Shown here: piece by piece, positions 1-64,000 of the stretch
Position numbering within the stretch: position 1 is the first letter of the stretch
How the letters are laid out: the number at the start of each line of letters is the position of its first letter
Assembly: GCA_965214705.1 (NCBI GenBank)
Contig: CBDCCI010000002.1
Span: 2,624,001 to 2,688,000, forward strand
Source of the DNA: Alphaproteobacteria bacterium
GTDB taxonomy: Bacteria > Pseudomonadota > Alphaproteobacteria > UBA828
Reading direction: 5' to 3'
DNA: 64,000 nt
The notes under the pieces: generated by a model
The model's database searches: none
What the model saw: only the letters and a program-made list of their open reading frames with translations
What the model was told of the DNA's origin: nothing
Translations under genes and position numbers: made by a program

Positions 1-124
1 ACGTCAAGTAAGGCTCATAAGCCCCTTGGCAATGCCTGTGCGAACGACCATGAGCGCCGTCAATGTGCAGACCGGGTGCGAGAGCGCCGGCTCAAGCAAC
101 GGTCCGGGGGCGTGGCGCGTGTTG

Positions 125-197
125 TTTCCCGGATTGATTGACGACGGATTTCCCGGGTTATTTCGGGTGACGGGCGCGCGTATTTCCCGGACTGATC
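125..197 (+). repeat. Three subterminal repeats (putative transposase-binding sites)
   Basis: TTTCCCGGATTGATT (125), TTTCCCGGGTTATTT (149), TTTCCCGGACTGATC (183). Related inverted copies at about 4436-4450, 4461-4477 and 4496-4508. Confidence 0.75.
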
Positions 198-441
198 GGT
201 CATTGCCGGAAGGGGGACAGGGTGCCGGGGTGTCGGACGGCCGTCGGCGCGTCAAGCCGCTGCGCGGCTCCTCCGCTTCGCTACGGCCCTTCGGGTGACC
301 CGCCGCCGTCCATCCGACGAAGTGCATCCATGGCCGTAAGCGGAGCTTTCGGCCACGGGCCGATCGCTCGACGCATTGTCGTTTTTTGAGCCCGAGAGGC
401 GCCTGGGGGGCGGTTCCGGCGGGCGGTTCCCGCTCGAACTC

Positions 442-1509
442 CTAGGGATGGGCGGAACCGGGAGGCGGGAACCGCGAGGCGTCCGGATGGCGGCTGCCAT
501 TGGCGGCGTCGTCCGGCGCGGCGTTCTCGGTTTCGCCTGTGACGAGGCTGTAATGTCCCTCGGCGTCGTGCCGGATGCGTCCCTCACGGACGAGCTTTCG
601 CAGGATGGCGCCCACGGTCTTGTGCCGGGTTGCGGCGCGCTCCCGGATCTGGCGCTGGGAGAGCGGCGCGTCGGCTTCGGCGAGGGCCTGGAGGATGCGC
701 CGTTCAGGGGTTTCGGGCCGCGGCGCGGCATCGCCGGTCTCGACCTGGCGGAGGCGCAGCGCGGGCCCCTTGCCGTCGTCGGCGAGCTCGATTTCGATGT
801 CGTTGAGGCCGGGGGCGGCGCGATGCTCGACGGTCATGAGGATCTGCCTGTCTCGCCGGCGCAGGTACAGATTGGAGTCGCCCCAGGCGTGCAGCTCGCT
901 GCTTCCGCGCAGGGCCTGGCCCGGCCTGGCGGCGCCGCTCTTTCGTGCGTGGTGGACCAGCAGCACGGCGGTCTCGAAGCGGCGCTGGACGTCGCGCAGG
1001 AAGCCGAGGATGGGGGCGACCTCGGCGACGGTGTTCTCGTCGATGCCGTGCAGGCGGACCAGGGGGTCGAGGACCACGAGGCGGGGCCGGACGCGTTCCA
1101 CCGTTTGCACCAGGCGCTGACGGTCCGCGCGATGATCGAGGCGCAGCGCGGGCACGTCGATGACCGCGATGTCGAGGGCGTCGAAGCGGGCGCCGGCGGC
1201 GCTCGCGATACCCTGGAGGCGGGCACGCACGATGTGCCCGGCGTCCTCGGCGGCGAACAGCAGGACCGGGCCCGGCCGGTCGGCGGCGAAGCGGCGCAGG
1301 CATGGGACGCCGGCGGCGACCGCGACGGCGATGTCGAGCGCGAGGAAGGACTTGCCGCACTTCGGCTCGCCGCCGACGATGCCGACGGCCTGGCGCCCCC
1401 AGAGCCCGTCGATGAGCCACTGCTGCTGGCGCGGCCGGTCCTCCAGCTCGATCGGCGCCCGCGTCGGGAAGCCGGTCATCGCCATGCCCTCGGTGGCGAC
1501 GCTGTTCAT
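442..1509 (-). CDS. RecA-fold AAA_25 / RepA-like (SF4 helicase-like) ATPase with C-terminal winged HTH
   Basis: Walker A GEPKCGKS, Walker B LVVLDP, LLVHH and LRGSS motifs; C-terminal ILQALAEADAPLSQRQI... wHTH-like segment. ATG at 1509 overlaps the upstream stop (ATGA). Confidence 0.8.
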   Translation of the reverse strand: MNSVATEGMAMTGFPTRAPIELEDRPRQQQWLIDGLWGRQAVGIVGGEPKCGKSFLALDIAVAVAAGVPCLRRFAADRPGPVLLFAAEDAGHIVRARLQGIASAAGARFDALDIAVIDVPALRLDHRADRQRLVQTVERVRPRLVVLDPLVRLHGIDENTVAEVAPILGFLRDVQRRFETAVLLVHHARKSGAARPGQALRGSSELHAWGDSNLYLRRRDRQILMTVEHRAAPGLNDIEIELADDGKGPALRLRQVETGDAAPRPETPERRILQALAEADAPLSQRQIRERAATRHKTVGAILRKLVREGRIRHDAEGHYSLVTGETENAAPDDAANGSRHPDASRFPPPGSAHP

Positions 1510-2306
1510 GGCTGAAGCTCGTCGAGGGCGGTCTGGATGTGGTTGGCGTTGACGGTCTTTGCCTTGTCGAGGGCGGCGGCCGACAGCGCGTAATGGGCGA
1601 TGCGGTTGATCTGGCGCGGCAGGCCGCGGGTGCCCTGGAACAGGGCCTCGACGGCGGCCTCCTCGAACAGCGGCAGCTCGCATCCGGCGAGCCGGAGGCG
1701 GTGGGTCAGATAGGCGTCGACCTCGTCGCGTTCGAGGCCGGTGAGGTGGTGCCGCACGACGAGGCGCTGGCTGAGGGACTCATGCACCGCCATGGACAGC
1801 CGCCGCCTGAGCTCAGTGAGGCCGACCAGGATGAGGCACATGCGGTTCTCGGAGTCCATGGCGAAGTTGGTCAGCAGGCGGAGATCCTCCAACACGTCGT
1901 TGCGCAGATGGTGGGCCTCGTCGACGACGAGGACGGGGAGCTGCCTGGCTTCCTTGGCGAGGCGGGAGATCTCGGTCCTGATCGCGTGATGGGCCGAGGA
2001 GCGGGATCGCTCGACGGTCAGCCCGAGCTCCCATCCGATGGCCTTGTAGGTGTCGAGCACGTTGCCGGTGGTGAGCGAGACGTAATGGACGCGATACAGC
2101 CCCGGGTGGAGCTGGTCGGTGAGGTGGCGGCAGACGGTGGTCTTGCCGGCGCCGACCTCGCCGGTGAGCAGGCCGATGCCCTTGAGCTCGATGAGGTGGC
2201 CGAGCCTGGCCTCGGCCTCGCGCCGGGCCGAGGATTCGAACAGCTCGTCGGTCTGTGCCGGGGTCTCGAAGGGCATGCCGGTCAGGGCGAAGTGGCGCTG
2301 GTACAT
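1506..2306 (-). CDS. ExeA/TnsC/TniB-like AAA+ transposition ATPase
   Basis: Start MYQRHFAL; Walker A GEVGAGKT, Walker B VLVVDEAH, LSQRL, GLPRQIN. Start overlaps the transposase stop (TGATG). Confidence 0.88.
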   Translation of the reverse strand: MYQRHFALTGMPFETPAQTDELFESSARREAEARLGHLIELKGIGLLTGEVGAGKTTVCRHLTDQLHPGLYRVHYVSLTTGNVLDTYKAIGWELGLTVERSRSSAHHAIRTEISRLAKEARQLPVLVVDEAHHLRNDVLEDLRLLTNFAMDSENRMCLILVGLTELRRRLSMAVHESLSQRLVVRHHLTGLERDEVDAYLTHRLRLAGCELPLFEEAAVEALFQGTRGLPRQINRIAHYALSAAALDKAKTVNANHIQTALDELQP

Positions 2307-3625
2307 CAGTCGTCCTCCTTGAACTTGCGCATCTTGAGCGGCGAGGGCGGCGGCTCGGGCGCCGGGTCGTCGGGTTCGATCTTCTTGGAGTAGTGGCCGC
2401 GCTTCACCGCGGTGTTGGCATAGGCGTCGAGGCGGGTTGCCTGGCCGGCGGGCTTTCCGTCGCAGACCACGTCGAGCGGCCGGCCGGGCGGTGCCTCCGG
2501 GTCGTAGCGCAGCACGACCCTTTCCCCGACCAGGATGGCGTCGACCTCGTAGACGCGACCGTTGAGGCTGACGGTGCGGTCCTTGTGGACCAGCCGCCTG
2601 GCCTCGAAGAGGAAGATGTCGTCGAGGTCGAGCGTGGCGTCGGGGTAGCGGACCGCGACCGAGGCCAACGCCCACTGCTCCAGCGGCGTGCGTCCCTCGA
2701 GGCCGCGATGCGGGGTGTCGTGATACTCGCCCTCGATCCACGCCCAGAGGCTGCGGTTGAGCGTCTGGAGGCTGTCCAGGACCGGCGCATCGAGATGGGC
2801 GAGCCAGCCGGCGCGAAGCGTTCTGAACCAGCGTTCGATCTTGCCCTTTCCGGCTGGCTGATACGGCCTCGCATGCACCAGCACGACGCCCAGTCTTGCG
2901 CAGATCAGGGCGAGATGGCGGGAGCGGTAGGCGGCGCCGTTGTCGACATAAAGGCGCTGCGGCAGCCCGCGGCGGATCAGCGCATTCTTGAACACGGGCA
3001 GGAAGGCCTGGACGTTCTCGGCCGTGGCGAAGGCGGCGAAGGGCACGACCCGGGTGGCGTCGTCGATGAATGCGATGAGGTAGGTCTTGCGCCGGCTCCG
3101 GCCGAAGCGGACCTTGGGCCCGTGCATGACGTCGCTCATCCACAGCTCGCCGGCCTCGCGGAAGGCGAAGCGGCGGCGGTCGGCGCCGTCCGGCGGCTTC
3201 CTGTCGAACAGCCCCTCGCGGCTCAGCAGCCGGTGCACGGTCGAGGGCGCGAGCGGGTGATCGATGCCCTCCTCGGCGGCCGCGCGGATGATCGCGCGCA
3301 CCGGCCAGGCCGGGTTGTCGGCCTTCAGCGCGACCAGGCGCTCGGCGACCTCGGGCGGCAGCCGCCGGGGCTTGCCCCGGTCGGTGCGCGGCTTGGGGTA
3401 GAGCGCCTCGAAGCCGCCATCGCGGTAGTGCCTGATCCACTCCCGCATGGTGTCGGCGGCAACCCGGGTCCGGTCGGTTCCGGGGATGGCATAGGGCTGG
3501 CTGGCCTTCTCGCGAAGCCTGTCGCCGACGCCCTTCGTGCCCAGCGGCAGATGCACCAGATCGGCGATCACGCCGTATCGGAAGAGCGCGATCGCCTGGC
3601 GGAGGTCGTCATCCGATTCCTTCAT
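2306..3625 (-). CDS. DDE integrase/transposase (rve core with Mu-transposase-like C-terminus)
   Basis: N-terminal HTH, WMSD...YVDNG...GKIER catalytic triad, C-terminal RLVHKDRTVSLNGRVYEV beta-barrel. Confidence 0.92.
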   Translation of the reverse strand: MKESDDDLRQAIALFRYGVIADLVHLPLGTKGVGDRLREKASQPYAIPGTDRTRVAADTMREWIRHYRDGGFEALYPKPRTDRGKPRRLPPEVAERLVALKADNPAWPVRAIIRAAAEEGIDHPLAPSTVHRLLSREGLFDRKPPDGADRRRFAFREAGELWMSDVMHGPKVRFGRSRRKTYLIAFIDDATRVVPFAAFATAENVQAFLPVFKNALIRRGLPQRLYVDNGAAYRSRHLALICARLGVVLVHARPYQPAGKGKIERWFRTLRAGWLAHLDAPVLDSLQTLNRSLWAWIEGEYHDTPHRGLEGRTPLEQWALASVAVRYPDATLDLDDIFLFEARRLVHKDRTVSLNGRVYEVDAILVGERVVLRYDPEAPPGRPLDVVCDGKPAGQATRLDAYANTAVKRGHYSKKIEPDDPAPEPPPSPLKMRKFKEDD

Positions 3626-3669
3626 GTCACGGTCCTCGTTCGCGGCCCCTCGGGCCCGGGACCATGACG

Positions 3670-4305
3670 CTAGGCGCCTGGCGGGGGCGGATCAGGCCCC
3701 ATCGAGTGTTGGAGGCCCGGCTTGCGACTCCTCGCGCCGGTTCCGTGGGGTTGGAAGCCCAACGGCGCGGGCAGCGCCTGCAGCTGCCCGGCGACCAGGC
3801 CGCGCAGCGCCATCAATGCGCGGTTGCTTTTGAGCTTGTCGCGCACCGCGCTCATGGTGGCGGCGCAGCCCGCGAGCTTGTCGGGGATCAGGCCGATAAC
3901 GCGGGAAAGGACATCGTGGACGAGATCCACCCGCCGGCGCAGCCAGCGCAGCGCGCCGGGAAGCTCGATGGCGTCATCGTCCTCGGGGCGGCGCACCTCG
4001 TTCGCCGCCTCCTCCTGGCTCTTCGCGCCCTCGGCCGCGACGACAACCGCTTCCAGATCGTCGAGCGTGCCCGGCAGCCGCGCCGCCAGGCAGTCGGCCA
4101 GAAGGCTGATCGTCGTATGGCTCTCGCGGCAATACCAGCGAGGAACCCTCGCGCCGGGCGGGGTCTTCCGCCCGTAGGTGCCGTGGCTTCCCACGGAACA
4201 TCCGCCGTGCGGGTGATTCGGGCAGCGCTCAAGCCTTGCGTCGCGCCACGCCTCGGCCCTAACGTATTCCTCGCCGGTAAGCCCCGTTTCGTAGCGAAGC
4301 TGCAC
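3670..4305 (-). CDS. Cys/His-rich hypothetical protein, first gene of the transposon
   Basis: 211-aa ORF with CPNHPHGGC...HGTY...WYCRESH (possible Zn ribbon) and a helical C-terminus; co-oriented 44 bp upstream of the transposase. Confidence 0.75.
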   Translation of the reverse strand: MQLRYETGLTGEEYVRAEAWRDARLERCPNHPHGGCSVGSHGTYGRKTPPGARVPRWYCRESHTTISLLADCLAARLPGTLDDLEAVVVAAEGAKSQEEAANEVRRPEDDDAIELPGALRWLRRRVDLVHDVLSRVIGLIPDKLAGCAATMSAVRDKLKSNRALMALRGLVAGQLQALPAPLGFQPHGTGARSRKPGLQHSMGPDPPPPGA

Positions 4306-4949
4306 CGGCCATGGCCCGGCGGGAGTCAGCCCGCGCGGGCCTCTTTCTTGTTCCTCGTCAGCCCGAGACTACGGTCCCGCCCCGGCACCGCCAACCGCCG
4401 AAGCCGCGATGCTCGCCGATCTCCCGCTTTCCCCCACCATCCGGGGAAATCCCTGAACCGATCAATGTGAGAAAAATCGCCGACCCGCTATCCGGCTAAA
4501 GCGGGAAACAACAGCGCGGACAATGGGCGTCTGTCGACGCAGTGGCGAGACGCATGGAAGGGCGTTGGCCAAGAGGGGAGAGTGGAGCGCGGGCGATGCC
4601 GGAGCGGAGCGACGCATCGCCCGGCGCGACACGATGCAGGAGGGGCCGATGCAGGAACAGAGCGCGATGGCGCGGAGCGCCGAGCGCGGGATGGCGAGCC
4701 GTGGCCGGCGCAACGCACTTTTAACTATAGGGGGAGGCGGCAGGGCATTCGGTGACGGTGCGCAGACCCGGGCCGAAGCGTCTAGCGTCACGACACTCGG
4801 GACTGGCGCGAACGACGAAGGCGCGCATGCGCCGAGTTGGGCGCGAGACCGGAGTGGATCGCGGCTCATCACAGGCTGAGGATTGGAGCGTGAGCAGCGG
4901 GGACGCGCAAGCGCCAAGCCGGAGGGCTTAGCGTCGATGCGCGACGTTG

Positions 4950-5667
4950 GGTACCCTTGTCGTTGCCCCTGCCGGGCCGGCCGAAGCAGATGCGGAACAT
5001 GTGGTGCGACTGAAGGTGCGTGAACGCCCGGGTGCGCTGACGGGTGCCGTCGCCCAGGATCCGCGCCACCGCCAGTGTCGTGTTGTCATAGAGGATCGAG
5101 CGCGGGATCCCGCCGAGGAAGGCGAAGGCGCTGACGTGTCCGTCGAGGAAGGCCTCCGTCGTCTCCCGCGGATAGGCCTTCACGAACCACACGTCGGAGT
5201 GCGGCAGGATCAGGCAGAAGATAGCGACCTTCTCGCGAATGCCCCGACCTCGACTGTCGCCTCGCCGAAGTCGACCTGGGCATGGCCGGGCGGGTGATGC
5301 AGCGGAACGAAGGCCTCGCACGTCGTCTGGCGGCGGGCCCGGACATAGTCCTTCACGATCGTGTAGCCGCCGCTGAACCCGTGCTCGTCCCGAAGCCGCT
5401 CGAAGATCCGATGCACCGTGTGCCGCGTTTGCGCGGAACCTCCGGATCGGCGTCCGCCTCCAGGATCGCATCGATGATCCCGGTGAACCCGTCCAGCTTC
5501 GGACGCCGCACAGGCTTCGTCCGCCGGTAGCCCGGCGGCGCCGAATAGCTCAGCATCTTCTTCACCGTCCGGCGGTCGATCCCGAACCGCCGACCGGCCT
5601 CATGATGGCTCAGCCCCTCCTCGGCAACCGCTAGCCGAACCGCCGCATAAAGCTCCACGCCGCACAT
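4950..5667 (-). pseudogene. istA: IS21-family transposase IstA, frameshifted and truncated
   Basis: Three consecutive frames: VELYAAVRLAV...RPKLDGFTGIID / RIFERLRDEHGFSGGYTIVKDY...AQVDFGEA / FVKAYPRETTEAFLDGH...YDN...GNDKG. No istB follows. Confidence 0.88.
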
Positions 5668-5704
5668 CTCCCGCCCCGTGCCCGAACAGACAAGGCACCA
5701 TGAA

Positions 5705-5778
5705 TGGCGCATTTTTGCGCCGCCGCGACCGGACCGACCGGCCGCTCCGCGTGGAGCATTATTCCGCCGCTGTTAACA
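5705..5778 (-). mobile_element. IS21 terminal region
   Basis: On the minus strand it begins TGTTAACA and carries two related repeats (GCGGCGGAATAATGCTCCA, GCGGCGGCGCAAAAATGCGCCA) upstream of istA. Confidence 0.7.
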
Positions 5779-5811
5779 CCGTCTGCACCACAGTCTGGTG
5801 CGGATTGTGGA

Positions 5812-6076
5812 GCGCACGGCGGAAAAGGAATCGGAGGAAGCGGTGCTGACGCGCATTCGCAATGCGCTCGCCTTCCTGGTCGAACTGAGGATGCGGGAGA
5901 TGGTGCGTGACGCCCGCGAGTACGAGCTCAAAGCGTTGCTGACAGATTTGTTCGGGGAGTGGCGGCGGCGACAGTGGAGCGACCCAACGCACGCATGGGC
6001 ACTGAGGGCCTGGACCAGCCATGATCTGAGGGCGCCCCGACGGCGGGTCACATGGAAAGACCGCCGCGGTCGCGCG
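5812..6076 (+). repeat. Diverged direct repeat, copy 1 (coding relic)
   Basis: Aligns by eye with 10468-10735; encodes ...RIRNALAFLVELRMREMVRDAREYELKALLTD... Confidence 0.8.
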
Positions 6077-6310
6077 TCTTCGCCTTGCGGCGCTCCCGCT
6101 TCTGCTGGTCCTGCTGCTTTTGATCGCGGTCGATCTCGGCCTGGTCCCCCTTGAGGTCGGTCTCGATCTGCGCCGACAGCCGTTTCCTCTCGACCGCCGC
6201 GCCGGCGCGGCGGTCGAGGTGCTTCCTGAAGGTCTCGGGTTCAAGCCCGAAACAAGATGCCTCCCGCTCTCACGCCGCTCTTCGAAGAATCCCCGTCGTA
6301 GTTAATCCTA

Positions 6311-7529
6311 GTGTCATGTCACATACGATATGTCGCCCATTTCATGATAGCTTTCTCGTCGTCGCACGACGGCGAGGAGGCTGGCATGAAGCGTTACGTG
6401 GTGACTTTGGAGAAGGAGGAGCGGGACGAGCTCGCAGAGATCACGCGCAAGGGCTCTCATCAGTCACAGAAGGTGATCAACGCGCTGATCCTGCTCAACT
6501 GCGACGAAGGCGAGTTCAACGAGCACCGGGCGCACGGGGAGGCCATTGCGGAGATCCTGCGCATCAGTGCGCGCAAGGTGGAGCGGGTCAAGAAGCGTTT
6601 CGTCGAGGCGGGCATGGCGGCGGCGCTCGGTGGCCGGCAGGGTCGCCGTCCCAGCTACGTGCGCAAGGCCGACGGCGAGTTCGAGGCGCACTTGGTGGCG
6701 CTGAGCTGCGCCGAGCCGCCGGAGGGCCACTCGCAGTGGTCGCTGCGGTTGCTGGCGGACCGCATCGTGGAACTCGGCCACATCGACAGCGTGTCGCACG
6801 AGACGGTGCGCCGGGTGCTAAAAAAAACGCAATCAAGCCGTGGCGGCGCGTCGGCTGGGTGATTCCCCCACAGGGCAACGCGGACTTCGCCGCGGCGATG
6901 GAGAAGGTTCTCGACGTCTACCGGCGTCCCTACGATGCAGCCTTTCCGGTGGTGTGCATGGACGAGACGCCCCGGCAACTGATCGGCGAGACACGCGAAC
7001 CGGTTCCGGCAGCGCCGGGTCGGCCGGCGCGCGAAGACTACGAGTACCGACGTTGCGGAAGCTGCAACGTGTTCATGGCGACCGAACCCCTGGCCGGGCG
7101 GCGTATGACCAAGGTGACGGCGCGCAGAACCAAAACCGACTGGGCGCACTTCCTCAACGACATCGCCGAGCGCCACCCCCGCGCCAAGAGGATCACGCTT
7201 GTGATGGACAACCTGAACACCCACCGCCCCGGCGCCCTCTACGAGGCATTTCCGCCGGACCAGGCCAAGGCGCTGTGGGACCGCTTCGAGTTCGTCTACA
7301 CGCCCAAGCACGGCAGTTGGCTCAACGTCGCCGAGGTCGAGCTCAACGTCATGATCCGTCAGTGTCTCAACCGCCGCATCGCCTCCCTCGAAGTCCTGCG
7401 CGACGAGGTCGCGGCTTGGCAGGCGTCCCGAGACCGCATCCGGGGCAACGTCAACTGGCAGTTCACCACGGACGACGCACGGGTGAAGCTGAAACGCCTC
7501 TATCCGACAGTTGATGAATGACAGGACAC
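6311..7529 (+). mobile_element. IS630-family insertion sequence
   Basis: IR GTGTCATGTCA / TGACAGGACAC, flanked by TA at 6309-6310 and 7530-7531. Confidence 0.9.
6386..7521 (+). CDS. IS630 transposase (orfA/orfB joined by -1 frameshift at an A8 run near 6820-6827)
   Basis: OrfA MKRYVVTL...WSLRLLA...VSHETVRRVLKK; OrfB VVCMDE...VMDNLNTH...TPKHGSWLNVAEVE. Confidence 0.9.
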
Positions 7530-7629
7530 TAGACCGGTATGGGGTCTCCATACCGCTCACGGCGAAGCCGCAAGAGCCGCTCGGGTACATCGGCTCATCC
7601 TGTTGTTGCAGGTGTATGGGCAGCGCGCC

Positions 7630-8487
7630 TCAGAGCTCCGGGCCAAGATACTTGTTGAAGAAGGCGATCATGCGACGCTGCGAATCGTGGCGTGCCCCAG
7701 CGTCGCCCATCACCGTGTGCATTTTTCCGCCGTCGCCCTCCACGTAGTACGGTCCTTTCATCGGCAGGTCGAAGGAATGGTGTGCGCGCGGATACACCTT
7801 CAACCTGAGGACGGGTTTGTGGCTGACCTGTTGAGCGATCTCGTGGAGATCCTTGCATCGGTCCGCCGGTGTCCAGTCATCCTTGCCGCCGACCAGAATC
7901 AGGACAGGACGTGCCAGGGAATGAGCCCAGCTCGACTCGCACCAGGGATAGTAGGCGACCAGCGCGGCAAACGTGCCCTGGCCCTTACGCGTGCGGGCAT
8001 TGATGTAACCTCCCTGTGCGAGTCGCGAGGCGGTTCCGCCGCCGAGCGACTGACCGACGTAACCGATGCGGTCTTCATCCACGAACGGCATCGCTGCCAA
8101 ACGGTCGAATGCGGCGTACGCGTCTCGGACCTGCACGGGATAGTAGGACAACGGATGCTGACATCCATCGGTGATGCGGCGCCGGTGGAAGCTGTCGATG
8201 ATCAGCGTGACGTATCCCTTCTTTTTCAACAGCTTGGCGTGTTGAAGCAGTCCGTGCCACACCGTCTGATGTTGCGTATCCCTCTCGGTACCGCCGCAGC
8301 CGTGCGTCAGTACGACGGCAGGAAAGGGACCCTCGCCGTCCGGTTTCGAGAGCAGGAATTGCGGTCCCGTGCTCTCCTCTGCGGTGGCGATCGAGATTGC
8401 CGTTCCCTGCAGCAGACACGCCGCGATGGCAAGCGTGACAACCGCGATCAAGGCGCCTGTGGCGCCATACCTGTTGGCAATTCTCAT
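7630..8487 (-). CDS. Secreted dienelactone hydrolase-family alpha/beta hydrolase
   Basis: Signal-like N-terminus, PAVVLTHGCGG, nucleophile elbow GQSLGG, DDWTP, YPRAHHSFD. Confidence 0.85.
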   Translation of the reverse strand: MRIANRYGATGALIAVVTLAIAACLLQGTAISIATAEESTGPQFLLSKPDGEGPFPAVVLTHGCGGTERDTQHQTVWHGLLQHAKLLKKKGYVTLIIDSFHRRRITDGCQHPLSYYPVQVRDAYAAFDRLAAMPFVDEDRIGYVGQSLGGGTASRLAQGGYINARTRKGQGTFAALVAYYPWCESSWAHSLARPVLILVGGKDDWTPADRCKDLHEIAQQVSHKPVLRLKVYPRAHHSFDLPMKGPYYVEGDGGKMHTVMGDAGARHDSQRRMIAFFNKYLGPEL

Positions 8488-8539
8488 CCTTGTCCCTCCG
8501 CGCCCGGCGCCGATGAGAGCAATGCCCCCGGCGAGCGGA

Positions 8540-8790
8540 CGTCGCCGCGTCGGGCCGGGATGCTTGTTGAAGAAAGCGATCATGCGCCGCTGCGAAATCG
8601 TTGCGCGCTCCAGCGCTCCCACTTCGCCGTATGAAACACGCGAGGGTAGCCTCGGCATGGTACGGCCCTTGCATGGACTTATCAAAGGACCGGTGGGCGC
8701 CCGGATACACCATCAACTCGACGACGGGTTTGTTGCTGGCCCGTTTGGCAATGTCGAGGAGCTTCTCGCATCGGTCCGTACCCCGCATCC
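8540..8790 (-). pseudogene. C-terminal relic of a paralogous dienelactone hydrolase
   Basis: DRCEKLLDIA...KPVVELMVYPGAHRSFD and (frameshifted) SQRRMIAFFNKH closely match the C-terminus of 7630-8487. Confidence 0.75.
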
Positions 8791-9345
8791 GCGTTCCCGC
8801 GCCGTGATCGCCTCACGACAAATGCCCATTGTTCGTGCTTTGTGCAGAAATGGACATCGGCGCCGACAGGCCGAATGACGAGACTGGACGATGATTCCAC
8901 CCGGAAGCGCTCGACACGGGCGGGTGTCGAAGTGAAGCCTGGACGCGTGGTCCGAAAGCGAATGCGCCGAACTGCATTTCTGACGAACCCGATGCTTCAC
9001 CGCGACGCCCCGCATTCAAGTGAAAGCCGGAATGAAGCGTAGTCGTCCGGCGAAGGCCGCAGGTCATGCGGCCAGAACCTGTTGCCAGTGCTTTGCCACA
9101 GTGGGCTCGCGGAGCGGAGCGTCCGCCCCTTTAGACGAATACCCCGCAGATGGTCGAGCCGGAACTGTTCGCGCCGCCGGGAACGAGATGATCAGGATAT
9201 CCGCCTGCGCCCTCGCCCGCGCCCTCTCCGTAAGGCTCGCTGGGTCACTGCGGCACGGCGGATGACTCAACGGAGTGACGTACTTCACAAGGCGCTCGCC
9301 TCGTTGCTATCGTTCCCCTAGGCCTCGCTCCGAAAGGGAATGCCC

Positions 9346-10206
9346 ATGTCTATCAGGCCGTTTCTGCTCATCGTGGCGCTATTCGCGTTGTCGGGCTTCG
9401 CTCAGCCTGGCTTGCACAACAGCACCAAGGTGTTCACCGATCCCTCGGACATGCGCTCATCCGATTGGTCGGACCCCGCAGAGATGGAACGGACGTGGCA
9501 AGCCGCCTTGGTCCGCATCCCGAAATCGCGTGGAAGCTTCGACAGCACGACTATGGCCGAGCTGGAGGAGGGCGCCCTCTCTCCTGTGGGTGTTTGGCCT
9601 ACGGTGATCTACATGCACGGCTGCACAGGGTTCTGGTCCGGCACAAAGACCCGGATCGATTTCCTGGCTCGCAACGGATACGCCGTCATTGCGCCGGCGA
9701 GCCTTGCCCGACTCAAGTACCCGCTGTCCTGTCGCCCGGCTACCCATCAAGGCGGCCTTTACCGCCCGACGCTCAAGATGCGCCAGAATGACGCTGGCTA
9801 TGCCATTGCGAAGGCCAAGACCCTTCCATGGGTCGACAGCTCGAACGTCTTCCTCATGGGGCTCAGCCAAGGGGGAATTACGACGGCAACGTTCTCATCT
9901 TCGCGCCGTGAGCATTCCCTTCGAGCGCGGATTGTTGAGGGCTGGACCTGCCACGCGGGCTGGACCGAATACGCTGGAGTAAACGCACCGGAATCCGAGC
10001 CTGTGCTGACCCTGGTGGGGGCCAAAGATCCGTGGTTCCAGAGTCACTGGAACCGGGGTTCGTGCGATCGTTTTCTCAGCAAGTCGAATGGAAGTCGCTC
10101 CGTGGTTTATTCGAAGGGACGCTTGAGCACTCGCCACGAACTCCTGGAGTCACGCACGGTTAAGAAAACAGTCTTCGATTTCTTGAAGAGACACCGGTCG
10201 CGCTAA
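9346..10206 (+). CDS. Secreted dienelactone hydrolase-like alpha/beta hydrolase
   Basis: Signal peptide, VIYMHGCTG, GLSQGG, GAKDPW, late His (TRHE). Confidence 0.8.
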   Translation: MSIRPFLLIVALFALSGFAQPGLHNSTKVFTDPSDMRSSDWSDPAEMERTWQAALVRIPKSRGSFDSTTMAELEEGALSPVGVWPTVIYMHGCTGFWSGTKTRIDFLARNGYAVIAPASLARLKYPLSCRPATHQGGLYRPTLKMRQNDAGYAIAKAKTLPWVDSSNVFLMGLSQGGITTATFSSSRREHSLRARIVEGWTCHAGWTEYAGVNAPESEPVLTLVGAKDPWFQSHWNRGSCDRFLSKSNGSRSVVYSKGRLSTRHELLESRTVKKTVFDFLKRHRSR

Positions 10207-10467
10207 ATTTGCGGCGGCCTTGCCAAGCCGTCTGTTCGAGTTCGCGGCTTCCGAGTCTGACCTAATCCGCATTTCTCACCACTGTTGTTAAACGCTCAGA
10301 TTGGACGTTGATTAGCGCGGTAATTCATTGATTTTGTTGGAGTATTTCTTAGCTGAGTGGGTTTTGCCATGTCAAGCCTTAGCACACATCACAACAGCTT
10401 CAGCTAGGCAAGACCTTTTTGTTATATTTCCGGGGGCAACAAAGCGCGCTTATCAACACATTGCCGG

Positions 10468-10735
10468 GCGCACGGCGGCGGGGGAATAGCAGGAAGCGGC
10501 GCTGACGCGCATCCGCAACGCGCTCGCCTTCCTGGTCGCGCTGAGGATGCGGGAGATGGTGCGCGGCGCCCGCGAGTACGAGCTGAAGGCGCTGCTGACG
10601 GACTCGTTCGGCGGGCGGGCTGCGGCGGCAACCGTGGAGCGTCTCAACGCGCATGGGTACGGAGGGCCTGGATCAGCCATGATCGAAGACTGCCCCGCGG
10701 GGGACGTCACATCGAGAGACCGCCGCGGTCGCGCG
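10468..10735 (+). repeat. Diverged direct repeat, copy 2
   Basis: Matches 5812-6076. Confidence 0.8.
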
Positions 10736-11252
10736 GCTGGCCTTGTCGGCGACCACCGGCAACTGCGCGCGGTCGAAGCCGACCGGCCCTTCGGCCTGCT
10801 GCAGGACGCCGGAATGCCCACAGCGACGCGGACCTGCGGGCTGCAGTCCTGCACGTGGTGACGGACGAGCCGCGTATGGCGGTGGAGGGGCTCGGCAACG
10901 GCGTTCTGGAGACGGAGAGCGACGATCTCAGCGGGAAGGCGTCACACCTCCAAGTCGGGTCGTAGGGACCACTATATCGGGATAATTCCGGCATATAGCG
11001 GGATATTGGTTGACCATACATGGGCTTAGCGGTCACCGGAGGCGTCTGGTGGTTCGCTCCGGCGAGGTGACCGCACCAATAGGTAAAGTCGAATCCGGCT
11101 TCGCATCGGGCCTGGGTGGCTCCTGCAAAGACCCGAGGCCTCGTCGTGCTGTGCGGCTTGAGCAGAGTCGGCCAATCGCCCTGCGGATCCGCCCCGGGGC
11201 TCACACCGGTCCACAGTTGACTCAATGAGCGGCCCAGCATACATATCGGGCC

Positions 11253-12286
11253 ATGCAAGTTGGCCTTCACCAGTTTCACGCCGACACGATCGAGTGGTTG
11301 AGCAAGGCGGTCCTGGAGGAGGGCCGCACTCGCAGTTCTCTTGCCCGCGATCTCTGCGCGCTGGAGGACTGGACCGGCGATCGGGGCGAGCACTGCCTTG
11401 CGTCGGCGCGCAAGGCTCTGCCGGTTCTGGCGGACAAGCTGGGGCTCGCGCTGCCGGCGGCGCGGGCGGCGTTCGGCCGGGGGCGTCGCGAGGGTGCGGC
11501 CATCGAAGCCTTCCCCGATCTCTCGCTTCGCTGTCGGCTCACGGATTTGGGCTCGGTGACGCTGGAGTTGGTCGACGGCGATGCCGAGCGGCGCCTGTGG
11601 CAAGCGATGATTGCAACGCACCACCCGCAGGGCTGGGCGCGGGCTCCGGGCGGGCAGCTGCGCTACTGGGTGCGTTCCTCGCTTCATGGCCGCCTCGGCG
11701 GCATCGGGTTTTGCGCCGCGAGCTGGCACCAGAAGGCGCGCGACGACTTTATCGGCTGGTCGGCGGACGCGCGGGCTTTGAACCTGCCGCTGGCGATCAA
11801 CAACCATCGCTTCCTGCTTCTGCCCGGCGTGCGCGTCCACGGTCTGGCCTCGCGGGTGCTGGAGCTGGCGGCCGGCCGCGTGGCGGGAGACTGGGAGGCG
11901 GCGTACACCGCGCGCCCGGTCCTGGCCTACAGCTATGTCGGCCCCGAGCATGCCGGCACCTGCTACCGGGCGGCGGGCTGGCGGTGCTGTCCCCAGCACA
12001 CCTCGGGCCAGCCGCCGGGGTCCGCCGCCGGGGCGGCGCGGACGGTGTGGATGAAGCCGCTGGCGGCGGATTGGCAGGCCATCTTGTGCGCCGAGCCGGC
12101 GCGGGATATCCGTGCGGCGCCGGCGTTGCACATGGACGAGGACACGGACTGGGCGGGGCGGGAATATGCGCGCAGCACGCATCCTGACGGCCGGGTCCGC
12201 GATCGGATCGAGCGCATGGGACGGGCGTGGCTGGAGCGCCCGGGGGCCGCGATCCCGGCGATCTTTCCGGCCAAGCCGGATCGCAA
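11253..12286 (+). pseudogene. N-terminal part of DUF4338 (DruA-like)-Tn5 transposase fusion
   Basis: LWQAMIATHH...QLRYWV...AASWHQKARDDFIGW...NNHRFLLLP...LASRVL...GTCYRAAGW, followed by a Tn5-type DNA-binding segment DWAGREY...DGRVRDRI. Confidence 0.82.
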
Positions 12287-14382
12287 CCCATCTTTGCCAT
12301 TTTGGCGCGCGCCTGCGACCTAAGTAGTTGCGATGATGGGCTGATTTTCTGGCCCATCTGGGATTATGGCACTACGTTTGTGCGCTCATCGCGACACTCC
12401 CGGGAGCACCGCCCGGCGCCTGTGGGGATCCACCGTGAGGCCCGCCGCCTGCGCGATGACGCGCGCCTCGGCGTCGGGTTGAGCATCCTGGCGGATGACG
12501 ATGCGGTTTCCGTCCACCTCCCGGATGGTGGAGGTGAGACGCACCCAGCCCGCGAGCTTGTCGCGGATCGTACTCCAGCGGTCATGCAAGCCGTGCGCCG
12601 CCAGACGGGTTCGCAGCAGATGAACCGCGTGGTAGGCGAGGACGGCGATGAACAGGTGGGCGGCGATGCGCGAGGTCTTGGAGTGCCAGACCGGGCGCAG
12701 GCCGATTTCGGATTTCAGGCTGCGGAAGGTGGCCTCGAGCTCTGTGAGCTTCCAGTAGGTTCGGACCACGGTTTCAAGATCCCACTCGACGTGGCTGGTG
12801 CGCAGCACATAGATGCCCGCTTGGCGGTCGCGCTCGGCATGGAGAGCGTTGCGCCTCCAGCGGACCGCACTGGCCCGCCCCTTCTCTCCGGGCTCGACCT
12901 CGATGTCGTACTGACGGTGGACGCGCCTGTACCTTTCCTTCAGCCGGCCCAGCTTCTCCATCACCTTGGTGAACTGCTTGATGTGGTTCTTCTTCGACAG
13001 CCCGCCATGCAGGGCGCGCAGGGCGTCCTCGAAGTTGTGACGCTGACGGGCGAGCACGGCCTCGTCCTTCTGCTGGCGCTCATGGCTCCAGACGCACAGG
13101 TGCGCTTCGTCGTCCCCTGCCGCGAGACGCCAGGCGCGGGCATCGTGGCCGGCCCGGGTTTCGAAGGCGGCATCGGCTTCGCGCCCGGGCGGCGCCGAGA
13201 CGCCGCGGCGAACGGTGATCCAGTGATAGCCGCCCGCCCGCAGCCAGGCGAGGTTGGCCTCGGTGGAGATGCCGGCGTCCATGATGACCGTGGGCCTGGG
13301 GGCGTTGCTGCCGCGCGCTTGGCATTCCAGCCGCCCGATGGCGTCGGCGAGAGTGGCCGGCTCGGAGATGTTGCCGGGCAGGATCTCGCTGTGCTGCGGA
13401 AAGCCGGCCTGGTTCAGCGACAGGGCCAGGGTCACGATCGGACAATCGTCACGCCTCTGCTTCGAGCGCCCGAAGCGGGCCAGCGCGGAGCTGGGCCGTC
13501 CGGTCATATGGGTGTTGGTCAGGTCGAAGAAGACGATGGTGTCGGGGATGCCGAAGAGATCGCGCTCCCGGGCGCACAGCGCCTCTTCAAGCGCCGCGCG
13601 GTGACGCCACAAGAGGTCGCCGATGCGGTAGAGCTTGCTGAGCGTGAGCGACTTGCCGCTGTCGACATCGAGCAACTCCAGGGTCGCGCTGTTCGCGCTC
13701 AGCCAGCGGAAGGCCTCGCGCTCGCTGGAGGGATGGATCATGCGCGCGACCACCAGTGCCGCCGCGATGCGTGCGTCGCGCTCACTTGCGCCCAGCCTCT
13801 CCAGCGTCTCGATGAAGCGAAGGTCGTCAAGCGCGGCGAGAGCCAGGCGCTCGCAGCCCACCGAGCGGACCTGTTCGTGGGAGAGGCTATCGAGACGGAC
13901 CGTGGCCAGGTCGCTCTCGTCCCCGGGCCGCGACGCGCCGAGATCGCGGGCGTGAAGCCGCCGTACGACGTCCTCGGCGACGGGGCGCAAGGCGGCATCC
14001 GGCTCCAGCAGCGGCTCGCTGCCGGCGAGAAGGGTTTCGATCAGAAGCGCCAATTCGCGCCATTGCTCCTCGGGCACACCGAAGTCGGCGCCGAGATTGA
14101 GGAGCGTGACCTGGCGCACCCTTCCGCCGATGCGTTCGCTGCGCACGAGGCGGTAGGTGGCATAGCGCTCGCCACCGTCTCCGCGACCGGTGAGGGTTTT
14201 GCGAATGAACATGGCGGCAGGGTCACGGACAGTTTGCGGACTGTCAAGGAGCGCCGGCCCACAGACCAAAGATTATGGCACTACAATGGACTTCCCAAAA
14301 CACAATCCAACAAAATCAGTGCCTTAGATCCCAAAGGCTACCCAAAATCAGGCCTTCGGGACCGAAAAGTGGCAAAGATGGG
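12287..14382 (-). mobile_element. IS1634-family insertion sequence
   Basis: IR CCCATCTTTGCCA(T/C)TTT at both ends; 4-bp TSD GCAA (12283-12286, 14383-14386). Confidence 0.88.
12386..14212 (-). CDS. IS1634-family transposase
   Basis: MFIRKT...YRLVRSERIGGRVRQVTLLNLG; FFDLTN, FGRSK, GNISE, VIMDAG, EATFRSLKSEIGLRPVWH. Confidence 0.9.
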   Translation of the reverse strand: MFIRKTLTGRGDGGERYATYRLVRSERIGGRVRQVTLLNLGADFGVPEEQWRELALLIETLLAGSEPLLEPDAALRPVAEDVVRRLHARDLGASRPGDESDLATVRLDSLSHEQVRSVGCERLALAALDDLRFIETLERLGASERDARIAAALVVARMIHPSSEREAFRWLSANSATLELLDVDSGKSLTLSKLYRIGDLLWRHRAALEEALCARERDLFGIPDTIVFFDLTNTHMTGRPSSALARFGRSKQRRDDCPIVTLALSLNQAGFPQHSEILPGNISEPATLADAIGRLECQARGSNAPRPTVIMDAGISTEANLAWLRAGGYHWITVRRGVSAPPGREADAAFETRAGHDARAWRLAAGDDEAHLCVWSHERQQKDEAVLARQRHNFEDALRALHGGLSKKNHIKQFTKVMEKLGRLKERYRRVHRQYDIEVEPGEKGRASAVRWRRNALHAERDRQAGIYVLRTSHVEWDLETVVRTYWKLTELEATFRSLKSEIGLRPVWHSKTSRIAAHLFIAVLAYHAVHLLRTRLAAHGLHDRWSTIRDKLAGWVRLTSTIREVDGNRIVIRQDAQPDAEARVIAQAAGLTVDPHRRRAVLPGVSR

Positions 14383-14386
14383 GCAA

Positions 14387-15644
14387 GGCGGCCTACCGAC
14401 TGCTGTCGAGCGGGAAGGTGAGCATGGAGCACATCCTGGAGCCGCACCAGGCAACGATGGTGGAGCGCTGCCAGCTTGAGGACATCGTTCTCGCGATCCA
14501 GGACACCACCACGCTGAACTACGACGGGCTCGCGGCGACCGAAGGCCTCGTCGGGGTGGGCGGCGGCGGCAAGGGCGCCTGCGGGTTGGTGGCGCATGTC
14601 GGCTTGGCGGTCAACGTGGCCGGGCGGCCGCTCGGCGTGTTCGCGCTCGATGCGACCTTCCGCGACGGCAATGACGAGGACAGGGAGAGCGTGCGCTGGG
14701 AGCACGGGCACGACCGCGCGCAGGAGTTGGCCCGCGCCTGTCCCGCGACACAGGTGGTCACGGTCTGCGACCGGGAAGCCGACATCTGGGCGTTGCTCGA
14801 AACTGCGGTGTCCCAAGGCGCCGGGCTCCTCGTGCGCGCGAACCGTTCGCGGCGACGAAAGGTCATCCTGGAGACCGGCGAGAAGGAGGACCTGTGGAAG
14901 CATGTCGCCGCTCTCCCGCGCCTTGCCGGCAAGACCGTGGAGATCGGCGCCTGCGGCGGCAAGCGGGCGCGGTCCAGGCGTACGGCAACGCTCGAGCTGC
15001 GCGCCGCCAGGGTCAGCCTGGCGCCACCGCGCGACGCCGAGAGCCCGGAGCCGGTCGACGTGCTCGCCGTGTCCGCGACCGAACCCAACCCGCCCGCCGG
15101 CAAGGACCCGCTCAACTGGCTGCTGTTCAGCACCGAGGGCAGCGCCGACGCCGAGACCGCCCAGACCGTCGTCACCTGGTACGAGCGCCGATGGACCATC
15201 GAGGAGTACTTCAAGGTCCTGAAGACCGGCACCCGCGTCGAGGACCGAAAGCTCGACCACGCCGATGACCTGCGAAAGTGCGTCGCCTTCGATGCCATCA
15301 CCGCCTGCCACGTCTTCGATCTCGAACGGATCGCGCGCGACACGCCGGACATTCCGGCCAACCACATCGTCTCCGACGACGAAATCGCCATCCTCTACAT
15401 CAGGCTGATGGCCTACGGCATGGTTCGAGCCCGCCCGCCGCCAGACAAGCCCCCGGATATCCGCACCTTCGTCATCGACGTCGCAAGGTTCGCTGGCTTC
15501 GATCCACGAAAACACCAGCCTCTGCCGGGAACCCAACTGCTCTGGAAAGGCTATGTCTACCTGCGACACGCCACCATCACCTACCGTGCCTTGAAGGACT
15601 TGGACATGATCAAGAATGGGACTGACTCAACAGTGGGTAGTTGA
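14387..15644 (+). pseudogene. C-terminal part (Tn5-like DDE core and dimerisation domain) of the IS4 transposase
   Basis: KAAYRLLS..., AIQDTT, VCDREADI, YERRWTIEEYFKVLKTG. In frame with 11253-12286 after removing IS1634 and one TSD copy. Confidence 0.88.
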
Positions 15645-15908
15645 GAGGCCCCGGGGGCAGTCGGACTTCCCAGGGCAGTGTTGGGTAAAGGCTCTCGGCT
15701 CCAATCGACCGTCTCCAGCCAGTCGAGCGCCAGGGCTCGTCGCAAATGGTGCCGATCGGCGTGCGGGACGTCTGCGTTCCCCGGCGCGGCAATCGACTGG
15801 TTCTTCGCGCTCAACGCCTACCCTAGCGTACGGAACCGAGGCTATCCTGCTGCTCGGAGCGCCGGGGCCACAACCGCATCTAGTCTTGGACACTCTGGAA
15901 GTCATGAC

Positions 15909-16565
15909 ATGACGACGCAAAATCTCGTCCTCTGGGGCGCCTGCACGATGCGGACCCACCGCACCCTGTGGCTCGCAGAAGAATTGGGCCTCGACTACGA
16001 GCACCGCCCCATCGGCCCGCGCACCGGCGAGACCAGGACCGCCGAGTTCCTGGCCATCAACCCGCGGCACAAGATTCCGGCGATGGTCCACGGCGACGTC
16101 TGCCTGACCGAGAGCGCAGCGATCATGACCTACATGACCGAGACCTTTCCGGTACCGGATCACGTCTATGTGCCCGACGACGCGCTCGGGCGGGCGCGGC
16201 TGCTCGAATGGTGCTTCTTCACCATGAGCGAGCTCGACGCCAACGCGATCTACAGCATCCGGCGTCACGGCGACCTGGTCGAGATATACGGCGCCTCGCC
16301 GATCGCCGTCCGCGCGGCAATCGAGTACTTCGACCACCAGCTGGAATGCATGGAGGAACGGATCACCGGCGCAGGCCAGTTCCTGATGGGGGAGAAGATC
16401 AGCGTCGCCGACATTCTCTTCATGTCCTGCCTGGATGCCGCCGAGCACTACGAGCTCGCCTTGCCGGGCTGGCTGCGCGACTACCGCATCCGCATGCGGG
16501 CGCGCCCGGCCTATGCGGAGACCTATCCGCGCAACTATGGCGGGCGCAGCGCGCCGGAGATCTGA
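15909..16565 (+). CDS. Glutathione S-transferase family protein
   Basis: FLAINPRHKIP, LTESAAIMTY, FLMGEKISVADI. Confidence 0.9.
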   Translation: MTTQNLVLWGACTMRTHRTLWLAEELGLDYEHRPIGPRTGETRTAEFLAINPRHKIPAMVHGDVCLTESAAIMTYMTETFPVPDHVYVPDDALGRARLLEWCFFTMSELDANAIYSIRRHGDLVEIYGASPIAVRAAIEYFDHQLECMEERITGAGQFLMGEKISVADILFMSCLDAAEHYELALPGWLRDYRIRMRARPAYAETYPRNYGGRSAPEI

Positions 16566-16568
16566 GCC

Positions 16569-17762
16569 ATGCCTGGCCCGCTCGACGGCATCCGCGTGCT
16601 CGACCTGACGACCATGGTCTCGGGCCCGGTGGCGACCATGATGCTGGCCGACCAGGGCGCGGACGTGATCAAGATCGAAGCGCCGGCCGGCGACATCATG
16701 CGCCAGTACGGTGTCGTCCACCGCGGCATGTCCGCCACCTTCCTGTCCTGCAACCGCTCGAAACGCTCGCTCTGCGTCGACCTCAAGACCGCCGAAGGAC
16801 TCGCCATCGTGCGCAAGCTCGTGGAGACCGCCGACGTGCTGGTGCAGAACTTCCGCCCCGGCGCGATCGAGCGTATGGGCCTCGGCGAAGATATCGTTCG
16901 GGATCTCAAGCCCGACATCGTCTACGTCTCGATCAGCGGCTTCGGCGAGTTGGGGCCCTATGCGCACCAGCGGGTCTACGATTCGGTCATCCAGGCGCTT
17001 TGCGGGCTCTGCGACATCCAGACCGATAACGAGACGGGCCGCCCGCACATGGTGCGCACCATCGTTCCCGACAAGACGACATCTTTGACAGCGGCGCAGG
17101 CGATCACGGCGGCGCTGTTCGCGCGCGAACGCACCGGCAAGGGCCAGCACGTCCGCCTCGCCATGCTCGACACCATGGTCGCCTATCTGTGGCCGGAGGC
17201 GAGCGCGCCGCTCACCTTTCTCGAGAACGAGCAGGATCCGGCGCAGGAACAGGCGGGTCCCGATCTGATCTTCCAGACCGCCGACGGCTATATCACCGCA
17301 GCGGCCGTCACGGACGCGGAATGGGCGGGGATGTGCCGCGCCTTCGGCCGCGAGGAGTTGATCGAGGACCCGCGCTTCGAGACCGCCGCCGCGCGCGGCC
17401 ACAATCGGACCGAGCGCCGGACCATCATGAACCAGGAGATCGCCAGGTGGCCGACGGCGGAGATCCTTGCCAGGTTCGACCGAGAGACCGTCCCCGCCGC
17501 GCCGGTGCTCAGCCGCGCCGAGGTGATCGCGGACGCCCAGGTGGTCGAGAACGGGATCATCGAGGTGCGCGAGGCCCCCGGTCTCGGCCGGGTGCGCCAG
17601 CCCAGGCCGGCGGCCCGTTTCGCCGAGACCCCGGCGGAGATCCGGTCCATCGCGCCCTGGCTCGGCGCCGACAACGCGGCGATCCTGGCAGAGCTCGGCT
17701 ACGACGAAGCCGACATCGCGCGGCTCGCCGAAGACCGGGTGGTGCATCGACGGGGGCCGTGA
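16569..17762 (+). CDS. CaiB/BaiF family III CoA-transferase
   Basis: PLDGIRVLDLT, GADVIKIE, NRSKRS, NFRPG. Confidence 0.93.
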   Translation: MPGPLDGIRVLDLTTMVSGPVATMMLADQGADVIKIEAPAGDIMRQYGVVHRGMSATFLSCNRSKRSLCVDLKTAEGLAIVRKLVETADVLVQNFRPGAIERMGLGEDIVRDLKPDIVYVSISGFGELGPYAHQRVYDSVIQALCGLCDIQTDNETGRPHMVRTIVPDKTTSLTAAQAITAALFARERTGKGQHVRLAMLDTMVAYLWPEASAPLTFLENEQDPAQEQAGPDLIFQTADGYITAAAVTDAEWAGMCRAFGREELIEDPRFETAAARGHNRTERRTIMNQEIARWPTAEILARFDRETVPAAPVLSRAEVIADAQVVENGIIEVREAPGLGRVRQPRPAARFAETPAEIRSIAPWLGADNAAILAELGYDEADIARLAEDRVVHRRGP

Positions 17763-18258
17763 TTGTGGTGAGAAATGCGGGGGAGCGGCGCACCACCGGC
17801 TCGACGGTGCTTCTCCCGTTTGCGTGACGCACTTCCGGAGAAACTCCACTTCGGCATGTCGAAGAACGACCGCAGATAAAGCGCGTACGCCCACAGCACT
17901 GGCACCACGGATACCAACTGACGGCGAGTCTCGCCGACGATCGCAGTGGCCGGAGCGTTGCAAATTCGGCAACGAAGAGAACGGAAAACAGCAATTCCGC
18001 TGAACACCACCACGGGACTACGATCTCTCCAGCAGCGGGTGATCAGACACGATCCACGGGAAAATCCTGCGAAACGACGCCTGAATCGCTAGGCACGGTC
18101 ACCTGCATCGGAAAATCGAAAGGGGGACGGTGAGAACAGGACGCCGGTGCCTCGCACCCATAGGCGAGAACGAAGCGCGCGGGCGCTCCAAAGAAGGTTA
18201 GCGGGACGGAAGTCGCGTACTTCGCGTGAAACCACATTGCCAATCGGGAGGTCTAGTC

Positions 18259-19305
18259 ATGGCAGAGCACTCGCAATCACACCGATCGCTCAATCGGCGC
18301 CAGATCCTGAAAAGCGCAGCCGCTCTCGGCGGCGTCGCCGCCACCTCGTCCTTTATCAGCGTGGAGGCGCTTGGTGCCGACGCGGCGAAGGTCAACATGC
18401 AACTCGGCTGGCTCGCCAGCAACGGCATCATGGGCGAGGTCGTGGCCAAGCGAACGGGCATCTACAACGCGCTCGGCATCGAGCTCGAGGTCACGCCGGG
18501 CGGGCCTGGCGTGGACGGCGTCGCGTCGGTGGCGGCCGGGCGGGCGCAGGTCGGGCATCTCTCATCCAGCCCGTCGCTGATGTTGGCGCGCTCTGCCGGC
18601 ATCCCGGTCAAGGCCTTCGCCGCCGGCTACCAGAAGCATCCCTTCACCTACTTCTCGCTCGCGAGCAATCCCATCAACACGCCCCAGGACATGATCGGAA
18701 AGACGATCGCCACGCAGCCCACGGCGGTCATCCTGCTCCGGGCGTTGCTGGCCAAGAACGGCATCGCCGAGGACCAGGTTGAGATCGTCAAGATGGGGAG
18801 TGACATGAACCAGGTGATGACCGGCCAGGCTGCCGCCGTCACCGGCTGGATGACCAATACCAATGCGCTGAAGATCCTTGGCGACGACCGCGTCGACATG
18901 ATGCTGTGGGACGCGGGCATCCAGCTCTACGCCAATGTCTACTACGCCACCGACGAGATGCTGGCTGACCACGCGGACGTGCTGACCCGCTTCCTCACCG
19001 GGACTGCGCGCGGCTGGGGCGAGGTGCGCAAGAACCCGGAGGCCGGTGTCGACCATCTCGTCGCCGAGTACCAGAACCTCGATCGCGCGAGCGAGCTGGA
19101 TGCGGTGGGACCGGTGCTCGGATTCTCGTTCAACGACGTGACGGCAGCCGAGGGCTGGGCGGCCATGAACCCGGCGAACTGGCAGGCGCAGATCGACACC
19201 TACGCCCAACTGGAGCAGTTCCAAGGCGCGACGCCGACGCTGGACGACGTGATGACCCTGGATATCCTTGCTGCCACGGAGGCCGTGAGGAAAGAGGTCG
19301 GATGA
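18259..19305 (+). CDS. ABC substrate-binding protein, NMT1/THI5-like, Tat signal
   Basis: NRRQILK twin-arginine signal; MQLGWLA, GIELEVTPGGP, TPQDMIGKTIA. Confidence 0.85.
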   Translation: MAEHSQSHRSLNRRQILKSAAALGGVAATSSFISVEALGADAAKVNMQLGWLASNGIMGEVVAKRTGIYNALGIELEVTPGGPGVDGVASVAAGRAQVGHLSSSPSLMLARSAGIPVKAFAAGYQKHPFTYFSLASNPINTPQDMIGKTIATQPTAVILLRALLAKNGIAEDQVEIVKMGSDMNQVMTGQAAAVTGWMTNTNALKILGDDRVDMMLWDAGIQLYANVYYATDEMLADHADVLTRFLTGTARGWGEVRKNPEAGVDHLVAEYQNLDRASELDAVGPVLGFSFNDVTAAEGWAAMNPANWQAQIDTYAQLEQFQGATPTLDDVMTLDILAATEAVRKEVG

Positions 19306-20117
19306 CGCAAGCCGCCGCCGTGGCGTCGGGCTGCACTAAAGCCTCCCCCGCCACGGCGATTGCAGTCCGCGACCTGGCGGTCCGTTTCGACGGAGACGCC
19401 GGCAGCGTCACCGCGCTCGACGGGGTCGGCTTCGAGGTGCCCGAAGCCGGCTTCGTCACCATGCTGGGACCGTCAGGCTGCGGCAAGTCGACGCTGCTCA
19501 GGGCCGTCGCCGATCTAGTTCCCATCAGCGCAGGCTCGATCAACGTCTTCGGCCGCACGCCGGAGCAGGCCCGCCGGGCGCGGGATTTCGCCTTCGTCTT
19601 TCAGGACGCGACGCTGCTGCCCTGGCGCAGCGTCATCGACAACGTACGGCTACCGTTGGAGGTCGGCCGGCGCGGTGGTGCGGTCGAGCAGCACGCGAAA
19701 CCGGAGGAGCTGCTGGCGCTGGTGGGCCTGGAGGGGCGCGCCGACGCGCTCCCCCACGAGCTCTCAGGCGGCATGCGCCAGCGCGTCTCTATCGCGCGGG
19801 CGCTCGTCTGCCGCCCCCGCGTGCTGCTGATGGACGAGCCCTTCGGCGCCCTTGACGAGATCAACCGGGACAAGCTGAACGAGGAGCTGCTGCGAATCTG
19901 GAAGGAAACCGGCACCACGATCATGTTCGTCACCCATTCGGTGCCGGAAGCCGCGTTCCTTGGCCAGAAATGCCTGGTGCTCTCGGCCCAGCCAGGCCGC
20001 GTTCGCGAGTATGTTGACATCTCCTTCGCTTCACCACGTGCCCTCGGCATGCGCGACACGCTCGATTTCGTGCAGGTCACGGCGCACCTTCGCTCCCTCC
20101 TGGAGCTGCCGCGATGA
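19302..20117 (+). CDS. ABC ATP-binding protein (TauB/SsuB-like)
   Basis: GPSGCGKS, LSGGMRQR, LLMDEPFGALD. Confidence 0.93.
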   Translation: MTQAAAVASGCTKASPATAIAVRDLAVRFDGDAGSVTALDGVGFEVPEAGFVTMLGPSGCGKSTLLRAVADLVPISAGSINVFGRTPEQARRARDFAFVFQDATLLPWRSVIDNVRLPLEVGRRGGAVEQHAKPEELLALVGLEGRADALPHELSGGMRQRVSIARALVCRPRVLLMDEPFGALDEINRDKLNEELLRIWKETGTTIMFVTHSVPEAAFLGQKCLVLSAQPGRVREYVDISFASPRALGMRDTLDFVQVTAHLRSLLELPR

Positions 20118-20953
20118 CCACGACAGAAGTCGGCGCCAAGGCCGTCAGGCCGCAGGCCGCGGCAGGCGGAACCGCCCGCGCCGGGCGAGCGAGAGCGAGG
20201 CGGCGTTTCCGCTATGCGCCGGCCATCGGGGCTGGGGTCGGCATGGTGGTTGTCTGGCACCTCATCGTCACCGGGTTCGAGATACCGACCTACATCGCGC
20301 CGAGCCCGTGGCAGGTGCTGGTGGTGTTCGCCAACCAAGGCGACATACTCTGGATCAATTTCCTGCCAACCCTGTTGGAGGCGGTGTGCGGCTTCGCGCT
20401 GGGCAACACCATCGCGGTGCTGCTCGCGGTCTGGTTCGTTCACAGCGGGGTGGCGGAGCGCGCGTTCTATCCCATCGCGGTCTTCATCAACACGATCCCC
20501 ATCATCGCGATCGCGCCGATTCTGGTGTTGATGCTGGGCAACGGCTACGAGCCGAAGATCGTCATCGCGGCGCTGATCTGCTTCTTCCCGACCCTGGTCA
20601 ACATGGTACGCGGTCTCAAGGCGGTGAGCCCGCAGATGCTGGAGCTGATGCGCGTACTCTCTGCCAACGACCGGGAGGTCCTGTTCAAGATCCGGCTGCA
20701 GAGCTCGCTGCCCTTCCTCTTCGCGGCATTGAAGATCGCGTCGACGACCTGCGTCATCGGCGCCATCGTCGGGGAGTGGATCGGCTCCAACTACGGCCTG
20801 GGCTCCCTCATCATCGAGGCCACCTACAACTTCCGCGCCCCCCTGCTCTACGCCACGGTGATCCTGGGCGCGGGGCTCGCGGTGGCCTTCTTCGTGATTA
20901 CGTCACTCGTCGAGCGCCAGGTGCTCAAGTGGAAGCCCGGTGAGGTCTTCTGA
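20114..20953 (+). CDS. ABC permease (TauC/SsuC-like)
   Basis: Hydrophobic helices, IGAIVGEWIGSNYGLG. Confidence 0.9.
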   Translation: MTTTEVGAKAVRPQAAAGGTARAGRARARRRFRYAPAIGAGVGMVVVWHLIVTGFEIPTYIAPSPWQVLVVFANQGDILWINFLPTLLEAVCGFALGNTIAVLLAVWFVHSGVAERAFYPIAVFINTIPIIAIAPILVLMLGNGYEPKIVIAALICFFPTLVNMVRGLKAVSPQMLELMRVLSANDREVLFKIRLQSSLPFLFAALKIASTTCVIGAIVGEWIGSNYGLGSLIIEATYNFRAPLLYATVILGAGLAVAFFVITSLVERQVLKWKPGEVF

Positions 20954-20984
20954 GCCGACTGCGGCGACAGCTGGAGACAAGCGC

Positions 20985-22346
20985 ATGCCATCGTCCGAAA
21001 TCCTGACCCGGCCGGAAACCCGCGTGCCGGTCGTCGCCACCGCCGACGTGGTGGTGGTGGGCGGGGGACCCGCCGGCATCTCGGCGGCTGTCTCCGCCGC
21101 ACGCAACGGCGCGCAGGTGACCCTGGTCGAGCGCTATCCCTACCTCGGCGGCCTCGCCTCCGGCGGCATGGTCCTGGTGCTGGACGACATGCACAACGAT
21201 ACGGAGATCTCCGTGCGCGGCCTCGCCATGGAGATCATCGAGCGCATGCACGCGAAGGGGCTCTGTGTCTACCCGCCGGAGGCTGACCGCGACCCCGCCG
21301 TGCGCATGACCGACGCGATGTGGCGCAAGTGGTCCCGGTGGGGCCTGTTCGACTTCTATGCCAACACCAAGCCCTATCCCATCATCTTCTCCGCCTCCTT
21401 CGACCCCGACGGCTTCAAGCAGGCTTCCCTCGACATGGTGCGGGAAGCTGGCGTCGAACTCAGGCTGCACAGCTGGTTCCAGTCCACGATCGTCGAGGAC
21501 GGCCGCGCGGCCGGCGTCATCGTCGAGACCAAGGAGGGTGCACAGGCCATTCGCGGAAGCATCCTCGTCGATGCCACCGGCGACCTCGACGTGGCCGCCA
21601 GCGCCGGCGCGCCCTTCGCCGATGGCGCCTACATCGTCACCACGGTCTCGCGCATGGGCGGCGTGGACACGGACGAGGCGGAGCGTTTCCAGTTCGAGGA
21701 GCCCGAGCGCTTCGCCGAGATCGATCGGCAGGCTCGGCGCCTGATCGGTGGCTGCTGGCAGCACTGGTGGCTGAAGACCCCGCTCCCCGGTATCGTCTGG
21801 TGCAACTGCCCGCACATGTCGGGCTTTGACGGCCTCAAGGTGGCGGACCTCACGGCGGCCGAGTTCGAAGGCCGGCGCCGCATGCAGGCAGTGCTGGAGT
21901 TCGCCAGGGCGCGTGTGCCGGGCTTCGAGCGCGCCTACTTCGTGGACTTCGCTCCCCAGACCGGGGTGCGCCAGACCCGCCTGCTGGAAGGCGAATACGT
22001 GGTCACCAAGCAGGACGTGAAGGAGCGCGTGCACTTCCACGACAGCGTCTGCCGGGGCCGCGACTACTACACACCCTACCGCGCGCTGCTGCCCCAGGGT
22101 GTGGACCAGCTTCTGGTGGCGGGCCGGCACTATTCGGCGACGTCGCAGGCCCAGAAGATCAGCCGCGAGATCCCGCCCTGCATGGCCATGGGCGAGGCCG
22201 CTGGTATTGCCGCGGCCCAGGCCCTCAATGCCGGTATCCTGGTGCGCGATGTCGATGCGCGCGGCATCCAAAAGCAGATGCGGGCGCAAGGGGCGGACCC
22301 CGGCGACCGGCCGGCCGCGAACGCACTCGTGACGGCGGCCGCCTGA
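20985..22346 (+). CDS. FAD-dependent oxidoreductase (FAD_oxidored family)
   Basis: VVVVGGGPAG, VDATGD, GVRQTR, PYRALLP, MAMGEAAG. Confidence 0.88.
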   Translation: MPSSEILTRPETRVPVVATADVVVVGGGPAGISAAVSAARNGAQVTLVERYPYLGGLASGGMVLVLDDMHNDTEISVRGLAMEIIERMHAKGLCVYPPEADRDPAVRMTDAMWRKWSRWGLFDFYANTKPYPIIFSASFDPDGFKQASLDMVREAGVELRLHSWFQSTIVEDGRAAGVIVETKEGAQAIRGSILVDATGDLDVAASAGAPFADGAYIVTTVSRMGGVDTDEAERFQFEEPERFAEIDRQARRLIGGCWQHWWLKTPLPGIVWCNCPHMSGFDGLKVADLTAAEFEGRRRMQAVLEFARARVPGFERAYFVDFAPQTGVRQTRLLEGEYVVTKQDVKERVHFHDSVCRGRDYYTPYRALLPQGVDQLLVAGRHYSATSQAQKISREIPPCMAMGEAAGIAAAQALNAGILVRDVDARGIQKQMRAQGADPGDRPAANALVTAAA

Positions 22347-23527
22347 TGACCCTCGATACAGGCAAGTCCGGCGACCATCCGCTTCCCCTCGACGGCGTGC
22401 GGGTGCTCGACTTCACCCAGGTGATGATGGGGCCGTGCTGCACCCAGATGCTCGGCGACTACGGCGCCGACGTGATCAAGATCGAGCGAGTCGGCGCCGG
22501 CGATCTCTCGCGCTGGAGCGTGGGCGAGGACCCGGACGGCGGCAACAACCCGGTCTTCGCCAGCCTGAACCGCAACAAGCGCAGCGTCGCGCTCGACCTG
22601 AAGTCGGAAACGGACCGGCAGGCAGCGTTGCAACTGGTGGAGAGCGCGGACGTGGTCGTCAGCAACTTCCGCCCCGGCGTTATGGAGCGCATGGGCTTCG
22701 GCTACGACGAACTGCGCCGCCTCAATCCGCGCATCATCTACGCGGTCGGCACCGGCTTTGGTCCGGAAGGACCCTACGTGCACAAGGGCGGCCAGGATGT
22801 GCTTGCCCAGGCCATGAGCGGCGCGATGCATCGCCGTGCCGACCCGACCTTGCCGCTTTCGATCTATCCCACCGCGCTCGCGGATTACAGCGCCGGCATG
22901 CACCTGGTGCAGGGGATCCTGCTCGCGCTGCTGCAGCGCGAGAGGACCGGGGAGGGCCAGCAAGTCTCGGTCTCGCTCTACAACTCCATGCTGGCGATGC
23001 AGATGCAGGAAGCGGCGATGTGGATGATGCGGGGGCGCGAGCTGAATTGGGCCGCCATGCCGCTCTCCGGCGTGTTCGAGACCACCGACGGCGCCGTCGT
23101 CATGGTGGGTGCGTTCAAGCAGAACCCGCTACGCGACATCTGCCAGGCGCTCGGCATCGACGATCTTTCCGCCGATCCCAAATACGCCACGTTGGAGCAG
23201 CAGACGGTTCACAGGGCGGAACTGCAGGCGGTTTTTCGGTTGGGCTTCGCGGGCAACACCACCGCACACTGGCTGGCGCGGCTCGATGAGGTCGATATCC
23301 TTTGCGCCCCGGTGGTGACTCTGGAAGACGCGTTGGACGCCCCCCAGACCGCCTGCAACCGAATGGTCGTGGAACTCGAACCGACCGCCGGCGGGCCCGT
23401 TCGCCTCGTGGCCTCCCCCATCGAGATGTCGGCGGCGCCGTTCGCGGTGCGGCGCGCGCCGCCCACGCTCGGCGAGCACACCGACGAGGTGCTGGCGCCG
23501 GCACATGCCAGCGAGCACGCGGCGTGA
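22346..23527 (+). CDS. CaiB/BaiF family III CoA-transferase
   Basis: PLDGVRVLDFT, NRNKRS, NFRPG, PPTLGEHT. Confidence 0.93.
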   Translation: MTLDTGKSGDHPLPLDGVRVLDFTQVMMGPCCTQMLGDYGADVIKIERVGAGDLSRWSVGEDPDGGNNPVFASLNRNKRSVALDLKSETDRQAALQLVESADVVVSNFRPGVMERMGFGYDELRRLNPRIIYAVGTGFGPEGPYVHKGGQDVLAQAMSGAMHRRADPTLPLSIYPTALADYSAGMHLVQGILLALLQRERTGEGQQVSVSLYNSMLAMQMQEAAMWMMRGRELNWAAMPLSGVFETTDGAVVMVGAFKQNPLRDICQALGIDDLSADPKYATLEQQTVHRAELQAVFRLGFAGNTTAHWLARLDEVDILCAPVVTLEDALDAPQTACNRMVVELEPTAGGPVRLVASPIEMSAAPFAVRRAPPTLGEHTDEVLAPAHASEHAA

Positions 23528-24291
23528 GCGTCGATTTCAATGTCGCCGACGGCATCGCCCGGGTCACGCTGAACCGCCCGGAGCGCCTGAACGCCATCGA
23601 CTCCGCATCTGCGGCGGCTCTTGACGACATCTGGACCGCGATCGACGCGGACCCGGCGATCCGCTGCGTCGTGCTGACCGGTGCGGGCCGCGCCTTCTGC
23701 GCCGGCGCCGACATGAAGGAAGATGGTCCCGAGGGCTTGGCCTACTGGGCCGGCACCGGCGACCACGGCTTCGGTGGCATCGCGCTCGGCGGCCGCCTGT
23801 CCGTCCCCCTGATCGCCAGGGTTAACGGCCTCGCCCTTGGCGGCGGCTTCGAGATGGTGCTCGGCTGCGACCTCGTCGTCGCCGCCGAGACCGCCTCCTT
23901 CGGCCTGCCCGAGCCGCGGGTTGGCCGCTTGCCGCTCGACGGCATGATCCTCCTGCCCCGCCTGATCCCGCGCGCGCAGGCCTTGGGATTGCTGCTCACC
24001 GGCCGGCGCATGAGCGCGGCAGACGCGCTCGCCTGCGGCCTCATCAATCAGGTCGTGCCGGAAGACGCGCTCGACGGCGCCGTCCAGTCGTGGATCGACG
24101 ACATCGTCGCCTGCGCGCCGCTCAGCCTGAAGGCGATCAAGCGGTCCGTCCACGACACCGGACACCTGACAGTCGCGGAGGCCCGCAACGCCCGCCTGCC
24201 GAGCCTCATCGCAGCGCTGCAGAGCCGGGATGCTCGGGAAGGGGTGCAAGCGTTCAGGGAGAAGCGAGAGCCTGTGTGGAGAGGCGACTGA
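23524..24291 (+). CDS. Enoyl-CoA hydratase/isomerase (crotonase)
   Basis: TLNRPERLNA, FCAGADM, ALGGGFE, FGLPE; GTG start overlaps the previous stop. Confidence 0.92.
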   Translation: MSVDFNVADGIARVTLNRPERLNAIDSASAAALDDIWTAIDADPAIRCVVLTGAGRAFCAGADMKEDGPEGLAYWAGTGDHGFGGIALGGRLSVPLIARVNGLALGGGFEMVLGCDLVVAAETASFGLPEPRVGRLPLDGMILLPRLIPRAQALGLLLTGRRMSAADALACGLINQVVPEDALDGAVQSWIDDIVACAPLSLKAIKRSVHDTGHLTVAEARNARLPSLIAALQSRDAREGVQAFREKREPVWRGD

Positions 24292-24401
24292 CGCGCTCCG
24301 CAAGACGGCCGCTTCTACACGGCCAGCAGTCCGCATTGCCGTCACCTCCGATTTCTTCGATGATTCGCCGTGGAGACGTGGCGAGCGGAACCTGAGAATC
24401 A

Positions 24402-25313
24402 ATGCACGCGGCGGTGTTGCGGTACTTCGAGGCAGTCGCCGAGGACGGCTCGATTCGCCGCGCCTCGGAACGTCTCCATATCTCGCCCTCTGCCGTCAAT
24501 CGGCAGATTCTCAAGCTTGAGGACTACCTCGGCACCCCGCTGTTCGAGCGGCGACCCGATGGGATGCGGCTAACCGATGCCGGGCAGCTGGTGCTATGCC
24601 ATGCACGAGCCACTCTGCACGATTTCGCCCGGCTGCGCGGCGACATCGACAAGCTGCGCGGCGTCGTCAGCGGTGACGTCACCATCACCACCCTGGACAG
24701 TCTGAATGTGCAATTCCTGCCGGAAGCGCTGGCCGAGTTCATTGCCGTCCATCCGGCGGTACAAATCCGGGTGACGGCCTGCGATCCGGTCGAGACCATG
24801 CACGCGGTTACCCAGGGCAACGCGGATCTCGGCCTGACCTTCTCACCGGCCTTGCGTCGTGGAATTGCCGTTCTCAAGGACGTTCCGTGCCCCATGTGCG
24901 CCATCATGGCCCCGGATCACGCGCTGGCGGCGCGCAAGACCGTTTCCTTAGACGAGTGCGGCGCCCACCCGCTGATGTACCAGGATAATTTGGGTTCGAT
25001 GCAACTCTTCTTGGGTGAGGAGATGGAGGCCTTCAAGAACGCGCACAAGCCGGTGGCGATCTCCAACACTCTGGCCGTCCTGAAGCGCCTGCTGCTGCGC
25101 GGTGTCGGCATCGCCTTCTACACGCGCCTGGGCTTCGCCGAGGAGCTGGCCAACGGGCGCCTGGTCGCAGTGCCGCTCGAGGAAGAGCCCCTATCGACCC
25201 TGCGCCTGTGCCTGATTGCACCCTCCGAGCGCAAACCGACTGTCGCAGCTCATGCGATGGCCGAGCACCTGCAGCAGGCCCTGGCCCAATTCGCCGTCGG
25301 CATCGATCCCTGA
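24402..25313 (+). CDS. LysR-family transcriptional regulator
   Basis: LRYFEAVAEDGSIRRASERLHISPSAVNRQILKLEDYLGTPLFER. Confidence 0.95.
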   Translation: MHAAVLRYFEAVAEDGSIRRASERLHISPSAVNRQILKLEDYLGTPLFERRPDGMRLTDAGQLVLCHARATLHDFARLRGDIDKLRGVVSGDVTITTLDSLNVQFLPEALAEFIAVHPAVQIRVTACDPVETMHAVTQGNADLGLTFSPALRRGIAVLKDVPCPMCAIMAPDHALAARKTVSLDECGAHPLMYQDNLGSMQLFLGEEMEAFKNAHKPVAISNTLAVLKRLLLRGVGIAFYTRLGFAEELANGRLVAVPLEEEPLSTLRLCLIAPSERKPTVAAHAMAEHLQQALAQFAVGIDP

Positions 25314-25332
25314 ATCGAGGCGTGACTGTTGT

Positions 25333-25595
25333 TAGAGCATATCCGTGGTTGAGAGAATCAGTTGGAATTCCCATTAGTTAGGGAATGTGATTCAAGCTGG
25401 CTACTGGTGGAGGAGGCCAGCATGGATGACACAGCCCTATTCCAGTGATCTTCGAGAGCGCGTGGTGCAGGCCCATTTGGCGGGCGAGCCGATTCGCCAG
25501 GTGGCTGCGCGCTTCGGTGTCAGCGTCTCATCGGTGCCGAAGTGGGTTGCGCGCTACCGGGCGACGGGGAGTGTGGCGCCGGGCAGGATCAGCGG
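25333..25595 (+). pseudogene. IS630-type left end and truncated orfA
   Basis: TAGAGCAT... end; MTQPYSSDLRERVV...VAARFGVSVSSVPKW...TGSVAP HTH, truncated. Confidence 0.75.
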
Positions 25596-25599
25596 ACGC

Positions 25600-25810
25600 A
25601 ACATGGTGGGAGACGATTTCGCAGTCGTCGCCGGCCGGGACCACCACGACCAAGGCGACGCCGTGATGCCTGGCCAGGGCCGCACCGTCGAGCGCCCGTT
25701 CACGTCCGAAGAACACGCGGCGATGGGCGACACGCCGCTTCTCCCCGGCAACACGACCTTCGGCGTCTGCCTCAATGCCGACGCCTTCTGGCGCAACGTC
25801 CCGGCCCGTC
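25600..25810 (+). pseudogene. Relic resembling the C-terminus of a Type ISP restriction-modification enzyme
   Basis: AVMPGQGRTVERPFTSEE...TTFGVCLNADAFWRNVP, recognised from memory of Type ISP C-terminal domains. Confidence 0.5.
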
Positions 25811-26002
25811 GGAGACAAGGCTCGTGTCTTTGTTGGGCACGACCACCTATCCGAACGAGATGCGGACCTATCCATTTGGTCGACTGACACGCGAGCAGCA
25901 TGCTCCATAGACTCGAGCATCGGGTTGCTACCCGACGGGTTGGCGCGGGCAGGGCGTTGGGGCAACATCGGTGTCCTGAACGCTTGGAGAGCAGACAGAT
26001 AG

Positions 26003-26917
26003 ATGGCGCTTGCTGCCGCCGAGGCGGGGCCGAAGCTCCCGCTGCCGGACCTTCGGCGCTTTTTCGCCGATGCCAAGTTCTACTGGCTGGTGCTGCCGGC
26101 CTTCACCTTCTTCCTGATCTTCTTTGTCATCCCGACCGTCTCGCTGTTCCTGATCTCCTTCGACAAGTCGATCGCGGGCGTGGTCGACATCCAGTGGGAC
26201 TTCACGCTCAAGAACTACATCCGCTTCTTCAACCGCTCGCTCTACTACGAGGCGGCGATACGCTCGATCGGGCTCGCGGCGATCGTCTCGGTGTGCACGC
26301 TGGCGCTGGGCTACCCGCTCGCCTACTTCGTCGCCAAGACCAAGCATCCGGGGCGCAACACCTTCTACATGATCCTCGTGCTGAGCGCGATGCAGCTCGA
26401 CATGGTGATCCGCCTCTTCGGCCTGATGGTGCTGATGGGCGACAACGGGATCATCAACGGCGTCCTGCGCGATATCGGCGCCATCCGCGAGCCGCTGCCG
26501 CTGATGTACAACTTCTTCGGCGCGGTGGTGGGGCTCGTGCAGTTCACCCTGCCCTTCATGGTGCTCTCGCTGATCGGCATCATCCGAAGCATCCACCCGT
26601 CGCTGGAGGAGGCGGCGCGAAGCCTCGGCGCCAACCGCTGGACCACCTTCTGGCGCATCACCTTCCCGCTTAGCATGCCTGGCATCCTCGCCGGCACGCT
26701 GCTGGTCTTCGCGATCTCCATCTCGTCCTACGTGGTGCCGGCGCTGATGGGCGGCTGGAAGGTGATCGTGATGCCGCTTCACATCTATCAGCAGATCGCC
26801 GAGATGGGTAAGTGGCAGTTCGGCGCGACCATCGCGGTGGTGCTCTTTGTCACCAGCATGATCGCGGTCTACGTCTATCAGCGCTTCGCGGCGCGCACCG
26901 CAGGCGGGCGGGCCTGA
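26003..26917 (+). CDS. ABC permease (PotB-like)
   Basis: LGYPLAY, LEEAARSLGA EAA motif. Confidence 0.9.
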   Translation: MALAAAEAGPKLPLPDLRRFFADAKFYWLVLPAFTFFLIFFVIPTVSLFLISFDKSIAGVVDIQWDFTLKNYIRFFNRSLYYEAAIRSIGLAAIVSVCTLALGYPLAYFVAKTKHPGRNTFYMILVLSAMQLDMVIRLFGLMVLMGDNGIINGVLRDIGAIREPLPLMYNFFGAVVGLVQFTLPFMVLSLIGIIRSIHPSLEEAARSLGANRWTTFWRITFPLSMPGILAGTLLVFAISISSYVVPALMGGWKVIVMPLHIYQQIAEMGKWQFGATIAVVLFVTSMIAVYVYQRFAARTAGGRA

Positions 26918-26918
26918 G

Positions 26919-27806
26919 ATGGCAGAGATGGTGACGGATACGGGGCCCGCGCCGCGCGGCGGTGGCTGGAGGCCGTTCGGCCGGCGCAACGGGTCGCGCG
27001 AGGAGCCGGCGGTCGCGCTGCCGCTGCAGATCGGCGCGTGGATCGCCTTCGTCGTGCTCCTGCTTCCCGTCGTCATCGTGGTGCTGGCCGGGCTCAACTC
27101 CGGCGACCATCTGACCTGGCCGCCGGAAGGGCTCTCGCTCCGCTGGATCTTCGCTTTCTTCGAGGCGAGCGAGTTTCTCGACGCCTACGTGTTCAGCCTC
27201 TGGCTCGCCGTGGTGGTCATGGTGATCTCGACCACGCTCGGCACCATGGCGGCGATCTTCCTCACGCGCATGACCTTCCCCGGCCGCAACCTGCTCAGGG
27301 CCTACTTCCTCTCGCCGCTGATCCTGCCGGGGATCGTGCTGGGCCTCGCGCTCTACGTCTTCTACGTCTCCAGCGGCATCGGGCTCTCGCGCACCCTGCC
27401 GGGGCTCATCATCGGCCACGTGCTGGTGACGGCGCCTTACGTGATCGGCACGGTCTCGGCCGCGCTCTTCAACTTCGACATCGCATTGGAAGAGGCCGCC
27501 CGCAGCCTGGGCGCCGGTCCCTGGACGGCATTCCGCAAGGTGACGCTGCCGATCATCGGGCCGGGCGTTGCAGCCGGTGCGATCTTCGCCTTCATCGTGT
27601 CCTTCGGGCAGTTCGACGTGTCGCTCTTCCTGAGCACGCCGAACTATACGCCGCTGCCGATCGCCCTCTATATTTCGCTGCGATACACGTTCGAGCCGAC
27701 GGCGGCGGCGGCGGGCATCTTCGCGATTGCGCTGGTCGTGGTCTCGATGCTGCTCACTTCGCGACTCATCAACATCCGGCGTTTCGCCGGAATCAAGTTC
27801 TCGTAA
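26919..27806 (+). CDS. ABC permease (PotC-like)
   Basis: GLSLRW, LEEAARSLGA, FIVSFGQF. Confidence 0.9.
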   Translation: MAEMVTDTGPAPRGGGWRPFGRRNGSREEPAVALPLQIGAWIAFVVLLLPVVIVVLAGLNSGDHLTWPPEGLSLRWIFAFFEASEFLDAYVFSLWLAVVVMVISTTLGTMAAIFLTRMTFPGRNLLRAYFLSPLILPGIVLGLALYVFYVSSGIGLSRTLPGLIIGHVLVTAPYVIGTVSAALFNFDIALEEAARSLGAGPWTAFRKVTLPIIGPGVAAGAIFAFIVSFGQFDVSLFLSTPNYTPLPIALYISLRYTFEPTAAAAGIFAIALVVVSMLLTSRLINIRRFAGIKFS

Positions 27807-27839
27807 CCGACGATGCAATCGACCAAAGGAGAATGAACG

Positions 27840-28961
27840 ATGACCGCCAAGCGCACTTTCAAGCCGTCGCGCCGCAACGTCCTCAAGGGGCTCGCGGCAG
27901 GCGGCGCGGTAGCGGCCTCGACCAAGTTCGGGCTCTTCAACATCAACCATTCCTGGTCGCAAGACGTGCACTGGGACGGCGAGCCCTTCGATGCGGGCGG
28001 CGCCACCTTCACCCTCGGCGAGTGGGGCGGCTTCTGGGAGGAGTTCGTCCGCGACGCCCAGCTGAACGAGTTCGAGAAGACCTATAACTGCACCATCGCC
28101 TACGATTCCTCGTGGCCCTGGTTCCCGAAGTACGTGGCCGGCGGGCCGGAAGACCCGGCCTTCGACATGTGCAACTGGAACCTGCCCGAGATGATGAAGA
28201 CCGCACGGGCGGGCGACTATTTCCTGCCGATCGACGACATCAAGGCGAACGTACCCAATGCGAACGACTGCTGGGACTTCGCCTTCGGCAACGGCATCGG
28301 CGTGACCTGGGCCTTTGGCCAGTACGCCTACGTGTACAGGACCGACTTGGTGGATCCCGCGCCCGCCGACTTCAAGTCCTTCTGGGAGGACCGCTTCGCC
28401 GGCAATCGCGCCACCTACATCACGTCCAACACCCTGCAGATGGTCTTTTTCATCACCGCCAGCGCCGCCTGGGGCGAGGGGCCGGAAGACCTGGATGCCG
28501 GTTTCGACGCCATGGAGCGGGCCATGCCGATGAAGATCAGCGACTTCACCGGCAACATGCAGACCTTGGTGGAGCGCGGCGAGGTGCACCTCGGCGTTCA
28601 GTGGGAAGGCGAAGTCTACCTGCAGATGGATAAGGGCATCTCCGTCGCCCCCGTCATCTGGGACGCCAAGCCGATCCTGACCCAGACCAAGACCATCAGC
28701 CGCTACGCCGAGCCGATGCAGAAGAAGCTCGGCTATGCGCTGATGAACGAGGCGCTCGACCCCGGCTACCAGTCGAAGGCCGGCTCCATATTTTATCTGC
28801 GGCCGACCAACGGCAAGGCGGAGGTGTCGGAAAACCTCGCGAGCAAGGGCGTTGCCAATACCGCCGGCGCTATGGAGGGGCTCTGGATCCCGGATTGGAA
28901 CTGGTATCTCGACAACGAGGACGACATCGTCGAGACCACCAACGAGATCTTCGGCGGCTAA
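27840..28961 (+). CDS. ABC substrate-binding protein (PotD/F-like), Tat signal
   Basis: SRRNVLK twin-arginine signal; EWGG; lies between the permeases and the ATPase. Confidence 0.82.
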   Translation: MTAKRTFKPSRRNVLKGLAAGGAVAASTKFGLFNINHSWSQDVHWDGEPFDAGGATFTLGEWGGFWEEFVRDAQLNEFEKTYNCTIAYDSSWPWFPKYVAGGPEDPAFDMCNWNLPEMMKTARAGDYFLPIDDIKANVPNANDCWDFAFGNGIGVTWAFGQYAYVYRTDLVDPAPADFKSFWEDRFAGNRATYITSNTLQMVFFITASAAWGEGPEDLDAGFDAMERAMPMKISDFTGNMQTLVERGEVHLGVQWEGEVYLQMDKGISVAPVIWDAKPILTQTKTISRYAEPMQKKLGYALMNEALDPGYQSKAGSIFYLRPTNGKAEVSENLASKGVANTAGAMEGLWIPDWNWYLDNEDDIVETTNEIFGG

Positions 28962-28995
28962 AGCCCTCTTGCCGGTCGGCTGAACGGAACGGCGC

Positions 28996-30066
28996 GTGTC
29001 GGACGTCGAGCTTACGGGCCTGACCAAGCGCTTCGGCGAGACCCTCGCGGTCGACGACGTCTCGCTCCGGGTCGAGGAGGGGGAGTTCTTCTCCCTCCTC
29101 GGGCCGTCCGGCTGTGGCAAGACCACGACGCTCCGCATGATCGCGGGCTTCGTTCGCCCGAACGAGGGGCAGGTCTTCATCGGCGGCGAGGACATGACCC
29201 TGCTCCCGCCGGAGAAGCGGGGGATCGGGATCGTCTTCCAGAACTACGCGATCTTTCCGCACATGACGGTGTTCGACAACATCGCCTTCGGCCTGAAGAT
29301 GCGGAAGGTGCCGAAGCGGGAGATTCGCGGCCGCGTCGGCAAGGCGCTCGAGCAGGTCAACCTCGACGGCTACGAGAGGCGCTACCAGCGCGAGCTTTCC
29401 GGCGGCGAGCAGCAGCGCGTGGCGCTCGCCCGGGTGCTCATCACCGAGCCCAAGATCCTCCTCCTCGATGAGCCGCTCAGCGCGCTCGACAAGAAGCTCC
29501 GGGAGGAAATGAAGTACTGGATCAAGGGGCTGCAGCAGTCGCTCGCCATCACCACCGTCTACGTCACCCACGATCAGGGCGAGGCGCTGACCATGTCCGA
29601 CCGGATCGCGGTGATGAACCGGGCCAAGGTGGTGCAGATCGGCGCACCCGATACGATTTACGAGCATCCGGCCGACCGCTTCGTCACCGACTTCATCGGC
29701 GAATCCAACATCCTCGAAGCACGCGTCGCGGCGGTGGACGGAAGCGAGTGCCGCATCGCCGTGGGCCGGGTCGAGTTCGCCGTGCCCCGCCGCGACGGGA
29801 TCGAGGCCGGCCAGTCGGTCGGCTTCGTGGTGCGGCCGGAGCGTGTGCTCATCGGCTCAGGTGCCGAGGCCATCGACGGTACCAGGCTCACCGCCACCGT
29901 GGTTGACCGTAGCTATCAGGGCGCGATCATCCGCTACCGCATGCAGGTCGAAGGCCAGGAGATCGTGGCGGAGGTGCCCAACCGGCCAGACCAGCCGGAG
30001 CTTGCCGACGGAGTCGAGACAGTGATCGGTTGGACCGTTGCAAGCGGCGAGCTACTGATCGACTGA
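28996..30066 (+). CDS. ABC ATP-binding protein (PotA-like, TOBE domain)
   Basis: GPSGCGKT, LSGGEQQR, LLDEPLSALD, VTHDQ. Confidence 0.93.
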   Translation: MSDVELTGLTKRFGETLAVDDVSLRVEEGEFFSLLGPSGCGKTTTLRMIAGFVRPNEGQVFIGGEDMTLLPPEKRGIGIVFQNYAIFPHMTVFDNIAFGLKMRKVPKREIRGRVGKALEQVNLDGYERRYQRELSGGEQQRVALARVLITEPKILLLDEPLSALDKKLREEMKYWIKGLQQSLAITTVYVTHDQGEALTMSDRIAVMNRAKVVQIGAPDTIYEHPADRFVTDFIGESNILEARVAAVDGSECRIAVGRVEFAVPRRDGIEAGQSVGFVVRPERVLIGSGAEAIDGTRLTATVVDRSYQGAIIRYRMQVEGQEIVAEVPNRPDQPELADGVETVIGWTVASGELLID

Positions 30067-30081
30067 TCCCCGCTTGGCCGC

Positions 30082-31185
30082 TCAGACTAGCTCTTCGATC
30101 GGCGTGTAGACGTCCGCGATCCCGAAGTACTTGGGGCCGAACACGTCGAGCGCCTCGGGCGTGCGCATCACCGGCGGCACGCTCACGCCCACCACGCGCA
30201 CCCGCTGGCCATACTTGAGCCCTTCGGTGGTGATCGGCTCGGCGTTTTCCTGATCGAGGATGCAGATCAGGTCTGGCACCATGCCGAGCATGCGCTCGCC
30301 CTGCTGAGCCACCAGAAACTCGTTCTGGAAGCGCACCTCCAATTGCTCACCCACGCTCTCGCCGATCCCCTCGAAGATCACCCGTCCGATGGCCCAGCCG
30401 CGCGTGGTCTCGCGCAGCAGGTCCACCACCTTGCCCTCGAACAGCACCGTGCAGAAGCGCTTGTCGCGGGAGGTCTGGAAGTACTGCTGGAGCCCGGCGA
30501 AGGGGTCGCTCTGGGTCTCGCGGGCCTCGCGGATCGAGCGGCCGATCTCCATGGCGAGCGTGGTGGTGTAGAGGACGCCGGTCTCCTTCGCCTCCTTGCC
30601 CGACATGGAATAGAGCGCGATCTCCGACTTGGTGCCCATGCGGGTGCACACCACCCGAGCGAACCACTCGGATTCGAGATTGCTGCGGGCGCGCACGATG
30701 ACCTCGTTGCCGTGCTCGTCGCGCAGCACGATGGGGGACGCAGGCACGCCGTAGACGCCGAAGGTGCACATCTGCAACTCGGGGAAGGCGCGCCCCATGC
30801 CGTCGCCGTCCACGACCGGCAGCCCGGTCATGGCTCCGATCACCATGGGCAGCGTGCCGTTGATACCGCCGGCCTCGGCGGAGATGAGCGCGGTGGCCGT
30901 GCGGCCCTTCTCGCGCTCGATCGAGCGCAGGCACTCCACCATGGCGTGCGCGCTCGGGATCTTCTCGACCATCACGGTGGGCGCGCCCATGTTGGCAACC
31001 GAGACGACGAAGTCGTCGTCATCGAGCTCCATCGGGTCCATGATGGTGATGTCGGCGCCTTCCTCCAGCTTCTGCCTGAGGATCAGCCCGCCGACATAGG
31101 GATCGCCGCCGCCGCCGGTGCCGAGAAAGGCCGTGCCGCGCAGGAAATCCGGCAGCAGGTCGAGGTGCATCTTCATCGTTGGCAT
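30082..31185 (-). CDS. DUF917-family protein
   Basis: LGTGGGGDP, MGAPTV..EK, EAGGIN, VVDGDGMGRAFPELQM, FQNEFL, PDLI. Confidence 0.88.
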   Translation of the reverse strand: MPTMKMHLDLLPDFLRGTAFLGTGGGGDPYVGGLILRQKLEEGADITIMDPMELDDDDFVVSVANMGAPTVMVEKIPSAHAMVECLRSIEREKGRTATALISAEAGGINGTLPMVIGAMTGLPVVDGDGMGRAFPELQMCTFGVYGVPASPIVLRDEHGNEVIVRARSNLESEWFARVVCTRMGTKSEIALYSMSGKEAKETGVLYTTTLAMEIGRSIREARETQSDPFAGLQQYFQTSRDKRFCTVLFEGKVVDLLRETTRGWAIGRVIFEGIGESVGEQLEVRFQNEFLVAQQGERMLGMVPDLICILDQENAEPITTEGLKYGQRVRVVGVSVPPVMRTPEALDVFGPKYFGIADVYTPIEELV

Positions 31186-31216
31186 GTTTTCGCTATCGCT
31201 CCTGCTTGGCTGCCGC

Positions 31217-32761
31217 TCAGCCTTCCGCGAGATCGCCCACCGCCTTGACTCGGACCCGGCAGGCGGCGCCGGGCAGGTAGGCAAGAGGGATCTCCTCGAC
31301 CTCGATGATCTCGATGCTGGCGGGCTCCGCGCCGGCATCCACCGCCTTGGCCTGGGCCTCGTTCTTGGCCTGGGCGATGGCGTTCTCGCGGCCCTCCTGC
31401 TCGTAGGAGAAGACACGGTCCACCTCGCCGCCCACCTGGGCGATGGCGGCGCCGATGGCGTTCGCGACCGCCGAGTGCTCGGGCACGCTCAAGGTGGAGA
31501 CGCCGGCCAGATCGCGCTCGATCAGGATGCTGCCGCCGCCCACCAGAATCGCGGGCACAGGCTCCGCGCTCGTCTTCATGCGGTCGATCGCGTCCTCCAC
31601 CATGGTGTGGATGGCATCCAGTCCGCGCTTCACCGCGGCGCCGTTCAGTCCGGCGACGGCGTTACGGTCGCCGATGTCGGCGAGGCCGGAGGCGACGGCG
31701 ACATCGGTGGCGGTCGGCGTGTCGCCGCCGAAGACCAGCGCCTTCTCCGTCAGCTCGAAGCCTACCGAATCCGGGCCGACGGTCACCTTGTCGTCGCCCC
31801 GCACCAGACTGCCGCCGCCGAGCCCAATCGCCAGCACATCGGGCATGCGGAAGTTGGTCCGTACCCCACCGACATCGACCGCGACCGCCGACTCCCGCGG
31901 GAAGCCCCGGGCAAGCACGCCGACATCGGTGGTAGTGCCGCCGATATCGACCACGACGGCGTTCTCCTTGTCGGAGAGGAAGGCCGCGCCCCGCATGCTG
32001 TTGGTCGGGCCCGAGGCGAAGGTCAGCACCGGATAGCGCTCGACGTAAGCCGCGCTCATCAGGGTGCCGTCGTTCTGGCTGATGAAGAAGGGCGCATCGA
32101 TCTTGAGTTCCTTCAACGAGTCGCGGAACGCGCCCACCACCTTGGCTGACAGCGAGACCAGGGCAGCATTCATCACCGCCGCGTTCTCGCGCTCGATCAG
32201 CCCCACCCGGCCGATCTCGTTGGAGAGCGTGATCTGGGCCTGCGGGTGCTCGGCGCGGATGATCTCGGCGGCGCGGTCCTCCTGCGCGCTGTTGAGCGGC
32301 GCGAAGACCGAGGAGACCGCCACCGATTCCAGCCCCTTGGCGGCGATATCGCGGGCAATGTTGGCGATCTCGGCCTCGTCCAGGGGCGAGATTTCGCGCC
32401 CGTCCACCTCGTAGCCGCCCTTGGCCATGTAGACGTTGCGGCCGATGGTATCCACCAGGTCGCGCGGCCAGTCGATCAGGGGATTGAGGCTCTCGGTGGC
32501 CGGCAGCGCCAGCCGCACGATGGCCACCGGCACCAAGCGTCGTCGCTCGACGATGGCGTTGGTGAACTGGGTGGTGCCGATCATCACACCGGTGACGGTC
32601 TCCGGCGCGACCTCGGAGCGGGCCAGCACGCCCTCGATGGCGGCCACCACGCCCGCGCCCACGTCGGCGGTGGTGGGTGCCTTGATGGACGCGACAACCG
32701 TTGCACCGTCCATCAGCACCGCATCGGTGTTCGTGCCGCCGACATCGACACCAATTCTCAT
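31217..32761 (-). CDS. Hydantoinase/oxoprolinase A-family ATP-binding protein
   Basis: MRIGVDVGGTNTDAV, GTTQFTNA, SGPTNSMRGA, DIGGTTTD. Confidence 0.92.
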   Translation of the reverse strand: MRIGVDVGGTNTDAVLMDGATVVASIKAPTTADVGAGVVAAIEGVLARSEVAPETVTGVMIGTTQFTNAIVERRRLVPVAIVRLALPATESLNPLIDWPRDLVDTIGRNVYMAKGGYEVDGREISPLDEAEIANIARDIAAKGLESVAVSSVFAPLNSAQEDRAAEIIRAEHPQAQITLSNEIGRVGLIERENAAVMNAALVSLSAKVVGAFRDSLKELKIDAPFFISQNDGTLMSAAYVERYPVLTFASGPTNSMRGAAFLSDKENAVVVDIGGTTTDVGVLARGFPRESAVAVDVGGVRTNFRMPDVLAIGLGGGSLVRGDDKVTVGPDSVGFELTEKALVFGGDTPTATDVAVASGLADIGDRNAVAGLNGAAVKRGLDAIHTMVEDAIDRMKTSAEPVPAILVGGGSILIERDLAGVSTLSVPEHSAVANAIGAAIAQVGGEVDRVFSYEQEGRENAIAQAKNEAQAKAVDAGAEPASIEIIEVEEIPLAYLPGAACRVRVKAVGDLAEG

Positions 32762-32925
32762 GCTTTTCTCCTGCGCTTCGTGCTGCCGCATCCTAATCGC
32801 AGTGCCATGCGACCGCACCGGCTAACGTCGCGCTGCCGCGCCCGATTGAACGCCGGACGGCAGAGACGTAGACTCCCCGCCAGGCAGCGCCGGCTGAACG
32901 GCGTTCCAATGGAAGGGCACCGGCC

Positions 32926-33693
32926 ATGGCAACGGATGTGAGAGTAGTTACCCCGATCACCACCTGGGGTTTTCGGGACAGCTCCGAGTTTCGCGCCCTC
33001 GAAAGGCCCGACTTGACGATCAGTCATGTCGAGATCGAGACCGGACCGGCCTCGATCGAATGCGAATACGACGAGGCGCTTGCCGTCCCCGGAACGATCG
33101 CGAAGATCATCGAGGCCGAGCGTGACGGCTGCGACGCGGTCGTGATCGACTGCATGGGTGACCCCGGCATGCTGCCGGGACGCGAGTGCGTATCCATCCC
33201 CGTGATCGGGCCGTGCGAGGCGGCGATGCACGTGGCTTCGATGCTGGGTCACACCTTCAGCGTCGTCACGGTGCTCAAGCGCCTGCGCCCGCAGTTCGAG
33301 CATCAGGCGCAGCTCTATGGCGTGCGCGAAAAGCTCGCTTCGGTCCGTGCCGTTTCGATCCCAGTGCTGGAGCTGGAGCAGGATCTCGACCGTACCAAGG
33401 CGGCGCTTGCGGAGGAGGCGGTTCTGGCGGTCGAGGAGGACGGCGCGGATGCGATCATCTTCGGCTGCACCGGCATGCTGGGCTGCGCCGAGGCCGTACG
33501 CCGCGGCCTGCTCGCCAGGGGCTACGACGTGCCGGTGATCGACCCGGTGCCGTGGGCGGTCAAGCTCGCCGCGAGCCTGGTGGACGCCGGGCTCAGCCAC
33601 AGCAAGATCACCTACGAGCGCCCGCCGGCGAAGCCCGTGGTCGGCTACGAGATTCCACCGATGACGAGCCTCACCCGCGACGCCGCCGAGTAG
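32926..33693 (+). CDS. Hydantoin racemase (Asp/Glu/hydantoin racemase family)
   Basis: GPASIE, DAVVIDCMGDPG, IIFGCTGM, VPVIDP. Confidence 0.88.
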   Translation: MATDVRVVTPITTWGFRDSSEFRALERPDLTISHVEIETGPASIECEYDEALAVPGTIAKIIEAERDGCDAVVIDCMGDPGMLPGRECVSIPVIGPCEAAMHVASMLGHTFSVVTVLKRLRPQFEHQAQLYGVREKLASVRAVSIPVLELEQDLDRTKAALAEEAVLAVEEDGADAIIFGCTGMLGCAEAVRRGLLARGYDVPVIDPVPWAVKLAASLVDAGLSHSKITYERPPAKPVVGYEIPPMTSLTRDAAE

Positions 33694-34121
33694 GTGTCGC
33701 GCCCAACCCGGTGGACTGACGCGTCGATCACGCCACCGCCTCCCCCGCGACCTCGGCCGTCGGCGTGGGGTGCCCGATCTGGGCCAACCTGACGCCCCTC
33801 CGGCGGATTTTCCCTTTCGGATCGACGGTTGCAGATTCGTCGAGGGCATCAAGTTCCCGAACTTCGAATTCATAACCTCCGCCAATCCAGTGGACTTGCT
33901 GATCCATTTGTAGAGAAGGCGCGACTCGAGCGCTGATCAGCCTTGTGCGACTAAGTGCAGGAAACTCGTTATTCGACCGTAGGTGGATGCCGCTCGCGTG
34001 TCAGTCGGCGAAACGGATAGGTCCGCAACTTGTTCGGATAGGTGATCACGGCCGACAAAGACCCGAGCCTCTTCACCGACCGGCCAAGCTTTCGTCTCTC
34101 AGCTTAGGCTGATCGATTTAG

Positions 34122-36814
34122 CTACGGGTGCGGCACTTCCGGCGGTTTGTCCAGCCCATGCCGCTGTGCCACGGAGACGGCGAGGGCCCGCTTATTCACC
34201 CCCAGCTTGGCATAGATATTCTTCAAGTGAAATTTCACTGTTGGTTCCGAGAGCCCCAAGTGCCGGGCGATGCGCTTGTTCGAGTGACCTTGCGCAAGTT
34301 GTTCCATGACTTCCAGTTCACGTGAGCTGAGAATATGCGCTGCCTCTCCATGTTCCCCAGAGCGCATGTCAGACAACAATCGGGCGACGAATTCTACTTC
34401 AACCTCGCTCATGTCGCCGATCCCGGTGGTTCGAACGACTGCCTGCACCAATTGCGCCAGAAATCTACCCTCTTCGGCAAAGGAACCATAAAATCCGCAC
34501 GAGCTGCCTAGGGCGATAGCTTGCTTGAAGGGCTTGGCGGCGGCGCGACTGTCTCCGGATTCATGCAGCGCCATGGACTGCAGGATTAATCCCTTTACCC
34601 GGAAGCGAACCGCATTTGCTTCCTGGGACTTGCGAACCGCCTCGTTCAGTAACTCCACTGCATGGACGGCGTCGCCAAACCGAATGTGGTATCGGGCCAG
34701 GGAAAATGCCGCCATATAGAAGCCGCGCCAACACGCCCCGGCATCTCCTGCATCGGCGTGAGTCAGGCGATCGATATCCTGCAAAGTCAACTCGGCCAGA
34801 TCGGCCCGTTCCGCGCGGACAAACAGATCCAGCCGCTTGTAACAAATAAGGTGCTGAAGCCGGTGCATGTTTCGCCGCCTGATCGTCCGCTCCGCTTGAT
34901 CGAGTATCTCGGCCGCGGCCTCAAGGCCGCTGTTGGCATACGCCACCTCCATGGCCACTCGGCCGCGGCCTCAAGGCCGCTGTTGGCATACGCCACCTCC
35001 ATGGCCACCGTGTATCCCGGAACATAAAGCTCGCTCCACCCTTCCCTGACCTCGATATCGTGAAGCGAATTGAAAATACGCCGGCTGGCGGCCATTGGGT
35101 CGCCGCGTTCGAGATGGATTTCCGACAAGAGCACGGAAGCGATGCCCGCGAGCCCCCTGTCAGCGGGAAAATACCGCTCAGCCAGTTCTAGCGCCGTTGA
35201 CCTTCGTTTCTGGGCATCGGAGAGAAGACCTTCTTCAAGATCAATAATGCTAATGTTGATATGAATAAAGAACTGGAGATATTTAGCATCGAGATCCCGA
35301 TAGTAGGCCATGGACCTCTCGCCGGACAGTCTGGCATTCTTCAGATCGCCTGCCTGGATCTGCGTGACGCAAAGAATATTATGAAGAACTCCTCGAACGA
35401 GCGGTTCCGATTCTTGTGTCGATCGTATCAAACTCTCAAAGCGAGCAATATCTTCATCTGAAATCATCAGGTCTTCATAAATTCGGAGAAGCGCGCCGAT
35501 CAGCGTGATCTCGTCGGCCAGATCGCGATCGTCGGCTGCGCCTTGGGCGACGACTTCGTCGAAAAGCTTGGCGGCCTCAACGATCCGCCCTTCTTTCGCA
35601 AGGACGTAAGCAAAACACAACTTGGCGCGCGGACTGGCATGAACCGCATTCGTAGGAATATGATCCAGGAGAGATCGGAGATAACCCACACCCTGTCTTA
35701 TGCCGACTAGTACGCCGCCAGCGTTTTCGACATATCCTATCGCCCGCGCGTAAGCGTTTCCTGCCTTGGCGTGGTGCATAGCGGACTGGAGATCATCGGC
35801 AGCGAAGAACCAATCGGCAGCGCGTCGATGTAACGCATCGACATGCTCCCTGCCGAGATAAATCTGCTGTTGCCGCAAGAACTCCAGAAACAGTTGATGA
35901 TACCTGAACCACCCGTCTTCGGGAGCATCACTCCTCGAAATCAGGACGCCGGCCTTCCAAGTCTCGAGTAATTTCTCCCATCCGTCATTTCGCTCTCGAA
36001 CAGCATCTGCAAGATCGCCGTTCAAACGCTCCAGATGCGCCGTCTCCAGCAGAAATTGTTGTAGGTCTTCCGGAAGTTGTTTGAACACGCGTTCATTGAG
36101 ATAATCGGCCAACTCGGCCCGCGATCCGGACAGGCTGCTGACATGTCGCTCGAAGGGAACGCTGCCATTGTGGGTCAGGTGTGTCAGTTGAACCGCGACC
36201 GGCCACCCTTCGGTCCGCTCAATCAACTGCCTCGAAACCTGCTCGTCCAGCGGTTGATCGAACAGCACTCCTATGTCCGCTTCGCAGAATCTAAGGTCGT
36301 CGACCGTGATCTCGTGGACTTCACCTTGCAATCTCAATCCTGAGACCGGAATGCCCGAACGCTCTCTAGTTGCAATGACGATATGCAAGGTTTGTGGGCT
36401 GTTGTGGATAAGGTATTCGAAAAGCTCGAGGCATGCGCCGGTATCAGCGAAATGCGCGTCGTCTATGATCAGGCATGCCTCCACACCGCTTTCGCGCAAC
36501 AGCGTTGTCAACATCGAGAGGCGAGCAAGCGGCTCCGTATCGCCCGAAACGGAAGCGTGAACACCGAGGTCAGCCCTGGCCGCCTGTTCCAGGAGCGCGA
36601 TCAACGACGTCGGATCGCAATCGCGGCGTTCAATTTGAACCCAGGCCCAGGCAATACCGGAACTAGCTAACCTGGTGCGCAGCTGATTCAGTAGGGTCGT
36701 CTTGCCATATCCGGCCGGTGCGTCGATCAGCGTCAGACGCCGCCCAAGATTGTCCTGAATGCGGTCGAGGAGCGGTGTCCGTTCGATCAGTACGACCCTG
36801 TCCGGTAAAGCCAT
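34122..36814 (-). pseudogene. MalT-like STAND ATPase/LuxR regulator, frameshifted
   Basis: APAGYGKT, IIDDAH, TEGWP, WFRYHQLF; LuxR HTH LSSRELEV...SNKRIA...TVKFHLKNIYAKLGV lies in a second frame. Confidence 0.88.
34908..35007. repeat. Perfect 50-bp tandem duplication
   Basis: CTCGGCCGCGGCCTCAAGGCCGCTGTTGGCATACGCCACCTCCATGGCCA twice (34908-34957, 34958-35007). Confidence 0.95.
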
Positions 36815-37087
36815 CGACCCATGCCCGGCAACTGGTCCGGCTCGAATCTTAGTCCATGGACGGTTTGTCGACCAAGCTGGCTGATCGGCGGATCACAGCG
36901 GAGCAGGACGGCCCGCCTGGCAGGACGATCGTCTCCAGGTCTGGCCGCCTGAATTCCAGGCGGCCACGTGGCCGTACGACGTTGTAGTGTTGTTCGGCGT
37001 GCAAAACTGCTCCCCCCAGTATCACGCCACTTCAATAGGTTATCGCGCCGATCGGCGCGCAACTCACGTGCCGAACAACAATCCGGG

Positions 37088-37990
37088 CTAATAGTCGCGG
37101 AGTTCCGAGGCTTCGGTGGCGGCCTTGGCTCCGCCGCGCATCCGGCCGCTGATCCAGACGCCGAGTATCGTCGCTAGATAGGGCAGCGAGAGCAGCACGT
37201 CGTGCGGGATGCTCGCGCCGAAGAGAAGCTGCAGCCTGATTCCCGCGACGCCCACCAGGCTGAAGAACATCGCGGCGAAGGCAGCGGCGACGGGATGGCC
37301 CGCGCCGAAGATGACGGCAGCGAAGCTCATGAAGCCGCGTCCGGCGGTCATGTTCTGGGCGAAGATGGTGAGGCCGCCGGCCGCAAGCTCTGCCCCGCCG
37401 AGGGCGCAGAGGATGCCGCCGGCCGCCAGCGCGATGAGCCGCGCGGTGGCCGGACTGGTGCCCACGCTGCGTGCCGCCAGCGGGTGCTCGCCGGCAGCGG
37501 CCAGACGCAGGCCGAAGCGCGTGCGGCGCAGCAGCACCCACATGCCCCACACCACAAAAGGCATCATCAGAACGAAGATCGAGAGCGCACCGTAAGGGCC
37601 AAAGGCCGCGCCCAGCCGGGGCACGCCAAAAGGCGCGGTCACGGCCGCGAGGCTCCCGAAAAGGGCCTGCACCGCCAAGGCCGTCCCGCCGATCCCGAGC
37701 CCGGTGAGGCCGAGGCCTGCGATGATCGGGTTGGCGCCCAGCTTCTCGATCACGAACCAGAGCAGCACGGAGGCGGCGACGCAGAGCATGCAGGCGATGC
37801 CGATAGCGGCCGGAAACGAACCGGTCAGCACGATGCCGAGAATTGTCGCGCAGGCGCCGATGATCATCACGCCTTCGAGGCCGAGGTGCCAGACGCCGGC
37901 GCGCTGGGCGATGACACCCGCCATGGTGACGTAGACCAGGGGCGTACCAGAGCGCAGAATCGCCACCATGAACTCGTGGAACTCGGTCAT
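37088..37990 (-). CDS. Nucleoside/sugar-type ABC permease
   Basis: AGVWHLGLEG, TRFGLRLAAAGEHP, TAGRGF. Confidence 0.9.
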   Translation of the reverse strand: MTEFHEFMVAILRSGTPLVYVTMAGVIAQRAGVWHLGLEGVMIIGACATILGIVLTGSFPAAIGIACMLCVAASVLLWFVIEKLGANPIIAGLGLTGLGIGGTALAVQALFGSLAAVTAPFGVPRLGAAFGPYGALSIFVLMMPFVVWGMWVLLRRTRFGLRLAAAGEHPLAARSVGTSPATARLIALAAGGILCALGGAELAAGGLTIFAQNMTAGRGFMSFAAVIFGAGHPVAAAFAAMFFSLVGVAGIRLQLLFGASIPHDVLLSLPYLATILGVWISGRMRGGAKAATEASELRDY

Positions 37991-39033
37991 GTTGGCAGCC
38001 TGGCGGCCCGCAGGAGGCGGTCCAACAGCCCCGATTTCGCAGTGATGAAGAGCGCGACCGAGGCGTTGAAGATGTCGATGGCGGCGGCTGGCAATCCGGC
38101 CAGAATTGGCAGGTAGAGCGCGGCCGACGCGAGGCCGCCGAAGAACATGCTGACGACCGCCGTCGCGAGCACCGAAAGGTTGGCGACCAGCGCAATGAGC
38201 ACCGCAGTGAAGCCGTGGCCGGGCAGAAATCCGCTCGCGATGCGCCCGGTCGGGCCGAGAAGCTCGATGGTGCCAGCGAGCCCGGCCAGTCCGCCGCTGA
38301 TGAGGAAGCTCGAAAGGCCCAGGGTCCAGAGCCGCGCGCCCTGAAAGCGCACCATTGTCGGGTTGCGCCCGGCGAGGCTCGCCAGCATGCCGAAAGGCGT
38401 ACGGTTGACCAGCACCCACATGGCGAGCGCGACGGCAGCGGCAATGCCGATGATGGCGGGCGAGATGCCCTGTGAATCGCTGATGCGATAGACCGCCGGC
38501 AGCAGCGGGCTCGCCGCCTGCTGCCCGGTGCCGGAGGGGTCCTTGAGCGGACCCGAGGTGACGTAGACCAGCACGAGGGCTGCGATGAAGTTGCCCATCA
38601 GCGTCGTGATGACCTCGTCGGTACCGGAGCGAAGCCGCAAGTATCCCGGCCAGAGCGCCCAGAGCGCGCCCCCCGCCATGCCGGCGAGAAAGGTCGCCGG
38701 CAGCACGAGGGCGGCCGGGCCGCCGCCGAGCAGGTCGGTGACGAAGGCAGCGCAGATGGCGCCCACATAGAACTGGCCCTGCGCACCGATATTGAAGAAG
38801 CCGCAGCGGAATGAGATTGCGACGCCGGTCGCGGTGATGAAGAGCGGGAGCGCCCAGCGCAGGCTCTGCGTCCAGCCGCCCGCCCGCAAGAAGGCGCCCT
38901 CGACGACGCTCTCGAGCATCAGGAGCGCCGAGTAGCCAGCGAGCTCGAAGACGATGCCGCAGAGCGCGAGCGCGAGAACGATGAAGGCGAGCGTGCGGAT
39001 TACCGCGCCTGCGCGGATGCGGATGCCGCTCAT
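37987..39033 (-). CDS. Nucleoside/sugar-type ABC permease
   Basis: FRCGFFNIGAQGQ, DEVITTLMGN, GHGFTAV. Confidence 0.9.
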   Translation of the reverse strand: MSGIRIRAGAVIRTLAFIVLALALCGIVFELAGYSALLMLESVVEGAFLRAGGWTQSLRWALPLFITATGVAISFRCGFFNIGAQGQFYVGAICAAFVTDLLGGGPAALVLPATFLAGMAGGALWALWPGYLRLRSGTDEVITTLMGNFIAALVLVYVTSGPLKDPSGTGQQAASPLLPAVYRISDSQGISPAIIGIAAAVALAMWVLVNRTPFGMLASLAGRNPTMVRFQGARLWTLGLSSFLISGGLAGLAGTIELLGPTGRIASGFLPGHGFTAVLIALVANLSVLATAVVSMFFGGLASAALYLPILAGLPAAAIDIFNASVALFITAKSGLLDRLLRAARLPT

Positions 39034-40610
39034 TCGACCGCTCCGGTCATGGCGCGGCCCACCGAGGCGATGTCGTAGGGCGGAACGAACTCGGCGACAA
39101 TGCGGCCTGAGAGCATGACCACCAGGCGGTGGCTGACGTCGAACAGCTCGTCGAGGTCAGAGGAGATCAGCAACACGCCGCAGCCTCGTCCGGCCGCCTC
39201 GCGCAGCGCCGACCAGACAAAGGCGGTGGCACCGATATCGAGCCCGCGCGCGGGCTGCGCGGCGACGATGAGGCGCGCGTCTTCGTCGATCTCGCGCGCG
39301 AGGATCACCTTCTGCGCGTTGCCGCCAGAAAGCGCGCCGGCGTTCTGTGCCGCCGACGCATAGTGCACACCCCAGGCTTGGAGCGCCTCGTCGCAGCGCC
39401 TGCGCTGGGCGGCCGGGTCGACGAAACTGAACAACGGCCTTTGCATCAGATCGCGAACGGACCAGTTCTCCCACAGCGCGCTGGTGAGGCTGAGGCCCTC
39501 GCTGTTGCGCTCGAAGGGGATGACGCGCAAGCCCAGCGCGCGACGGGCGGCGGGGCTCGTGCGGCTCGCACGCGTTCCACCCAGGTGGAGTTCGCCACCG
39601 GTCACGTCGGTAAGTCCGGCGATCGCCTTCACCAGAGTCCCCTGGCCGTTGCCCTGAACTCCGGCGACGCCGACGATCTCCCCCGGCCGGACCGCGAGGG
39701 AAACCCGGTCGAGCGGCGGTTCCTCGGGCTCCTTCGCCGTGCTCACGTCGGCGAGTTTGAGCACCGCCTCGCTGGCGGAGGGCTTCGCCGCGGTGGGACC
39801 ATGGTGAGCGGCGGCGCTTCGAACCGGCGCCGCCCCGACTAGCGTCTGTGTATCGTCGGCGCCAACGGCGCCCACGGCGGCTTGGCCGACGATCATCTCG
39901 GCGATGCGCTTCTCGTCCGCCCGCTCGCGTGGGATCGGTCCGGCGACCAGCTTGCCTCCGCGAAGGACGGAGATCGTGTCCGCCACCGCCATGACTTCGC
40001 GGATCTTGTGCAGGATCAGGATCACCGTGACCCCGTGCCGCTTGAGGCTGCGGATACGCTCGAAAAGGGCTTCGATGCCGACGGGCGGGAGCACTGCCGT
40101 CGGCTCGTCCAGAATGAGCAGCCTGGCGTCGGTGACCAGCGCGCGAGCGATCTCCACTCCCTGCTGCACCTCGACCGGCAGGTCGCGGATGCGCCGGCGA
40201 GGGTCGACATTGAGATCGAGGGCCGCGAGCCGTTCGCGGCATCGCTTCAAGATTTGCCGACGGCTGTAGAGGCCAATGCCACCGCCCGCGCCGAACTCCA
40301 GCGCCTCCGCCACGGTGAAGGAGGGCGGCAGCGCGAAGCTCTGGTGCACGAGCTCGACGCCCGCCGCGCGCGCGCCGGCCACACGGCCGAGACGCAACGC
40401 GCGCCCCTCGATAGCAAGGGTCCCTGCGTCGGGGCGGACGAGCCCGGCCGCGACACGGGCAAATGTCGTCTTGCCGGCGCCGTTCTGGCCGACCACGGCG
40501 TGTATCGCGCCGCGCGCGAAGGCGATTTCGAGATCGGCGAGCGCCGTCACCTCGCCGTATGTGACGCGAATCCCACGGCAACGGAGGGCCGGCGGGTCCG
40601 CGGCGGCCAT
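39030..40610 (-). CDS. Nucleoside-type ABC ATP-binding protein (two NBDs)
   Basis: GQNGAGKT, ILDEPTAVL, GVQGNGQ, LSGGNAQK, QPARGLD. Start position approximate. Confidence 0.9.
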   Translation of the reverse strand: MAAADPPALRCRGIRVTYGEVTALADLEIAFARGAIHAVVGQNGAGKTTFARVAAGLVRPDAGTLAIEGRALRLGRVAGARAAGVELVHQSFALPPSFTVAEALEFGAGGGIGLYSRRQILKRCRERLAALDLNVDPRRRIRDLPVEVQQGVEIARALVTDARLLILDEPTAVLPPVGIEALFERIRSLKRHGVTVILILHKIREVMAVADTISVLRGGKLVAGPIPRERADEKRIAEMIVGQAAVGAVGADDTQTLVGAAPVRSAAAHHGPTAAKPSASEAVLKLADVSTAKEPEEPPLDRVSLAVRPGEIVGVAGVQGNGQGTLVKAIAGLTDVTGGELHLGGTRASRTSPAARRALGLRVIPFERNSEGLSLTSALWENWSVRDLMQRPLFSFVDPAAQRRRCDEALQAWGVHYASAAQNAGALSGGNAQKVILAREIDEDARLIVAAQPARGLDIGATAFVWSALREAAGRGCGVLLISSDLDELFDVSHRLVVMLSGRIVAEFVPPYDIASVGRAMTGAVE

Positions 40611-40645
40611 CTGTTCCGAGAGCGCCTCCTGATCAGGGCGTACCT

Positions 40646-41719
40646 TCAGAGCTCCGTGTTGAACGGCACTTGGACCGATCCATCGAGGATGCCCGCCCGC
40701 GCCGCCTCGACCGCGGGCCACGCCTGGTCGGACCGCGCGACGATAGCCGCCGGCCCCTGCTCTCGATAGAGCGGCGAGCGGAGGAAGTCGATGACGCCGC
40801 TGCCGAGGCCCGTCGGGACATGCCGCCCGCCCTGCCACTCGGCGGCCAGCGCCGCGCTGGTCTCGTTATGGAGAGACTGGCCGAAGTCGAGGCTGACCAC
40901 CCCGATCACGGAGGCGGGCCCGAGCGGGTACTGGGCCGGATCGAGTGCGCTGACCATGGCGCCCTCGCGCTCGTTGGCCGCCTGGATAATGCCGCCGTCG
41001 GTCGCGGCGGAATCGGTCTGGATGTAGTCGATCCCGTCCAGGAACATCTGGCTCGCGATCTCGTAGCCCTTGGCCGGGTCCTGGAAGGAGCCCGCGAAGG
41101 CGGCGGTAACGCTGGCGTCCGGGTTGACCGCGTGCACGCCTGCCTTGAGCGCGTTGTAGTCGGCATTGATCGGCGGAATGCTGATGCCGCCGATGAAGCC
41201 GATCTGCTTCGATTGCGAGACGTGCGCGGCGAAGATGCCCGACAGATAGCAGCCGAGATAGTAGTCGTAGGAGACCGTCACCAGGTTTCCGATCGGCGGG
41301 TCGACGGCGTCGCCGAAGAGCTGGATCCACTTGGTATCGGGGTAGATCGGGGCCACCGCCTTGAAGGCCTCGGAGATGACCGGGAAGGTCCCGAGCACGA
41401 TGGAGGCACCCGCATCGCCAAGGGTGCGCAGCACGGTCTCGTAAGTCGCCGGGTCCTGGGCATAGATCGTGCGGGTCTCGAAGCCTTGCGCCTCCGAGAA
41501 TTGGTTGAGCCGGCCCATCATGGAATCGATGGGGCCGCTGTCGCCGGCCGCCTGGGTGTGAACCAGAGCGACGAGGCCTGCGCCCGCACGCGCGGCAAAG
41601 GGCAGCGCAACACTCGCGCCGACGACCGCAGAAACGCCGGCGGTCGCCGCCAGGAACCTGCGGCGGCTGAGGCGCGCAAACGGTGCGCCTGGACCAATCG
41701 CATTCGGCTTGTTCGACAT
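40646..41719 (-). CDS. BMP/PnrA-family nucleoside-binding protein, Tat signal
   Basis: SRRRFLA, GDSGPID, IGFIGGISIP, GSFQDPAKG. Confidence 0.85.
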   Translation of the reverse strand: MSNKPNAIGPGAPFARLSRRRFLAATAGVSAVVGASVALPFAARAGAGLVALVHTQAAGDSGPIDSMMGRLNQFSEAQGFETRTIYAQDPATYETVLRTLGDAGASIVLGTFPVISEAFKAVAPIYPDTKWIQLFGDAVDPPIGNLVTVSYDYYLGCYLSGIFAAHVSQSKQIGFIGGISIPPINADYNALKAGVHAVNPDASVTAAFAGSFQDPAKGYEIASQMFLDGIDYIQTDSAATDGGIIQAANEREGAMVSALDPAQYPLGPASVIGVVSLDFGQSLHNETSAALAAEWQGGRHVPTGLGSGVIDFLRSPLYREQGPAAIVARSDQAWPAVEAARAGILDGSVQVPFNTEL

Positions 41720-41796
41720 GGCGTTTTTCCTCCTCTCCCACGGGCGCCCGTTGCGCCCGGTTGGCATTCGTGGGCAGGCCCCCATCGGCGGACCGT

Positions 41797-42123
41797 TCAA
41801 TCGGCGATGGGCGGTGAGCAGGGCGCCGGGTTCATCACCATCACGTCCTGCTCCTGGATCGCGTCGAGCGCCCAGACCGACTGGATGAAGGCCTGCCATG
41901 CGGGGTCCGCGCCCATCGCGGCGCGGCGCTGCTCGCGGTCGGCCAGGCTCTGGTAGGCCCAGATCAGGACAATCCGATGCAGCCGGCCGATCTCGGAGAC
42001 GTAGAGCCCGACGAAGCGGCCGAGATGGCGCCTCTGGATCGGCAGGCCTTCCGCCTCGTACTTCTTGAGCCAGCCATCCACTGTGCCGGGACGAAACGTG
42101 TAGGTGCGATGCTCGACGATCAT
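41797..42123 (-). CDS. NIPSNAP-family protein
   Basis: MIVEHRTY...EIGRLHRIVLIWAYQSLADREQRRAAM..DPAW. Confidence 0.9.
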   Translation of the reverse strand: MIVEHRTYTFRPGTVDGWLKKYEAEGLPIQRRHLGRFVGLYVSEIGRLHRIVLIWAYQSLADREQRRAAMGADPAWQAFIQSVWALDAIQEQDVMVMNPAPCSPPIAD

Positions 42124-43781
42124 TCCTGGGTCCCCTCCAGCGGCGCATGGGCTTCGCCCACGCCGAGAATGAACTCGGCCGCCTTCTCGCCGATCATGAT
42201 GGCGGGCGCGTTGGTGTTGCCGCTGACGATGACCGGCATGACCGAGGCGTCGGCGACCCTGAGCCCGGCGATACCGTGGACGGCGAGTCGGGCGTCCACC
42301 ACGGCCATCGGGTCCCCTCCCATGCGGCAGGTGCCGACGGGATGAAAGGTCGTCATGGCGTTGGCCCGGAGCCACGCGGTGAGGTCGGTATCGCTCTGCA
42401 CCGCCGCGCCAGGCGCAAGCTCGGGGCCGCGGTAGGCGTCGAAGGCCGGCTGTGCGATCACATCACGAACCATGCGGATGCCCGCGATCGTCGTGCGGCA
42501 GTCGGCCTCGCTTTGCAGATAGTTGGGCTGAATCAGCGGCGCGTCGGCGGGATTGGCGGAGCGCAGGCCGATCCAGCCCCGGCTCTCAGGATTGAGCGGT
42601 CCCACGCGCAGGCTGAAGCCGTGGGAATCCTCCAGCGGTGCCTTCCGGAACGGATTGGGGACGTGCAGGTTCGCCGCGCTTTCCAGCGCCGGCATGAAGT
42701 GCACCTGGATGTCCGGCGCCACCTTCTCCGCCCGGCTCTTGAGGAAAGCGCCGGCTTCGTATGGGAAGGTGGTCGCGACGCCGCGGCCGAACAGCATCCC
42801 CTCCGCCACCGAGCGGATGAGCCTGTCGGCGCGCAAGTCCCGGTAGAGGGTAATGGACTTGGTGCAGGCATAGGCGAGGACGCAATCGACGTGGTCCTGC
42901 AAGTTGCGTCCGACGCCGGGAAGTTCGTGCACCACCGAGATGCCGTGCCGCTTGAGCACGTCACCGGGCCCGATCCCCGAGAGCATGAGGAGCTGGGGCG
43001 AGTTGACGGTGCCGGCGCAAAGGATGACCTCACGCTCGGCGCGGATGGTCCGCGCACCGGCCTGCTGCGCGACCTCGATCCCGGTGGCGCGGGCTCCCTC
43101 CACGCTCACGCGGTGCACCAGGCTATTGGTTAGAATCGCCAGATTGCGCCGATGTCGGATCGGGTTGAGGAAGGCGGTGGAGGCTGAGCAGCGCCTGCCC
43201 CGCCTGATGGTGAAGTCGTATCGGCCGACGCCTTCTTGCTCGTCGGCCCCGTTGAAGTCGTCGTTGACGGGATGACCCGCTTGGCGGCCCGCCTCGACGA
43301 ATGCGTCGAAAAGCGGATTGACGCCGCGCGCGCGGCAGACCGTGAGCTCGCCTTCCGTCCCGTGGTAGGCCCCATCCCGCTCCAGGTGCCCTTCGGAGCG
43401 GCAGAAAGCCGGCAGGACCTCGTCGTAGGACCATCCTGGGAGACCCATTTGCGCCCAGCGATCGTAGTCGTGGCGATTGCCGCGCACGTAGATCATGCCG
43501 TTGATGGTGGACGAGCCGCCGAGCACCTTGCCGCGCGGCCAGTAGAGCGAGCGGCCCTCCAGGCTATGTACCGGCTCGGTGTGATAGCGCCAGTTGTAGA
43601 TGCCCGAGTGGAACAGCTTGCCCATCAGCATGGGCAGGCGAAACAGGGGGTTGCGGTCCTTCCCGCCGGCCTCGATCAGCAGCACCGAGCGGTCGGGATC
43701 TGCCGAGAGCCGGTTGGCGAGCACGCAACCGGCAGAGCCTGCGCCCACGACGATGTAGTCGTATGACCGATTGCGGGGCAT
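42120..43781 (-). CDS. GMC oxidoreductase (choline dehydrogenase-like)
   Basis: YDYIVVGAGSAG, RGKVLGGSSTING, NSPQLLMLSGIG, HPVGTCRMG, GNTNAP. Confidence 0.93.
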   Translation of the reverse strand: MPRNRSYDYIVVGAGSAGCVLANRLSADPDRSVLLIEAGGKDRNPLFRLPMLMGKLFHSGIYNWRYHTEPVHSLEGRSLYWPRGKVLGGSSTINGMIYVRGNRHDYDRWAQMGLPGWSYDEVLPAFCRSEGHLERDGAYHGTEGELTVCRARGVNPLFDAFVEAGRQAGHPVNDDFNGADEQEGVGRYDFTIRRGRRCSASTAFLNPIRHRRNLAILTNSLVHRVSVEGARATGIEVAQQAGARTIRAEREVILCAGTVNSPQLLMLSGIGPGDVLKRHGISVVHELPGVGRNLQDHVDCVLAYACTKSITLYRDLRADRLIRSVAEGMLFGRGVATTFPYEAGAFLKSRAEKVAPDIQVHFMPALESAANLHVPNPFRKAPLEDSHGFSLRVGPLNPESRGWIGLRSANPADAPLIQPNYLQSEADCRTTIAGIRMVRDVIAQPAFDAYRGPELAPGAAVQSDTDLTAWLRANAMTTFHPVGTCRMGGDPMAVVDARLAVHGIAGLRVADASVMPVIVSGNTNAPAIMIGEKAAEFILGVGEAHAPLEGTQE

Positions 43782-43784
43782 CTG

Positions 43785-44630
43785 TTACCAGTCCACCGCA
43801 GCCGCGCCCATCGCCTTGAGACGCTGGTTGCAGAGCGTGAACGGATTCTCTTGCCCGAGGACCTCGTCGGCTGCCGCCGGATGCGGGCGGAGGATGAGGC
43901 GCTCGTCGCCTGCGTCGGACCCGTTTAGCCCCGCCGCGCTGAGCGTCTCCGCCGCCGCGTCGCCGAAGCCCAGGAAAACGACCGGCGTTCTTCTCCGCGC
44001 GAGATGGTCGAGCACCCGAGCCATCAACGGCCGCCAGAGCGGCAGATGCCCCCGCGCCTGATGCGGATCGCCCGCGCGCTGGAAGCGGGTCAGCGTGAGC
44101 GAGGCGTTGAGGAGCAGCGCGCCGGACCTCACCCAGCGATCGGCAAGGTCCGCAGGCTCTTCAAGCTCGACTGCGCCGTCCTCGATAGCCGCCAGTGTTG
44201 CCGGCCATTGCGCGAAGCTGCGGGCGTAATCCGCCTCCCCGGTCCGGGCGGCCACGATGAGCTGAACGACCGCACGCACGCTGGGGGAGAACATCTTGTC
44301 GAGCTCCCGCCAGCGAGCGACGTTGCCGGCTTCGAAGGCCCGTCCGGTGGCGAAGGCGGGGCAGGGATAGGGGTCCTGGCCCAGGATCACGCAGCGCACG
44401 TCCTCCGGCGCGACCCCGTCGAAGGCGCGGAACATGTGTGCGCCCGCCGGAGCACCCGGAAGGGTCCGGCCTCGCCGGGCGGGAAAGATCGGCTCCCAGG
44501 GTCCAAGCTCTAGCGTGGCGTCAACCTGCTCGAAGCCCAGCGCGACATCGGTGATGACGTCGCGCCAAGGGGACGCGATGTCTTCCTGCCAGCCCTCGAG
44601 CGTCTCCCGGAGCGCCGCCCTCAGTTGCAT
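43785..44630 (-). CDS. Family-1 uracil-DNA glycosylase-fold protein with divergent motif B
   Basis: VILGQDPYP, GRAF, SPSV, LLLNASLT, HPAAAD, terminal VDW. Start 44630 preferred because the 44678 ATG lies inside the operator. Confidence 0.85.
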   Translation of the reverse strand: MQLRAALRETLEGWQEDIASPWRDVITDVALGFEQVDATLELGPWEPIFPARRGRTLPGAPAGAHMFRAFDGVAPEDVRCVILGQDPYPCPAFATGRAFEAGNVARWRELDKMFSPSVRAVVQLIVAARTGEADYARSFAQWPATLAAIEDGAVELEEPADLADRWVRSGALLLNASLTLTRFQRAGDPHQARGHLPLWRPLMARVLDHLARRRTPVVFLGFGDAAAETLSAAGLNGSDAGDERLILRPHPAAADEVLGQENPFTLCNQRLKAMGAAAVDW

Positions 44631-44670
44631 CGCTACCGGCTCCGCTCGCCTCGCCTGAATCGGAAAAACC

Positions 44671-44718
44671 TGACACATGTGTCATGTTTCACGATCCATC
44701 AACCTGACATGCGCGTCA
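44671..44718. promoter_or_regulatory. Two TGAC-N6-GTCA palindromes (putative operators of the RutR-like regulator)
   Basis: TGACACATGTGTCA (44671-44684, perfect) and TGACATGCGCGTCA (44705-44718) in the divergent intergenic region. Same half-sites and spacing as the E. coli RutR box TTGACCANNTGGTCAA. Confidence 0.7.
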
Positions 44719-44809
44719 AGTATTTTGTGCCCCTCCAGCCTGAATGTGGGGCTAGACTGCGAGCGGCGCTGCCGATGGACCTCGTCGGCGAGCAGTGCAG
44801 GGGACGAAA

Positions 44810-45472
44810 ATGGCGAAGGCAGTGCGTGCGGGCGAACGGAAGGAAACGCCGGAGCTGCGTATCCGGGCCCGGAACGAGGAGAAAATCCTACGCGCCGCCG
44901 TCGGCCTCTTTGCCGACAAGAGCTTTCACGGCACCCATATCAAGGAAATCGCGAGGGTTTGCGGCCTGCCGAAGACGAATGTCTATTACTACTTCCCCAC
45001 CAAGGAGAGCATCTATACGGCGGTGATCGAGCGGCTGATCGAGGGCTGGGACCGCGCCTTCGAGCATATCGTGCCCGAGCGCGAACCACGCGAGGCCATC
45101 GCTGCCTATATTCGTGCAAAGCTCGAGTATTCCCGCCGCCACACCACCGAATCCCGCTTCTTTGCCAACGAGATTTTGCGCGGCGCACAGTTTCTGGAAC
45201 GGCGCCAGCGCCAGCATATCCGCGAGGTCACCGACCAGCGCGCCCACGTGGTGGAGGAATGGATCAGGCGGGGACACATGGCGCCGGTGGACCCGCGCCA
45301 CTTCTTCATCATGCTGTGGTCCGCGACCCAGTTCTACGCGGATTTCGGAATGCTGGCCGCCGACGTGCTCGGGCGGCGACGGCTCACGAGGACGGACTTC
45401 GACGCTGCGGCCGAGACCATGACCAAGGTCATCCTGGACGGATGCTGCGGCCCAGCCGCATCGTCGCAATGA
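44810..45472 (+). CDS. RutR-like TetR-family regulator
   Basis: HTH ILRAAVGLFA...NVYYYFPTKE; C-terminus YIRAKLEYSR...SRFFANEILRGA...WSATQFYADF. Confidence 0.88.
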   Translation: MAKAVRAGERKETPELRIRARNEEKILRAAVGLFADKSFHGTHIKEIARVCGLPKTNVYYYFPTKESIYTAVIERLIEGWDRAFEHIVPEREPREAIAAYIRAKLEYSRRHTTESRFFANEILRGAQFLERRQRQHIREVTDQRAHVVEEWIRRGHMAPVDPRHFFIMLWSATQFYADFGMLAADVLGRRRLTRTDFDAAAETMTKVILDGCCGPAASSQ

Positions 45473-45687
45473 GAGCAGCTCAGTTCCTCTCGCAGGAAGG
45501 CCTTGGCTGCCCGACGGTGACGGCGAAGCCTGCGCTGCCGGCGCAAACGCCTTCATGAATTAATCTGTTACCTCGTACTTCCTAGAATGCCGACCGGAAG
45601 CCGCGCAGTTGTTCGGGGGCTGGCTCCGCGAATGCGCGGCGGGCGCTGCCGCTCAAGCCCCGCCCGGGTCAAACGCCAATTGCACAC

Positions 45688-45745
45688 TGTCAATCGGCTT
45701 TCAATATTGACCCCCAGATTGGAGTCAATTTCCCACGATTAACAA
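45688..45745 (+). mobile_element. Solo IS21-like end
   Basis: TGTCAATCGGCTTTCAATATTGACCCC resembles IS21-family termini; no transposase is adjacent. Confidence 0.45.
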
Positions 45746-45840
45746 CAGTCAAGGAGCCAGATTGGATCCGGATTGCTCTCCCGGACGAAGGCGGCGAGGG
45801 GTTCATCTACGCGCCGCTGCTGGGCGAGCCGGAGGTAGCG

Positions 45841-46135
45841 GTGCTCAAGCCGTTCGGTCCGAACTGGTCAATCACCGAGAACCAGCCTTGCCAGGTGTGG
45901 AATCACAGCAACCGCGACTACGAGCCGTTCGCCAGGTCTGGCGGGTGCGTGGACGGCAAGGCCTCGGGCGAGGGCCAGTTGACCTACCGCGGTGGAGCGG
46001 GGTTCTGGTTTGGGACGACGGTTTCCGCTACGAAGGCGAACTTCGCGACGGTAGGCAGCACGGCCGAGGTACGTTTGTGAGGGCGAATGGCAATCGATAC
46101 GAGGGCGAGTGGCGCGACGGCCGGCCGCACGGGCA
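45841..46135 (+). pseudogene. MORN-repeat protein relic
   Basis: SGGCVDGKASGEG, then (frameshifted) GFRYEGELRDGRQHGRGTFVRANGNRYEGEWRDGRPHG. Confidence 0.75.
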
Positions 46136-46160
46136 GCTATCGCCCCAGGGCGCAAGGAGG

Positions 46161-47518
46161 CATATGCGCTAACTTGTTTGCGGTTCTTCGATGAAGCGTT
46201 CCGCGGTTTGGGTCAGGCGCCGTCGGGACGGTTCGGAGAGGGATTTGGAGATCTGGTTCCATTGGTCGATCACCTCGGCGAGGGACAAATGGGGTTCGAT
46301 GGCTCGCACGCCCTGGTTGAGCATGAACCTGAAGTCACGCCAGGCGCTGTGCGGCCGGCAGCGCCTCCAGGCTGTATCCCCAGGGGGAAACCGTGCCGGC
46401 ATGACGGATCAGCTTTTCCACCAGCAGCGCCACCAGGAGTTTGCCGTAGAGCCACGCCTTGGCGCTCTCGTCGTCGTATTTGGGCAGATGCCCCAACTGC
46501 GCCAGAGACTTGAAGCGCTTGAAGACCAGTTCGACCTGCCAGCGGGTGCGATACCACTCCAGGACCTGCGCCGCGCTGAAGGCCGCTTCGGGAAAGGTCG
46601 TGAACACGATGACGTAGCGCGCGAACTCCAGGGTTCGCGGCCGAACCTGCTTGCCCTTGCGCCCGGCCTCCTTGCGCAGCTTGCGCTGCGCCAGCCTGAT
46701 GGCTTCCTGCGTCTTTCTGATCGCGCACACGCGCCCCGGCACCGCGATGCCGTCGCCGACCGCCAGCACGGGCCAGGATCGCACGCTGCCGACCCGCTTC
46801 AGCGTCGTGACGTGTGCAAGCAGGTCGAACGGCGCGCCGTCGCGCGTTCGAAGCGACAGCGACCCGGTGTTCACGCGCACGGTGACGTGACCCCCCGCAG
46901 ACACCACGTGGTGGAGGCCCGCAGCAGTCGAGTACGCCCGGTCGGCGAGCACAAAGTCGCCCTCGCCGACCGGGAACTGCGAGAACGCCTCGCCCGTGCC
47001 CCGTCCCTCGCTCGCCGTGAGCTTGAAGAAGTCGCACGCCAGCGACGGAAGGCGCACGCTGTAGTGCAGGCGCCACAGCGCCCCGGTCCGGCCCGGCTCC
47101 TTCACCGTCGTCGCGTCGAAGGCCCTGACCTGGAACCCGCCAGCGGCCGACATCGCCATCCCCTGTTCGCGAAACAGCGCGACGCACAACGCGTGAAGCC
47201 AATCCCCCGACTTCCTCAGCCGCTTCAACAAGGCCACGTCGGACAGATCGGCCAGGTTCGCCTTCCTCGCACGCACCACGGTCTCGCGCAGCGAGTGTCC
47301 GCAGGCCAGATGCAGCAACAGCGTGCGCAGCAGGGCATCGACCGACTTGTCCTTGCGCAGACCCTTCAAGGCCCCGGTCTCCCGTGCCAACTCCCGCCAG
47401 CCCTCGGGCAGAAACAACGACACCACTTCCCACTCCTCGTCCATCCGCCAAGCCTCCCCGCAGCGCGCACCAACCCACAATACGGAGTGCCGACATGACA
47501 AACAAGTTAGCGCTTATG
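46161..47518 (-). mobile_element. IS4-family insertion sequence
   Basis: 20-bp IR CATA(T/A)GCGCTAACTTGTTTG; no clean TSD seen. Confidence 0.82.
46335..47444 (-). CDS. IS4-family transposase
   Basis: AFDATT, LADRAY, YRTRWQVELVFKRFKS. Confidence 0.9.
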   Translation of the reverse strand: MDEEWEVVSLFLPEGWRELARETGALKGLRKDKSVDALLRTLLLHLACGHSLRETVVRARKANLADLSDVALLKRLRKSGDWLHALCVALFREQGMAMSAAGGFQVRAFDATTVKEPGRTGALWRLHYSVRLPSLACDFFKLTASEGRGTGEAFSQFPVGEGDFVLADRAYSTAAGLHHVVSAGGHVTVRVNTGSLSLRTRDGAPFDLLAHVTTLKRVGSVRSWPVLAVGDGIAVPGRVCAIRKTQEAIRLAQRKLRKEAGRKGKQVRPRTLEFARYVIVFTTFPEAAFSAAQVLEWYRTRWQVELVFKRFKSLAQLGHLPKYDDESAKAWLYGKLLVALLVEKLIRHAGTVSPWGYSLEALPAAQRLA

Positions 47519-47543
47519 GGGACAGGGGGAGGTAGGCATCTTT

Positions 47544-48221
47544 TCAGGCCGTGTCGAGGCCCGCCTGCCAGAACGCGGCCTCCAGCCGGGTCGCGGTGCG
47601 GAAGGTCTCGGCAAGCTGCGCGAAGCGTCCGGCGCCGCCGCGTCGCGCTGCAAGCGCATCCAGTGCCTCGATCTCGGCACACATGAACGCCTGGTACTGA
47701 TCGCCAGCATACATTTCGATCCAGGGGCCGTAGGGATTGCCCGCGCCATGCGCCCCAGGCTCGGCCGCAAGGCGGGCGCCGATCTCGCCGTAGCCGATGA
47801 CGCAGGGCGCCAGCGCCACGCGCAGGTCGAGCAGGTCGCCCGCCAGCCCGCGCTCCAGCACGTAAGCCGTATAGGCGAGGGTCGCACCATCGGCCTCGAC
47901 CGCTTCCAGGTCGGCCTCCACGATCCCCCAGTCGGCGCAGTAGGCCCGGTGCAGGTCCATCTCCACCTCGACCAGCGCCTTGAGGCCGTCGGACGCCGCG
48001 CGGATCTCGGCCAGCGTGTCCGCCTTGTATGCGGCGAGCCCATAGGCGCGGGCGAACTGGATCAGGAACAGGTAATCCTGGACCAGGTAGTGGCGGAACG
48101 CGGCCTCCGGCAGGGTGCCGTCGCTGAGGCCCTGCACGAAGGGATGCTCGACATACGCCTGCCAGTCGTCCCCGGCGGCCTCGCGCAGAGCAGCGAAGAA
48201 GCCCGTCTCCGCCTCCGTCAT
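47544..48221 (-). CDS. tenA: Thiaminase II / TenA
   Basis: HPFV, FRHYLVQDYLFL, ALAPCVIGYGEIG, WIEMY, LEAAFW. Confidence 0.9.
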   Translation of the reverse strand: MTEAETGFFAALREAAGDDWQAYVEHPFVQGLSDGTLPEAAFRHYLVQDYLFLIQFARAYGLAAYKADTLAEIRAASDGLKALVEVEMDLHRAYCADWGIVEADLEAVEADGATLAYTAYVLERGLAGDLLDLRVALAPCVIGYGEIGARLAAEPGAHGAGNPYGPWIEMYAGDQYQAFMCAEIEALDALAARRGGAGRFAQLAETFRTATRLEAAFWQAGLDTA

Positions 48222-48270
48222 CGTCGAACGTCCCGCCTGGCCTGCGTGGGATGGGGCGCCGGGCACTCCA

Positions 48271-48597
48271 TCACATCATGTTGCTGGTTTCTGCCGGCAG
48301 CGTTACCACCAGCCCGTCCAGCGCCTCGGTGATGACGATCTGGCAGCCGAGGCGCGACGTGCGTGTGAGGCCCAGCGCGAGGTCGAGCATGTCCTCCTCG
48401 TCCTCGCACTTCTCATCGAGCTTGCCGTACCAGGCAGGGTCGACGATGACGTGGCAGGTCGAGCAGGCCATGGCGCCCTCGCACGCGCCCTCGATGTCGA
48501 TGCCGTGGCGGAACGCGATATCCAGCACGGAGTCGCCAATGGGCGCCTCGACCTCGTGGCGCGTGCCGTCGGGGTCGATGAAGGTCATGGTGGGCAC
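48271..48597 (-). CDS. fdx: Adrenodoxin-type 2Fe-2S ferredoxin
   Basis: GACEGAMACSTCHV...SRLGCQ. Confidence 0.93.
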   Translation of the reverse strand: MPTMTFIDPDGTRHEVEAPIGDSVLDIAFRHGIDIEGACEGAMACSTCHVIVDPAWYGKLDEKCEDEEDMLDLALGLTRTSRLGCQIVITEALDGLVVTLPAETSNMM

Positions 48598-48611
48598 GGG
48601 TCGGGCGCGGC

Positions 48612-49766
48612 CTATCCTGCGGCGGCCGAGACGCCGGCCTTCCAGCGGTTGGTGAGGCCCGCATAGAGCGCCCGCCAGGCGCCCAGGAAGCGCTCGACCT
48701 CGTCCTCGGTCGTGGCCCACCCCAGGCTGACCCGGATGGCACAGCCGCCCACCGCGTCCGGCGCACCGAGCGCGCGCAGCACATGACTGGGCTCCACCTT
48801 GCCCGAGGAGCAGGCGGAGCCAGCGCTCACCGCGACGCCCGCGAGATCGAGGCCCATGACCTGCGTTTCGCTCTGCACGCCCGGCATGGTGAGGCAGCTG
48901 GTGTTGGGCAGGCGCGACGCTCCTTCGCTGAAGATGACGACATCGGGCTCGGTCTCGCGCAGCCGCGCCTCCAGCCGGTCGCGCAGGGCTGCGATCTCGC
49001 CTGCCCGCGCGAGGTCGTCACGGGCAAGGGCGGCTGCCGCGCCGAAGCCGACGATTCCGGCGGCGTTCTCGGTGCCGCCGCGCAGACCCCGCTCCTGCCC
49101 GCCGCCGGTGACGAGCGGCGCGATGTCTAGGCCTGAGCGCACGATCAGCGCGCCGATCCCCTTGGGGCCGGCGAACTTGTGGGCGGCGATGCTCATCATG
49201 TCCACGCCAAGCCCGGCGAAGGAGACCGGAATCCGGCCCGGCGCCTGCACCGCATCGCAATGCACCAGCGCGCCCGCCACCTTGGCTCGTGACGCGATCT
49301 CGGCCACTGGCTGGATCACGCCGGTCTCGTTGTTCGCCAGCATGACCGAGACCAGCGCCTCCGGCCCGTGCGCCGCCAGCGCGCCGTCGAGTGCTGCCAT
49401 GTCCAGCACGCCGTCGCCATCCACCGGGAGCACGACGAGGTCGTCCGCCACCGCCTCGGCCGTGCGCAGGATCGCCGGATGCTCGATGGCGCTGACGATC
49501 AGCGCCCGTCGGCCGGCGCCGCGCAGCGCGGTGTTGTTGGCCTCGGTGCCGCCTGCGGTGAAGACCAGCTCCGCCGGGGTGCAGTCGACCAGCGCCGCGA
49601 TCTGCTCGCGCGCGTCCTCGATGCGCTTGCGCACGTCGCGGCCGAAGCCGTGCACCGACGACGGGTTGCCGGCCAGCATCATCGCCTCGGCCACCGCCTC
49701 CACCACCTGCGGTTTGATCGGCGCCGTGGCGTTGTAGTCGAGATAGATCGGGCCCGAACTGCTCAT
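48612..49766 (-). CDS. iscS: Cysteine desulfurase (IscS/NifS group I)
   Basis: YLDYNAT, GNPSS, NNETG, AHKFAGPKG, SAGSACSSG. Confidence 0.88.
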   Translation of the reverse strand: MSSSGPIYLDYNATAPIKPQVVEAVAEAMMLAGNPSSVHGFGRDVRKRIEDAREQIAALVDCTPAELVFTAGGTEANNTALRGAGRRALIVSAIEHPAILRTAEAVADDLVVLPVDGDGVLDMAALDGALAAHGPEALVSVMLANNETGVIQPVAEIASRAKVAGALVHCDAVQAPGRIPVSFAGLGVDMMSIAAHKFAGPKGIGALIVRSGLDIAPLVTGGGQERGLRGGTENAAGIVGFGAAAALARDDLARAGEIAALRDRLEARLRETEPDVVIFSEGASRLPNTSCLTMPGVQSETQVMGLDLAGVAVSAGSACSSGKVEPSHVLRALGAPDAVGGCAIRVSLGWATTEDEVERFLGAWRALYAGLTNRWKAGVSAAAG

Positions 49767-50248
49767 TCCGCCGCCTGCTCCACGAGCCCGCGCCCGTGGC
49801 TCGAGAGCCGGTGGCTCATGCCGAGCACCCGGCGCGCACAGACGTCTTCGAGAGAGACCGCGCTGAGAAAGCCGTGAATGTGGAGACCCAGCTCGTCCCA
49901 CAGATCGTGGGTGACGCAGCGCTTCGCGTCTTTCATGCAGCCCTGCCCCGTGTTCGGCGGGCAGCGCGTGGCGCGCAGGTTCTCGTCCACCGCGACGACG
50001 ATGTCCACGATCCGGAGCTCCGCCGCGGGCCGCGCGAGCCGGTAGCCGCCGCCCGGCCCGCGTGCGCTCCGCACCAGGCCCGCGCGGCGCAGGCGGCCGA
50101 ATAGCTGCTCCAGATAGGACTGGGAGATTTCCTGTCGCGCGGCAATCTCGGCGAGCGTCACGGGCTTGGCCTCGCTCGCGCCGCCCGAGCGCATCGCCAG
50201 CTCCACCATCGCCATCACCGCGTAGCGGCCCTTGGTGCCGAGCTTCAC
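49763..50248 (-). CDS. iscR: Rrf2-family Fe-S regulator IscR
   Basis: TKGRYAV, SYLEQLF, RGPGGGY, three C-terminal Cys and THDLW. Confidence 0.88.
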   Translation of the reverse strand: MKLGTKGRYAVMAMVELAMRSGGASEAKPVTLAEIAARQEISQSYLEQLFGRLRRAGLVRSARGPGGGYRLARPAAELRIVDIVVAVDENLRATRCPPNTGQGCMKDAKRCVTHDLWDELGLHIHGFLSAVSLEDVCARRVLGMSHRLSSHGRGLVEQAAE

Positions 50249-50270
50249 GCCCCGCCTCCTCGCGCTGCGT

Positions 50271-51029
50271 CTAGCCGCCCGCGGCGCGGCGGCCCAGCGG
50301 CGTCGCGGCCTCCTCGGCGTCGCCCTCGGCCCCGGTCTCGTCCTCGACTGCAAGCGCGGCCTCCGGCTTGGCGGCGGCCTGCTCCAGCTCCTCCACGCGG
50401 TCTCTCAGGGCACGAACCTCGGCCAGCAGCTTGTCGACGGCACGCGTCGTCGGGTCCGCGATATCGGGCGAGGGCGTGCCATAGGCATCGAATGACGATG
50501 CCTCCTTCTTCGCCTCAGTCGGCCCCGCAGCGCGCGCGGGGATGCCCACCATGGTGGCGCCGGGCGGCACGTCCTTGAGCACCACGGCGTTGGCGCCGAT
50601 GCGCGCATCGCGGCCCACCGTGATCGGGCCCAGCACCTGCGCGCCCGCGCCCACCACGACGCCGTCGCCCACCGTGGGGTGCCGCTTGCCCGGCGACCAG
50701 GTCACCCCGCCGAGCGTGACTTGGTGATAGAGCGTCACGTCGTCGCCGATCACGGAGGTCTCGCCGATGACCACGCCCATGCCGTGGTCGATGAAGAGGC
50801 GGCGGCCGATCTGGGCGCCGGGATGGATCTCGATGCCCGTGACAATCCGGCCCACGTGGGACACGAAGCGGCCGAGCAGGCGGAAGCCGCTTTGCCAGAG
50901 CCAGTGCGACACGTGATAGAACAGCAGCGCGTGGAACCCTGGATAACAGAAAAACACCTCGATCCTGGAGCGGACCGCCGGGTCGCGGCCGAACACACAG
51001 CCGATATCTTCCCAAATACGCTTGAACAT
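50271..51029 (-). CDS. cysE: Serine O-acetyltransferase
   Basis: [31 protein letters not shown]. Confidence 0.95.
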
Positions 51030-51109
51030 GGCGCAGCCGTCCGTATATCAATGGCCGGCGCGGGGCGCCGCCGCCGGCCATTATACCCGTGTGACGGACG
51101 GGATATAGA

Positions 51110-51134
51110 GTTCCCGACTCTAGGGGTCAAGTAT
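51110..51134 (-). promoter_or_regulatory. Putative IscR type-1 binding site
   Basis: Minus strand ATACTTGACCCCTAGAGTCGGGAAC resembles the consensus ATASYYGACTRwwwYAGTCRRSTAT; upstream of cysE-iscR. Confidence 0.6.
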
Positions 51135-51237
51135 CTCCGCTGCGCCACGCCGGGCGGGGAGGCGTGGCCGCCATGTGTTGCCGGCACCGGTCGCACCGCG
51201 ATCCTGTTTTTCAGCGTTCGGAGCCCATGAGTCGCCC

Positions 51238-51876
51238 ATGCCGGAAGTGATGATCAACGGGCCAGAGGGTCGCCTGCAGGCGCGCTACCAGCAGGCCGAG
51301 GACCCTCGCGCACCCATCGCGCTCATGCTGCACCCGCACCCGCAGCACGGTGGCACGATGAACAACAAGATCGTCCACGCGCTCTACCACGCCTTCCTCC
51401 GGCAATCGTTCTCGGTCATTCGGTTCAACTTTCGCGGCGTCGGCCGCTCCCAGGGCCAGTACGACCACGGGCAGGGCGAGTTGAGCGACGCCGCCTCGGT
51501 GCTCGACTGGCTGCAGATACAGAATTCGGGTGCCGACCGCTGCTGGATCGCCGGATTCTCCTTCGGCGCCTGGATCGCCATGCAGCTGCTGATGCGCCGG
51601 CCGGAGATCGAAGGCTTCGTCGCGGTCTCCCCGCCGGCCAACAAGTTCGACTTCACCTTCCTCGCGCCGTGCCCGTCGTCGGGCCTGATCGTCCACGGCG
51701 GCGCCGACGATTTGGTGCCCGAGCCCGAAGTGGCGGAGCTTGCGACCAAGCTGCAGAGCCAGCGCCAGATCGAGATCGACTACGAGGTCATCGAGGGCGC
51801 CGGCCACTTTTACGAACGCGAACTCGACACCATGGCCGAGATCGTCGAGCGCTACGTCGCCCGCCGCGTCGACTGA
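51238..51876 (+). CDS. Conserved alpha/beta hydrolase (isc-associated)
   Basis: MPEVMINGPEGRL, HPHPQHGGTMNN, GFSFG. Confidence 0.9.
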   Translation: MPEVMINGPEGRLQARYQQAEDPRAPIALMLHPHPQHGGTMNNKIVHALYHAFLRQSFSVIRFNFRGVGRSQGQYDHGQGELSDAASVLDWLQIQNSGADRCWIAGFSFGAWIAMQLLMRRPEIEGFVAVSPPANKFDFTFLAPCPSSGLIVHGGADDLVPEPEVAELATKLQSQRQIEIDYEVIEGAGHFYERELDTMAEIVERYVARRVD

Positions 51877-51882
51877 CTCCCC

Positions 51883-52980
51883 TTACGCCGGATGGAAGAC
51901 CCCGCCGCTCACCGGGTGGGGAACGCCCGTGGTGCGCGGCAGGCTGAGCACGAGCCCCCGCCGGCTGCGCACGGCGAGATAGCCGAAGGCCTGCGCCTCC
52001 AGCGCATCGCCCTGCCAGCCGACCACCTCTACCGGCTCGCAGGGTGTGCCCAGACGCTCGCCGAGCGTCGCCATGAGCGCCGGGTTGTGCCGCCCGCCGC
52101 CGGTCACCAGCCAGCGCTGGGGCGCCGCCGGCATGTGCGCGAGCGCACGGCGCACGGCTTCCGCCGTGAAGGCCACCAGCGTCGTGGCGCCATCGGCTGC
52201 CGCCAGGCCGCTCACGGGCGCCGGGTCGAATTGGTTGCGATCCAACGACTTGGGCGGCGGAGCGTCGAAGTAGGGGTGCGCCAGCAGGGCATCCAGAGCG
52301 CTGGAGTCGACCGTGCCCGAGCGCGCGAGCCTGCCGTCATGGTCGAGGGCGGCCCCGGTCTTGCCGAGCACCCAGTCGTCGATCAGCGCGCAGCCCGGCC
52401 CTGTGTCGAAGGCCAGCAGGTCCTCGTCGGCCGGGCCGCCGATCCAGGTCACGTTGGCGACGCCGCCGAGATTGAGCACGGCAAGCGGCACGGCGAGCCC
52501 GCTACGCCGGGCGAGCGCCGCATGGAAGAGCGGCACGAGCGGCGCCCCCTGCCCGCCTGCGGCGACGTCGTTGCTGCGAAAGTCGTTCACCACGTCGATC
52601 CCGAGCCGGCGGGCGAGCGCCGCGCCGTCGCCGATCTGATCGGTGAACCCCGCAGCGGGGTCGTGGCGCACCGTGTGGCCGGGGAAGCCCGCGACAGCGA
52701 CCTCCTCCCTGGCCACGCCGGCTTCGGTCAGCAACGCCTCGGCGGCATCCGCGTGGAACGCGGTCAGCGCGCGCTCCGTGTCCTCGCGCTCGCCCCGCCC
52801 CTCGATCACGGCCCGGAGCTGCGTGCGTAGCGCCGCCGGATAGGGCTCGGTGCGCCACGGGCCGAAGCCCGAGACGGTGACGCTATCGGTCTCGATCAGC
52901 GCCGCATCGACGCCGTCGAGCGAGGTGCCGCTCATCATACCGAGCGCCCAGACGGGCCCATCCGGCAAGGCGTCGCTCAT
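51883..52980 (-). CDS. anmK: Anhydro-N-acetylmuramic acid kinase
   Basis: GMMSGTSLDGVD, DFRSNDVAAGGQGAPL, NLGGVAN, FDTGPG, EAQAF. Confidence 0.95.
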   Translation of the reverse strand: MSDALPDGPVWALGMMSGTSLDGVDAALIETDSVTVSGFGPWRTEPYPAALRTQLRAVIEGRGEREDTERALTAFHADAAEALLTEAGVAREEVAVAGFPGHTVRHDPAAGFTDQIGDGAALARRLGIDVVNDFRSNDVAAGGQGAPLVPLFHAALARRSGLAVPLAVLNLGGVANVTWIGGPADEDLLAFDTGPGCALIDDWVLGKTGAALDHDGRLARSGTVDSSALDALLAHPYFDAPPPKSLDRNQFDPAPVSGLAAADGATTLVAFTAEAVRRALAHMPAAPQRWLVTGGGRHNPALMATLGERLGTPCEPVEVVGWQGDALEAQAFGYLAVRSRRGLVLSLPRTTGVPHPVSGGVFHPA

Positions 52981-53102
52981 CGGTGCCATGCGGCAGGCCG
53001 GGCGCCGCGTTGTCCGCGCGCGGGCCGTGTGATACATGACCGCGCGCCTCGGCGCCCCGCGCGGGCCGCCGGGCGGAACGGCAGCCAGCGGGTCGAGCGA
53101 CG

Positions 53103-54350
53103 GTGTTTTCCTCCGATTTCATGCGCGTGCTGTCGGAGCGCGGCTACATCCACCAGTGCACCGACGACGCGGGCCTCGACGGGCTCGCCGCGCAGGGGCG
53201 CCTGAGCGCCTACATCGGCTTCGACTGCACCGCCGACAGCCTGCACGTGGGCAGCCTGGTGCAGATCATGATGCTGCGCTGGCTGCAGAAGACAGGTCAC
53301 CGGCCCATCGTGCTGCTCGGCGGCGGCACCACCAAGATCGGCGACCCGAGCGGGCGCGACGAATCGCGCTCGCTGCTCAGCGAAGACGCCATCGTCGCGA
53401 ACAAGAAGGGCATCCGGCGCTCGTTCGACCGCTTCCTCTCCTTCGGCGACGGGACCACCGACGCGCTGCTCGTGGACAACGCCGACTGGCTCGACGGGCT
53501 CGGCTACATCCCGCTGCTGCGCGACATCGGCGCCCACTTCTCGATCAACCGGATGCTGACCTTCGACAGCGTGCGCCTGCGGCTCGACCGCGAGCAGCCG
53601 CTGAGCTTCCTGGAGTTCAACTACATGATCCTCCAGGCCTACGACTTCCTGGAACTGTCCCGCCGCGCCGATTGCCTCCTGCAGATGGGCGGCTCGGACC
53701 AGTGGGGCAACATCGTGAACGGCGTGGAGCTCGCGCGCCGCATCGACGGGCGCCAGGTTTTCGGGCTCACCACGCCGCTCATCACGCTGGCCTCCGGCGC
53801 GAAGATGGGCAAGACCGCCCAGGGAGCCGTCTGGCTCAACGCCGACCGGCTCTCGCCCTACGACTACTGGCAGTATTGGCGTAACATCGACGACGCCGAC
53901 GTCGGCCGCTTCATGCGGCTCTTCACCGAGCTGCCGCTGGACGAGATCGCGCGTCACGAGGCGCTCGAAGGCGCCGAGTTGAACGACTCCAAGAAGCTGC
54001 TGGCGAACGAGGCGACGGCCCTCTGCCACGGCGCGGACGCCGCCGCCAACGCCGCGGAGACGGCGCGGCAGACCTTCGAGGAAGGTGCGGCCGGTGCGGA
54101 CCTGCCCGTCTTCGACGCTGCGCGGAGCGAGCTCGAAGCCGGCATCCCCGCCATCGCGCTGTTTCAGACGGCGGGGCTCTGCGAATCGGGCGGCGCGGCA
54201 AGGCGGCTCATCCGGGGCGGCGGCGCCCGCATCAACGGCACGGTGATCGAGTCGGAGACGCGCGCCATCGGCCCCGACGACATCGGTGCCGACGGCCGGA
54301 TCAAGCTCTCCGCCGGCAAGAAGCGCCACGCCCTGATCCGCCCGGCCTGA
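53103..54350 (+). CDS. tyrS: Tyrosine--tRNA ligase
   Basis: [31 protein letters not shown]4-like C-terminus. Confidence 0.97.
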
Positions 54351-54396
54351 TTTCCGCGCGCCAGACCTCGGCGCGCGCCTCTCGAACCTCCGGCAC

Positions 54397-54780
54397 TCAG
54401 CCGTTGGCCGGCCCCTCGTCGGGCTGCCAGGGCTCGTAGTCCCCGGTTGCGTGGTCGCGCCTGCCCCGGCCCAGGATGTGCCCCGGCGGCCGGTAGGCAG
54501 CGGCGGTGCCGGTGAGGTTCGGCTGGTGCGGCTTCTCCCAGGGCTGCGCGCGAAGCGGCGCCTCCGTCGGCGGCTCGTCGGTGCTGTGGTGGAGCCAGCG
54601 GTGCCACTCCGGCGGCACCCGCGACGCCTCTACCTCGCCCTCGTAGACGACCCAGCGCCGCTCGCGCTCGCCAGGCCCCGACCGCCCCCACCGCTCGCGA
54701 TAGTAGCGGTTGCCGGCGTCGTCCTCGCCCACCAGCGCGCCGCAGAGCATGGTGTAGAGCCGTGTGCCGATCGTCGCCAT
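54397..54780 (-). CDS. NDUFA12-family protein
   Basis: VGEDDAGNRYY, RRWVVY, VPPEWHRWLHH, WEKPHQPNLTGT. Confidence 0.92.
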   Translation of the reverse strand: MATIGTRLYTMLCGALVGEDDAGNRYYRERWGRSGPGERERRWVVYEGEVEASRVPPEWHRWLHHSTDEPPTEAPLRAQPWEKPHQPNLTGTAAAYRPPGHILGRGRRDHATGDYEPWQPDEGPANG

Positions 54781-54949
54781 CGCCCCGCCGGTGTTCCCGC
54801 ACCCGTTTCAGCCCAGCGCCGCCGCTTATGCCACGGCCACACGCCACCCGTCCAGAGACCGCAGTCGCCCCTGATCCACCCAGTTCCTGCAACCTCCCGA
54901 AAATCCGATCTACGGCAACCGCCAAGTGCCGCTATTCTGAGGACCAGCC

Positions 54950-55411
54950 ATGCGCATCATCCCACCGATACTGCTCTGCATTATGGTCGGCTTGATGGTC
55001 GGGGCCGACACGTTGCTGCCCCTGATCCGGTTCGACCCGCCCGGTCTCCTCTGGGCGGGTGCGGCGATCGTGGTTCTCGGCGTCTGCATTGCGGGGCCCG
55101 CGATGTTGCGGTTTCGACGGGCCCGAACCAACTTCCATACCTTCAAGGAGCCCGGCGTGCTCGTCACCGACGGGCCCTACGCCATCAGCCGGAACCCGAT
55201 GTACGTGGGCATGGTTCTGGCGGGACTCGGAGCCGCGCTGATCACCGCAACGCTGGCGGGGGTCATCCTGGCCGCGGCCTACGCGCTCATCGTCCGCTAC
55301 TGGTACATCGCCTACGAGGAGCGCGCGATGCGCCGGCAGTTCGGCGAGCACTACGACGCCTATTGCCGAAAAGTCGGGCGCTGGATCGGGCGACGCCGAA
55401 CCACTCAGTAG
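54950..55411 (+). CDS. ICMT/PEMT-family membrane methyltransferase
   Basis: LVTDGPYAISRNPMYVG, EERAMRRQFGEHYDAY...VGRW. Confidence 0.88.
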   Translation: MRIIPPILLCIMVGLMVGADTLLPLIRFDPPGLLWAGAAIVVLGVCIAGPAMLRFRRARTNFHTFKEPGVLVTDGPYAISRNPMYVGMVLAGLGAALITATLAGVILAAAYALIVRYWYIAYEERAMRRQFGEHYDAYCRKVGRWIGRRRTTQ

Positions 55412-55447
55412 GCGACACGTCGGCGGCTGATTGGCGCGCGGCCGGCC

Positions 55448-55462
55448 TTTACAATTCTTTAC
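55448..55462 (-). promoter_or_regulatory. CpxR-type box GTAAA-N5-GTAAA
   Basis: TTTACAATTCTTTAC about 80 bp upstream of the Spy/CpxP gene. Confidence 0.7.
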
Positions 55463-55541
55463 CTACCGGACACCGGCGGGAAACCGCCCATCCCCATCTT
55501 GAGTCATGTCCGACACCCCATAGCAAGAGAGAAGCGAAGAC

Positions 55542-56060
55542 ATGACCGACGACGACAAGACGGAGAACACCCCCGACCGCACCACCCGCCGCAAGGCGCG
55601 CCCGCGCTGGATCCTGATGAGCATCGCCGGCGCCCTCGTCCTGGTCATCGGCGGCATGACCTGGAGCGCGGTGGCCTATTCCGGCAAGTCGTGGGACGGC
55701 GACAAGATCGAGCGCTTCGTCGAGTGGAAGATCGACGGCATGCTCGACGAGGTCGACGCCACCGACGAGCAGCGCGAGCAAGTGCGTGCGATCACGACCG
55801 CCGCTCTGGCCGACATGGAGGAGTTCCGCGACTTCAAGCGCGAGGGCCGGCAGGCGCTGGTCGAGGCGCTCACCCAGGAGACGGTCGACCGCGAGGCGCT
55901 CGAAGCGTTGCGCCAGAACAAGCTCGCGACGGCCGACCGCGCCAGCCAGCGCCTGCTGGCGGCGCTCGCCGACGCGGCCGAGGTGCTGACACCTGCTCAG
56001 CGCCAGGAACTCGCGGCGGAACTGGAGTCTCACTGGCGGCACCATCATAGGCACGACTGA
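55542..56060 (+). CDS. Spy/CpxP-family periplasmic protein
   Basis: N-terminal TM/signal segment, ATDEQREQ and VLTPAQRQ (LTxxQ) motifs. Confidence 0.85.
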   Translation: MTDDDKTENTPDRTTRRKARPRWILMSIAGALVLVIGGMTWSAVAYSGKSWDGDKIERFVEWKIDGMLDEVDATDEQREQVRAITTAALADMEEFRDFKREGRQALVEALTQETVDREALEALRQNKLATADRASQRLLAALADAAEVLTPAQRQELAAELESHWRHHHRHD

Positions 56061-56129
56061 GCGCCCTCACCCCAACCGAGGTAAGGCGCGGTAGGCACCG
56101 TGCGGCATCTCCCTCCGCACGGTGTCGGC

Positions 56130-56182
56130 GCGGGCGGAGCCCCCTTACGACCCTCCCTGCGCAAAGGGGGGGCTCCGCCTGC
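56130..56182. other. GC-rich inverted repeat (hairpin)
   Basis: GCGGGCGGAGCCCCC...GGGGGCTCCGCCTGC between spy and the acylase gene. Confidence 0.55.
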
Positions 56183-56244
56183 CTCTCTCCGAACGCCCGG
56201 CATTGGGCGTATAACAGTGGGCACATCGTCGCCTGGAGGAGCGC

Positions 56245-58527
56245 ATGGTTTCCTTTCTTTCCCCCCTCGCCGTCTGGCTTGCCCTCGGGACGGCGATGGT
56301 CGCGTTGTCGGCGTGCGCGCTGCTCACGCCGTTGCCGAAGCAGAAGGACGTCGCCGAGCGCCTGGCGGCGTTCCCCACGCGCGGCCTGCCGCTCGACGGG
56401 ACCGTGACGGTCCACTGGAACGAGCAGCAGATTCCCTTCATCGAAGCCGAGAGCGACGGCGACGCTGCGTTCGCGCTCGGCCTCGTGCACGCCCACCTGC
56501 GGCTGGGTCAGATGGCGACGATGCGGATGATCGCGCGCGGGCGCGTGTCGGAGATGATCGGCCCCCTCGGGGTCGACATCGACCACGGCCTGCGCACCCT
56601 CGACTTCGGTCGCGCGGCGCCTGAGATCGAGCGCGGCATGGATGCGGCGACGCGGCTCTGGGTCCAGCGCTTCGTGGACGGCATCAACCACTACCAGAAC
56701 GCCGCCGCCACGCTGCCGCACGACTTCGATGTTCTCAACCTGGAGCCCGAGCCCTGGACGGTCGTGGACGTGTTCGCCATGGGACGTCTCGCCGGCACGG
56801 ACGTGAACTGGCTGGTCTGGATGGACCTGCTCCCGCTGCGCGCACGGGCCGGCTGGGACGAGCTCTGGGCGCGCCTGGTGGAGGGCGGCGCGGTCTCGGT
56901 CGCGGGATCCGACAGCGACGGGGACACGGCCCGGATGCAGCGCTGGCTCGGCGGGCTCTCGAAGTCCGGCAGCAACAGCCTCGCCGTGGCAGGCCATCGC
57001 ACCGATACGGGCGGCGCGCTCATGGCCAACGACCCCCATCTCGGCATTCTGGTTCCCAACGTCTGGCTGATCGCCGGAATCAAATCGCCCTCCTATCACG
57101 CAGTCGGGCTCATGGCGCCGGGGCTGCCGATCTTCGCCATCGGCCGCAACCCGCACATCGCCTGGGGCGGCACGAACATGCGCGCAGCCTCGAGCGACCT
57201 CTACGATGTCAGCGACGTGCCGGGATCGGAGATCGACGCGCGGCGCGAGAGCATCGGCGTGCGCTGGTGGTTCGACAGCGACGTGACCGTCCGCGAATCA
57301 GAGTGGGGGCCGATCGTCACCGACGTACCGCTCCTCGCCGACTTCGACCTGCCGCCGCTCGCACTGAAATGGACCGGCCACGATGCGAGCGACGAGATCG
57401 GCGCCATGCTCGCGGTGAGCCGGGCGCGCACCTTCGACGAGTTCCGCGCGGCGTTCGACGGCTTCGCGGTGCCAGGCCAGAACATGCTCTACGCGGATGC
57501 AGACGGGAATATCGGCAGGGTGCTGGCAGTGCGGCTCCCCAGCCGCAACGGCCCGCCCGCCGACATCGCCCTCGACACGACCGGCCACGACGCCTCGTGG
57601 GGCACCATGCGCACCGCTGCGGACCTGCCCTTCAGCTACAATCCGGAGGCGGGCTACCTGGTCTCCGCCAACGACCGGCCGCCGGCGACGAGCATCCCGG
57701 TGGGATTCTTCTTCTCGCGCGACGACCGGGTGAACCGCATGCACGCCCTCATCGAGGCCGAATCCGCCGTGGGCGTCGAGACGCTCAAGGCGGTGCAGCA
57801 GGACGTCTACATGGCGTCGTCCGTGACGCTGCGCGATCTCTTCATCGCCAGGCTCGATGCGCTGGGAATGGCCGCGGCAGCCGACGCCAAGGGCAAGGAG
57901 GCGATCGGCCGGCTGCGCGATTGGGATGGAGAATACCGGGCCGACTCGCGCGGGGCGGTGACGTTCGAGCAATTCCGCCACGGCTTCACCGGCAGCTTCT
58001 ATGCCCTGCTCTATGGAGAGGACGACGGGCAGGCATTCGCCTCGGTCGACCGTCGCACGGCGCTGCTGGGCGAGGAGATCGCCGCGGCGGGCGAGAAGAC
58101 GCTGCGCGCGGCCCTTGCCGCGGGGCTGGAGGCGGCCGTCGATGGCCTGGAGTCGTTCGCAGACTGGGGTGAAATGCACCGCCTCAGCCTCGCGCATCCC
58201 CTCTCCTACGTCCCGCTCATCGGCGGCCGTTACGAGTTCGCCGAAGCCGGCGTAGGAGGCAGCTCGGCCACGCTGATGAAGACCGCGCACGATCCCACCG
58301 CCGAGCGTCACACCGTCAACTATGGCTCCAACGCGCGGCACATCTCCGACATGACGGACCCGGACGAGAACTATTTCGTGCTGCTCGGCGGCCAAGACGG
58401 CTGGTTCAACAGCACGACCATCCTGGATCAGTGGGAGCTGTGGCGCCGCGGCGATTACGTCCGCGTGCCGCTGACGCTCGACGAGGTGCGCGCGAGCTTC
58501 CCGCACGTGCTCTCCCTGAAGAACTGA
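56245..58527 (+). CDS. Penicillin acylase-family Ntn-hydrolase (probable lipoprotein)
   Basis: LSAC lipobox-like motif, IPFIEA, catalytic GSNSLAV, ANDPHL, QNMLYADADGNIG. Confidence 0.9.
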   Translation: MVSFLSPLAVWLALGTAMVALSACALLTPLPKQKDVAERLAAFPTRGLPLDGTVTVHWNEQQIPFIEAESDGDAAFALGLVHAHLRLGQMATMRMIARGRVSEMIGPLGVDIDHGLRTLDFGRAAPEIERGMDAATRLWVQRFVDGINHYQNAAATLPHDFDVLNLEPEPWTVVDVFAMGRLAGTDVNWLVWMDLLPLRARAGWDELWARLVEGGAVSVAGSDSDGDTARMQRWLGGLSKSGSNSLAVAGHRTDTGGALMANDPHLGILVPNVWLIAGIKSPSYHAVGLMAPGLPIFAIGRNPHIAWGGTNMRAASSDLYDVSDVPGSEIDARRESIGVRWWFDSDVTVRESEWGPIVTDVPLLADFDLPPLALKWTGHDASDEIGAMLAVSRARTFDEFRAAFDGFAVPGQNMLYADADGNIGRVLAVRLPSRNGPPADIALDTTGHDASWGTMRTAADLPFSYNPEAGYLVSANDRPPATSIPVGFFFSRDDRVNRMHALIEAESAVGVETLKAVQQDVYMASSVTLRDLFIARLDALGMAAAADAKGKEAIGRLRDWDGEYRADSRGAVTFEQFRHGFTGSFYALLYGEDDGQAFASVDRRTALLGEEIAAAGEKTLRAALAAGLEAAVDGLESFADWGEMHRLSLAHPLSYVPLIGGRYEFAEAGVGGSSATLMKTAHDPTAERHTVNYGSNARHISDMTDPDENYFVLLGGQDGWFNSTTILDQWELWRRGDYVRVPLTLDEVRASFPHVLSLKN

Positions 58528-58557
58528 CAGCGTGGCGGAGGCGCCCGCACCGGGACC

Positions 58558-60141
58558 ATGTACGACGCAACCTGGATGCTGCGGCTCTATGCCCGGCGGC
58601 GCCTGCGAGAGCTTGAGGCGATGGAGCCGCAGCAGACGCAGCGCCGCGTGCTCTCGTCCCTCATTCGCCGCGGCCGCCGCACCCAATTCGGGCGAGACCA
58701 CGGGTTTTCGGGCGCCTGGTCCCTCGACGAGTACCGGTCGCGGGTGCCGCTGCGCGATTACGATGCCTTCTGGCAGTCCTATTGGCAGGCGCCCTTTCCC
58801 CGCCTCGCCGATTGCACGTGGCCCGGCCTCATTCCCTGGTTCGCCGTGTCGTCGGGCACGGCGACCGGCACCACGAAGCACATCCCCGTGAGCCGTGAGA
58901 TGCACCGGTCGAACGTGCGCGCGGGCGCCGACCTGTTGACCCACCATCTCGCCAATCGGCCCCAGAGCCGCCTGTTCGCGGGCCGCGTCTTCATGCTCGG
59001 CGGCTCGACCGGCCTGGTGCGCCAAGCGCCGGGGGTCTTCAGCGGCGACATCAGCGGGATCGAGGCGGCCGCCATGCCCGGATGGGCGCGGCTGCGCTAC
59101 TTCCCGCCACGCGAGCTCGAAGGCATCGCCGACTGGCAGGTCAAGATCGATCGCTTCGCCGAACGCTCCCTGGATACGGAGATTTCGGCGGTCGCCGGCA
59201 CGCCGAGCTGGCTGCTGATCTTCTTCGAGCGCCTGATCGAGATCGCCGGCGCCCGCCGGGGTGGAGTGGCACGACGGATCGCCGACATCTATCCCGCGCT
59301 GGAACTGCTGTCACACGGCGGCGTCGCGTGGGCGCCCTATCGCGACCGTTTCGCCGCATTGCTCGAAGGCAGCCGCGCGGAGACACGCGAGGTCTACCCG
59401 GCGAGCGAGGGTTTCTTCGCCATCGCCGACCGCGCCGACGGCGAGGGCCTCCGGCTGCGGCTCGATGCCGGGATCTTCTATGAGTTCATCCCCGTCGACC
59501 AACTCGACAGCGCACACCCGGACTGCCGCTGGGTCGGCGACGTCGAGCCGGGGGTCAACTACGCGTTGGCGGTGACCACCTGCGCCGGCCTCTGGCGCTA
59601 CCTCGTGGGCGACACCGTGACCGTGGTCGAGCGCGATCCCTCGCGCGTCCTCGTCTCCGGTCGGACGAGCTACATGCTCTCCGCGTTCGGCGAGCACGTA
59701 ATCGGCAGTGAGGTGGAACAGGCCGTGGCGGAGGCGGCACGCGCGATCGGCGCGACCGTCAACGATTTTTCCGCGGGAAACGTGTTTCCCGACGAGACCG
59801 GCACGCGCGGCGGGCATCTCTACATCGTCGAATTGGGCGCGGCGCGCGAAGCAAACGGTCTCGCCGCCGAGTCGCCCGCGCGCTTCGCCGCCGCGCTCGA
59901 CTCGACGCTTTGCCGCCTCAACGACGATTACGAGACCCACCGCGCGGGCGGCTACGGCATGGATGCCCCGCGCGTTCGTTTTCTCCCGCCCGGCGGCTTC
60001 GCGGCGTGGATGAAGAGCCGCGGCAAGCTCGGCGGTCAGAACAAGGTGCCCCGCATCGTCAACGACCAGGCGCTCTTCGCCGGGCTAATCCAATTCGCCG
60101 ACACTTACGGGGAGCACGGAGAAGGGGCCGCACGGCGATGA
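58558..60141 (+). CDS. GH3-family acyl-adenylate amide synthetase
   Basis: SSGTATGTTKHIP, YPASEG, YEFIP, GLWRYLVGD, GGQNKVPR. Confidence 0.9.
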   Translation: MYDATWMLRLYARRRLRELEAMEPQQTQRRVLSSLIRRGRRTQFGRDHGFSGAWSLDEYRSRVPLRDYDAFWQSYWQAPFPRLADCTWPGLIPWFAVSSGTATGTTKHIPVSREMHRSNVRAGADLLTHHLANRPQSRLFAGRVFMLGGSTGLVRQAPGVFSGDISGIEAAAMPGWARLRYFPPRELEGIADWQVKIDRFAERSLDTEISAVAGTPSWLLIFFERLIEIAGARRGGVARRIADIYPALELLSHGGVAWAPYRDRFAALLEGSRAETREVYPASEGFFAIADRADGEGLRLRLDAGIFYEFIPVDQLDSAHPDCRWVGDVEPGVNYALAVTTCAGLWRYLVGDTVTVVERDPSRVLVSGRTSYMLSAFGEHVIGSEVEQAVAEAARAIGATVNDFSAGNVFPDETGTRGGHLYIVELGAAREANGLAAESPARFAAALDSTLCRLNDDYETHRAGGYGMDAPRVRFLPPGGFAAWMKSRGKLGGQNKVPRIVNDQALFAGLIQFADTYGEHGEGAARR

Positions 60142-60857
60142 AGGGTCATGGCACCACCACCCGCCTGCTGATGATCGAGGACGACCGCGCACTCGCCGAG
60201 ATGGTCGCGACCTATCTAGGCCGCGCTGGCATGACCCTCGATCATCGGGAGGGCGCCGAGGCGGGCCTCGCTGCCGCCCTCCAGGGCGGCTACGACGCCG
60301 TCGTGCTCGACCTGATGCTGCCCGACGGCGACGGGCTGGAGATCTGCCGGGCGATCCGCGCCCGCTCCGACGTGCCGATCCTCATGCTGACGGCGCGGGG
60401 CGAGGAGGCCGACCGCATCGTGGGCCTGGAGATCGGCGCCGACGACTACCTGCCCAAGCCCTTCAACCCGCGCGAGCTGCTGGCCCGCCTGCGCGCCATC
60501 CTGCGCCGCCGCACCCCAGGCAGCCGGGCCAGGCCGGGCGAGACACTGCGCTTCGGCCGTCTCGTCATCGACCGCGCAGCGCGGCGTGTGCTGGTCGACG
60601 ACGAGGAACGGTCGCTGACCGGCCACCAATTCGACCTGCTCTGCGCATTGGCCGAGAGCGCCGGCCGCGTGCTCAGCCGCGAGCAACTCATGGACCGGGT
60701 GCGGGGCGAATCGCTCGAGGCCTTCGACCGCAGCATCGACGTGCATATCTCGCGCATCCGCGCGGCGATCGAGGATGACCCCAAGAACCCGCGCCGCATC
60801 GTCACCTTGCGGGGCGCCGGCTATCTCTTCACCCGCAGCCAGGACGACGACGCGTGA
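60138..60857 (+). CDS. OmpR/CpxR-family response regulator
   Basis: IEDD, LDLMLP, GADDYLPKPF, DRSIDVHISRIR. Confidence 0.93.
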   Translation: MKGHGTTTRLLMIEDDRALAEMVATYLGRAGMTLDHREGAEAGLAAALQGGYDAVVLDLMLPDGDGLEICRAIRARSDVPILMLTARGEEADRIVGLEIGADDYLPKPFNPRELLARLRAILRRRTPGSRARPGETLRFGRLVIDRAARRVLVDDEERSLTGHQFDLLCALAESAGRVLSREQLMDRVRGESLEAFDRSIDVHISRIRAAIEDDPKNPRRIVTLRGAGYLFTRSQDDDA

Positions 60858-62122
60858 GACGGCGCCTCTTCCTGCAGATCTACTTGACGATGCTCGGCAT
60901 CGTCGTGCTGTTCGTCGTGCTGGTCTTTGTCGGCTGGTGGCTCAGCCGCGACGACAGCCCGAGGACGGGACTCCGCCAGGGTATCGGCGCGCTGGTAGCA
61001 GAAGCACTGCCGCCGCCCGGCGCGTCTCCGTCCGAGATCGATGCCGTGCTGGACCGGCTGAGCGAGCATGTGGCGGGCCGCATCAGCGTCTTCGGGCCGG
61101 AGGGCGACTTGCTCGCAAGCCTGGGCCCGCCCCTGCCCTTGCCCGAAGAGCGCACCTCCGGCTGGCGCGGCGGACGCAGTCACGGCTTCGGCATGCCGCT
61201 TCCCGACGGGCGCTTCGTGCTCTTTCGCCCCGATCGTGACCGCTCTGGCACGAAGACGATCGGCTTTCTCGCGGCCCTTGCCCTGCTCGCGGTCGTCGTC
61301 GCCGTCGGCGCCTGGCCGCTCGCCCGCCGCCTCGCACGGCGGCTGGAGCGCCTGCAGGCCCGGGTCGAGGCCCTGGGCGCGGGCGATCTCGCCGCCCGGG
61401 TCGATGTCGAGGGCAAGGACGAGATCGCCGCGCTGGCGCGCAGCTTCAACAGTGCGGCCGAGCGCATCCAGGCCCTCGTCGAAGCCCAGCGCGATACCCT
61501 CGCCGCCGCCTCCCATGAGCTGCGCTCCCCCCTCGCCCGCATCCGCATGGCGGTGGAGCTGCTGGCGGAGAACGGCGACCCTGCGCTGCGCCAGCGCGTC
61601 GAGCGCGACATCGAGGACCTCGACGAGCTGATCGAGGAAATACTGCTGGCGAGCCGGCTCAGCACCCTGGAGCGGCCCGCGCATCGGGAGCGAATCGATC
61701 TCCAAGCGCTCGCAGCCGAAGAAGCCGCCCGCGCCGGGGCCGACTTCGCCGGCGGGCCCGCGACAGTGGCGGGCGAAGGCCGGCTGCTCGCCCGCCTGAT
61801 CCGCAACCTGCTTGAGAATGCCGCGCATCACGCCCCTGGCAGCCCGGCTCTGGTCGAGCTGGAGGTGCGGGACGGCCACGCCATCCTGCGCGTGCTCGAC
61901 CGCGGACCCGGCGTGCCGGAAGACGAACGCGAGCGCATCTTCGAGCCCTTCTACCGCCGCGAGGGGCGGCGGGAGGACGAGGACGACGACCGGGGAGTCG
62001 GGCTCGGGCTCAGTCTGGTGCGCCAGATTGCCCGCCGCCACGGCGGCGAAGCGCGCTGCCTCGCGCGCGAAGGCGGCGGCGCCAGCTTCGAGGTCAGCCT
62101 GCGAATTGGAGGGTCAGCGTGA
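60854..62122 (+). CDS. HAMP-domain sensor histidine kinase (CpxA/RstB-like)
   Basis: Two TM helices, SHELRSPL, NLLENA, DRGPG, GLGL. Confidence 0.93.
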   Translation: MRRRLFLQIYLTMLGIVVLFVVLVFVGWWLSRDDSPRTGLRQGIGALVAEALPPPGASPSEIDAVLDRLSEHVAGRISVFGPEGDLLASLGPPLPLPEERTSGWRGGRSHGFGMPLPDGRFVLFRPDRDRSGTKTIGFLAALALLAVVVAVGAWPLARRLARRLERLQARVEALGAGDLAARVDVEGKDEIAALARSFNSAAERIQALVEAQRDTLAAASHELRSPLARIRMAVELLAENGDPALRQRVERDIEDLDELIEEILLASRLSTLERPAHRERIDLQALAAEEAARAGADFAGGPATVAGEGRLLARLIRNLLENAAHHAPGSPALVELEVRDGHAILRVLDRGPGVPEDERERIFEPFYRREGRREDEDDDRGVGLGLSLVRQIARRHGGEARCLAREGGGASFEVSLRIGGSA

Positions 62123-62199
62123 GGCGCGTCGACCGGCAGTTCGAAGCGTTGGACGCGGAACATGCCCCGGCCAGTCGTAACAAAATTGTTGTTGACAGC

Positions 62200-62268
62200 C
62201 CCACGACACTTGGCATTTCATACCATAGGTTGCGGTATTGTCGCCTTGATGAGCTATATGTCGTTGAG
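62200..62268 (+). promoter_or_regulatory. Possible tandem NrdR boxes
   Basis: ACCATAGGTTGCGG and AGCTATATGTCGTTG loosely match acaCwAtATaTwGtg upstream of nrdJ. Confidence 0.4.
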
Positions 62269-62318
62269 GTGGTGGCCGCGCTGTTCTTCGGCTTAGGCCG
62301 GTCATTTGGGGGTAGTCC

Positions 62319-64000
62319 ATGCGCATCCAGCGCCACTATACGACGGACGACGGAGCGTCGCGCGAGGAGGTCGCGTACCGCACGACCTCGTGCGAGATCC
62401 GCAATCCCGACGGCTCGGTGGTGTTCGCGCAGCAGGACGTCGAGGTCCCGGCCGGCTGGTCGCAGGTCGCCTGCGACGTCCTCGCCCAGAAGTATTTCCG
62501 CAAGGCCGGCATCGCGGCCCGACGCAAGCCGGTGCCCGAGGCCGACGTGCCCGAGTGGCTGTGGCGCAGCGAGCCGGATCCGGACGCCGCCCGCGCCGAC
62601 GACGACCGCCCTGCCGGCGGCGAGCGCTCAGCCAGGGAGGTGTTCCACCGCCTCGCCGGCACCTGGACCTACTGGGGCTGGAAGGCTGGCTACTTCGACG
62701 CCGAATCGGACGCCCGCGCCTTCTATGACGAGCTCGTCACCATGCTGGCGCTTCAGGTCGCCGCGCCCAACTCGCCGCAGTGGTTCAACACCGGCCTGAA
62801 CTGGGCCTACGGCATCGACGGCCCGGCCCAGGGCCACTACTACGTCGACCACGAGAGCGGCGACCTGAAGGAGGCCGAGTCGGCCTACGAACACCCCCAG
62901 CCGCACGCCTGCTTCATCCAGAGCATCCAGGACGATCTCGTCAACGAGGGCGGGATCATGGACCTCTGGGTGCGTGAGGCGCGGCTCTTCAAGTACGGCT
63001 CGGGCACGGGCACCAACTTCTCCAACCTGCGCGGCGAGGGCGAGTCGCTCTCCGGCGGGGGCAAGTCCTCCGGCCTGATGAGCTTCCTCAAGATCGGTGA
63101 CCGCGCCGCCGGTGCCATCAAGTCGGGCGGCACCACCCGACGCGCTGCCAAGATGGTCATCGTCGATGTCGACCACCCCGACATCGAAGACTTCGTCTCC
63201 TGGAAGGTGGTGGAGGAGCAGAAGGTCGCGGCGCTGGTCAGTGGATCGCAGTTGCTGCACACCCGCCTCAACGCCATCGTCGATGCCTGCCACGCGGGCA
63301 GCGGCGCCGATCGCTTCGAGCCCAAATCCAACCCGGCGCTCAGCGACGCGGTCCGTGAGGCGCGGAAGGCGCTGGTGCCCGAGACCTGCATCCACCGTGC
63401 GATCCGCTGGGCCGAGCAGGGCTTCACCGAGATCGACTTCCGCATTTACGACACCGACTGGCAGTCCGAGGCCTATCTCACCGTCTCGGGCCAGAACTCA
63501 AACAACTCGATTCGCGTGACTGACGCCTTCCTGCGGCAGGTGGAGGCCGGCGGCACCTGGGATCTGATCCGCCGCACCGACGGCAAGGTGGTGAAGACCA
63601 TCGACGCGAGCGGGCTCTGGGACCAGATTTCGGAGGCGGCCTGGGCCTCGGCCGACCCCGGCATCCAGTTCGACAGCACCATCAACGCTTGGCACACCTG
63701 CCCGGCAGGGGGGCGCATCAACGCGTCCAACCCCTGCTCCGAGTACATGTTCCTCGACGATACCGCGTGCAACCTCGCCTCGCTCAACCTGATCACCTTC
63801 AGGCGCGAGGACGGCAGCTTCGACATCGAGGGCTTCGAGCACGCGGTCAAGCTCTGGACCGTCGTTCTCGAAATCGCGGTGGTGATGGCGCAGTTCCCCT
63901 CACGCGAGATCGCGCTCCGGTCCTATCGCTACCGCACGCTGGGATTGGGCTTCGCCAATCTCGGCGGTCTTCTCATGTCGCTCGGGCTCTCCTACGACAG
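62319..64000 (+). CDS. nrdJ: Class II (B12-dependent) ribonucleotide reductase, truncated by the window end
   Basis: MRIQRHYT...WSQVACDVLAQKYFRKAG...PNSPQWFNTGL...ACFIQ...TTRRAAKM...NASNPCSEY...ACNLAS. Confidence 0.95.
   Translation, partial: MRIQRHYTTDDGASREEVAYRTTSCEIRNPDGSVVFAQQDVEVPAGWSQVACDVLAQKYFRKAGIAARRKPVPEADVPEWLWRSEPDPDAARADDDRPAGGERSAREVFHRLAGTWTYWGWKAGYFDAESDARAFYDELVTMLALQVAAPNSPQWFNTGLNWAYGIDGPAQGHYYVDHESGDLKEAESAYEHPQPHACFIQSIQDDLVNEGGIMDLWVREARLFKYGSGTGTNFSNLRGEGESLSGGGKSSGLMSFLKIGDRAAGAIKSGGTTRRAAKMVIVDVDHPDIEDFVSWKVVEEQKVAALVSGSQLLHTRLNAIVDACHAGSGADRFEPKSNPALSDAVREARKALVPETCIHRAIRWAEQGFTEIDFRIYDTDWQSEAYLTVSGQNSNNSIRVTDAFLRQVEAGGTWDLIRRTDGKVVKTIDASGLWDQISEAAWASADPGIQFDSTINAWHTCPAGGRINASNPCSEYMFLDDTACNLASLNLITFRREDGSFDIEGFEHAVKLWTVVLEIAVVMAQFPSREIALRSYRYRTLGLGFANLGGLLMSLGLSYD

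Follow-up and report, generated by a model that had tools for sequence, protein, structure and literature searches.

Tn6049, which is present in Cupriavidus metallidurans CH34 and also on Pseudomonas aeruginosa pHS87a, is the only named relative found of the transposon analysed here, and it is a distant one. The relevant passages of the literature describe Tn6049 as having 12-bp inverted repeats starting with TGT and a 4-bp duplication (PMC4739549), count 12 copies of it in CH34 (PMC2864759) and state that its module "could not be categorized" (PMC6210171). Its genes, with overlapping stop and start codons, encode a Cys-rich ORF1, an IS481-type DDE transposase, an AAA_22 ATPase named 'GspA' and a fourth ORF, and this layout is analogous to that of the element in the window, the whole 64,000-nucleotide stretch of alphaproteobacterial DNA that was analysed. 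The ATPases of the two elements are 28% identical (E 7e-13), and for ORF1 and the fourth ORF of Tn6049 no homology is detectable. Tn6049 is 3.5 kb long with a fourth ORF of 90 aa, whereas the window element has a 355-aa RepA-like gene in this place. Plasmid modules in Cupriavidus necator N-1 pBB2, Rhodococcus opacus pKNR and Geobacillus pGt35, which bear generic annotation names and were compared by their genes, share the gene order DUF6431, DDE transposase and AAA ATPase; their transposases are 38–42% identical to that of the window, their ORF1 is DUF6431 by Pfam, and they lack the AAA_25 gene. The sequence-only reading took the element to belong to a poorly characterised family. This holds in that the literature leaves the Tn6049 module uncategorised, but a named relative with an analogous layout does exist, although its transposase is only 27% identical to that of the window (E 7e-28). 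The family is widespread and barely described, and given Tn6049 its kind is not wholly undescribed.

Boundaries, copies and insertion sites

The transposon extends from T120 to A4513 of the window (120–4513; 4,394 bp), as delimited by copies with common ends, and all its genes lie on the minus strand. The left terminal inverted repeat, TGTTGTTTCCCG (120–131, plus strand), begins with TG, and the right one (4502–4513, minus strand), of which it is the exact reverse complement over 12 bp, ends with CA. TGTTGT at the left terminus is common to all related elements examined. The duplicated target sequence GCGCG stands on either side (115–119 and 4514–4518) in the window sequence and in agreement with an empty site. 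In public run X5, window position 114 is directly followed by 4514 in a contig that skips 4,399 bases; five letters fit either side of this joint, which is seen in one contig at depth 3. Copy 3 of the element is inserted in a group II intron reverse-transcriptase ORF, the paralogues of which are uninterrupted at that point. The boundaries are exact, being confirmed by the empty-site contig and the uninterrupted paralogous site, and the delimitation proposed earlier, with its TG..CA ends, perfect inverted repeat and duplication, is verified.

The genome contains three near-identical copies with the same ends, two identical and one with 2 substitutions, flanked by GCGCG, CGGGG and CCGT. Three sister genomes have 9, 18 and 29 complete copies with duplications mostly of 4–5 bp. 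Both ends are present in 59 of the 61 loci examined in these four genomes, no copy with different boundaries was found among the 61, and all four genes lie within the repeated unit in every copy. The duplication is 5 bp long at 33 loci, 4 bp at 17, 6 bp at 3 and 0–1 bp at 6, so that a 5-bp duplication, correctly read in the window, is not strict in the family. A matched 4–6-bp duplication surrounds a single copy in 53 of 59 cases, and the 4–5-bp duplications flanking single copies indicate simple insertions. The multiple near-identical copies and the empty site agree with the recent insertion suggested before, and purifying selection acts on all four genes. The element is a complete, autonomous and recently active DDE transposon. 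In genome G020 the flanks of one pair of copies (L069/L070) are reciprocally exchanged, which marks an inversion between copies. No circle-junction joint was found in the contigs searched, and contigs cannot show rare forms.

The target bias is weak and CCNGG-like, with G at position 4 of the duplication in 26 of 36 sites compared with 34% G in the flanks. The insertions lie in varied contexts, among them the intron ORF and places close to other insertion sequences, and share only this bias. Therefore, a dedicated site selector is not needed to explain the insertions seen.

Three direct subterminal repeats with the consensus ATTTCCCGGATTG (repeat family D19) are located at 124–136, 148–160 and 182–194 on the plus strand (span 124–194). 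Scanning the whole window for ATTTCCCGGATTG with up to 3 mismatches detected a single right-end locus, ATTTCCCCGGATG (4437–4450, minus strand; 3 mismatches), given as two overlapping matches, in addition to the terminal inverted repeat. The earlier count of about three repeats per end therefore fits the left end, but the right end has about two. The window as a whole contains 11 matches against 10.5 expected by chance, which is no excess, and only their clustering at the ends is notable. The offsets of the left repeats are unchanged in diverged elements of genomes G009, G020 and G008, in which the right-end repeat is also kept. These repeats are presumed to be binding sites of the transposase.

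Core genes and the variable fourth slot

The four co-oriented genes occupy 3670–4305, 2306–3625, 1506–2306 and 442–1509 on the minus strand, and the last three overlap through ATGA stop/start codons at 2306 and at 1506–1509, as described from the sequence. Also as described, Pfam, NCBIfam and PADLOC detect no TnsA, TniQ/TnsD, resolvase or Cas gene in the element, and cargo genes are absent. The first gene (3670–4305) encodes a 211-aa Cys/His protein which has no direct Pfam match and which profile comparison identifies as a divergent DUF6431 zinc-ribbon protein with a helical part. Its profile matches a Geobacillus DUF6431 protein with 97.2% probability (E 4.6e-11), and DUF6431 is matched weakly by 9 of 44 relatives. 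A PDB fold search with its AF2 model (pLDDT 93) gave no match at E<=0.001 and no TniQ/TnsD-like structure. The protein is not peculiar to this element: its gene is conserved in the core of a three-gene module that occurs across phyla. We guess that it binds DNA and works with the transposase, probably as an accessory factor or a regulator. A fusion of the Cys/His protein to the transposase (P0173), found in a single cluster and possibly an artefact, hints at joint action of the two.

The 439-aa transposase (2306–3625) consists by Pfam of HTH_32, an rve core and a Mu-transposase C-terminal domain. Its DDE triad, D165, D228 and E264, is invariant in 15 of 15 aligned transposases, and its dN/dS is 0.19–0.36. 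The best NCBIfam model is IS481 (214.8 bits, below the cutoff of 224), MuA-type phrog_310 is matched at 2.5e-44, and the best solved relative is TnsB (7svw, 6e-8). The 266-aa product of the next gene (1506–2306) is an AAA_22 ATPase of the MuB/ExeA/TniB type (PF13401 at 7e-26; TIGR03015 at 165 bits, below the model cutoff). It matches phrog_296, a MuB-type 'DNA transposition protein', at 3e-27, and MuB (8xvb) is its only PDB sequence match (8.8e-4). These domain and profile matches support the placement among transposase-plus-AAA+ transposons of the Mu/Tn7/Tn552/IS21 kind. Three proteins make up the core of the family: a zinc-ribbon protein of the DUF6431 type, a transposase that is IS481-like and has a Mu C-terminal domain, and an AAA+ ATPase of the MuB/ExeA type.

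In addition to these protein matches, the element shares with phage Mu its TG/CA ends, a 5-bp duplication and a target preference that is weak and palindromic; unlike Mu, it is not a phage, its 439-aa transposase has an IS481-like core, and a zinc-ribbon protein and a helicase are present in addition. The AAA+ partner, the end-repeat arrays, the 5-bp duplication and the TnsB match are shared with Tn7, Tn5053 and Tn552, but the element is without TnsA, TniQ/TnsD, resolvase and cargo, and Staphylococcus Tn552-type transposases are only about 21% identical to its own. IS481 elements resemble it in the catalytic core, for which theirs is the best-scoring family model, and in TGT ends, but have one gene instead of four. 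In IS21, too, a transposase of the rve type is accompanied by an AAA+ helper, but the ATPase here is AAA_22, not IstB-type, and the IS21 model reaches only 40 bits, well short of its cutoff of 160.

The fourth gene (442–1509) encodes a 355-aa AAA_25 ATPase/helicase (PF13481 at 5e-37) with a C-terminal winged helix (residues 269–313). The earlier description as RepA-like is supported by a match to RSF1010 RepA (1g8y, 9.5e-9), with which the five conserved helicase motifs align (GKS, AED, VLDxL, HHAxK and RGSS), and the protein also matches phage primase/helicase PHROGs. Unlike RSF1010 RepA, it has the added winged helix, and its gene lies in a transposon, not in a plasmid replicon, with no partner primase or initiator in the element. 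Between the left-end repeats and its stop codon lies a conserved non-coding block (228–396) that consists of one hairpin followed by a three-way junction with a closing helix that covaries; in this block 86.7% of cells pair compared with 29–39% in slid controls; Rfam gave no match at E<=1. This block is conserved in 5 diverged four-gene elements. A palindrome with GGTTCC and GGAACC arms (409–481), which spans the stop codon, accompanies AAA_25 in 11 of the 13 four-gene elements, occurs in 0 of 6 three-gene elements, and folds as RNA at −41.5 kcal/mol (z = −2.78). We infer that it is a site for the winged helix or a terminator.

Sister elements, two of them in the same genome, have in the fourth slot a 65–77-aa acidic protein ending in QLxLFPELDxPF. 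QL.LF is present in 17 of 21 such small ORFs and a C-terminal D.PF in 20 of 21; these motifs presumably resemble a clamp-binding site and an SSB tail, and the SSB encoded at one locus (L169) ends in DDNEIPF. In the Cupriavidus N-1 element, the fourth ORF is a small homologue without QLxLF, and the small ORF of Tn6049 has no detectable homology; both points count against the clamp/SSB-tail reading. The fourth slot is swappable, and the RepA-like gene, a component of the element here as first read, is not universal in the family.

The helicase could be a passenger gene, captured with the palindrome and often the structured block from another mobile element and having no part in transposition by the three core genes. 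Elements without AAA_25 are present in 9 copies in one genome and in 4 in another, with 5-bp duplications in 4 of 4 copies in one genome; since such elements multiply, the helicase is not essential to the family. On the transposase tree, one slot filling must have replaced the other at least 2 times, and the structured block is also found on its own in 5 other genomes. On the other side, AAA_25 and the ATPase gene share exactly the ATGA start/stop overlap by which the small ORF is joined to the ATPase gene of sister elements, AAA_25 has a dN/dS (0.21–0.31) like that of the core genes, it is kept in elements with transposases 75–93% identical to that of the window in MAGs labelled as several phyla, it matches no PADLOC defence family, and the slot is never empty among the forms examined. 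We regard a passenger as a tentative and rather unlikely explanation.

Proposed route of transposition and alternatives

The reading we prefer, with a probability of roughly 0.55, is that of an autonomous transposon in which the ATPase captures the target, one step depends on replication, and the fourth-slot proteins bring in the replication machinery. The transposase would bind the terminal and subterminal repeats and cut the 3' ends at TG/CA, and these ends would be joined, 4–5 bp apart, to target DNA that the ATPase has captured. Enzymes of the rve type cut 3' ends only. Given such cutting, the lack of TnsA and resolvase, and the multiplication of copies with matched duplications, a replication-dependent step is most likely. 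The route may be copy-out-paste-in of the IS3/IS481 style or, failing that, target-primed replication of the Mu style. The subterminal arrays and the MuB-like ATPase are features of Mu, Tn7 and Tn552, not of IS3 and IS481, which weakens the choice of copy-out-paste-in. The fourth gene product would be a hexameric helicase of the RepA type that has a winged helix and comes with its own GGTTCC/GGAACC palindrome, and both this helicase and the small ORF product may recruit the replication machinery to the intermediate of transposition.

Phage Mu uses the host restart machinery. In a Mu-like replicative process, both 3' ends would be joined to the target in a forked (Shapiro) intermediate, at which the RepA-like helicase, or the small adaptor of sister elements, would load and start replication of the element in place of that machinery, and host recombination would resolve the products. 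The strong MuA- and MuB-type PHROG matches, MuB as the sole PDB match of the ATPase, the Mu C-terminal domain, the 5-bp duplications and end-repeat arrays fit this process, and without TnsA nothing would free the 5' ends. The exchanged flanks in genome G020 also fit but are equally explained by ordinary recombination of identical copies. Resolvase is absent, the catalytic core scores highest with IS481, and intramolecular replicative events should give copies that lack a matched duplication, in conflict with the large majority that have one. A fully Mu-like process is therefore doubtful.

TniQ/TnsD genes follow the ATPase gene in Tn7-like elements, and TnsE uses the clamp. The fourth slot is in the same position, the small ORF has a clamp-like motif, and a zinc ribbon is common to the DUF6431 protein and TniQ; one of these proteins might thus act as TniQ, TnsD or TnsE and steer the ATPase to replication forks or a DNA structure. 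Passages of two reports were covered for this comparison (PMC8649781, PMC10293859). The varied contexts with no shared insertion sequence beyond the weak bias and the outcome of the DUF6431 fold search make such a selector improbable. An ordinary single-gene IS481-family insertion sequence beside unrelated genes, as its best model and TGT ends could suggest, is hardly conceivable, being refuted by the copy boundaries; the score below the family cutoff and a gene order that recurs across phyla also speak against it.

In the preferred reading, the element is an autonomous transposon with a probable replication-dependent step, and its Mu-like transposase and ATPase are accompanied by a zinc-ribbon protein and a RepA-type helicase of its own.

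Ends, genes and family of the element

The element extends from T120 to A4513 of the window sequence, a length of 4,394 bp, and is bounded by the terminal inverted repeat TGTTGTTTCCCG at 120-131, the exact reverse complement of which lies at 4502-4513, and by the GCGCG duplication on both sides (115-119 and 4514-4518). Its four genes lie on the minus strand and encode a Cys/His protein of 211 aa (3670-4305), a DDE transposase of 439 aa (2306-3625), an AAA_22 ATPase of 266 aa (1506-2306) and an AAA_25 protein of 355 aa (442-1509). ATGA stop/start overlaps join the last three genes, and no additional ORF is present within the element. A subterminal repeat with the consensus ATTTCCCGGATTG occurs in three direct copies at the left end (124-136, 148-160 and 182-194) and in one inverted copy at the right end (4437-4450), in addition to the terminal repeats. 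The motif is found 11 times in the whole window against 10.5 expected, which is no excess over chance, and it is the clustering at the ends, rather than the total count, that makes these repeats notable. The sequence-only reading had placed about three of them at each end, and a motif scan agrees for the left end (about three) but gives about two for the right end; the ends, the inverted repeat, the GCGCG duplication and the four co-oriented genes are borne out by the window sequence. A promoter scan found no promoter, the four terminator-like sites do not exceed twice the number expected by chance, and contigs that cover all four genes occur in the RNA-library run X15, which as contigs are no proof of transcription.

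The transposase consists of HTH_32, an rve core and a Mu-transposase C-terminal domain (PF09299, 3.3e-6), and D165, D228 and E264 are invariant in 15 of 15 family transposases, with 35 residues between D228 and E264. Its best family model is IS481 (NF033577; 214.8 bits, just below the cutoff of 224), it matches the Mu-type phage transposase family phrog_310 at 2.5e-44, and its best PDB matches are TnsB chains (6e-8, residues 220-377). PADLOC reports a TnsB_V-K match at 1.3e-9 and no other defence family in the four element proteins; the IS481 model scores far higher than these TnsB matches. The AAA_22 ATPase (PF13401, 7e-26) resembles the ExeA/PEP-CTERM ATPase model with a score below the cutoff, matches the phage 'DNA transposition protein' family phrog_296 at 3e-27, and has MuB (8xvb, 8.8e-4) as its sole PDB sequence match. 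As in the Mu A/B module, a MuA-type transposase with its C-terminal domain is thus combined with a MuB-type ATPase; no phage genes lie within the 4.4-kb four-gene unit, which is not part of a transposable phage genome.

Arrays of end repeats and a 5-bp duplication, in the element 4 or 5 bp, are shared with Tn7-like transposons, but the element lacks TnsA (no Pfam or NCBIfam match and no further ORF) and TniQ/TnsD (no Pfam or NCBIfam match, and no PDB fold match of the Cys/His model at E ≤ 0.001). Unlike Tn5053/Tn402 and Tn552 with their resolvase, it has no recombinase domain in any of its ORFs. In agreement with the sequence-only reading, Pfam, NCBIfam and PADLOC detect no TnsA, TniQ/TnsD, resolvase or Cas in the four element proteins. 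An IS481 element is a single ORF of about 1-1.3 kb, whereas this element has four genes in 4.4 kb and a transposase that scores below the curated family threshold. The IS21 model gives the transposase 40.3 bits against a cutoff of 160, and the ATPase, an AAA_22 protein, has no IstB match.

A DUF6431 gene, a DDE transposase and an AAA ATPase are found in this order also on Cupriavidus necator, Rhodococcus opacus and Geobacillus plasmids, and the transposases of these modules are 38-42% identical to that of the element. A full-length transposase match with 27% identity (E 7e-28) on pMOL30 of C. metallidurans CH34 lies in Tn6049, whose four ORFs are, in order, a Cys-rich one of 181 aa, an 'IS481 family' transposase, an AAA_22 ATPase and one of 90 aa; the gene order and the overlapping stops and starts are those of the element. 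The relationship is distant: the ATPases are 28% identical (E 7e-13), and neither ORF1 nor the fourth ORF shows detectable homology to its counterpart in the element (hhalign probabilities 0.2% and 2.9%). In the passages covered, PMC2864759 describes Tn6049 as a 3.5-kb element with 12 copies in CH34 in which the 'gspA' ATPase is always present, and PMC4739549 gives it 12-bp imperfect TGT inverted repeats and a 4-bp direct repeat; repeats and a duplication so described match the kind of ends on the element. PMC6210171 states that the Tn6049 module 'could not be categorized'. The kind is therefore not entirely new to the literature, since Tn6049 has an analogous order, with an ORF1 and a fourth ORF that lack detectable homology. 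In the literature searched there is no description of the DUF6431-linked group or of a helicase-bearing form, and the passages searched in the Tn7 surveys PMC8649781 and PMC10293859 are silent on the family, although their supplements may list such elements. The element is a transposase-plus-AAA+ transposon of a little-known Tn6049-like/DUF6431 group, set apart by a putative helicase in a swappable slot. The overall observation of the sequence-only reading is confirmed and its interpretation was largely right.

Copies, target sites and spread

The genome of the window (7.9 Mb, 3 contigs) contains three copies of the element, two identical and one with two substitutions, at different places and with the flanking duplications GCGCG, CGGGG and CCGT. 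It also contains an 81%-identical four-gene relative of 4,553 bp with the duplication CCGCC, and two copies of a three-gene relative together with several fragments. One of these three-gene copies has 175 bp more than the other in the stretch from the Cys/His gene to the right end, and it is the other, shorter copy that has no matched duplication. An empty site is seen in the public sequencing run X5, where one contig of depth 3 joins window position 114 to 4514, with five letters that fit either side. The third copy (C1:2616643-2621036) interrupts a group II intron reverse-transcriptase ORF that runs unbroken through this point in its paralogues elsewhere in the genome; the intron has several paralogues that are 91-94% identical. 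The genome is dense with identical repeats. The stretch of about 1.03 kb to the left of the window copy (L001:1-1030) has about 25 perfect or near-perfect copies in the genome, and a 630-bp stretch in the right flank of the second copy has about 45. Just right of the element in the window lies an ORF with a DDE_3 (IS630-type) transposase domain (6151-7521), followed by a dienelactone-hydrolase-family ORF (7630-8685).

The 61 loci collected from four genomes comprise those of the window's genome and every full match in three relatives, and both ends are present in 59 of them. The relatives carry 29 identical copies of 4,380 bp, 18 of 4,621 bp and 9 of 4,386 bp, and copies within a genome are 100% identical, except two with extra DNA and one with two substitutions. 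Of the 59 loci, 33 have a duplication of 5 bp, 17 one of 4 bp and 3 one of 6 bp, and the remaining 6 have none or one of 1 bp, so the 5-bp duplication claimed from the window alone is the commonest length but not the only one. The element is shown to multiply as an autonomous unit whose single copies are flanked by matched duplications of 4-5 bp. Variants differ in their share of 4-bp duplications (12/29 in genome G009 and 1/18 in genome G020), and the spacing of the staggered cut may be characteristic of the transposase variant. Flanks are reciprocally exchanged in two of the six copies without a duplication, the inverted copies L069 and L070, which lie about 40 kb apart on one contig of the latter genome (G020:C4). 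Their swapped flanking duplications, GAGGG and CCCCG, mark an inversion by recombination between the copies. When 36 target sites are aligned on the duplication, 26 have G at position 4 and 19 have it at position 5, whereas C stands at position 1 in 16 and at position 2 in 18, with 34-35% G and C in the flanks. The target preference is a weak CCNGG-like one with nothing beyond it, and the insertion contexts are varied.

The Cys/His gene is present in 11 of the 41 genomes searched, the window's own included, and is common within the genus (9 of 20 other genomes), and its profile at E ≤ 1e-10 has no match in 400 other genomes sampled evenly across the phylum. A DNA search of plasmids with the element gave only two 40-bp matches. 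Close copies occur in records titled as metagenome-assembled genomes (MAGs) of Alpha- and Gammaproteobacteria, Acidimicrobiales, Dehalococcoidia, Acidobacteria, Gemmatimonadetes and one cyanobacterium, some of which phylum labels could be due to binning errors, and near-identical sequence is present in runs labelled as sponge, coral and marine metagenomes from 11 studies. Such near-identity across MAGs labelled as several phyla and across these runs points to recent horizontal spread.

The Cys/His protein and the fourth slot

A direct Pfam and NCBIfam search with the Cys/His protein of the window gave no family match even at E ≤ 10, nor did pairwise BLASTP relate it significantly to DUF6431 proteins. 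A profile built from 44 relatives, however, matches a bona fide DUF6431 (PF20020) protein with 97.2% probability, and 9 of the 44 have weak individual DUF6431 matches, the best at 2.8e-4. Clustered at 90%, the relatives number 1,326, and clustering at 50% leaves 968 representatives. The AlphaFold model is confident (pLDDT 93, pTM 0.84), and a PDB fold search with it gave no match at E ≤ 0.001. A 638-aa database protein (P0173) joins the Cys/His protein to the transposase, and a 597-aa one (P0355) joins the AAA_22 ATPase to the AAA_25 protein; each may be a real fusion or a read-through artefact.

The AAA_25 protein (PF13481, 5e-37) has a winged helix at residues 269-313, and its single PDB match is the RSF1010 RepA helicase (1g8y). 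Aligned to 1g8y it keeps GKS, AED, VLDxL, HHAxK and RGSS, which we take to be the helicase motifs, and so the description of the fourth protein as RepA-like stands; judged by these conserved motifs, it is a putative RepA/DnaB-type helicase. It also matches phage primase-helicase families, and a search of the plasmid collection gave three distant matches only. The dN/dS of its gene is 0.21-0.31 compared with 0.19-0.36 for the transposase gene, and the AAA_25 gene is under the same constraint as the core genes. Of the 13 forms with AAA_25, 11 have a GGTTCC/GGAACC palindrome that straddles the AAA_25 stop codon, and none of the 6 other forms has it.

A one-genome-per-species scan found 390 stretches that encode a Cys/His relative, and the 26 annotated loci include both four-gene forms and three-gene forms without AAA_25. 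The latter are compact and multi-copy (3,411 bp with 9 copies; 3,427 bp with 4 copies), and all four copies of the 3,427-bp form have 5-bp duplications. Since three-gene forms exist, the helicase is dispensable for the family. In these "three-gene" forms the ATPase gene is immediately followed by an ORF of 65-77 aa, which likewise overlaps it through ATGA. This ORF has 36 database relatives and a homologue in the Cupriavidus N-1 element. In the three-gene relatives of the window's genome it encodes a 73-aa protein ending in QLPLFPELDTPF (L005:1294-1512, that is C1:473513-473731, and C1:456899-457117). QL.LF is present in 17 of 21 such ORFs and a D.PF end in 20 of 21; the former resembles the sliding-clamp-binding pentapeptide and the latter the acidic tip of single-stranded DNA-binding protein (SSB), and an SSB encoded in the locus L169 ends in DDNEIPF. 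The slot has switched between its two fillings at least twice on the transposase tree. In one locus two family members lie head to tail (L140:6001-9833 and 10102-12621), and the second, 45-60% identical in protein, represents a further sublineage.

A probable replication step and the structured non-coding block

By analogy with the families that it resembles, the transposase would bind the end repeats, nick the 3' ends and join them to target DNA that the MuB-like ATPase has captured. Since this fold cuts only 3' ends and the element has neither TnsA nor a resolvase, a replication-dependent step would be needed in the transposition cycle. That 53 of 59 copies have matched duplications speaks for simple insertions, and this pattern favours a copy-out-paste-in route, as in IS3/IS481, over Mu-style target-primed replication, a less favoured but live alternative with which the Mu/Tn7-like end arrays and the ATPase are consistent. 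On our reading, the fourth slot would bring a helicase, or clamp and SSB partners, to the replication-dependent step.

Between the left-end repeats and the AAA_25 gene lies a block of about 170 nt (window 228-396) that is more conserved than the surrounding coding regions. It folds into a hairpin and a three-way junction, closed by a covarying outer helix that differs in sequence between lineages. Pairing is kept in 86.7% of cells, compared with 29-39% when the partners are slid, and the covariation score is reached by 1 of 500 shuffles, both values being obtained with a structure taken from the window's own fold, which favours it. Rfam has no match at E ≤ 1 in window 1-4700, and thus no family for the block. 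A terminator-like hairpin with a T-run lies at the block edge (369-390, plus strand, opposite to the genes), and the T-run is not conserved in sister elements. The block also occurs without the transposon at six loci in five other genomes of the class (L168:1501-1669, L169:1501-1606, L170, L171, L172 and L174). An IS110-family transposase gene lies about 180 bp from the block at three of these six loci, as would suit a bridge RNA of an IS110-family element; this explanation was not adopted, because two block copies stand alone and the wobble pattern points, if only slightly, to the strand opposite that of the transposase gene.

There is the tentative possibility, to which we give a probability of about 0.3, that the fourth position is a swappable replisome-recruitment slot, filled either by a RepA-type helicase with its own DNA site or by a mimic of about 70 aa with a clamp motif and an SSB-like tail, and that the block acts as a functional element, RNA or DNA, that other mobile elements share. 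If so, the family would bring along a replication factor of its own for the replicative step of transposition, and we know of no other DDE transposon family that does this.

Regulated choice of targets is best understood in Mu, Tn7 with its CRISPR-guided relatives, and IS21, and such transposase-plus-AAA+ systems are under development as engineered tools for genome insertion. The branch described here is very compact (3.4-4.6 kb) and very active, with up to 29 identical copies per genome, and its sole named member is unclassified. It is distinguished by the absence of known selectors, by a conserved zinc-ribbon partner with no PDB fold match, and by a slot that alternates between a putative replicative-type helicase and a putative replisome adaptor. 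The family is a major shaper of its host genomes, with one inversion between copies, and lends itself directly to the question of how an rve-type transposon without TnsA and resolvase completes its cycle and engages host replication.

Follow-up and report, generated by a model that had tools for sequence, protein, structure and literature searches.

Why should a transposon carry a gene for a helicase, and why should that gene be coupled to the one for its transposition ATPase? The question is raised by the start of a 64,000-nucleotide stretch of an Alphaproteobacteria bacterium genome (GCA_965214705.1, contig CBDCCI010000002.1, positions 2,624,001 to 2,688,000; hereafter the window), where a preliminary description placed a RepA-like gene inside the inverted repeats of a mobile element and guessed that its product might target replication forks, resolve or replicate strand-transfer intermediates, or replicate an excised form. 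To our knowledge, the handover of DDE strand-transfer products to a replisome is known in detail for phage Mu alone, which uses host PriA. For Tn3 the handover is debated as “hiring” versus “hijacking” (10.64898/2026.05.30.728999). In the literature we found no description of a transposon that encodes its own replicative helicase, nor of an AAA_25/AAA_22 module. Our main reading, to which we give about even odds (a probability of roughly 0.5), is that the gene is functional in an active transposon, that it fills a slot serving as an exchangeable replisome-interface module, and that its helicase replicates or repairs strand-transfer intermediates.

The transposon and its four genes

The RepA-like gene belongs to the mobile unit (Table 1): it lies between the termini TGTTGTTTCCCG / CGGGAAACAACA, outside which stand the two copies of the GCGCG duplication, and TTTCCCGG-like subterminal repeats follow the TGTTGTTTCCCG end to about position 200. 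The genome holds three copies of the transposon, two of them identical and one with 2 SNPs; the other two copies are flanked by CGGGG/CGGGG and CCGT, so that the target-site duplication measures 5 bp in 2/3 copies, the third showing 4 matching bases. Sister genomes carry up to at least 30 copies each. Contigs from an RNA library cover all 30 bins of the element and one of them spans the ATPase/RepA junction (1391-1623), with DNA carry-over as a possible source. Near-identical elements occur in MAGs labelled as different phyla.

Table 1. Features of the transposon, in window coordinates
Feature	Position	Strand	Remarks
Whole transposon	120..4513 (4394 bp)	genes on -	sequence likeness stops exactly there
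Target-site duplication GCGCG, left	115..119	.	same 5 bases at 4514-4518
Target-site duplication GCGCG, right	4514..4518	.	matches left copy
Terminal inverted repeat TGTTGTTTCCCG	120..131	+	end nearer RepA-like gene
Terminal inverted repeat, reverse complement of TGTTGTTTCCCG	4502..4513	-	
Hairpin-rich non-coding block, 3' of RepA-like gene	226..375	-	conserved
Imperfect palindrome (GGTTCC/GGAACC units), across RepA-like stop codon	405..480	-	inverted repeat I24
RepA-like gene, 355 aa	442..1509	-	AAA_25 RecA-fold ATPase + winged helix
AAA_25 domain	residues 21-192, nt 934-1449	-	Pfam
Winged helix	residues about 266-322, nt about 544-714	-	model, homologs
AAA_22 / ExeA-like transposition ATPase, 266 aa	1506..2306	-	Pfam AAA_22 E=7e-26
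DDE transposase, 439 aa	2306..3625	-	HTH_32 + rve + Mu-transpos_C
orfZ, 211 aa	3670..4305	-	Cys/His-rich beta N-domain + helical domain

The RepA-like reading frame is intact and its product matches Pfam AAA_25 with 127.9 bits (E=5e-37; gathering score 27). The 26/26 aligned homologs all keep Walker A (GGEPKCGKS), Walker B (LVVLDPL) and the downstream HH..K / RGSS motifs unchanged, and all of these are intact here. Among solved structures, RSF1010 RepA is the closest in sequence (1g8y; E=9.5e-9, residues 42-206); the top Foldseek matches are KaiC, RadA/Sms, DnaB and Rad51, from a monomer model with a pLDDT of only 57, and the protein also matches PHROG primase/helicase families. For the C-terminal winged helix, HTH_24/MarR_2 matches at residues 269-313 stay under their cut-offs, the ortholog at locus L012 passes HTH_IclR (24.1 bits against 22), and the AlphaFold model has three helices and a beta-hairpin at 268-322 with pLDDT 74-87. 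No primase domain is found with Pfam, NCBIfam or PHROG. The complete motifs, the winged helix and the lack of a primase domain are as the preliminary description had them, and we treat the protein as a predicted SF4 helicase, its activity assumed from the motifs. Identity with the DnaB replicative helicase was considered and rejected, DnaB_C scoring 16.9 bits (cut-off 27) and the DnaB N-terminal domain having no match. Recoding was rejected as well: the in-gene “stops” of whole subfamilies are the genuine stop codon, past which the alignment runs on into the tail.

The neighbouring genes are those of a transposition machine. The ATPase scores 91.5 bits against AAA_22 (cut-off 27) and matches the PHROG family “DNA transposition protein” (E=3e-27), its gene overlaps the transposase stop (TGATG at 2308-2304), and the transposase passes Mu-transpos_C with 27.4 bits against 21.7. 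Upstream of the transposase stands orfZ, in 79/80 genome loci (the best 80 of about 500 or more relatives). Its product has no Pfam match, and its model (pLDDT 82) gives a best Foldseek E of 0.03 and a best VIA-align Z of 4.4, with weak HTH-like rows alone; as a TniQ or TnsA it finds neither a Pfam match nor a significant PDB match for the model. On C. necator pBB2 the corresponding protein carries the annotation DUF6431.

A coupled slot with exchangeable occupants

The start codon of the RepA-like gene (ATG, 1509-1507) shares the 4 nt ATGA with the stop codon of the ATPase gene (TGA, 1508-1506). A 4-nt ATGA/GTGA overlap of this kind is present in 14/14 RepA-bearing loci of two transposase clades, that of the window (clade 1) and a Tn6049-like one (clade 2). 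Among the matches listed (32-42 scored candidates per genome), the RepA-like gene lies one ATPase gene downstream of the window-type transposase in 30/30 copies in genome G046, 20/20 in G042, 9/9 in G045 and 1/1 in each of G039 and G030; it likewise accompanies full-length clade-2 transposase copies (12/12 in G039 and 16/16 in G045), and each full-length RepA-like copy examined follows a transposase/ATPase pair. The gene is under purifying selection, as is the transposase, with dN/dS of 0.27-0.39; the transposase gives 0.19-0.31 and the ATPase 0.18-0.22, and orfZ falls in a similar range.

The reverse association does not hold. The gene is missing from 34/80 genome loci with a window-type transposase (the best 80 of about 500 or more) and from 80/80 metagenome loci (the best 80) identified through a more remote member of the family, many loci deriving from MAGs, and a sister element in the same genome has a 73-aa gene in its place. 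The RepA-like gene thus shares a conserved slot with several alternatives. The earlier view of it as a core gene, not cargo, stands as to its place in the mobile unit, its coupling and its selection, but not as to its presence throughout the family; co-occurrence, similarly, runs from the RepA-like gene to the transposase/ATPase pair but not back.

What is constant is the slot itself, which is coupled to the ATPase stop in both transposase clades (~26% identity): the 4-nt overlap is found in 2/2 small-gene loci too, and a fourth ORF stands at the same offset in 46/53 metagenome loci. In most relatives the slot holds a 60-110-aa protein with a beta-clamp-like QLxLF end and/or an SSB-tail-like acidic ...PF tip; Tn6049 and a C. 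necator plasmid element also carry small fourth genes of this type. Other relatives have a DUF3991/Toprim primase-like gene, as at locus L068, and in 3/8 clade-2 lineages a DUF3991+Toprim gene directly follows the RepA-like gene in a 5.2-kb element, the 3/3 copies of which in G045 are identical. For 13 further slot proteins (88-170 aa) Pfam gives nothing significant.

We compared 65 distinct complete fourth-ORF proteins with 2020 control ORFs from the same loci. An F is the last residue in 49/65 of the former and 34/2020 of the latter, and the last two residues are PF in 39/65 and 10/2020, respectively; Qxx[LIM][FLWM] occurs in the last 30 residues of 34/65 fourth-ORF proteins and 35/2020 controls. 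The clamp motif QL(S/D)LF is known from published work, as is the binding of TnsE to the clamp (PMC9690074); DDDIPF is the tip of SSB-Ct (PMC5872125), and the host's own SSB ends DLDDDIPF. These ends are putative short linear motifs, predicted from sequence, for the clamp and for SSB partners, and the RepA-like protein itself has neither. A predicted complex of the 73-aa sister protein with the genome's DnaN scores 0.48 (best of 3 controls 0.19), weakly supporting a contact; the mark for this score is reached by 116/157 solved complexes and 2/215 mismatches, and at 0.60 or under lie only 18/157 solved complexes but both mismatches. Contacts agree by at least 82% between runs, the partner's pLDDT is 67, and clamp-peptide complexes have already been solved, so the score may reflect complexes already known to the predictor.

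Elements with small genes multiply too: the present genome has 2 copies, others have 4-5, and CH34 has 12 of Tn6049 (PMC2864759); the helicase is hence dispensable for transposition as such.

Trees built by quick searches and rooted on a single distant sequence place the clade-1 RepA proteins (n=13) in one group (SH-aLRT 99) within the diversity of the clade-2 ones. The RepA-bearing transposases likewise form a single clade, with a support of 100, surrounded by lineages that have small genes. The trees point to the Tn6049-like clade as the source of a single capture of the helicase module. The ancestral occupant would have been a small adaptor with a C-terminus like the pentapeptide that binds the beta clamp, like the SSB C-terminal tip, or like both. 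It would have given way in the window's lineage to a phage/plasmid-type SF4 helicase (RSF1010 RepA-like) that has a winged helix fused to it, a capture that would have brought a structured non-coding block along; some of the Tn6049-like relatives have a DUF3991/Toprim primase-like gene after the helicase.

That block, downstream of the gene in the window, is ~90% identical to the one at the clade-2 locus L012 and travels with the RepA-like gene between the two transposase clades, its core motif being present in 13/21 RepA-bearing lineages and missing from 8/21. RNAalifold predicts 42 base pairs in it, 6 of them with compensatory changes, and a conserved 22-bp palindromic hairpin lies downstream of the gene. 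The palindrome across the stop codon folds as RNA with z=-2.67 (0/200 shuffles as stable), and its counterparts give z=-2.1 at L012 and z=-0.48 at L004; Rfam returns 0 families at E<=1 in window positions 1-4600.

Replication, targeting, regulation or passage

The architecture of the family reads [Zn-ribbon/HTH protein]-[DDE transposase, Mu C-terminal domain]-[AAA_22 ATPase]-[fourth gene], with a fourth gene whose coupling to the ATPase gene is constant and whose identity is exchangeable, and it suggests that the family links transposition to DNA replication. In the mechanism that we propose, the transposase would join the element ends to the target and so create forked strand-transfer intermediates that need replication or repair, and the slot protein would link this replication or repair to a replisome. 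Small adaptors would provide the link through host factors that they recruit. With the RepA-like protein, possibly directed by its winged helix and the hairpin block by the element end, the element's own product would load and unwind the element itself, making the step less dependent on PriA/DnaB loading by the host. The gene's place in the mobile unit, its coupling, the exchange of slot occupants and the conservation are shown; each replication role is one that we infer. Two of the early guesses, fork targeting and the replication of strand-transfer products, gain indirect support from the clamp- and SSB-tail-like ends and the Toprim primase-like occupants of the slot. Against the main reading, Pfam and NCBIfam find no resolvase among the four ORFs of the window element; fully replicative transposition would then leave cointegrates or inversions, and most copies are simple insertions flanked by target-site duplications.

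The slot directly follows, and is coupled to, a TnsC-like AAA_22 ATPase gene, which would also suit a target selector like TnsE or TniQ: the fourth-gene product would recognise a target feature and recruit the ATPase. We hold this unlikely. The RepA-like ring would then encircle forks or gapped or single-stranded DNA (for example incoming conjugative DNA), and the small proteins would recognise clamp-loaded DNA. The clamp-binding-like motifs in 34/65 slot proteins recall the contact of TnsE with the clamp (PMC9690074), Tn7-like target selectors are known to be modular (PMC10293859), and the window element has no TniQ or TnsD match in Pfam or NCBIfam. An 82%-identical RepA-like protein, however, serves ATPases that are 27-30% identical, which is awkward for a specific contact; the catalytic motifs of the motor are strictly kept, and a primase-like enzyme in the slot or beside the helicase fits DNA synthesis better than recognition. 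In a test made noisy by local skew, flank GC skew gives no orientation preference, being positive in 20/39 RepA-bearing copies; among small-gene copies, of which two overlap, it is positive in 1/10. A term search in the main text of Faure et al. yields no passage that names a helicase, RepA, DnaB or primase selector.

The winged helix, together with the stop-codon palindrome and the 22-bp hairpin that move with the gene, would be expected of a regulator or immunity factor, in which the winged helix would bind the end palindromes and the ATPase would switch, either adjusting operon expression or keeping new insertions away from existing copies. This we consider improbable: a repressor would hardly need a RecA-fold motor of 190 residues whose Walker motifs are invariant, and the small slot proteins and the Toprim protein have no DNA-binding domain match in Pfam. 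Copies, moreover, often lie within a few kb of one another (loci L029, L034 and L068), so strong target immunity is not evident.

The least probable reading, and a very improbable one, makes the gene a selfish passenger or the remnant of a replicon, with the helicase (and primase) replicating an excised or circular copy or being mere phage or plasmid cargo. The closest other Atlas clusters are AAA_25+HTH proteins, some from tailed phages, and the helicase module has moved horizontally between clades. A helicase joined to a primase is, furthermore, the logic of RSF1010. DDE/Mu-type chemistry without a TnsA-like nuclease, on the other side, releases no circle. Position and 4-nt coupling are fixed in the 14/14 loci, unlike those of cargo, and purifying selection equals that on core genes. 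No initiator or iteron set of a plasmid replicon was found, and 0/72,556 plasmid records match the protein at E<=1e-20. The excised circle was rejected as a candidate, there being no contig that joins 4513 to 120 in 4 public runs (contigs alone, a weak absence); together with the plasmid result, this leaves the early guess that an excised form is replicated without support.

Relatives and significance

Among the closest known systems is Tn6049, described from Cupriavidus metallidurans CH34 and Pseudomonas aeruginosa plasmid pHS87a, which has the same four-gene layout (a small HTH/Zn protein, an IS481-like DDE transposase, an AAA “gspA”/ExeA-like ATPase and a fourth gene that overlaps the ATPase stop by 4 nt). 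Both elements have short TG-initial inverted repeats and 4-5-bp duplications and are multi-copy (PMC4739549 for Tn6049), and the transposase of the clade-2 RepA-bearing elements is 50% identical to that of Tn6049. Tn6049, however, is 3.5 kb long, and in place of a helicase its fourth gene encodes a protein of 90 aa whose end reads ...DLADNDF. Between the window transposase and those of clade 2 the identity is 26-28% (~26-30% for transposase and ATPase overall), and neither window protein has a match on the CH34 plasmids at E<=1e-30. By sequence, the window element is best seen as a sister group of the Tn6049 type with a shared architecture. The passages on Tn6049 in two reports name the element and do not study its mechanism (PMC2864759, PMC4739549).

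The helicase itself recalls RSF1010 RepA, which works with the RepB' primase and the RepC initiator: Walker A, Walker B and HH..K motifs are shared, and some relatives of the window element likewise place a primase-like gene beside the helicase. The window protein differs in its added C-terminal winged helix and in being transposon-borne, with 0 plasmid matches; neither a RepC-like initiator nor iterons were found, and the Toprim/DUF3991 protein was not RepB'-like in any comparison run. Phage Mu, through MuA and MuB, shares the rve + Mu-transpos_C transposase, a helper ATPase and 5-bp duplications, the ATPase of the window element being AAA_22/ExeA-like. The strand-transfer intermediates of Mu need a helicase to be loaded. 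PriA has a role in the assembly of the Mu replisome (PMC3325207), and Mu relies on host restart proteins, whereas the window element encodes a predicted helicase and its relatives a primase-like protein.

With Tn7-like elements the window element shares a transposase of the TnsB kind (rve + Mu-transpos_C) and an AAA+ helper, but its four proteins give no TnsA or TniQ/TnsD match in Pfam or NCBIfam. TnsE, an accessory protein encoded by Tn7, links a machine of the TnsB/TnsC type with replication via the beta clamp (PMC9690074); the small slot proteins share clamp-motif-like ends with it, although no sequence relation was found, and the RepA-like protein is without the motif. Tn5053/Tn402 (TniA-TniB-TniQ-TniR) similarly share the transposase and ATPase operon, TGT-initial inverted repeats and 5-bp duplications (PMC4739549), but the four ORFs of the window element include neither TniQ nor a serine resolvase.

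These elements amount to natural swap experiments, in which one transposase/ATPase chassis is combined with an adaptor, a helicase, a primase-like protein, or helicase and primase together, and the swappable slot makes the question of replisome handover testable through one small gene. If our main reading holds, the window element would be the first transposon known to us with its own replicative helicase, and short peptide mimics of SSB and clamp ligands would be suggested as a general transposon strategy. More broadly, and tentatively, since we think it somewhat less probable than our main reading, the whole Tn6049 superfamily may have a replisome-interface slot, filled by an SSB-tail mimic or clamp peptide or by the element's own helicase, Toprim primase, or both. 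If so, the SSB-tail mimics and clamp peptides of most members would bring the host's factors for restart and replication to the complex that carries out transposition. Some members would instead carry a primosome of their own, either a Toprim primase or an SF4 helicase that has a loading site, or the two combined. The swap to such a primosome would make the replication step independent of the host, and could help to explain both the at least 30 copies per genome and the near-identical elements across phylum labels.

Gene content and mobility of the element

The element carries four tightly packed genes, all in one direction on the − strand of the window, in which the ATPase is joined to both neighbors by overlapping codons: the transposase stop overlaps the ATPase start (TGATG) and the ATPase stop overlaps the RepA-like start (ATGA). 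From this coupling the RepA-like gene is predicted to be the final cistron expressed from the transposition operon.

Features of the element, its relatives and its surroundings (window positions unless a locus, L, is named)
Feature	Location	Strand	Remarks
orfZ	4305..3670	-	211 aa
DDE transposase	3625..2306	-	439 aa; HTH_32 + rve + Mu-transpos_C
AAA_22/ExeA-like ATPase	2306..1506	-	266 aa
RepA-like gene	1509..442	-	355 aa
Mobile unit	120..4513		4394 bp
Non-coding block	about 226-375		~150 nt, 3' of RepA-like stop
Second palindrome	405-480		crosses RepA-like stop codon
Insertion-sequence remains	4869-5712, 6151-7521		beside element; IS-rich stretch
73-aa ORF of sister element	L005:1291-1512	-	own genome, contig C1
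73-aa ORF of sister element	L006:4308-4529		own genome, contig C1
DUF3991+Toprim gene	L014:1040-1909	-	directly after RepA-like gene
DUF3991+Toprim gene	L015:7120-7989	+	directly after RepA-like gene
DUF3991+Toprim gene	L017 about 1000-1870	-	directly after RepA-like gene
DUF3991+Toprim gene	L068:12135-13022	+	fourth slot itself
Two family members head to tail	L068:5317-13100		RepA-bearing, then at once Toprim-bearing
Split macro-domain gene	L012:1342-1866 and 6105-6431		split by clade-2 element; SSB gene adjoins

In the RepA-like protein, Pfam places AAA_25 at residues 21-192 (E=5e-37) and gives winged-helix matches below threshold at residues 269-313; an ortholog passes for HTH_IclR, and residues 268-322 form three helices and a wing in the structure model. 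The closest solved sequence relative is RSF1010 RepA (1g8y, E=9.5e-9), Foldseek with the model, which is mediocre (pLDDT 57), retrieves ring ATPases of RecA fold (KaiC, RadA/Sms, DnaB and Rad51), and PHROGs matches are primase/helicase families; domain searches found no primase domain. Because the domain, fold, relative and overlap data agree with it, the preliminary description of an AAA_25 protein with a winged helix, an overlap with the ATPase stop and no primase domain was correct. The ATPase motifs are unchanged in 26/26 homologs. No plasmid relatives were found among 72,556 plasmids at E<=1e-20, and in the Atlas the closest other clusters consist of AAA_25+HTH proteins, some from tailed phages. 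One of 120 homologs listed, the database protein P0049 (597 aa), holds AAA_22 and AAA_25 in one protein, probably by read-through of the ATGA overlap.

The mobile unit, bounded by TGTTGTTTCCCG inverted termini, is found in three copies in the genome, two identical and the third with two substitutions, flanked by the duplications GCGCG, CGGGG and CCGT(T). L004, a fourth copy at 81% identity, shares all four genes. Two further copies of 3677 bp (L005 and L006), 84% identical to the window across orfZ, transposase and ATPase, carry in place of the RepA-like gene a 73-aa ORF whose ATG likewise overlaps the ATPase stop; L006 has a CACGT duplication and L005 has none, and matching duplications are also absent from L037 and L210. 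Loci L054 and L059 lie inverted on the same contig, ~43 kb apart, with exchanged flanks (cgggg/ccctc vs ccctc/cgggg), the signature of inversion between copies. Beside the window's element, one insertion-sequence remnant is the N-terminus of an IS21-like IstA, its frames broken, and the other is a transposase of IS630 type that occupies two overlapping frames. Public sponge, coral and marine metagenome runs of 11 studies, one RNA library among them, contain contigs with near-identical element sequence (window 60-4580).

Linkage and history of the helicase gene

The RepA-like protein occurs in 9 of 49 genomes of the order (E<=1e-40), all 9 of one genus, with up to at least 42 matches per genome. 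The coordinates of protein and transposase searches place its gene ~0.8 kb downstream of window-type (clade 1) transposases and, among the matches listed, the two were paired in 30/30 cases in genome G046, 20/20 in G042, 9/9 in G045 and 1/1 each in G039 and G030. Other copies, 66-82% identical, stand in the same gene order behind the transposase/ATPase pair of clade 2, whose transposase and ATPase are 26-28% and 27-30% identical to the window's (linkage 12/12 in G039 and 16/16 in G045 among the matches listed), and the 4-nt overlap is kept in 14/14 loci of both clades. Transposase copies lacking the gene are L005/L006, one in G048, one in G034 at a contig end and a fragment in G043. In G048 no RepA-like gene was found at E<=1e-40; at its loci L018/L070 the transposase is 84% identical and the ATPase match is cut at residue 182, where a long open frame continues. 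This check of co-occurrence found that the RepA-like gene moves with the transposase/ATPase pair in genomes of the order.

The gene had also been proposed as a core gene, which is not borne out as universal. A transposase-alignment scan with one genome per species covered the best 80 of at least 516 relatives, all clade 1 at 57-93% identity (L092 and L104 end at a contig boundary); among these 80 loci, orfZ, transposase and ATPase occur together in 79, and the RepA-like gene is present after the ATPase in 46 (~9 assemblies) and missing from 34. It was found in none of the 80 best metagenome loci, from a scan anchored on a more distant family member.

Clade 2 corresponds to the Tn6049 group: its transposase shares 50% identity with the Tn6049 enzyme encoded on pHS87a, pMOL28 and pMOL30. 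The window's transposase reaches 42% identity at best on plasmids and has no match on CH34 plasmids at E<=1e-30. In the transposase tree a single clade (support 100; 15 rows: 12 RepA, 2 small-gene, 1 broken) takes in every RepA-bearing element and branches from among small-gene lineages. The RepA tree, whose root is a single sequence, the most distant of clade 2, unites the 13 clade-1 proteins (SH-aLRT 99) within clade-2 diversity, adjoining L011/L012 (93); both trees are quick searches. The simplest reading would be that a clade-1 element captured the helicase module once from a Tn6049-like element and that the two then diverged together, with occasional back-swaps where co-resident elements recombined.

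The non-coding block is ~90% identical in the clade-2 locus L012, and its 13-nt core recurs in 13/21 RepA-bearing lineages and in 0/3 that carry Toprim. In the RNAalifold prediction a 13-bp hairpin that hardly varies is joined by a long-range helix, and 6/42 predicted pairs show compensatory changes; no Rfam family matched. Both the hairpin-rich block and the stop-codon palindrome accompany the helicase gene between transposase clades. Against five relatives, dN/dS is 0.27-0.39 for the RepA-like gene, compared with 0.19-0.31 for the transposase, 0.18-0.22 for the ATPase and 0.26-0.44 for orfZ.

Other occupants of the fourth slot

At loci without the helicase, the slot after the ATPase holds a short ORF, mostly 60-110 aa and less frequently 130-170 aa long, starting at the same 4-nt overlap in 46/53 metagenome loci with an ORF there (16 others lacked a complete ATPase and 11 an ORF of >=45 aa, five of these with <=35 nt remaining). 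These small proteins form several families with no Pfam match. The 65 distinct complete proteins include 49 with a terminal F and 39 with a terminal PF, mostly after acidic residues (...DPDDELPF, ...FDDSIPF), and 34 have Qxx[LIM][FLWM] in the last 30 residues (QLDLF, QLSLF, QIALL); the counts in 2020 other ORFs of 45-180 aa from the same loci are 34, 10 and 35.

The acidic PF ends seem to match the SSB C-terminal tip pattern: the main SSB of the own genome ends DLDDDIPF, and DDDIPF is given as the conserved SSB-Ct in the accessible part of PMC5872125. SSB-family matches occur at 35 places in this 7.9-Mb genome (e.g., L106-L110), of which the best ends DDDIPF and five others inspected lack that tip, with long tails that are acidic or Gly-rich. 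The Qxx[LIM][FLWM] motif likewise resembles QL(S/D)LF, the beta-clamp pentapeptide by which Tn7 TnsE also acts (PMC9690074, in part). The 73-aa sister protein ends ...QLPLFPELDTPF, which is clamp-motif-like plus SSB-tip-like, and its modelled complex with the own DnaN weakly supports clamp binding.

Larger occupants also occur. The second copy at L068 has a 295-aa DUF3991+Toprim protein in the slot; the RepA-like gene of the preceding element there appears frameshifted. A 289-aa homolog lies directly downstream of the RepA-like gene in 3/8 clade-2 lineages sampled (L014, L015, L017), within a 5.2-kb element that is delimited, from three identical copies, by TGAGCGCACAC repeats and that numbers at least 12 copies; this places a helicase beside a primase-like enzyme.

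A candidate replication interface

The RepA-like gene is conserved, belongs to an active element and can be exchanged for other slot occupants. We infer, with a probability of about one half, that the slot encodes the element's replication interface. A Mu-type transposase lacking a TnsA-like nuclease would produce forked strand-transfer intermediates that need helicase, priming and polymerase, which Mu obtains through host PriA. The PriA role for Mu is named in the accessible part of PMC3325207. Small adaptors with clamp- or SSB-tail-like ends may hire host factors, and the primosome itself may come from the RepA-like protein, acting either alone with a structured site or with the Toprim protein. 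Counting against such an interface, the element lacks a resolvase, its copies are mostly simple insertions, and elements with a small gene in the slot multiply well although they have no helicase.

The main rival, that the protein is a TnsE-like selector of replicating or single-stranded target DNA, as the preliminary description also suggested for replication forks, is unlikely: helicases at 82% identity work with ATPases that share <30%, the motor motifs show strict conservation, and no orientation bias was seen (20/39 copies, a weak test). Less likely than such a selector are a regulatory role, which we consider improbable, and carriage of the gene as a passenger or replicon, which is more improbable still.

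The chassis of the element is of a known but unstudied kind, Tn6049, which was named in 2010 and, in the parts of PMC2864759 and PMC4739549 available, is noted only for its 'gspA' ATPase. Its fourth gene (90 aa) has the 4-nt overlap of the window's element and an acidic ...DNDF end, and its product shares the motif WTPxQAxAVxELL with clade-1 small proteins; in an element on a C. necator plasmid the fourth gene (65 aa) ends ...NELDLPF. Telomeric TnsBC elements show a comparable habit of swapping accessory modules in the accessible part of a preprint. No description of the helicase-bearing variant, the replication-flavoured slot or the helicase-primase version was found in the searchable literature, and a term search of the accessible part of Faure et al. 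2023 found no such selector listed. The element deserves fair interest, since with it the replication step of transposition can be probed by exchanging a single gene.

Follow-up and report, generated by a model that had tools for sequence, protein, structure and literature searches.

We describe an operon in an alphaproteobacterial genome that couples a gene for a divergent uracil-DNA glycosylase (UDG)-fold protein, here called UDGL, to genes for a GMC flavin oxidoreductase, a NIPSNAP-domain protein, and a BMP-type ABC importer, opposite a RutR-family TetR regulator. We lean toward the view that this is a dedicated operon, repressed by a RutR-type regulator, that imports and processes a pyrimidine nucleoside-like compound, and that UDGL acts in it as a small-molecule N-glycosidase. 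No published description of the UDGL operon was found.

Gene organization of the locus

The minus strand of the window, meaning the whole 64,000-nucleotide stretch of DNA that was analyzed, holds seven genes, encoding UDGL (281 aa; 43785..44630), the GMC flavin oxidoreductase (553 aa; 42120..43781), the NIPSNAP-domain protein (108 aa; 41797..42123), a BMP/PnrA-family periplasmic binding protein (358 aa; 40646..41722), an ABC transporter ATPase with two ATP-binding domains (511 aa; 39030..40565), and ABC permeases 1 (37987..39033) and 2 (37088..37993). The regulator gene (225 aa; 44795..45472) lies divergently on the plus strand. Pfam and NCBIfam assigned GMC_oxred_N (189 bits) and GMC_oxred_C (132 bits), NIPSNAP (PF07978, 101 bits), Bmp (PF02608, 128 bits), ABC_tran, BPD_transp_2 in both permeases, and TetR_N with TetR_C_3 (PF00440, 46 bits; PF08362, 144.7 bits). 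A 3-nt gap separates the UDGL stop, which ends at 43785, from the GMC ATG at 43781, and GMC overlaps NIPSNAP (start at 42123) by 4 nt. The ATPase start was placed downstream of the end of the binding-protein gene. Counted from the first ATG, the longest UDGL ORF covers 43785-44678 (297 aa); since homologues measure 281 to 284 aa, 44630 is the likely start. The operon features, the gap, the overlap, and the divergent TetR gene, together with the UDGL motifs given below, had been named in a preliminary description of the locus, and all were found in the sequence, with the domain assignments in agreement. A TenA/THI-4 gene lies 2 kb off, past a transposase; this neighbor is missing from the conserved neighbor clusters of UDGL loci.

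Conservation of the operon

A catabolic role had been said to stand or fall with conserved linkage, and the case for a missing linkage clearly fails in a survey of 80 species-level UDGL loci (53 to 85% identity). Downstream of UDGL, GMC was found in 77 loci, NIPSNAP in 73, the binding protein and the ATPase in 71 each, and the two permeases in 70 and 69; in 65/80 loci a divergent TetR gene lay at most 700 bp away. The complete eight-gene layout recurred in 61 of the 69 orthologous loci with room on both flanks, and the arrangement is therefore far beyond chance. The gap between UDGL and GMC measured 2 to 5 nt in 61/76 loci. Hosts include Rhizobiales, Rhodobacterales, Rhodospirillales, Variovorax, and Gammaproteobacteria, and the canonical layout spans the Alpha-, Beta-, and Gammaproteobacteria.

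The pyrimidine-catabolic context that had been proposed for the operon is strengthened by variant loci. A RihA-like nucleoside hydrolase gene was present downstream in 21/80 loci and a TRZ/ATZ deaminase gene in 39/80, and one locus (L123) carries thymidine phosphorylase within the operon. At a gammaproteobacterial locus (L084), UDGL-GMC-NIPSNAP lies amid genes for dihydropyrimidinase, a C-N hydrolase, methylmalonate-semialdehyde dehydrogenase, an NCS1 permease, and thymidine phosphorylase. Distant UDGL relatives (28 to 42% identity) mostly occur without the operon, which counts against a small-molecule role, and some are found in plasmid or mobile contexts.

Sequence and predicted structure of UDGL

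UDGL scored below family-1 UNG cut-offs in Pfam (UDG, 18.8 versus 24.3 bits) and NCBIfam (TIGR00628 ung, 72.2 versus 185.75 bits; NF003592, 76.6 versus 162). Profile-profile comparison with canonical UNGs (hhalign) nevertheless gave a match of 99.9% (E = 6.7e-35), and an AF2 model (pLDDT 96.3, pTM 0.93) returned family-1 UNGs as at least its top 40 Foldseek matches (E ~1e-10; TM up to 0.74, target-normalized), in keeping with the fold first ascribed to the protein. Because the profile-profile match and the fold agree, the UDG assignment is real despite the sub-threshold scores, and UDGL is, as judged from alignment and model, a distinct relative of family-1 UNG.

In the window, UDGL carries the motifs GQDPYP, ATGRAFE, GALLLN, and HPAAAD. 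The set that forms the uracil pocket and activates water is kept (Gln85, Asp86, Tyr88, Phe99, Asn175, and His250), and across 52 diverse members the pocket residues are either invariant or conserved to at least 90%; in motif A, G84 and P87 are invariant, and D86 and Y88 are conserved in at least 90%. UDGL and family-1 UNG have in common the GQDPY and LLLN motifs, a stacking Phe, the His-Pro pair of motif B, the C-terminal N..L..G..PIxW, and a Ser in the phosphate-contacting PPS loop (S117, at least 90% in the same 52 members). The differences lie around this core. GQDPYH is replaced by GQDPYP, with Pro where family-1 UNG has His, in at least 77/80 orthologues, and HPSPLS, present in 12/12 canonical UNGs taken from the sampled genomes for comparison, was found in 0/80, with HPAxA(D/E) in its place in 72/80; both replacements noted in the preliminary description are thus borne out. 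In the profile alignment with canonical UNGs the Leu-intercalation loop is shortened, a loss seen family-wide, the Ser of the GS loop is not conserved, and UDGL carries one insertion of about 11 residues and another of about 25. The median net charge is -8 in UDGL orthologues versus -1 in nine canonical UNGs. Unlike family-1 UNG, the UDGL gene sits inside a transport and catabolic operon.

The earlier suggestion of a repurposed N-glycosidase is supported in part, by the kept pocket and the lost Leu loop. With the PPS-loop Ser conserved, DNA or nucleotides could still serve as UDGL substrates. The catalytic set of UDGL matches that of a DNA glycosylase exactly, which likewise counts against a small-molecule reading.

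UDGL in relation to known uracil-DNA glycosylases

A useful comparison is the Nitratifractor salsuginis UNG, which we take to be an unconventional family-1 UNG with DNA glycosylase biochemistry and for which we know of no operon link. Its structure (PDB 5X3G) is among the best fold matches of UDGL (identity about 20%) and is the sole solved chain that aligns unbroken across the region of the inserts (query 79-242); the PDB titles it a DNA glycosylase (UNG), unlike the metabolic role predicted for UDGL. A second enzyme of interest is BdiUng (Blr0248) of Bradyrhizobium diazoefficiens, an alphaproteobacterium described as having no family-1 Ung (PMC5449639). BdiUng is proven to remove U, hmU, and xanthine from single-stranded DNA (ssDNA); it has a UNG-like motif A, no classical motif B, a fold described as family-4-like overall, and insensitivity to Ugi (PMC5449639). 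UDGL resembles it in both motifs but has Tyr in GQDPY where BdiUng has Ala (GQDPA); BdiUng also carries YVMVN, and it was absent from the PDB sequence matches of UDGL. That an enzyme without classical motif B is active on DNA would, by analogy, count against a small-molecule role for UDGL, as would the UNG title of 5X3G. The gate Tyr, which in EcoUng and in the BdiUng A59Y mutant disfavors 5-hmU (PMC5449639), is conserved in UDGL and by the same analogy argues against 5-substituted bases.

The separate UDG for which the preliminary description left room is present in the genome of the window as family-4 and MUG-like genes, but no family-1 ung was found there. Among five other UDGL-bearing genomes, two hold a canonical ung above cut-off and three have no family-1 ung; since carriers may also hold canonical ung, UDGL is not a substitute for Ung.

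These data bear on a serious though unlikely reading, in which UDGL has remained a glycosylase of DNA (or of ssDNA), co-induced with pyrimidine nucleoside import and catabolism as a guardian that clears uracil or 5-hmU misincorporated as dUTP or hmdUTP pools rise on nucleoside feeding. The UNG fold, the conserved catalytic and base-pocket residues, the PPS-loop Ser, the ssDNA activity of BdiUng without classical motif B, the missing family-1 ung in this genome and in 3/5 other carriers, and the plasmid-like settings of some distant homologues all fit such a role. They have to be weighed against the lost Leu wedge, the conserved Asp/Glu in motif B, the acidity of the orthologues, and the position of UDGL at the head of an operon, where it is translationally coupled to GMC in 61/76 loci and, at 53% identity or more, nearly always accompanied by it (77/80), as well as the coexistence of canonical ung in 2/5 genomes and the family-4 and MUG-like genes already carried here.

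It is less probable still that UDGL is an N-glycosidase of dUMP or 5-hydroxymethyl-dUMP, detoxifying phosphorylated analogues in a role analogous to that of DNPH1; deoxyribose-5-phosphate and a free base would result, and GMC would then oxidize the base. The phosphate-contact Ser S117, the kept uracil pocket, and a thymidine-type setting (a binding protein resembling BmpA, with DeoA encoded at variant loci) are consistent with this role, as are the basic residues K112, R119, and R97, invariant in the operon-linked subfamily, whose closeness to S117 and the active site is read from the alignment alone, but the operon carries no kinase.

Regulator and operator

The TetR regulator aligns with E. 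coli RutR structures (E = 6e-40) and falls below both RutR equivalog cut-offs (TIGR03613, 171.3 versus 368 bits; NF011584, 148.3 versus 230). The uracil pocket of RutR is formed by L74, W77, L78, and W167 (PMC4325133). The E. coli protein senses uracil and excludes thymine through Leu78, a residue that faces ligand C5; the premise that RutR senses both bases thus holds for uracil only. Trp85 and Trp175 of the regulator correspond to W77 and W167, and Asp86 replaces Leu78. Across 75 regulators, W77 is kept in 74 and W167 in 73, 73 carry Ile or Leu at the L74 position, and 72 carry Asp at the Leu78 position, so the full RutR pocket set is not present.

Two TGAC-N6-GTCA boxes, TGACACATGTGTCA (44671..44684) and TGACATGCGCGTCA (44705..44718), spaced 34 bp apart, lie between the divergent genes and match the geometry of the RUT box, a palindromic 16-bp operator (consensus in PMC2952853). 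Such boxes were found in 65/66 orthologous divergent intergenic regions, mostly as pairs 34 bp apart; the chance expectation across the window is 0.55, and the double box is unique within the 7.9-Mb genome. The system thus resembles RutR/PydR in TetR_C_3, both Trp residues, and the palindromic operator, and it differs from E. coli RutR in the Leu78-to-Asp change, in its sub-equivalog score (171 versus 368 bits), and in acting locally, with one double operator in this genome and no rut genes controlled here.

Importer, GMC flavoenzyme, and NIPSNAP protein

With a BMP-family binding protein, an ATPase, and two permeases, the transporter is built like the BMP/PnrA importers (BmpA, BmpD, TmpC, and pneumococcal PnrA). 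The binding protein has a twin-arginine-like N terminus (RRRFLAATAG), and its best PDB match was BmpA (9q1u, E = 2.3e-23), a thymidine-selective protein that contacts the nucleoside through an F27 and F176 sandwich, D98, D225, and K242 (ribose-binding Asp/Lys). At this level of similarity (E = 2e-23), Phe176 and Asp225 have kept equivalents, the F27 region is unaligned, and the Asp98 equivalent is uncertain. Unlike in BmpA, the position of the ribose-contacting Lys242 is apparently Leu (numbering offset worked out by hand). That the closest solved protein is thymidine-selective speaks for a pyrimidine nucleoside as ligand, and the Leu at Lys242 and the uncertain Asp98 speak against it. The earlier statement that BMP/PnrA systems import nucleosides proved too broad, as the family also includes atrazine-binding entries and others without a named ligand. 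The top NCBIfam matches of the transporter parts were "putative B6 ABC transporter" families, none of which came near its cut-off.

GMC is BetA-like: it passes only the broader subfamily NF002550 (665.7 bits versus a cut-off of 605) and scores below the cut-off of the choline dehydrogenase betA equivalog TIGR01810 (562 versus 732.1 bits). Its best PDB match was 9lq0 (E = 7e-136), and pyridoxine 4-oxidase, itself a GMC enzyme, was among the matches. PDB matches to NIPSNAP were only structural-genomics entries with no stated function. Although the B6 transporter matches, far under cut-offs as they are, pyridoxine 4-oxidase, the breadth of BMP ligands, and the TenA/THI-4 gene beyond the transposase would suit an operon for a non-nucleoside heterocycle, such as vitamin B6 or the thiamine pyrimidine (hydroxymethylpyrimidine), with UDGL as a ligand-binding or non-glycosidase part, this is very improbable given both uracil-stacking Trp residues in the regulator, the RihA, DeoA, and dihydropyrimidinase genes of variant loci, the absence of TenA from conserved neighbor clusters, and the conserved catalytic Asp and His of UDGL.

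Proposed pathway

In the pathway that we favor, the RutR-type regulator would repress the operon at the double operator, the BMP-type ABC system would import a pyrimidine nucleoside-like compound, and the three coupled proteins UDGL, GMC, and NIPSNAP would process it in the cytoplasm. UDGL, descended from family-1 UNG, may hydrolyze a free uracil-type nucleoside, or alternatively an oxidized or phosphorylated derivative of that nucleoside, at its N-glycosidic bond rather than act on a base in duplex DNA. GMC may oxidize a primary alcohol on that substrate or on the product; a 5-hydroxymethyl group on the base and the sugar 5'-CH2OH are both candidates. The freed pyrimidine would enter ordinary pyrimidine catabolism or salvage. 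Because RihA and DeoA, encoded in many of the operons, cleave nucleosides, a further glycosidase looks redundant unless the substrates differ.

As the leading candidate substrate we tentatively put forward 5-hydroxymethyl-2'-deoxyuridine or 5-hydroxymethyluracil, an identification that we hold to be doubtful. The hydroxymethyl idea, already present in the preliminary description, gains indirect support from the Asp at RutR Leu78, facing C5, and loses from the conserved gate Tyr. Fungal thymidine salvage converts 5-hydroxymethyluracil through 5-formyl- to 5-carboxyuracil by thymine-7-hydroxylase, with iso-orotate decarboxylase in the same route (PMC4787775). The analogy is functional only, with an Fe/2OG dioxygenase there and a GMC flavoenzyme here, and none of the operon genes was recognized as a decarboxylase.

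It is possible, though short of probable, that metabolic UDGL, GMC, and NIPSNAP make up a hitherto unknown pathway that scavenges a uracil nucleoside modified at C5, under a RutR paralogue retuned by the Leu78-to-Asp change. If so, UDGL would be, to our knowledge, the first enzyme of the UDG superfamily with a natural substrate other than nucleic acid. The nucleoside could then be 5-hydroxymethyl-deoxyuridine out of hmU-rich or damaged DNA, and a repair enzyme may have become a metabolic one.

UDGL heads a conserved operon with a divergent RutR-like regulator

Seven closely spaced genes on the minus strand span positions 37088 to 44630 of the window, and a TetR gene diverges from them at 44795 to 45472. 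The first of the seven encodes the UDG-fold protein UDGL (43785 to 44630), which scores below the cut-off of the Pfam UDG model (E = 0.0019; 18.8 versus 24.3 bits); its start at 44630 is supported by the lengths of homologues (281 to 284 amino acids). There follow genes for a GMC oxidoreductase (GMC_oxred_N, 189 bits; GMC_oxred_C, 132 bits), a NIPSNAP protein (101 bits), a BMP/PnrA-type binding protein (128 bits) whose N terminus, RRRFLAATAG, resembles a twin-arginine signal, an ABC ATPase with two domains, and a pair of BPD_transp_2 permeases. The divergent regulator carries TetR_N and TetR_C_3 domains. As in the preliminary description, 3 nucleotides separate the UDGL and GMC genes, the GMC and NIPSNAP genes overlap by 4, and UDGL contains the motifs GQDPYP, ATGRAFE, GALLLN, and HPAAAD.

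A search with UDGL returned 903 proteins at E ≤ 1e-3 among 8000 scored candidates (the 120 listed are 74 to 99% identical), and a library of 50%-identity representatives held 88 clusters with E ≤ 1e-30, rising to 240 with E ≤ 1e-10. With each species represented by a single genome, a UDGL relative was encoded in 100 of 274 candidate stretches; 80 loci with 53 to 85% identity were kept and come from Mesorhizobium, Rhizobium, Pararhizobium, Hoeflea, Paracoccaceae, Rhodospirillales MAGs, Variovorax, and two Gammaproteobacteria. Within 401 genomes sampled evenly from the phylum, a true member was present in only two, the window's own genome and one other; the other 25 matches covered the profile partially (E = 1e-16 to 1e-19), and the 17 of these that were inspected comprised 12 canonical UNGs and 5 proteins without GQDPY/GKDPY. 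The family is rare and patchy.

The catabolic neighborhood proposed for UDGL proved to be conserved. The window's eight proteins were compared with the 80 loci by tblastn, which placed the GMC gene immediately 3' of UDGL in 77, the NIPSNAP gene in 73, the binding protein and ATPase genes in 71 each, the permease genes in 70 and 69, and a divergent TetR gene within 700 bp in 65. An identical eight-gene layout was found in 61 of the 69 loci with sufficient DNA on both sides, and UDGL and GMC are spaced by 2 to 5 nucleotides in 61 of 76. The 80 loci represent related species and are not independent trials; the layout nevertheless persists in three classes and in loci with as little as 53% identity. 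Exceptions were UDGL standing alone (L018), absence of the transporter (L020), a NIPSNAP gene undetected by tblastn (L024 and L027), a more distant TetR gene or an insertion (L031, L081, and L085), and a gammaproteobacterial variant (L084).

Clustering of ORFs over the loci yielded two more frequent members, both 3' of the second permease: a TRZ/ATZ-type amidohydrolase/deaminase in 39 of 80 loci, whose gene overlaps the permease stop in L028, and a RihA-like pyrimidine nucleoside hydrolase in 21 of 80. The metagenomic locus L123 (58% identity) has RihA and TetR on one side and, on the other, UDGL, GMC, thymidine phosphorylase, BMP, the ABC transporter, and a deaminase. Both gammaproteobacterial loci (L080 and L084) are missing the ABC system. 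In L084, the one that was annotated, UDGL-GMC with NIPSNAP and TetR has an NCS1 nucleobase-type permease, a TonB-dependent receptor, a C-N hydrolase, a dihydropyrimidinase (601 bits, over cut-off), a methylmalonate-semialdehyde dehydrogenase, and a thymidine phosphorylase (609 bits, over cut-off) as neighbors; the annotated stretch showed no classical dihydropyrimidine dehydrogenase. Together, these variant loci tie the UDGL-GMC-NIPSNAP trio to pyrimidine nucleoside/base catabolism.

UDGL is a distinct subfamily related to family-1 UNGs

The closest NCBIfam models to UDGL are the family-1 ung equivalogs, far under cut-off (TIGR00628, 72 versus 186 bits), and a sequence search of solved structures matched family-1 UNGs only (best E = 2e-12). 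An AlphaFold2 model was computed with an alignment of 52 diverse relatives (30 to 70% identity) as input (pLDDT 96.3, pTM 0.93), and its Foldseek list against the PDB was headed throughout by family-1 UNGs (E of about 1e-10; target-normalized TM ≤ 0.74). Among the solved structures, the one chain whose alignment runs unbroken through the insert region is the unconventional Nitratifractor UNG 5X3G. Profile-profile comparison with canonical UNG, represented by nine sequences from the sampled genomes, gave a probability of 99.9% and an E value of 6.7e-35. Across the 52-member alignment, G84, P87, T95, G96, F99, N175, H195, W199, P201, and P251 are invariant, and D86, Y88, E100, S117, and H250 are at least 90% conserved.

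Like canonical UNG, UDGL has the motif A Gln-Asp-Pro-Tyr, the stacking Phe, the PPS-loop Ser, QGVLLLN, the GWE Trp, the motif B His-Pro, and the C-terminal N..L..G..PIxW. Unlike canonical UNG, it has Pro in place of His after the Tyr, a GS-loop Ser that is not conserved, a shorter and variable Leu-intercalation loop, and two inserted segments, roughly 11 and 25 residues long. In 72 of 80 orthologues, motif B has the form HPAxA(D/E), and none of the 80 carries HPSPLS, which is present in all 12 canonical UNGs extracted from the sampled genomes. The orthologues linked to the operon are acidic, with a median net charge of −8 and a pI of 5.25 versus a median charge of −1 for the nine canonical UNGs, a difference that carries little weight as evidence. 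UDGL is therefore a distinct, family-1-related subfamily that is equipped for catalysis and has a uracil-shaped pocket, and it has lost the element that wedges into duplex DNA. Public names for these genes are "hypothetical protein" and "uracil-DNA glycosylase family protein," with an automatic "UDG family" in the ESM Atlas; names of the latter sort are not evidence of repair capacity.

Two other relationships were considered and rejected. BdiUng, the UNG-like protein of Bradyrhizobium diazoefficiens, was set aside as the closest relative, since its motifs read GQDPA and YVMVN and it does not appear among the PDB sequence matches. A phage origin of operon-linked UDGL was also discarded: viral matches were mostly canonical UNG-like, at 25 to 31% identity over residues ~60 to 281, and one full-length match had 33% identity.

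The preliminary description had asked whether a separate housekeeping UDG exists, and a family-4 UDG above cut-off is indeed present in the window's genome. It is accompanied by three more genes: a second one that is weakly family-4/5-like, one that is MUG-like, and one that is unclassified within the UDG superfamily (G000 L001 to L004). Family-1 ung is absent from this genome, as it is from B. diazoefficiens; the sole TIGR00628 matches are to the UDGL gene (36 and 35 bits). Of five other carriers, two (Variovorax, locus L047, and Rhizobium, locus L036) have a canonical ung above cut-off, and UDGL is therefore not a mere substitute for a missing Ung.

Predicted ligands of the transporter, oxidoreductase, and regulator

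Among solved structures, the binding protein is most closely related to Borrelia BmpA (9Q1U, E = 2.3e-23), which prefers thymidine (PMC13325309). With a numbering offset derived by hand, the equivalents of BmpA Phe176 and Asp225 are kept, Lys242 is replaced by Leu, and Asp98 and Phe27 could not be placed in the alignment. Entries of the BMP family also include atrazine-binding proteins and others with the ligand unnamed, and a nucleoside is therefore a likely ligand rather than a certain one.

In NCBIfam, the GMC enzyme belongs to a BetA-like subfamily, under the betA equivalog. The solved structures closest to it are those of an oxygen-dependent choline dehydrogenase (E = 7e-136), a chloramphenicol-oxidizing enzyme, and alcohol oxidases, with pyridoxine 4-oxidase and HMF oxidase lower among the matches. 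The majority of these matches are named alcohol oxidase or dehydrogenase, enzymes that act on primary alcohols. Structure matches to the NIPSNAP protein were only to entries without assigned function.

Two palindromic TGAC-N6-GTCA boxes, TGACACATGTGTCA at 44671 to 44684 and TGACATGCGCGTCA at 44705 to 44718, lie 34 bp apart in the 164-bp region between the divergent genes. The palindrome occurs in 65 of 66 orthologous divergent regions, mostly twice at this same spacing, and the double box is unique in the 7.9-Mb genome, at the operon site. Three matches were observed across the window versus 0.55 expected by chance; the third, TGACGAGCTCGTCA at 62726 to 62739, is single and may be a chance occurrence or another RutR-family site. 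The operon boxes share the geometry of the 16-bp RUT box palindrome of Escherichia coli RutR, printed as TTGACCANNTGGTGAA in PMC2952853.

The regulator is nearest to RutR in NCBIfam, under its cut-offs, and aligned to RutR structures at E = 6e-40. RutR binds uracil through L74, W77, and W167, while L78 clashes with the 5-methyl group of thymine and L78A admits it (PMC4325133). Among 75 operon-linked regulators, the window's included, W77 is conserved in 74 and W167 in 73, and the L74 position is Ile or Leu in 73. At the L78 position, 72 have Asp; the two Ile cases belong to the gammaproteobacterial variant. The effector is therefore probably a uracil-like ring, and the Asp would present a carboxylate facing C5, fitting a polar C5 substituent.

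Distant homologues and genes flanking the operon

Contexts of distant UDGL homologues were heterogeneous and yielded no single functional hint. In L119 (7915 to 10849), a homologue with 40% identity lies immediately 3' of a weakly scoring GMC oxidoreductase (581 amino acids) of another type than that of the operon. Genes for proteins with amidohydrolase domains and for DJ-1/HAD/hemerythrin multi-domain proteins are nearby. GMC and UDGL would thus have become paired independently a second time. In L126 (8012 to 12370) and L127 (5838 to 10646), homologues with ~30% identity have genes of the ArdC-type anti-restriction, resolvase, DUF5131, and RepA kinds around them. These settings are plasmid-like or mobile, and the members found there may still act on DNA.

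Within the pyrimidine island of L084, a TIGR03842 luciferase-like (F420-class) oxidoreductase gene (5915 to 6976, minus strand; 484 bits, over cut-off) is placed between the NCS1 permease and dihydropyrimidinase genes. In the window, the position immediately 3' of the operon, occupied by RihA and deaminase genes in many other species, holds a MalT-like STAND/AAA regulator gene (34787 to 36814, minus strand; NF003420, 206 bits, positions 16 to 562 of the 903-position model) in a stretch of reduced G+C content (0.56 versus ~0.67). Adjoining the TetR gene is a DDE transposase (46335 to 47501, minus strand), followed by a TenA/THI-4/PQQC-family gene of thiamine-pyrimidine salvage type (47544 to 48266, minus strand) and a class-V aminotransferase (48612 to 49901); this neighborhood is absent among the conserved neighbor clusters of UDGL loci. 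A cluster at 30082 to 33693 adjoins an ABC transporter and encodes a DUF917/S-Me-THD-like protein (30082 to 31416), a hydantoinase/oxoprolinase (31217 to 32818), and an Asp/Glu/hydantoin racemase (32926 to 33693); it may be another cyclic-amide catabolic module.

Proposed function and alternatives

Our preferred reading joins import, small-molecule cleavage, oxidation, and induction, and we place the combination slightly above even. The operon importer would take up a pyrimidine nucleoside-like compound, UDGL would cut the uracil-type N-glycosidic bond of a small molecule, and the GMC enzyme would oxidize a primary alcohol of the UDGL substrate or product. The freed pyrimidine would induce the operon via the RutR-like repressor and then feed into the general catabolism of pyrimidines.

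As a single substrate, 5-hydroxymethyl-2'-deoxyuridine or 5-hydroxymethyluracil would be the most economical choice, as suggested by the thymidine preference of the binding protein's best solved relative, by DeoA and methylmalonate-semialdehyde dehydrogenase in variant loci, by the Leu78-to-Asp change in the regulator, and by the alcohol-oxidase type of the GMC enzyme. We advance it only tentatively, as a doubtful candidate, because the gate Tyr of UDGL is conserved; in the study of BdiUng, Tyr at this position disfavors hmU, and the A59Y mutant of BdiUng loses hmU activity (PMC5449639). A study of Caenorhabditis elegans UNG-1 does, by its title, concern repair of 5-hmU (PMC5931555). As a speculation, the GMC enzyme might act first, forming a nucleoside 5'-carboxylate, a phosphate mimic that would bind at the conserved Ser117 and adjacent basic residues of UDGL.

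In the main alternative, UDGL would be a genuine DNA glycosylase whose co-induction guards against misincorporation while the cell feeds on nucleosides. We regard this alternative as rather unlikely. A further variant, in which UDGL would be a nucleotide hydrolase acting on dUMP or hmdUMP, we consider improbable.

In the main text of openly accessible papers, no description was found of the UDGL subfamily, the operon, or a metabolic UDG-like enzyme. The subfamily and operon are new forms of kinds already known, namely the UNG fold, RutR regulation, and BMP importers. To our knowledge, every role known for a UDG-superfamily enzyme lies in nucleic-acid repair, editing, or defense. A small-molecule role, if confirmed, would give the superfamily a function of a new kind, and a conserved UDGL subfamily wired to nutrient uptake would be a clear example of a DNA-repair enzyme taken over by small-molecule metabolism. 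Bacteria would then have a route for modified pyrimidine nucleosides that has so far been missing, and bacterial NIPSNAP proteins would gain a first lead to their function. The regulator offers a putative natural RutR variant with altered ligand specificity.
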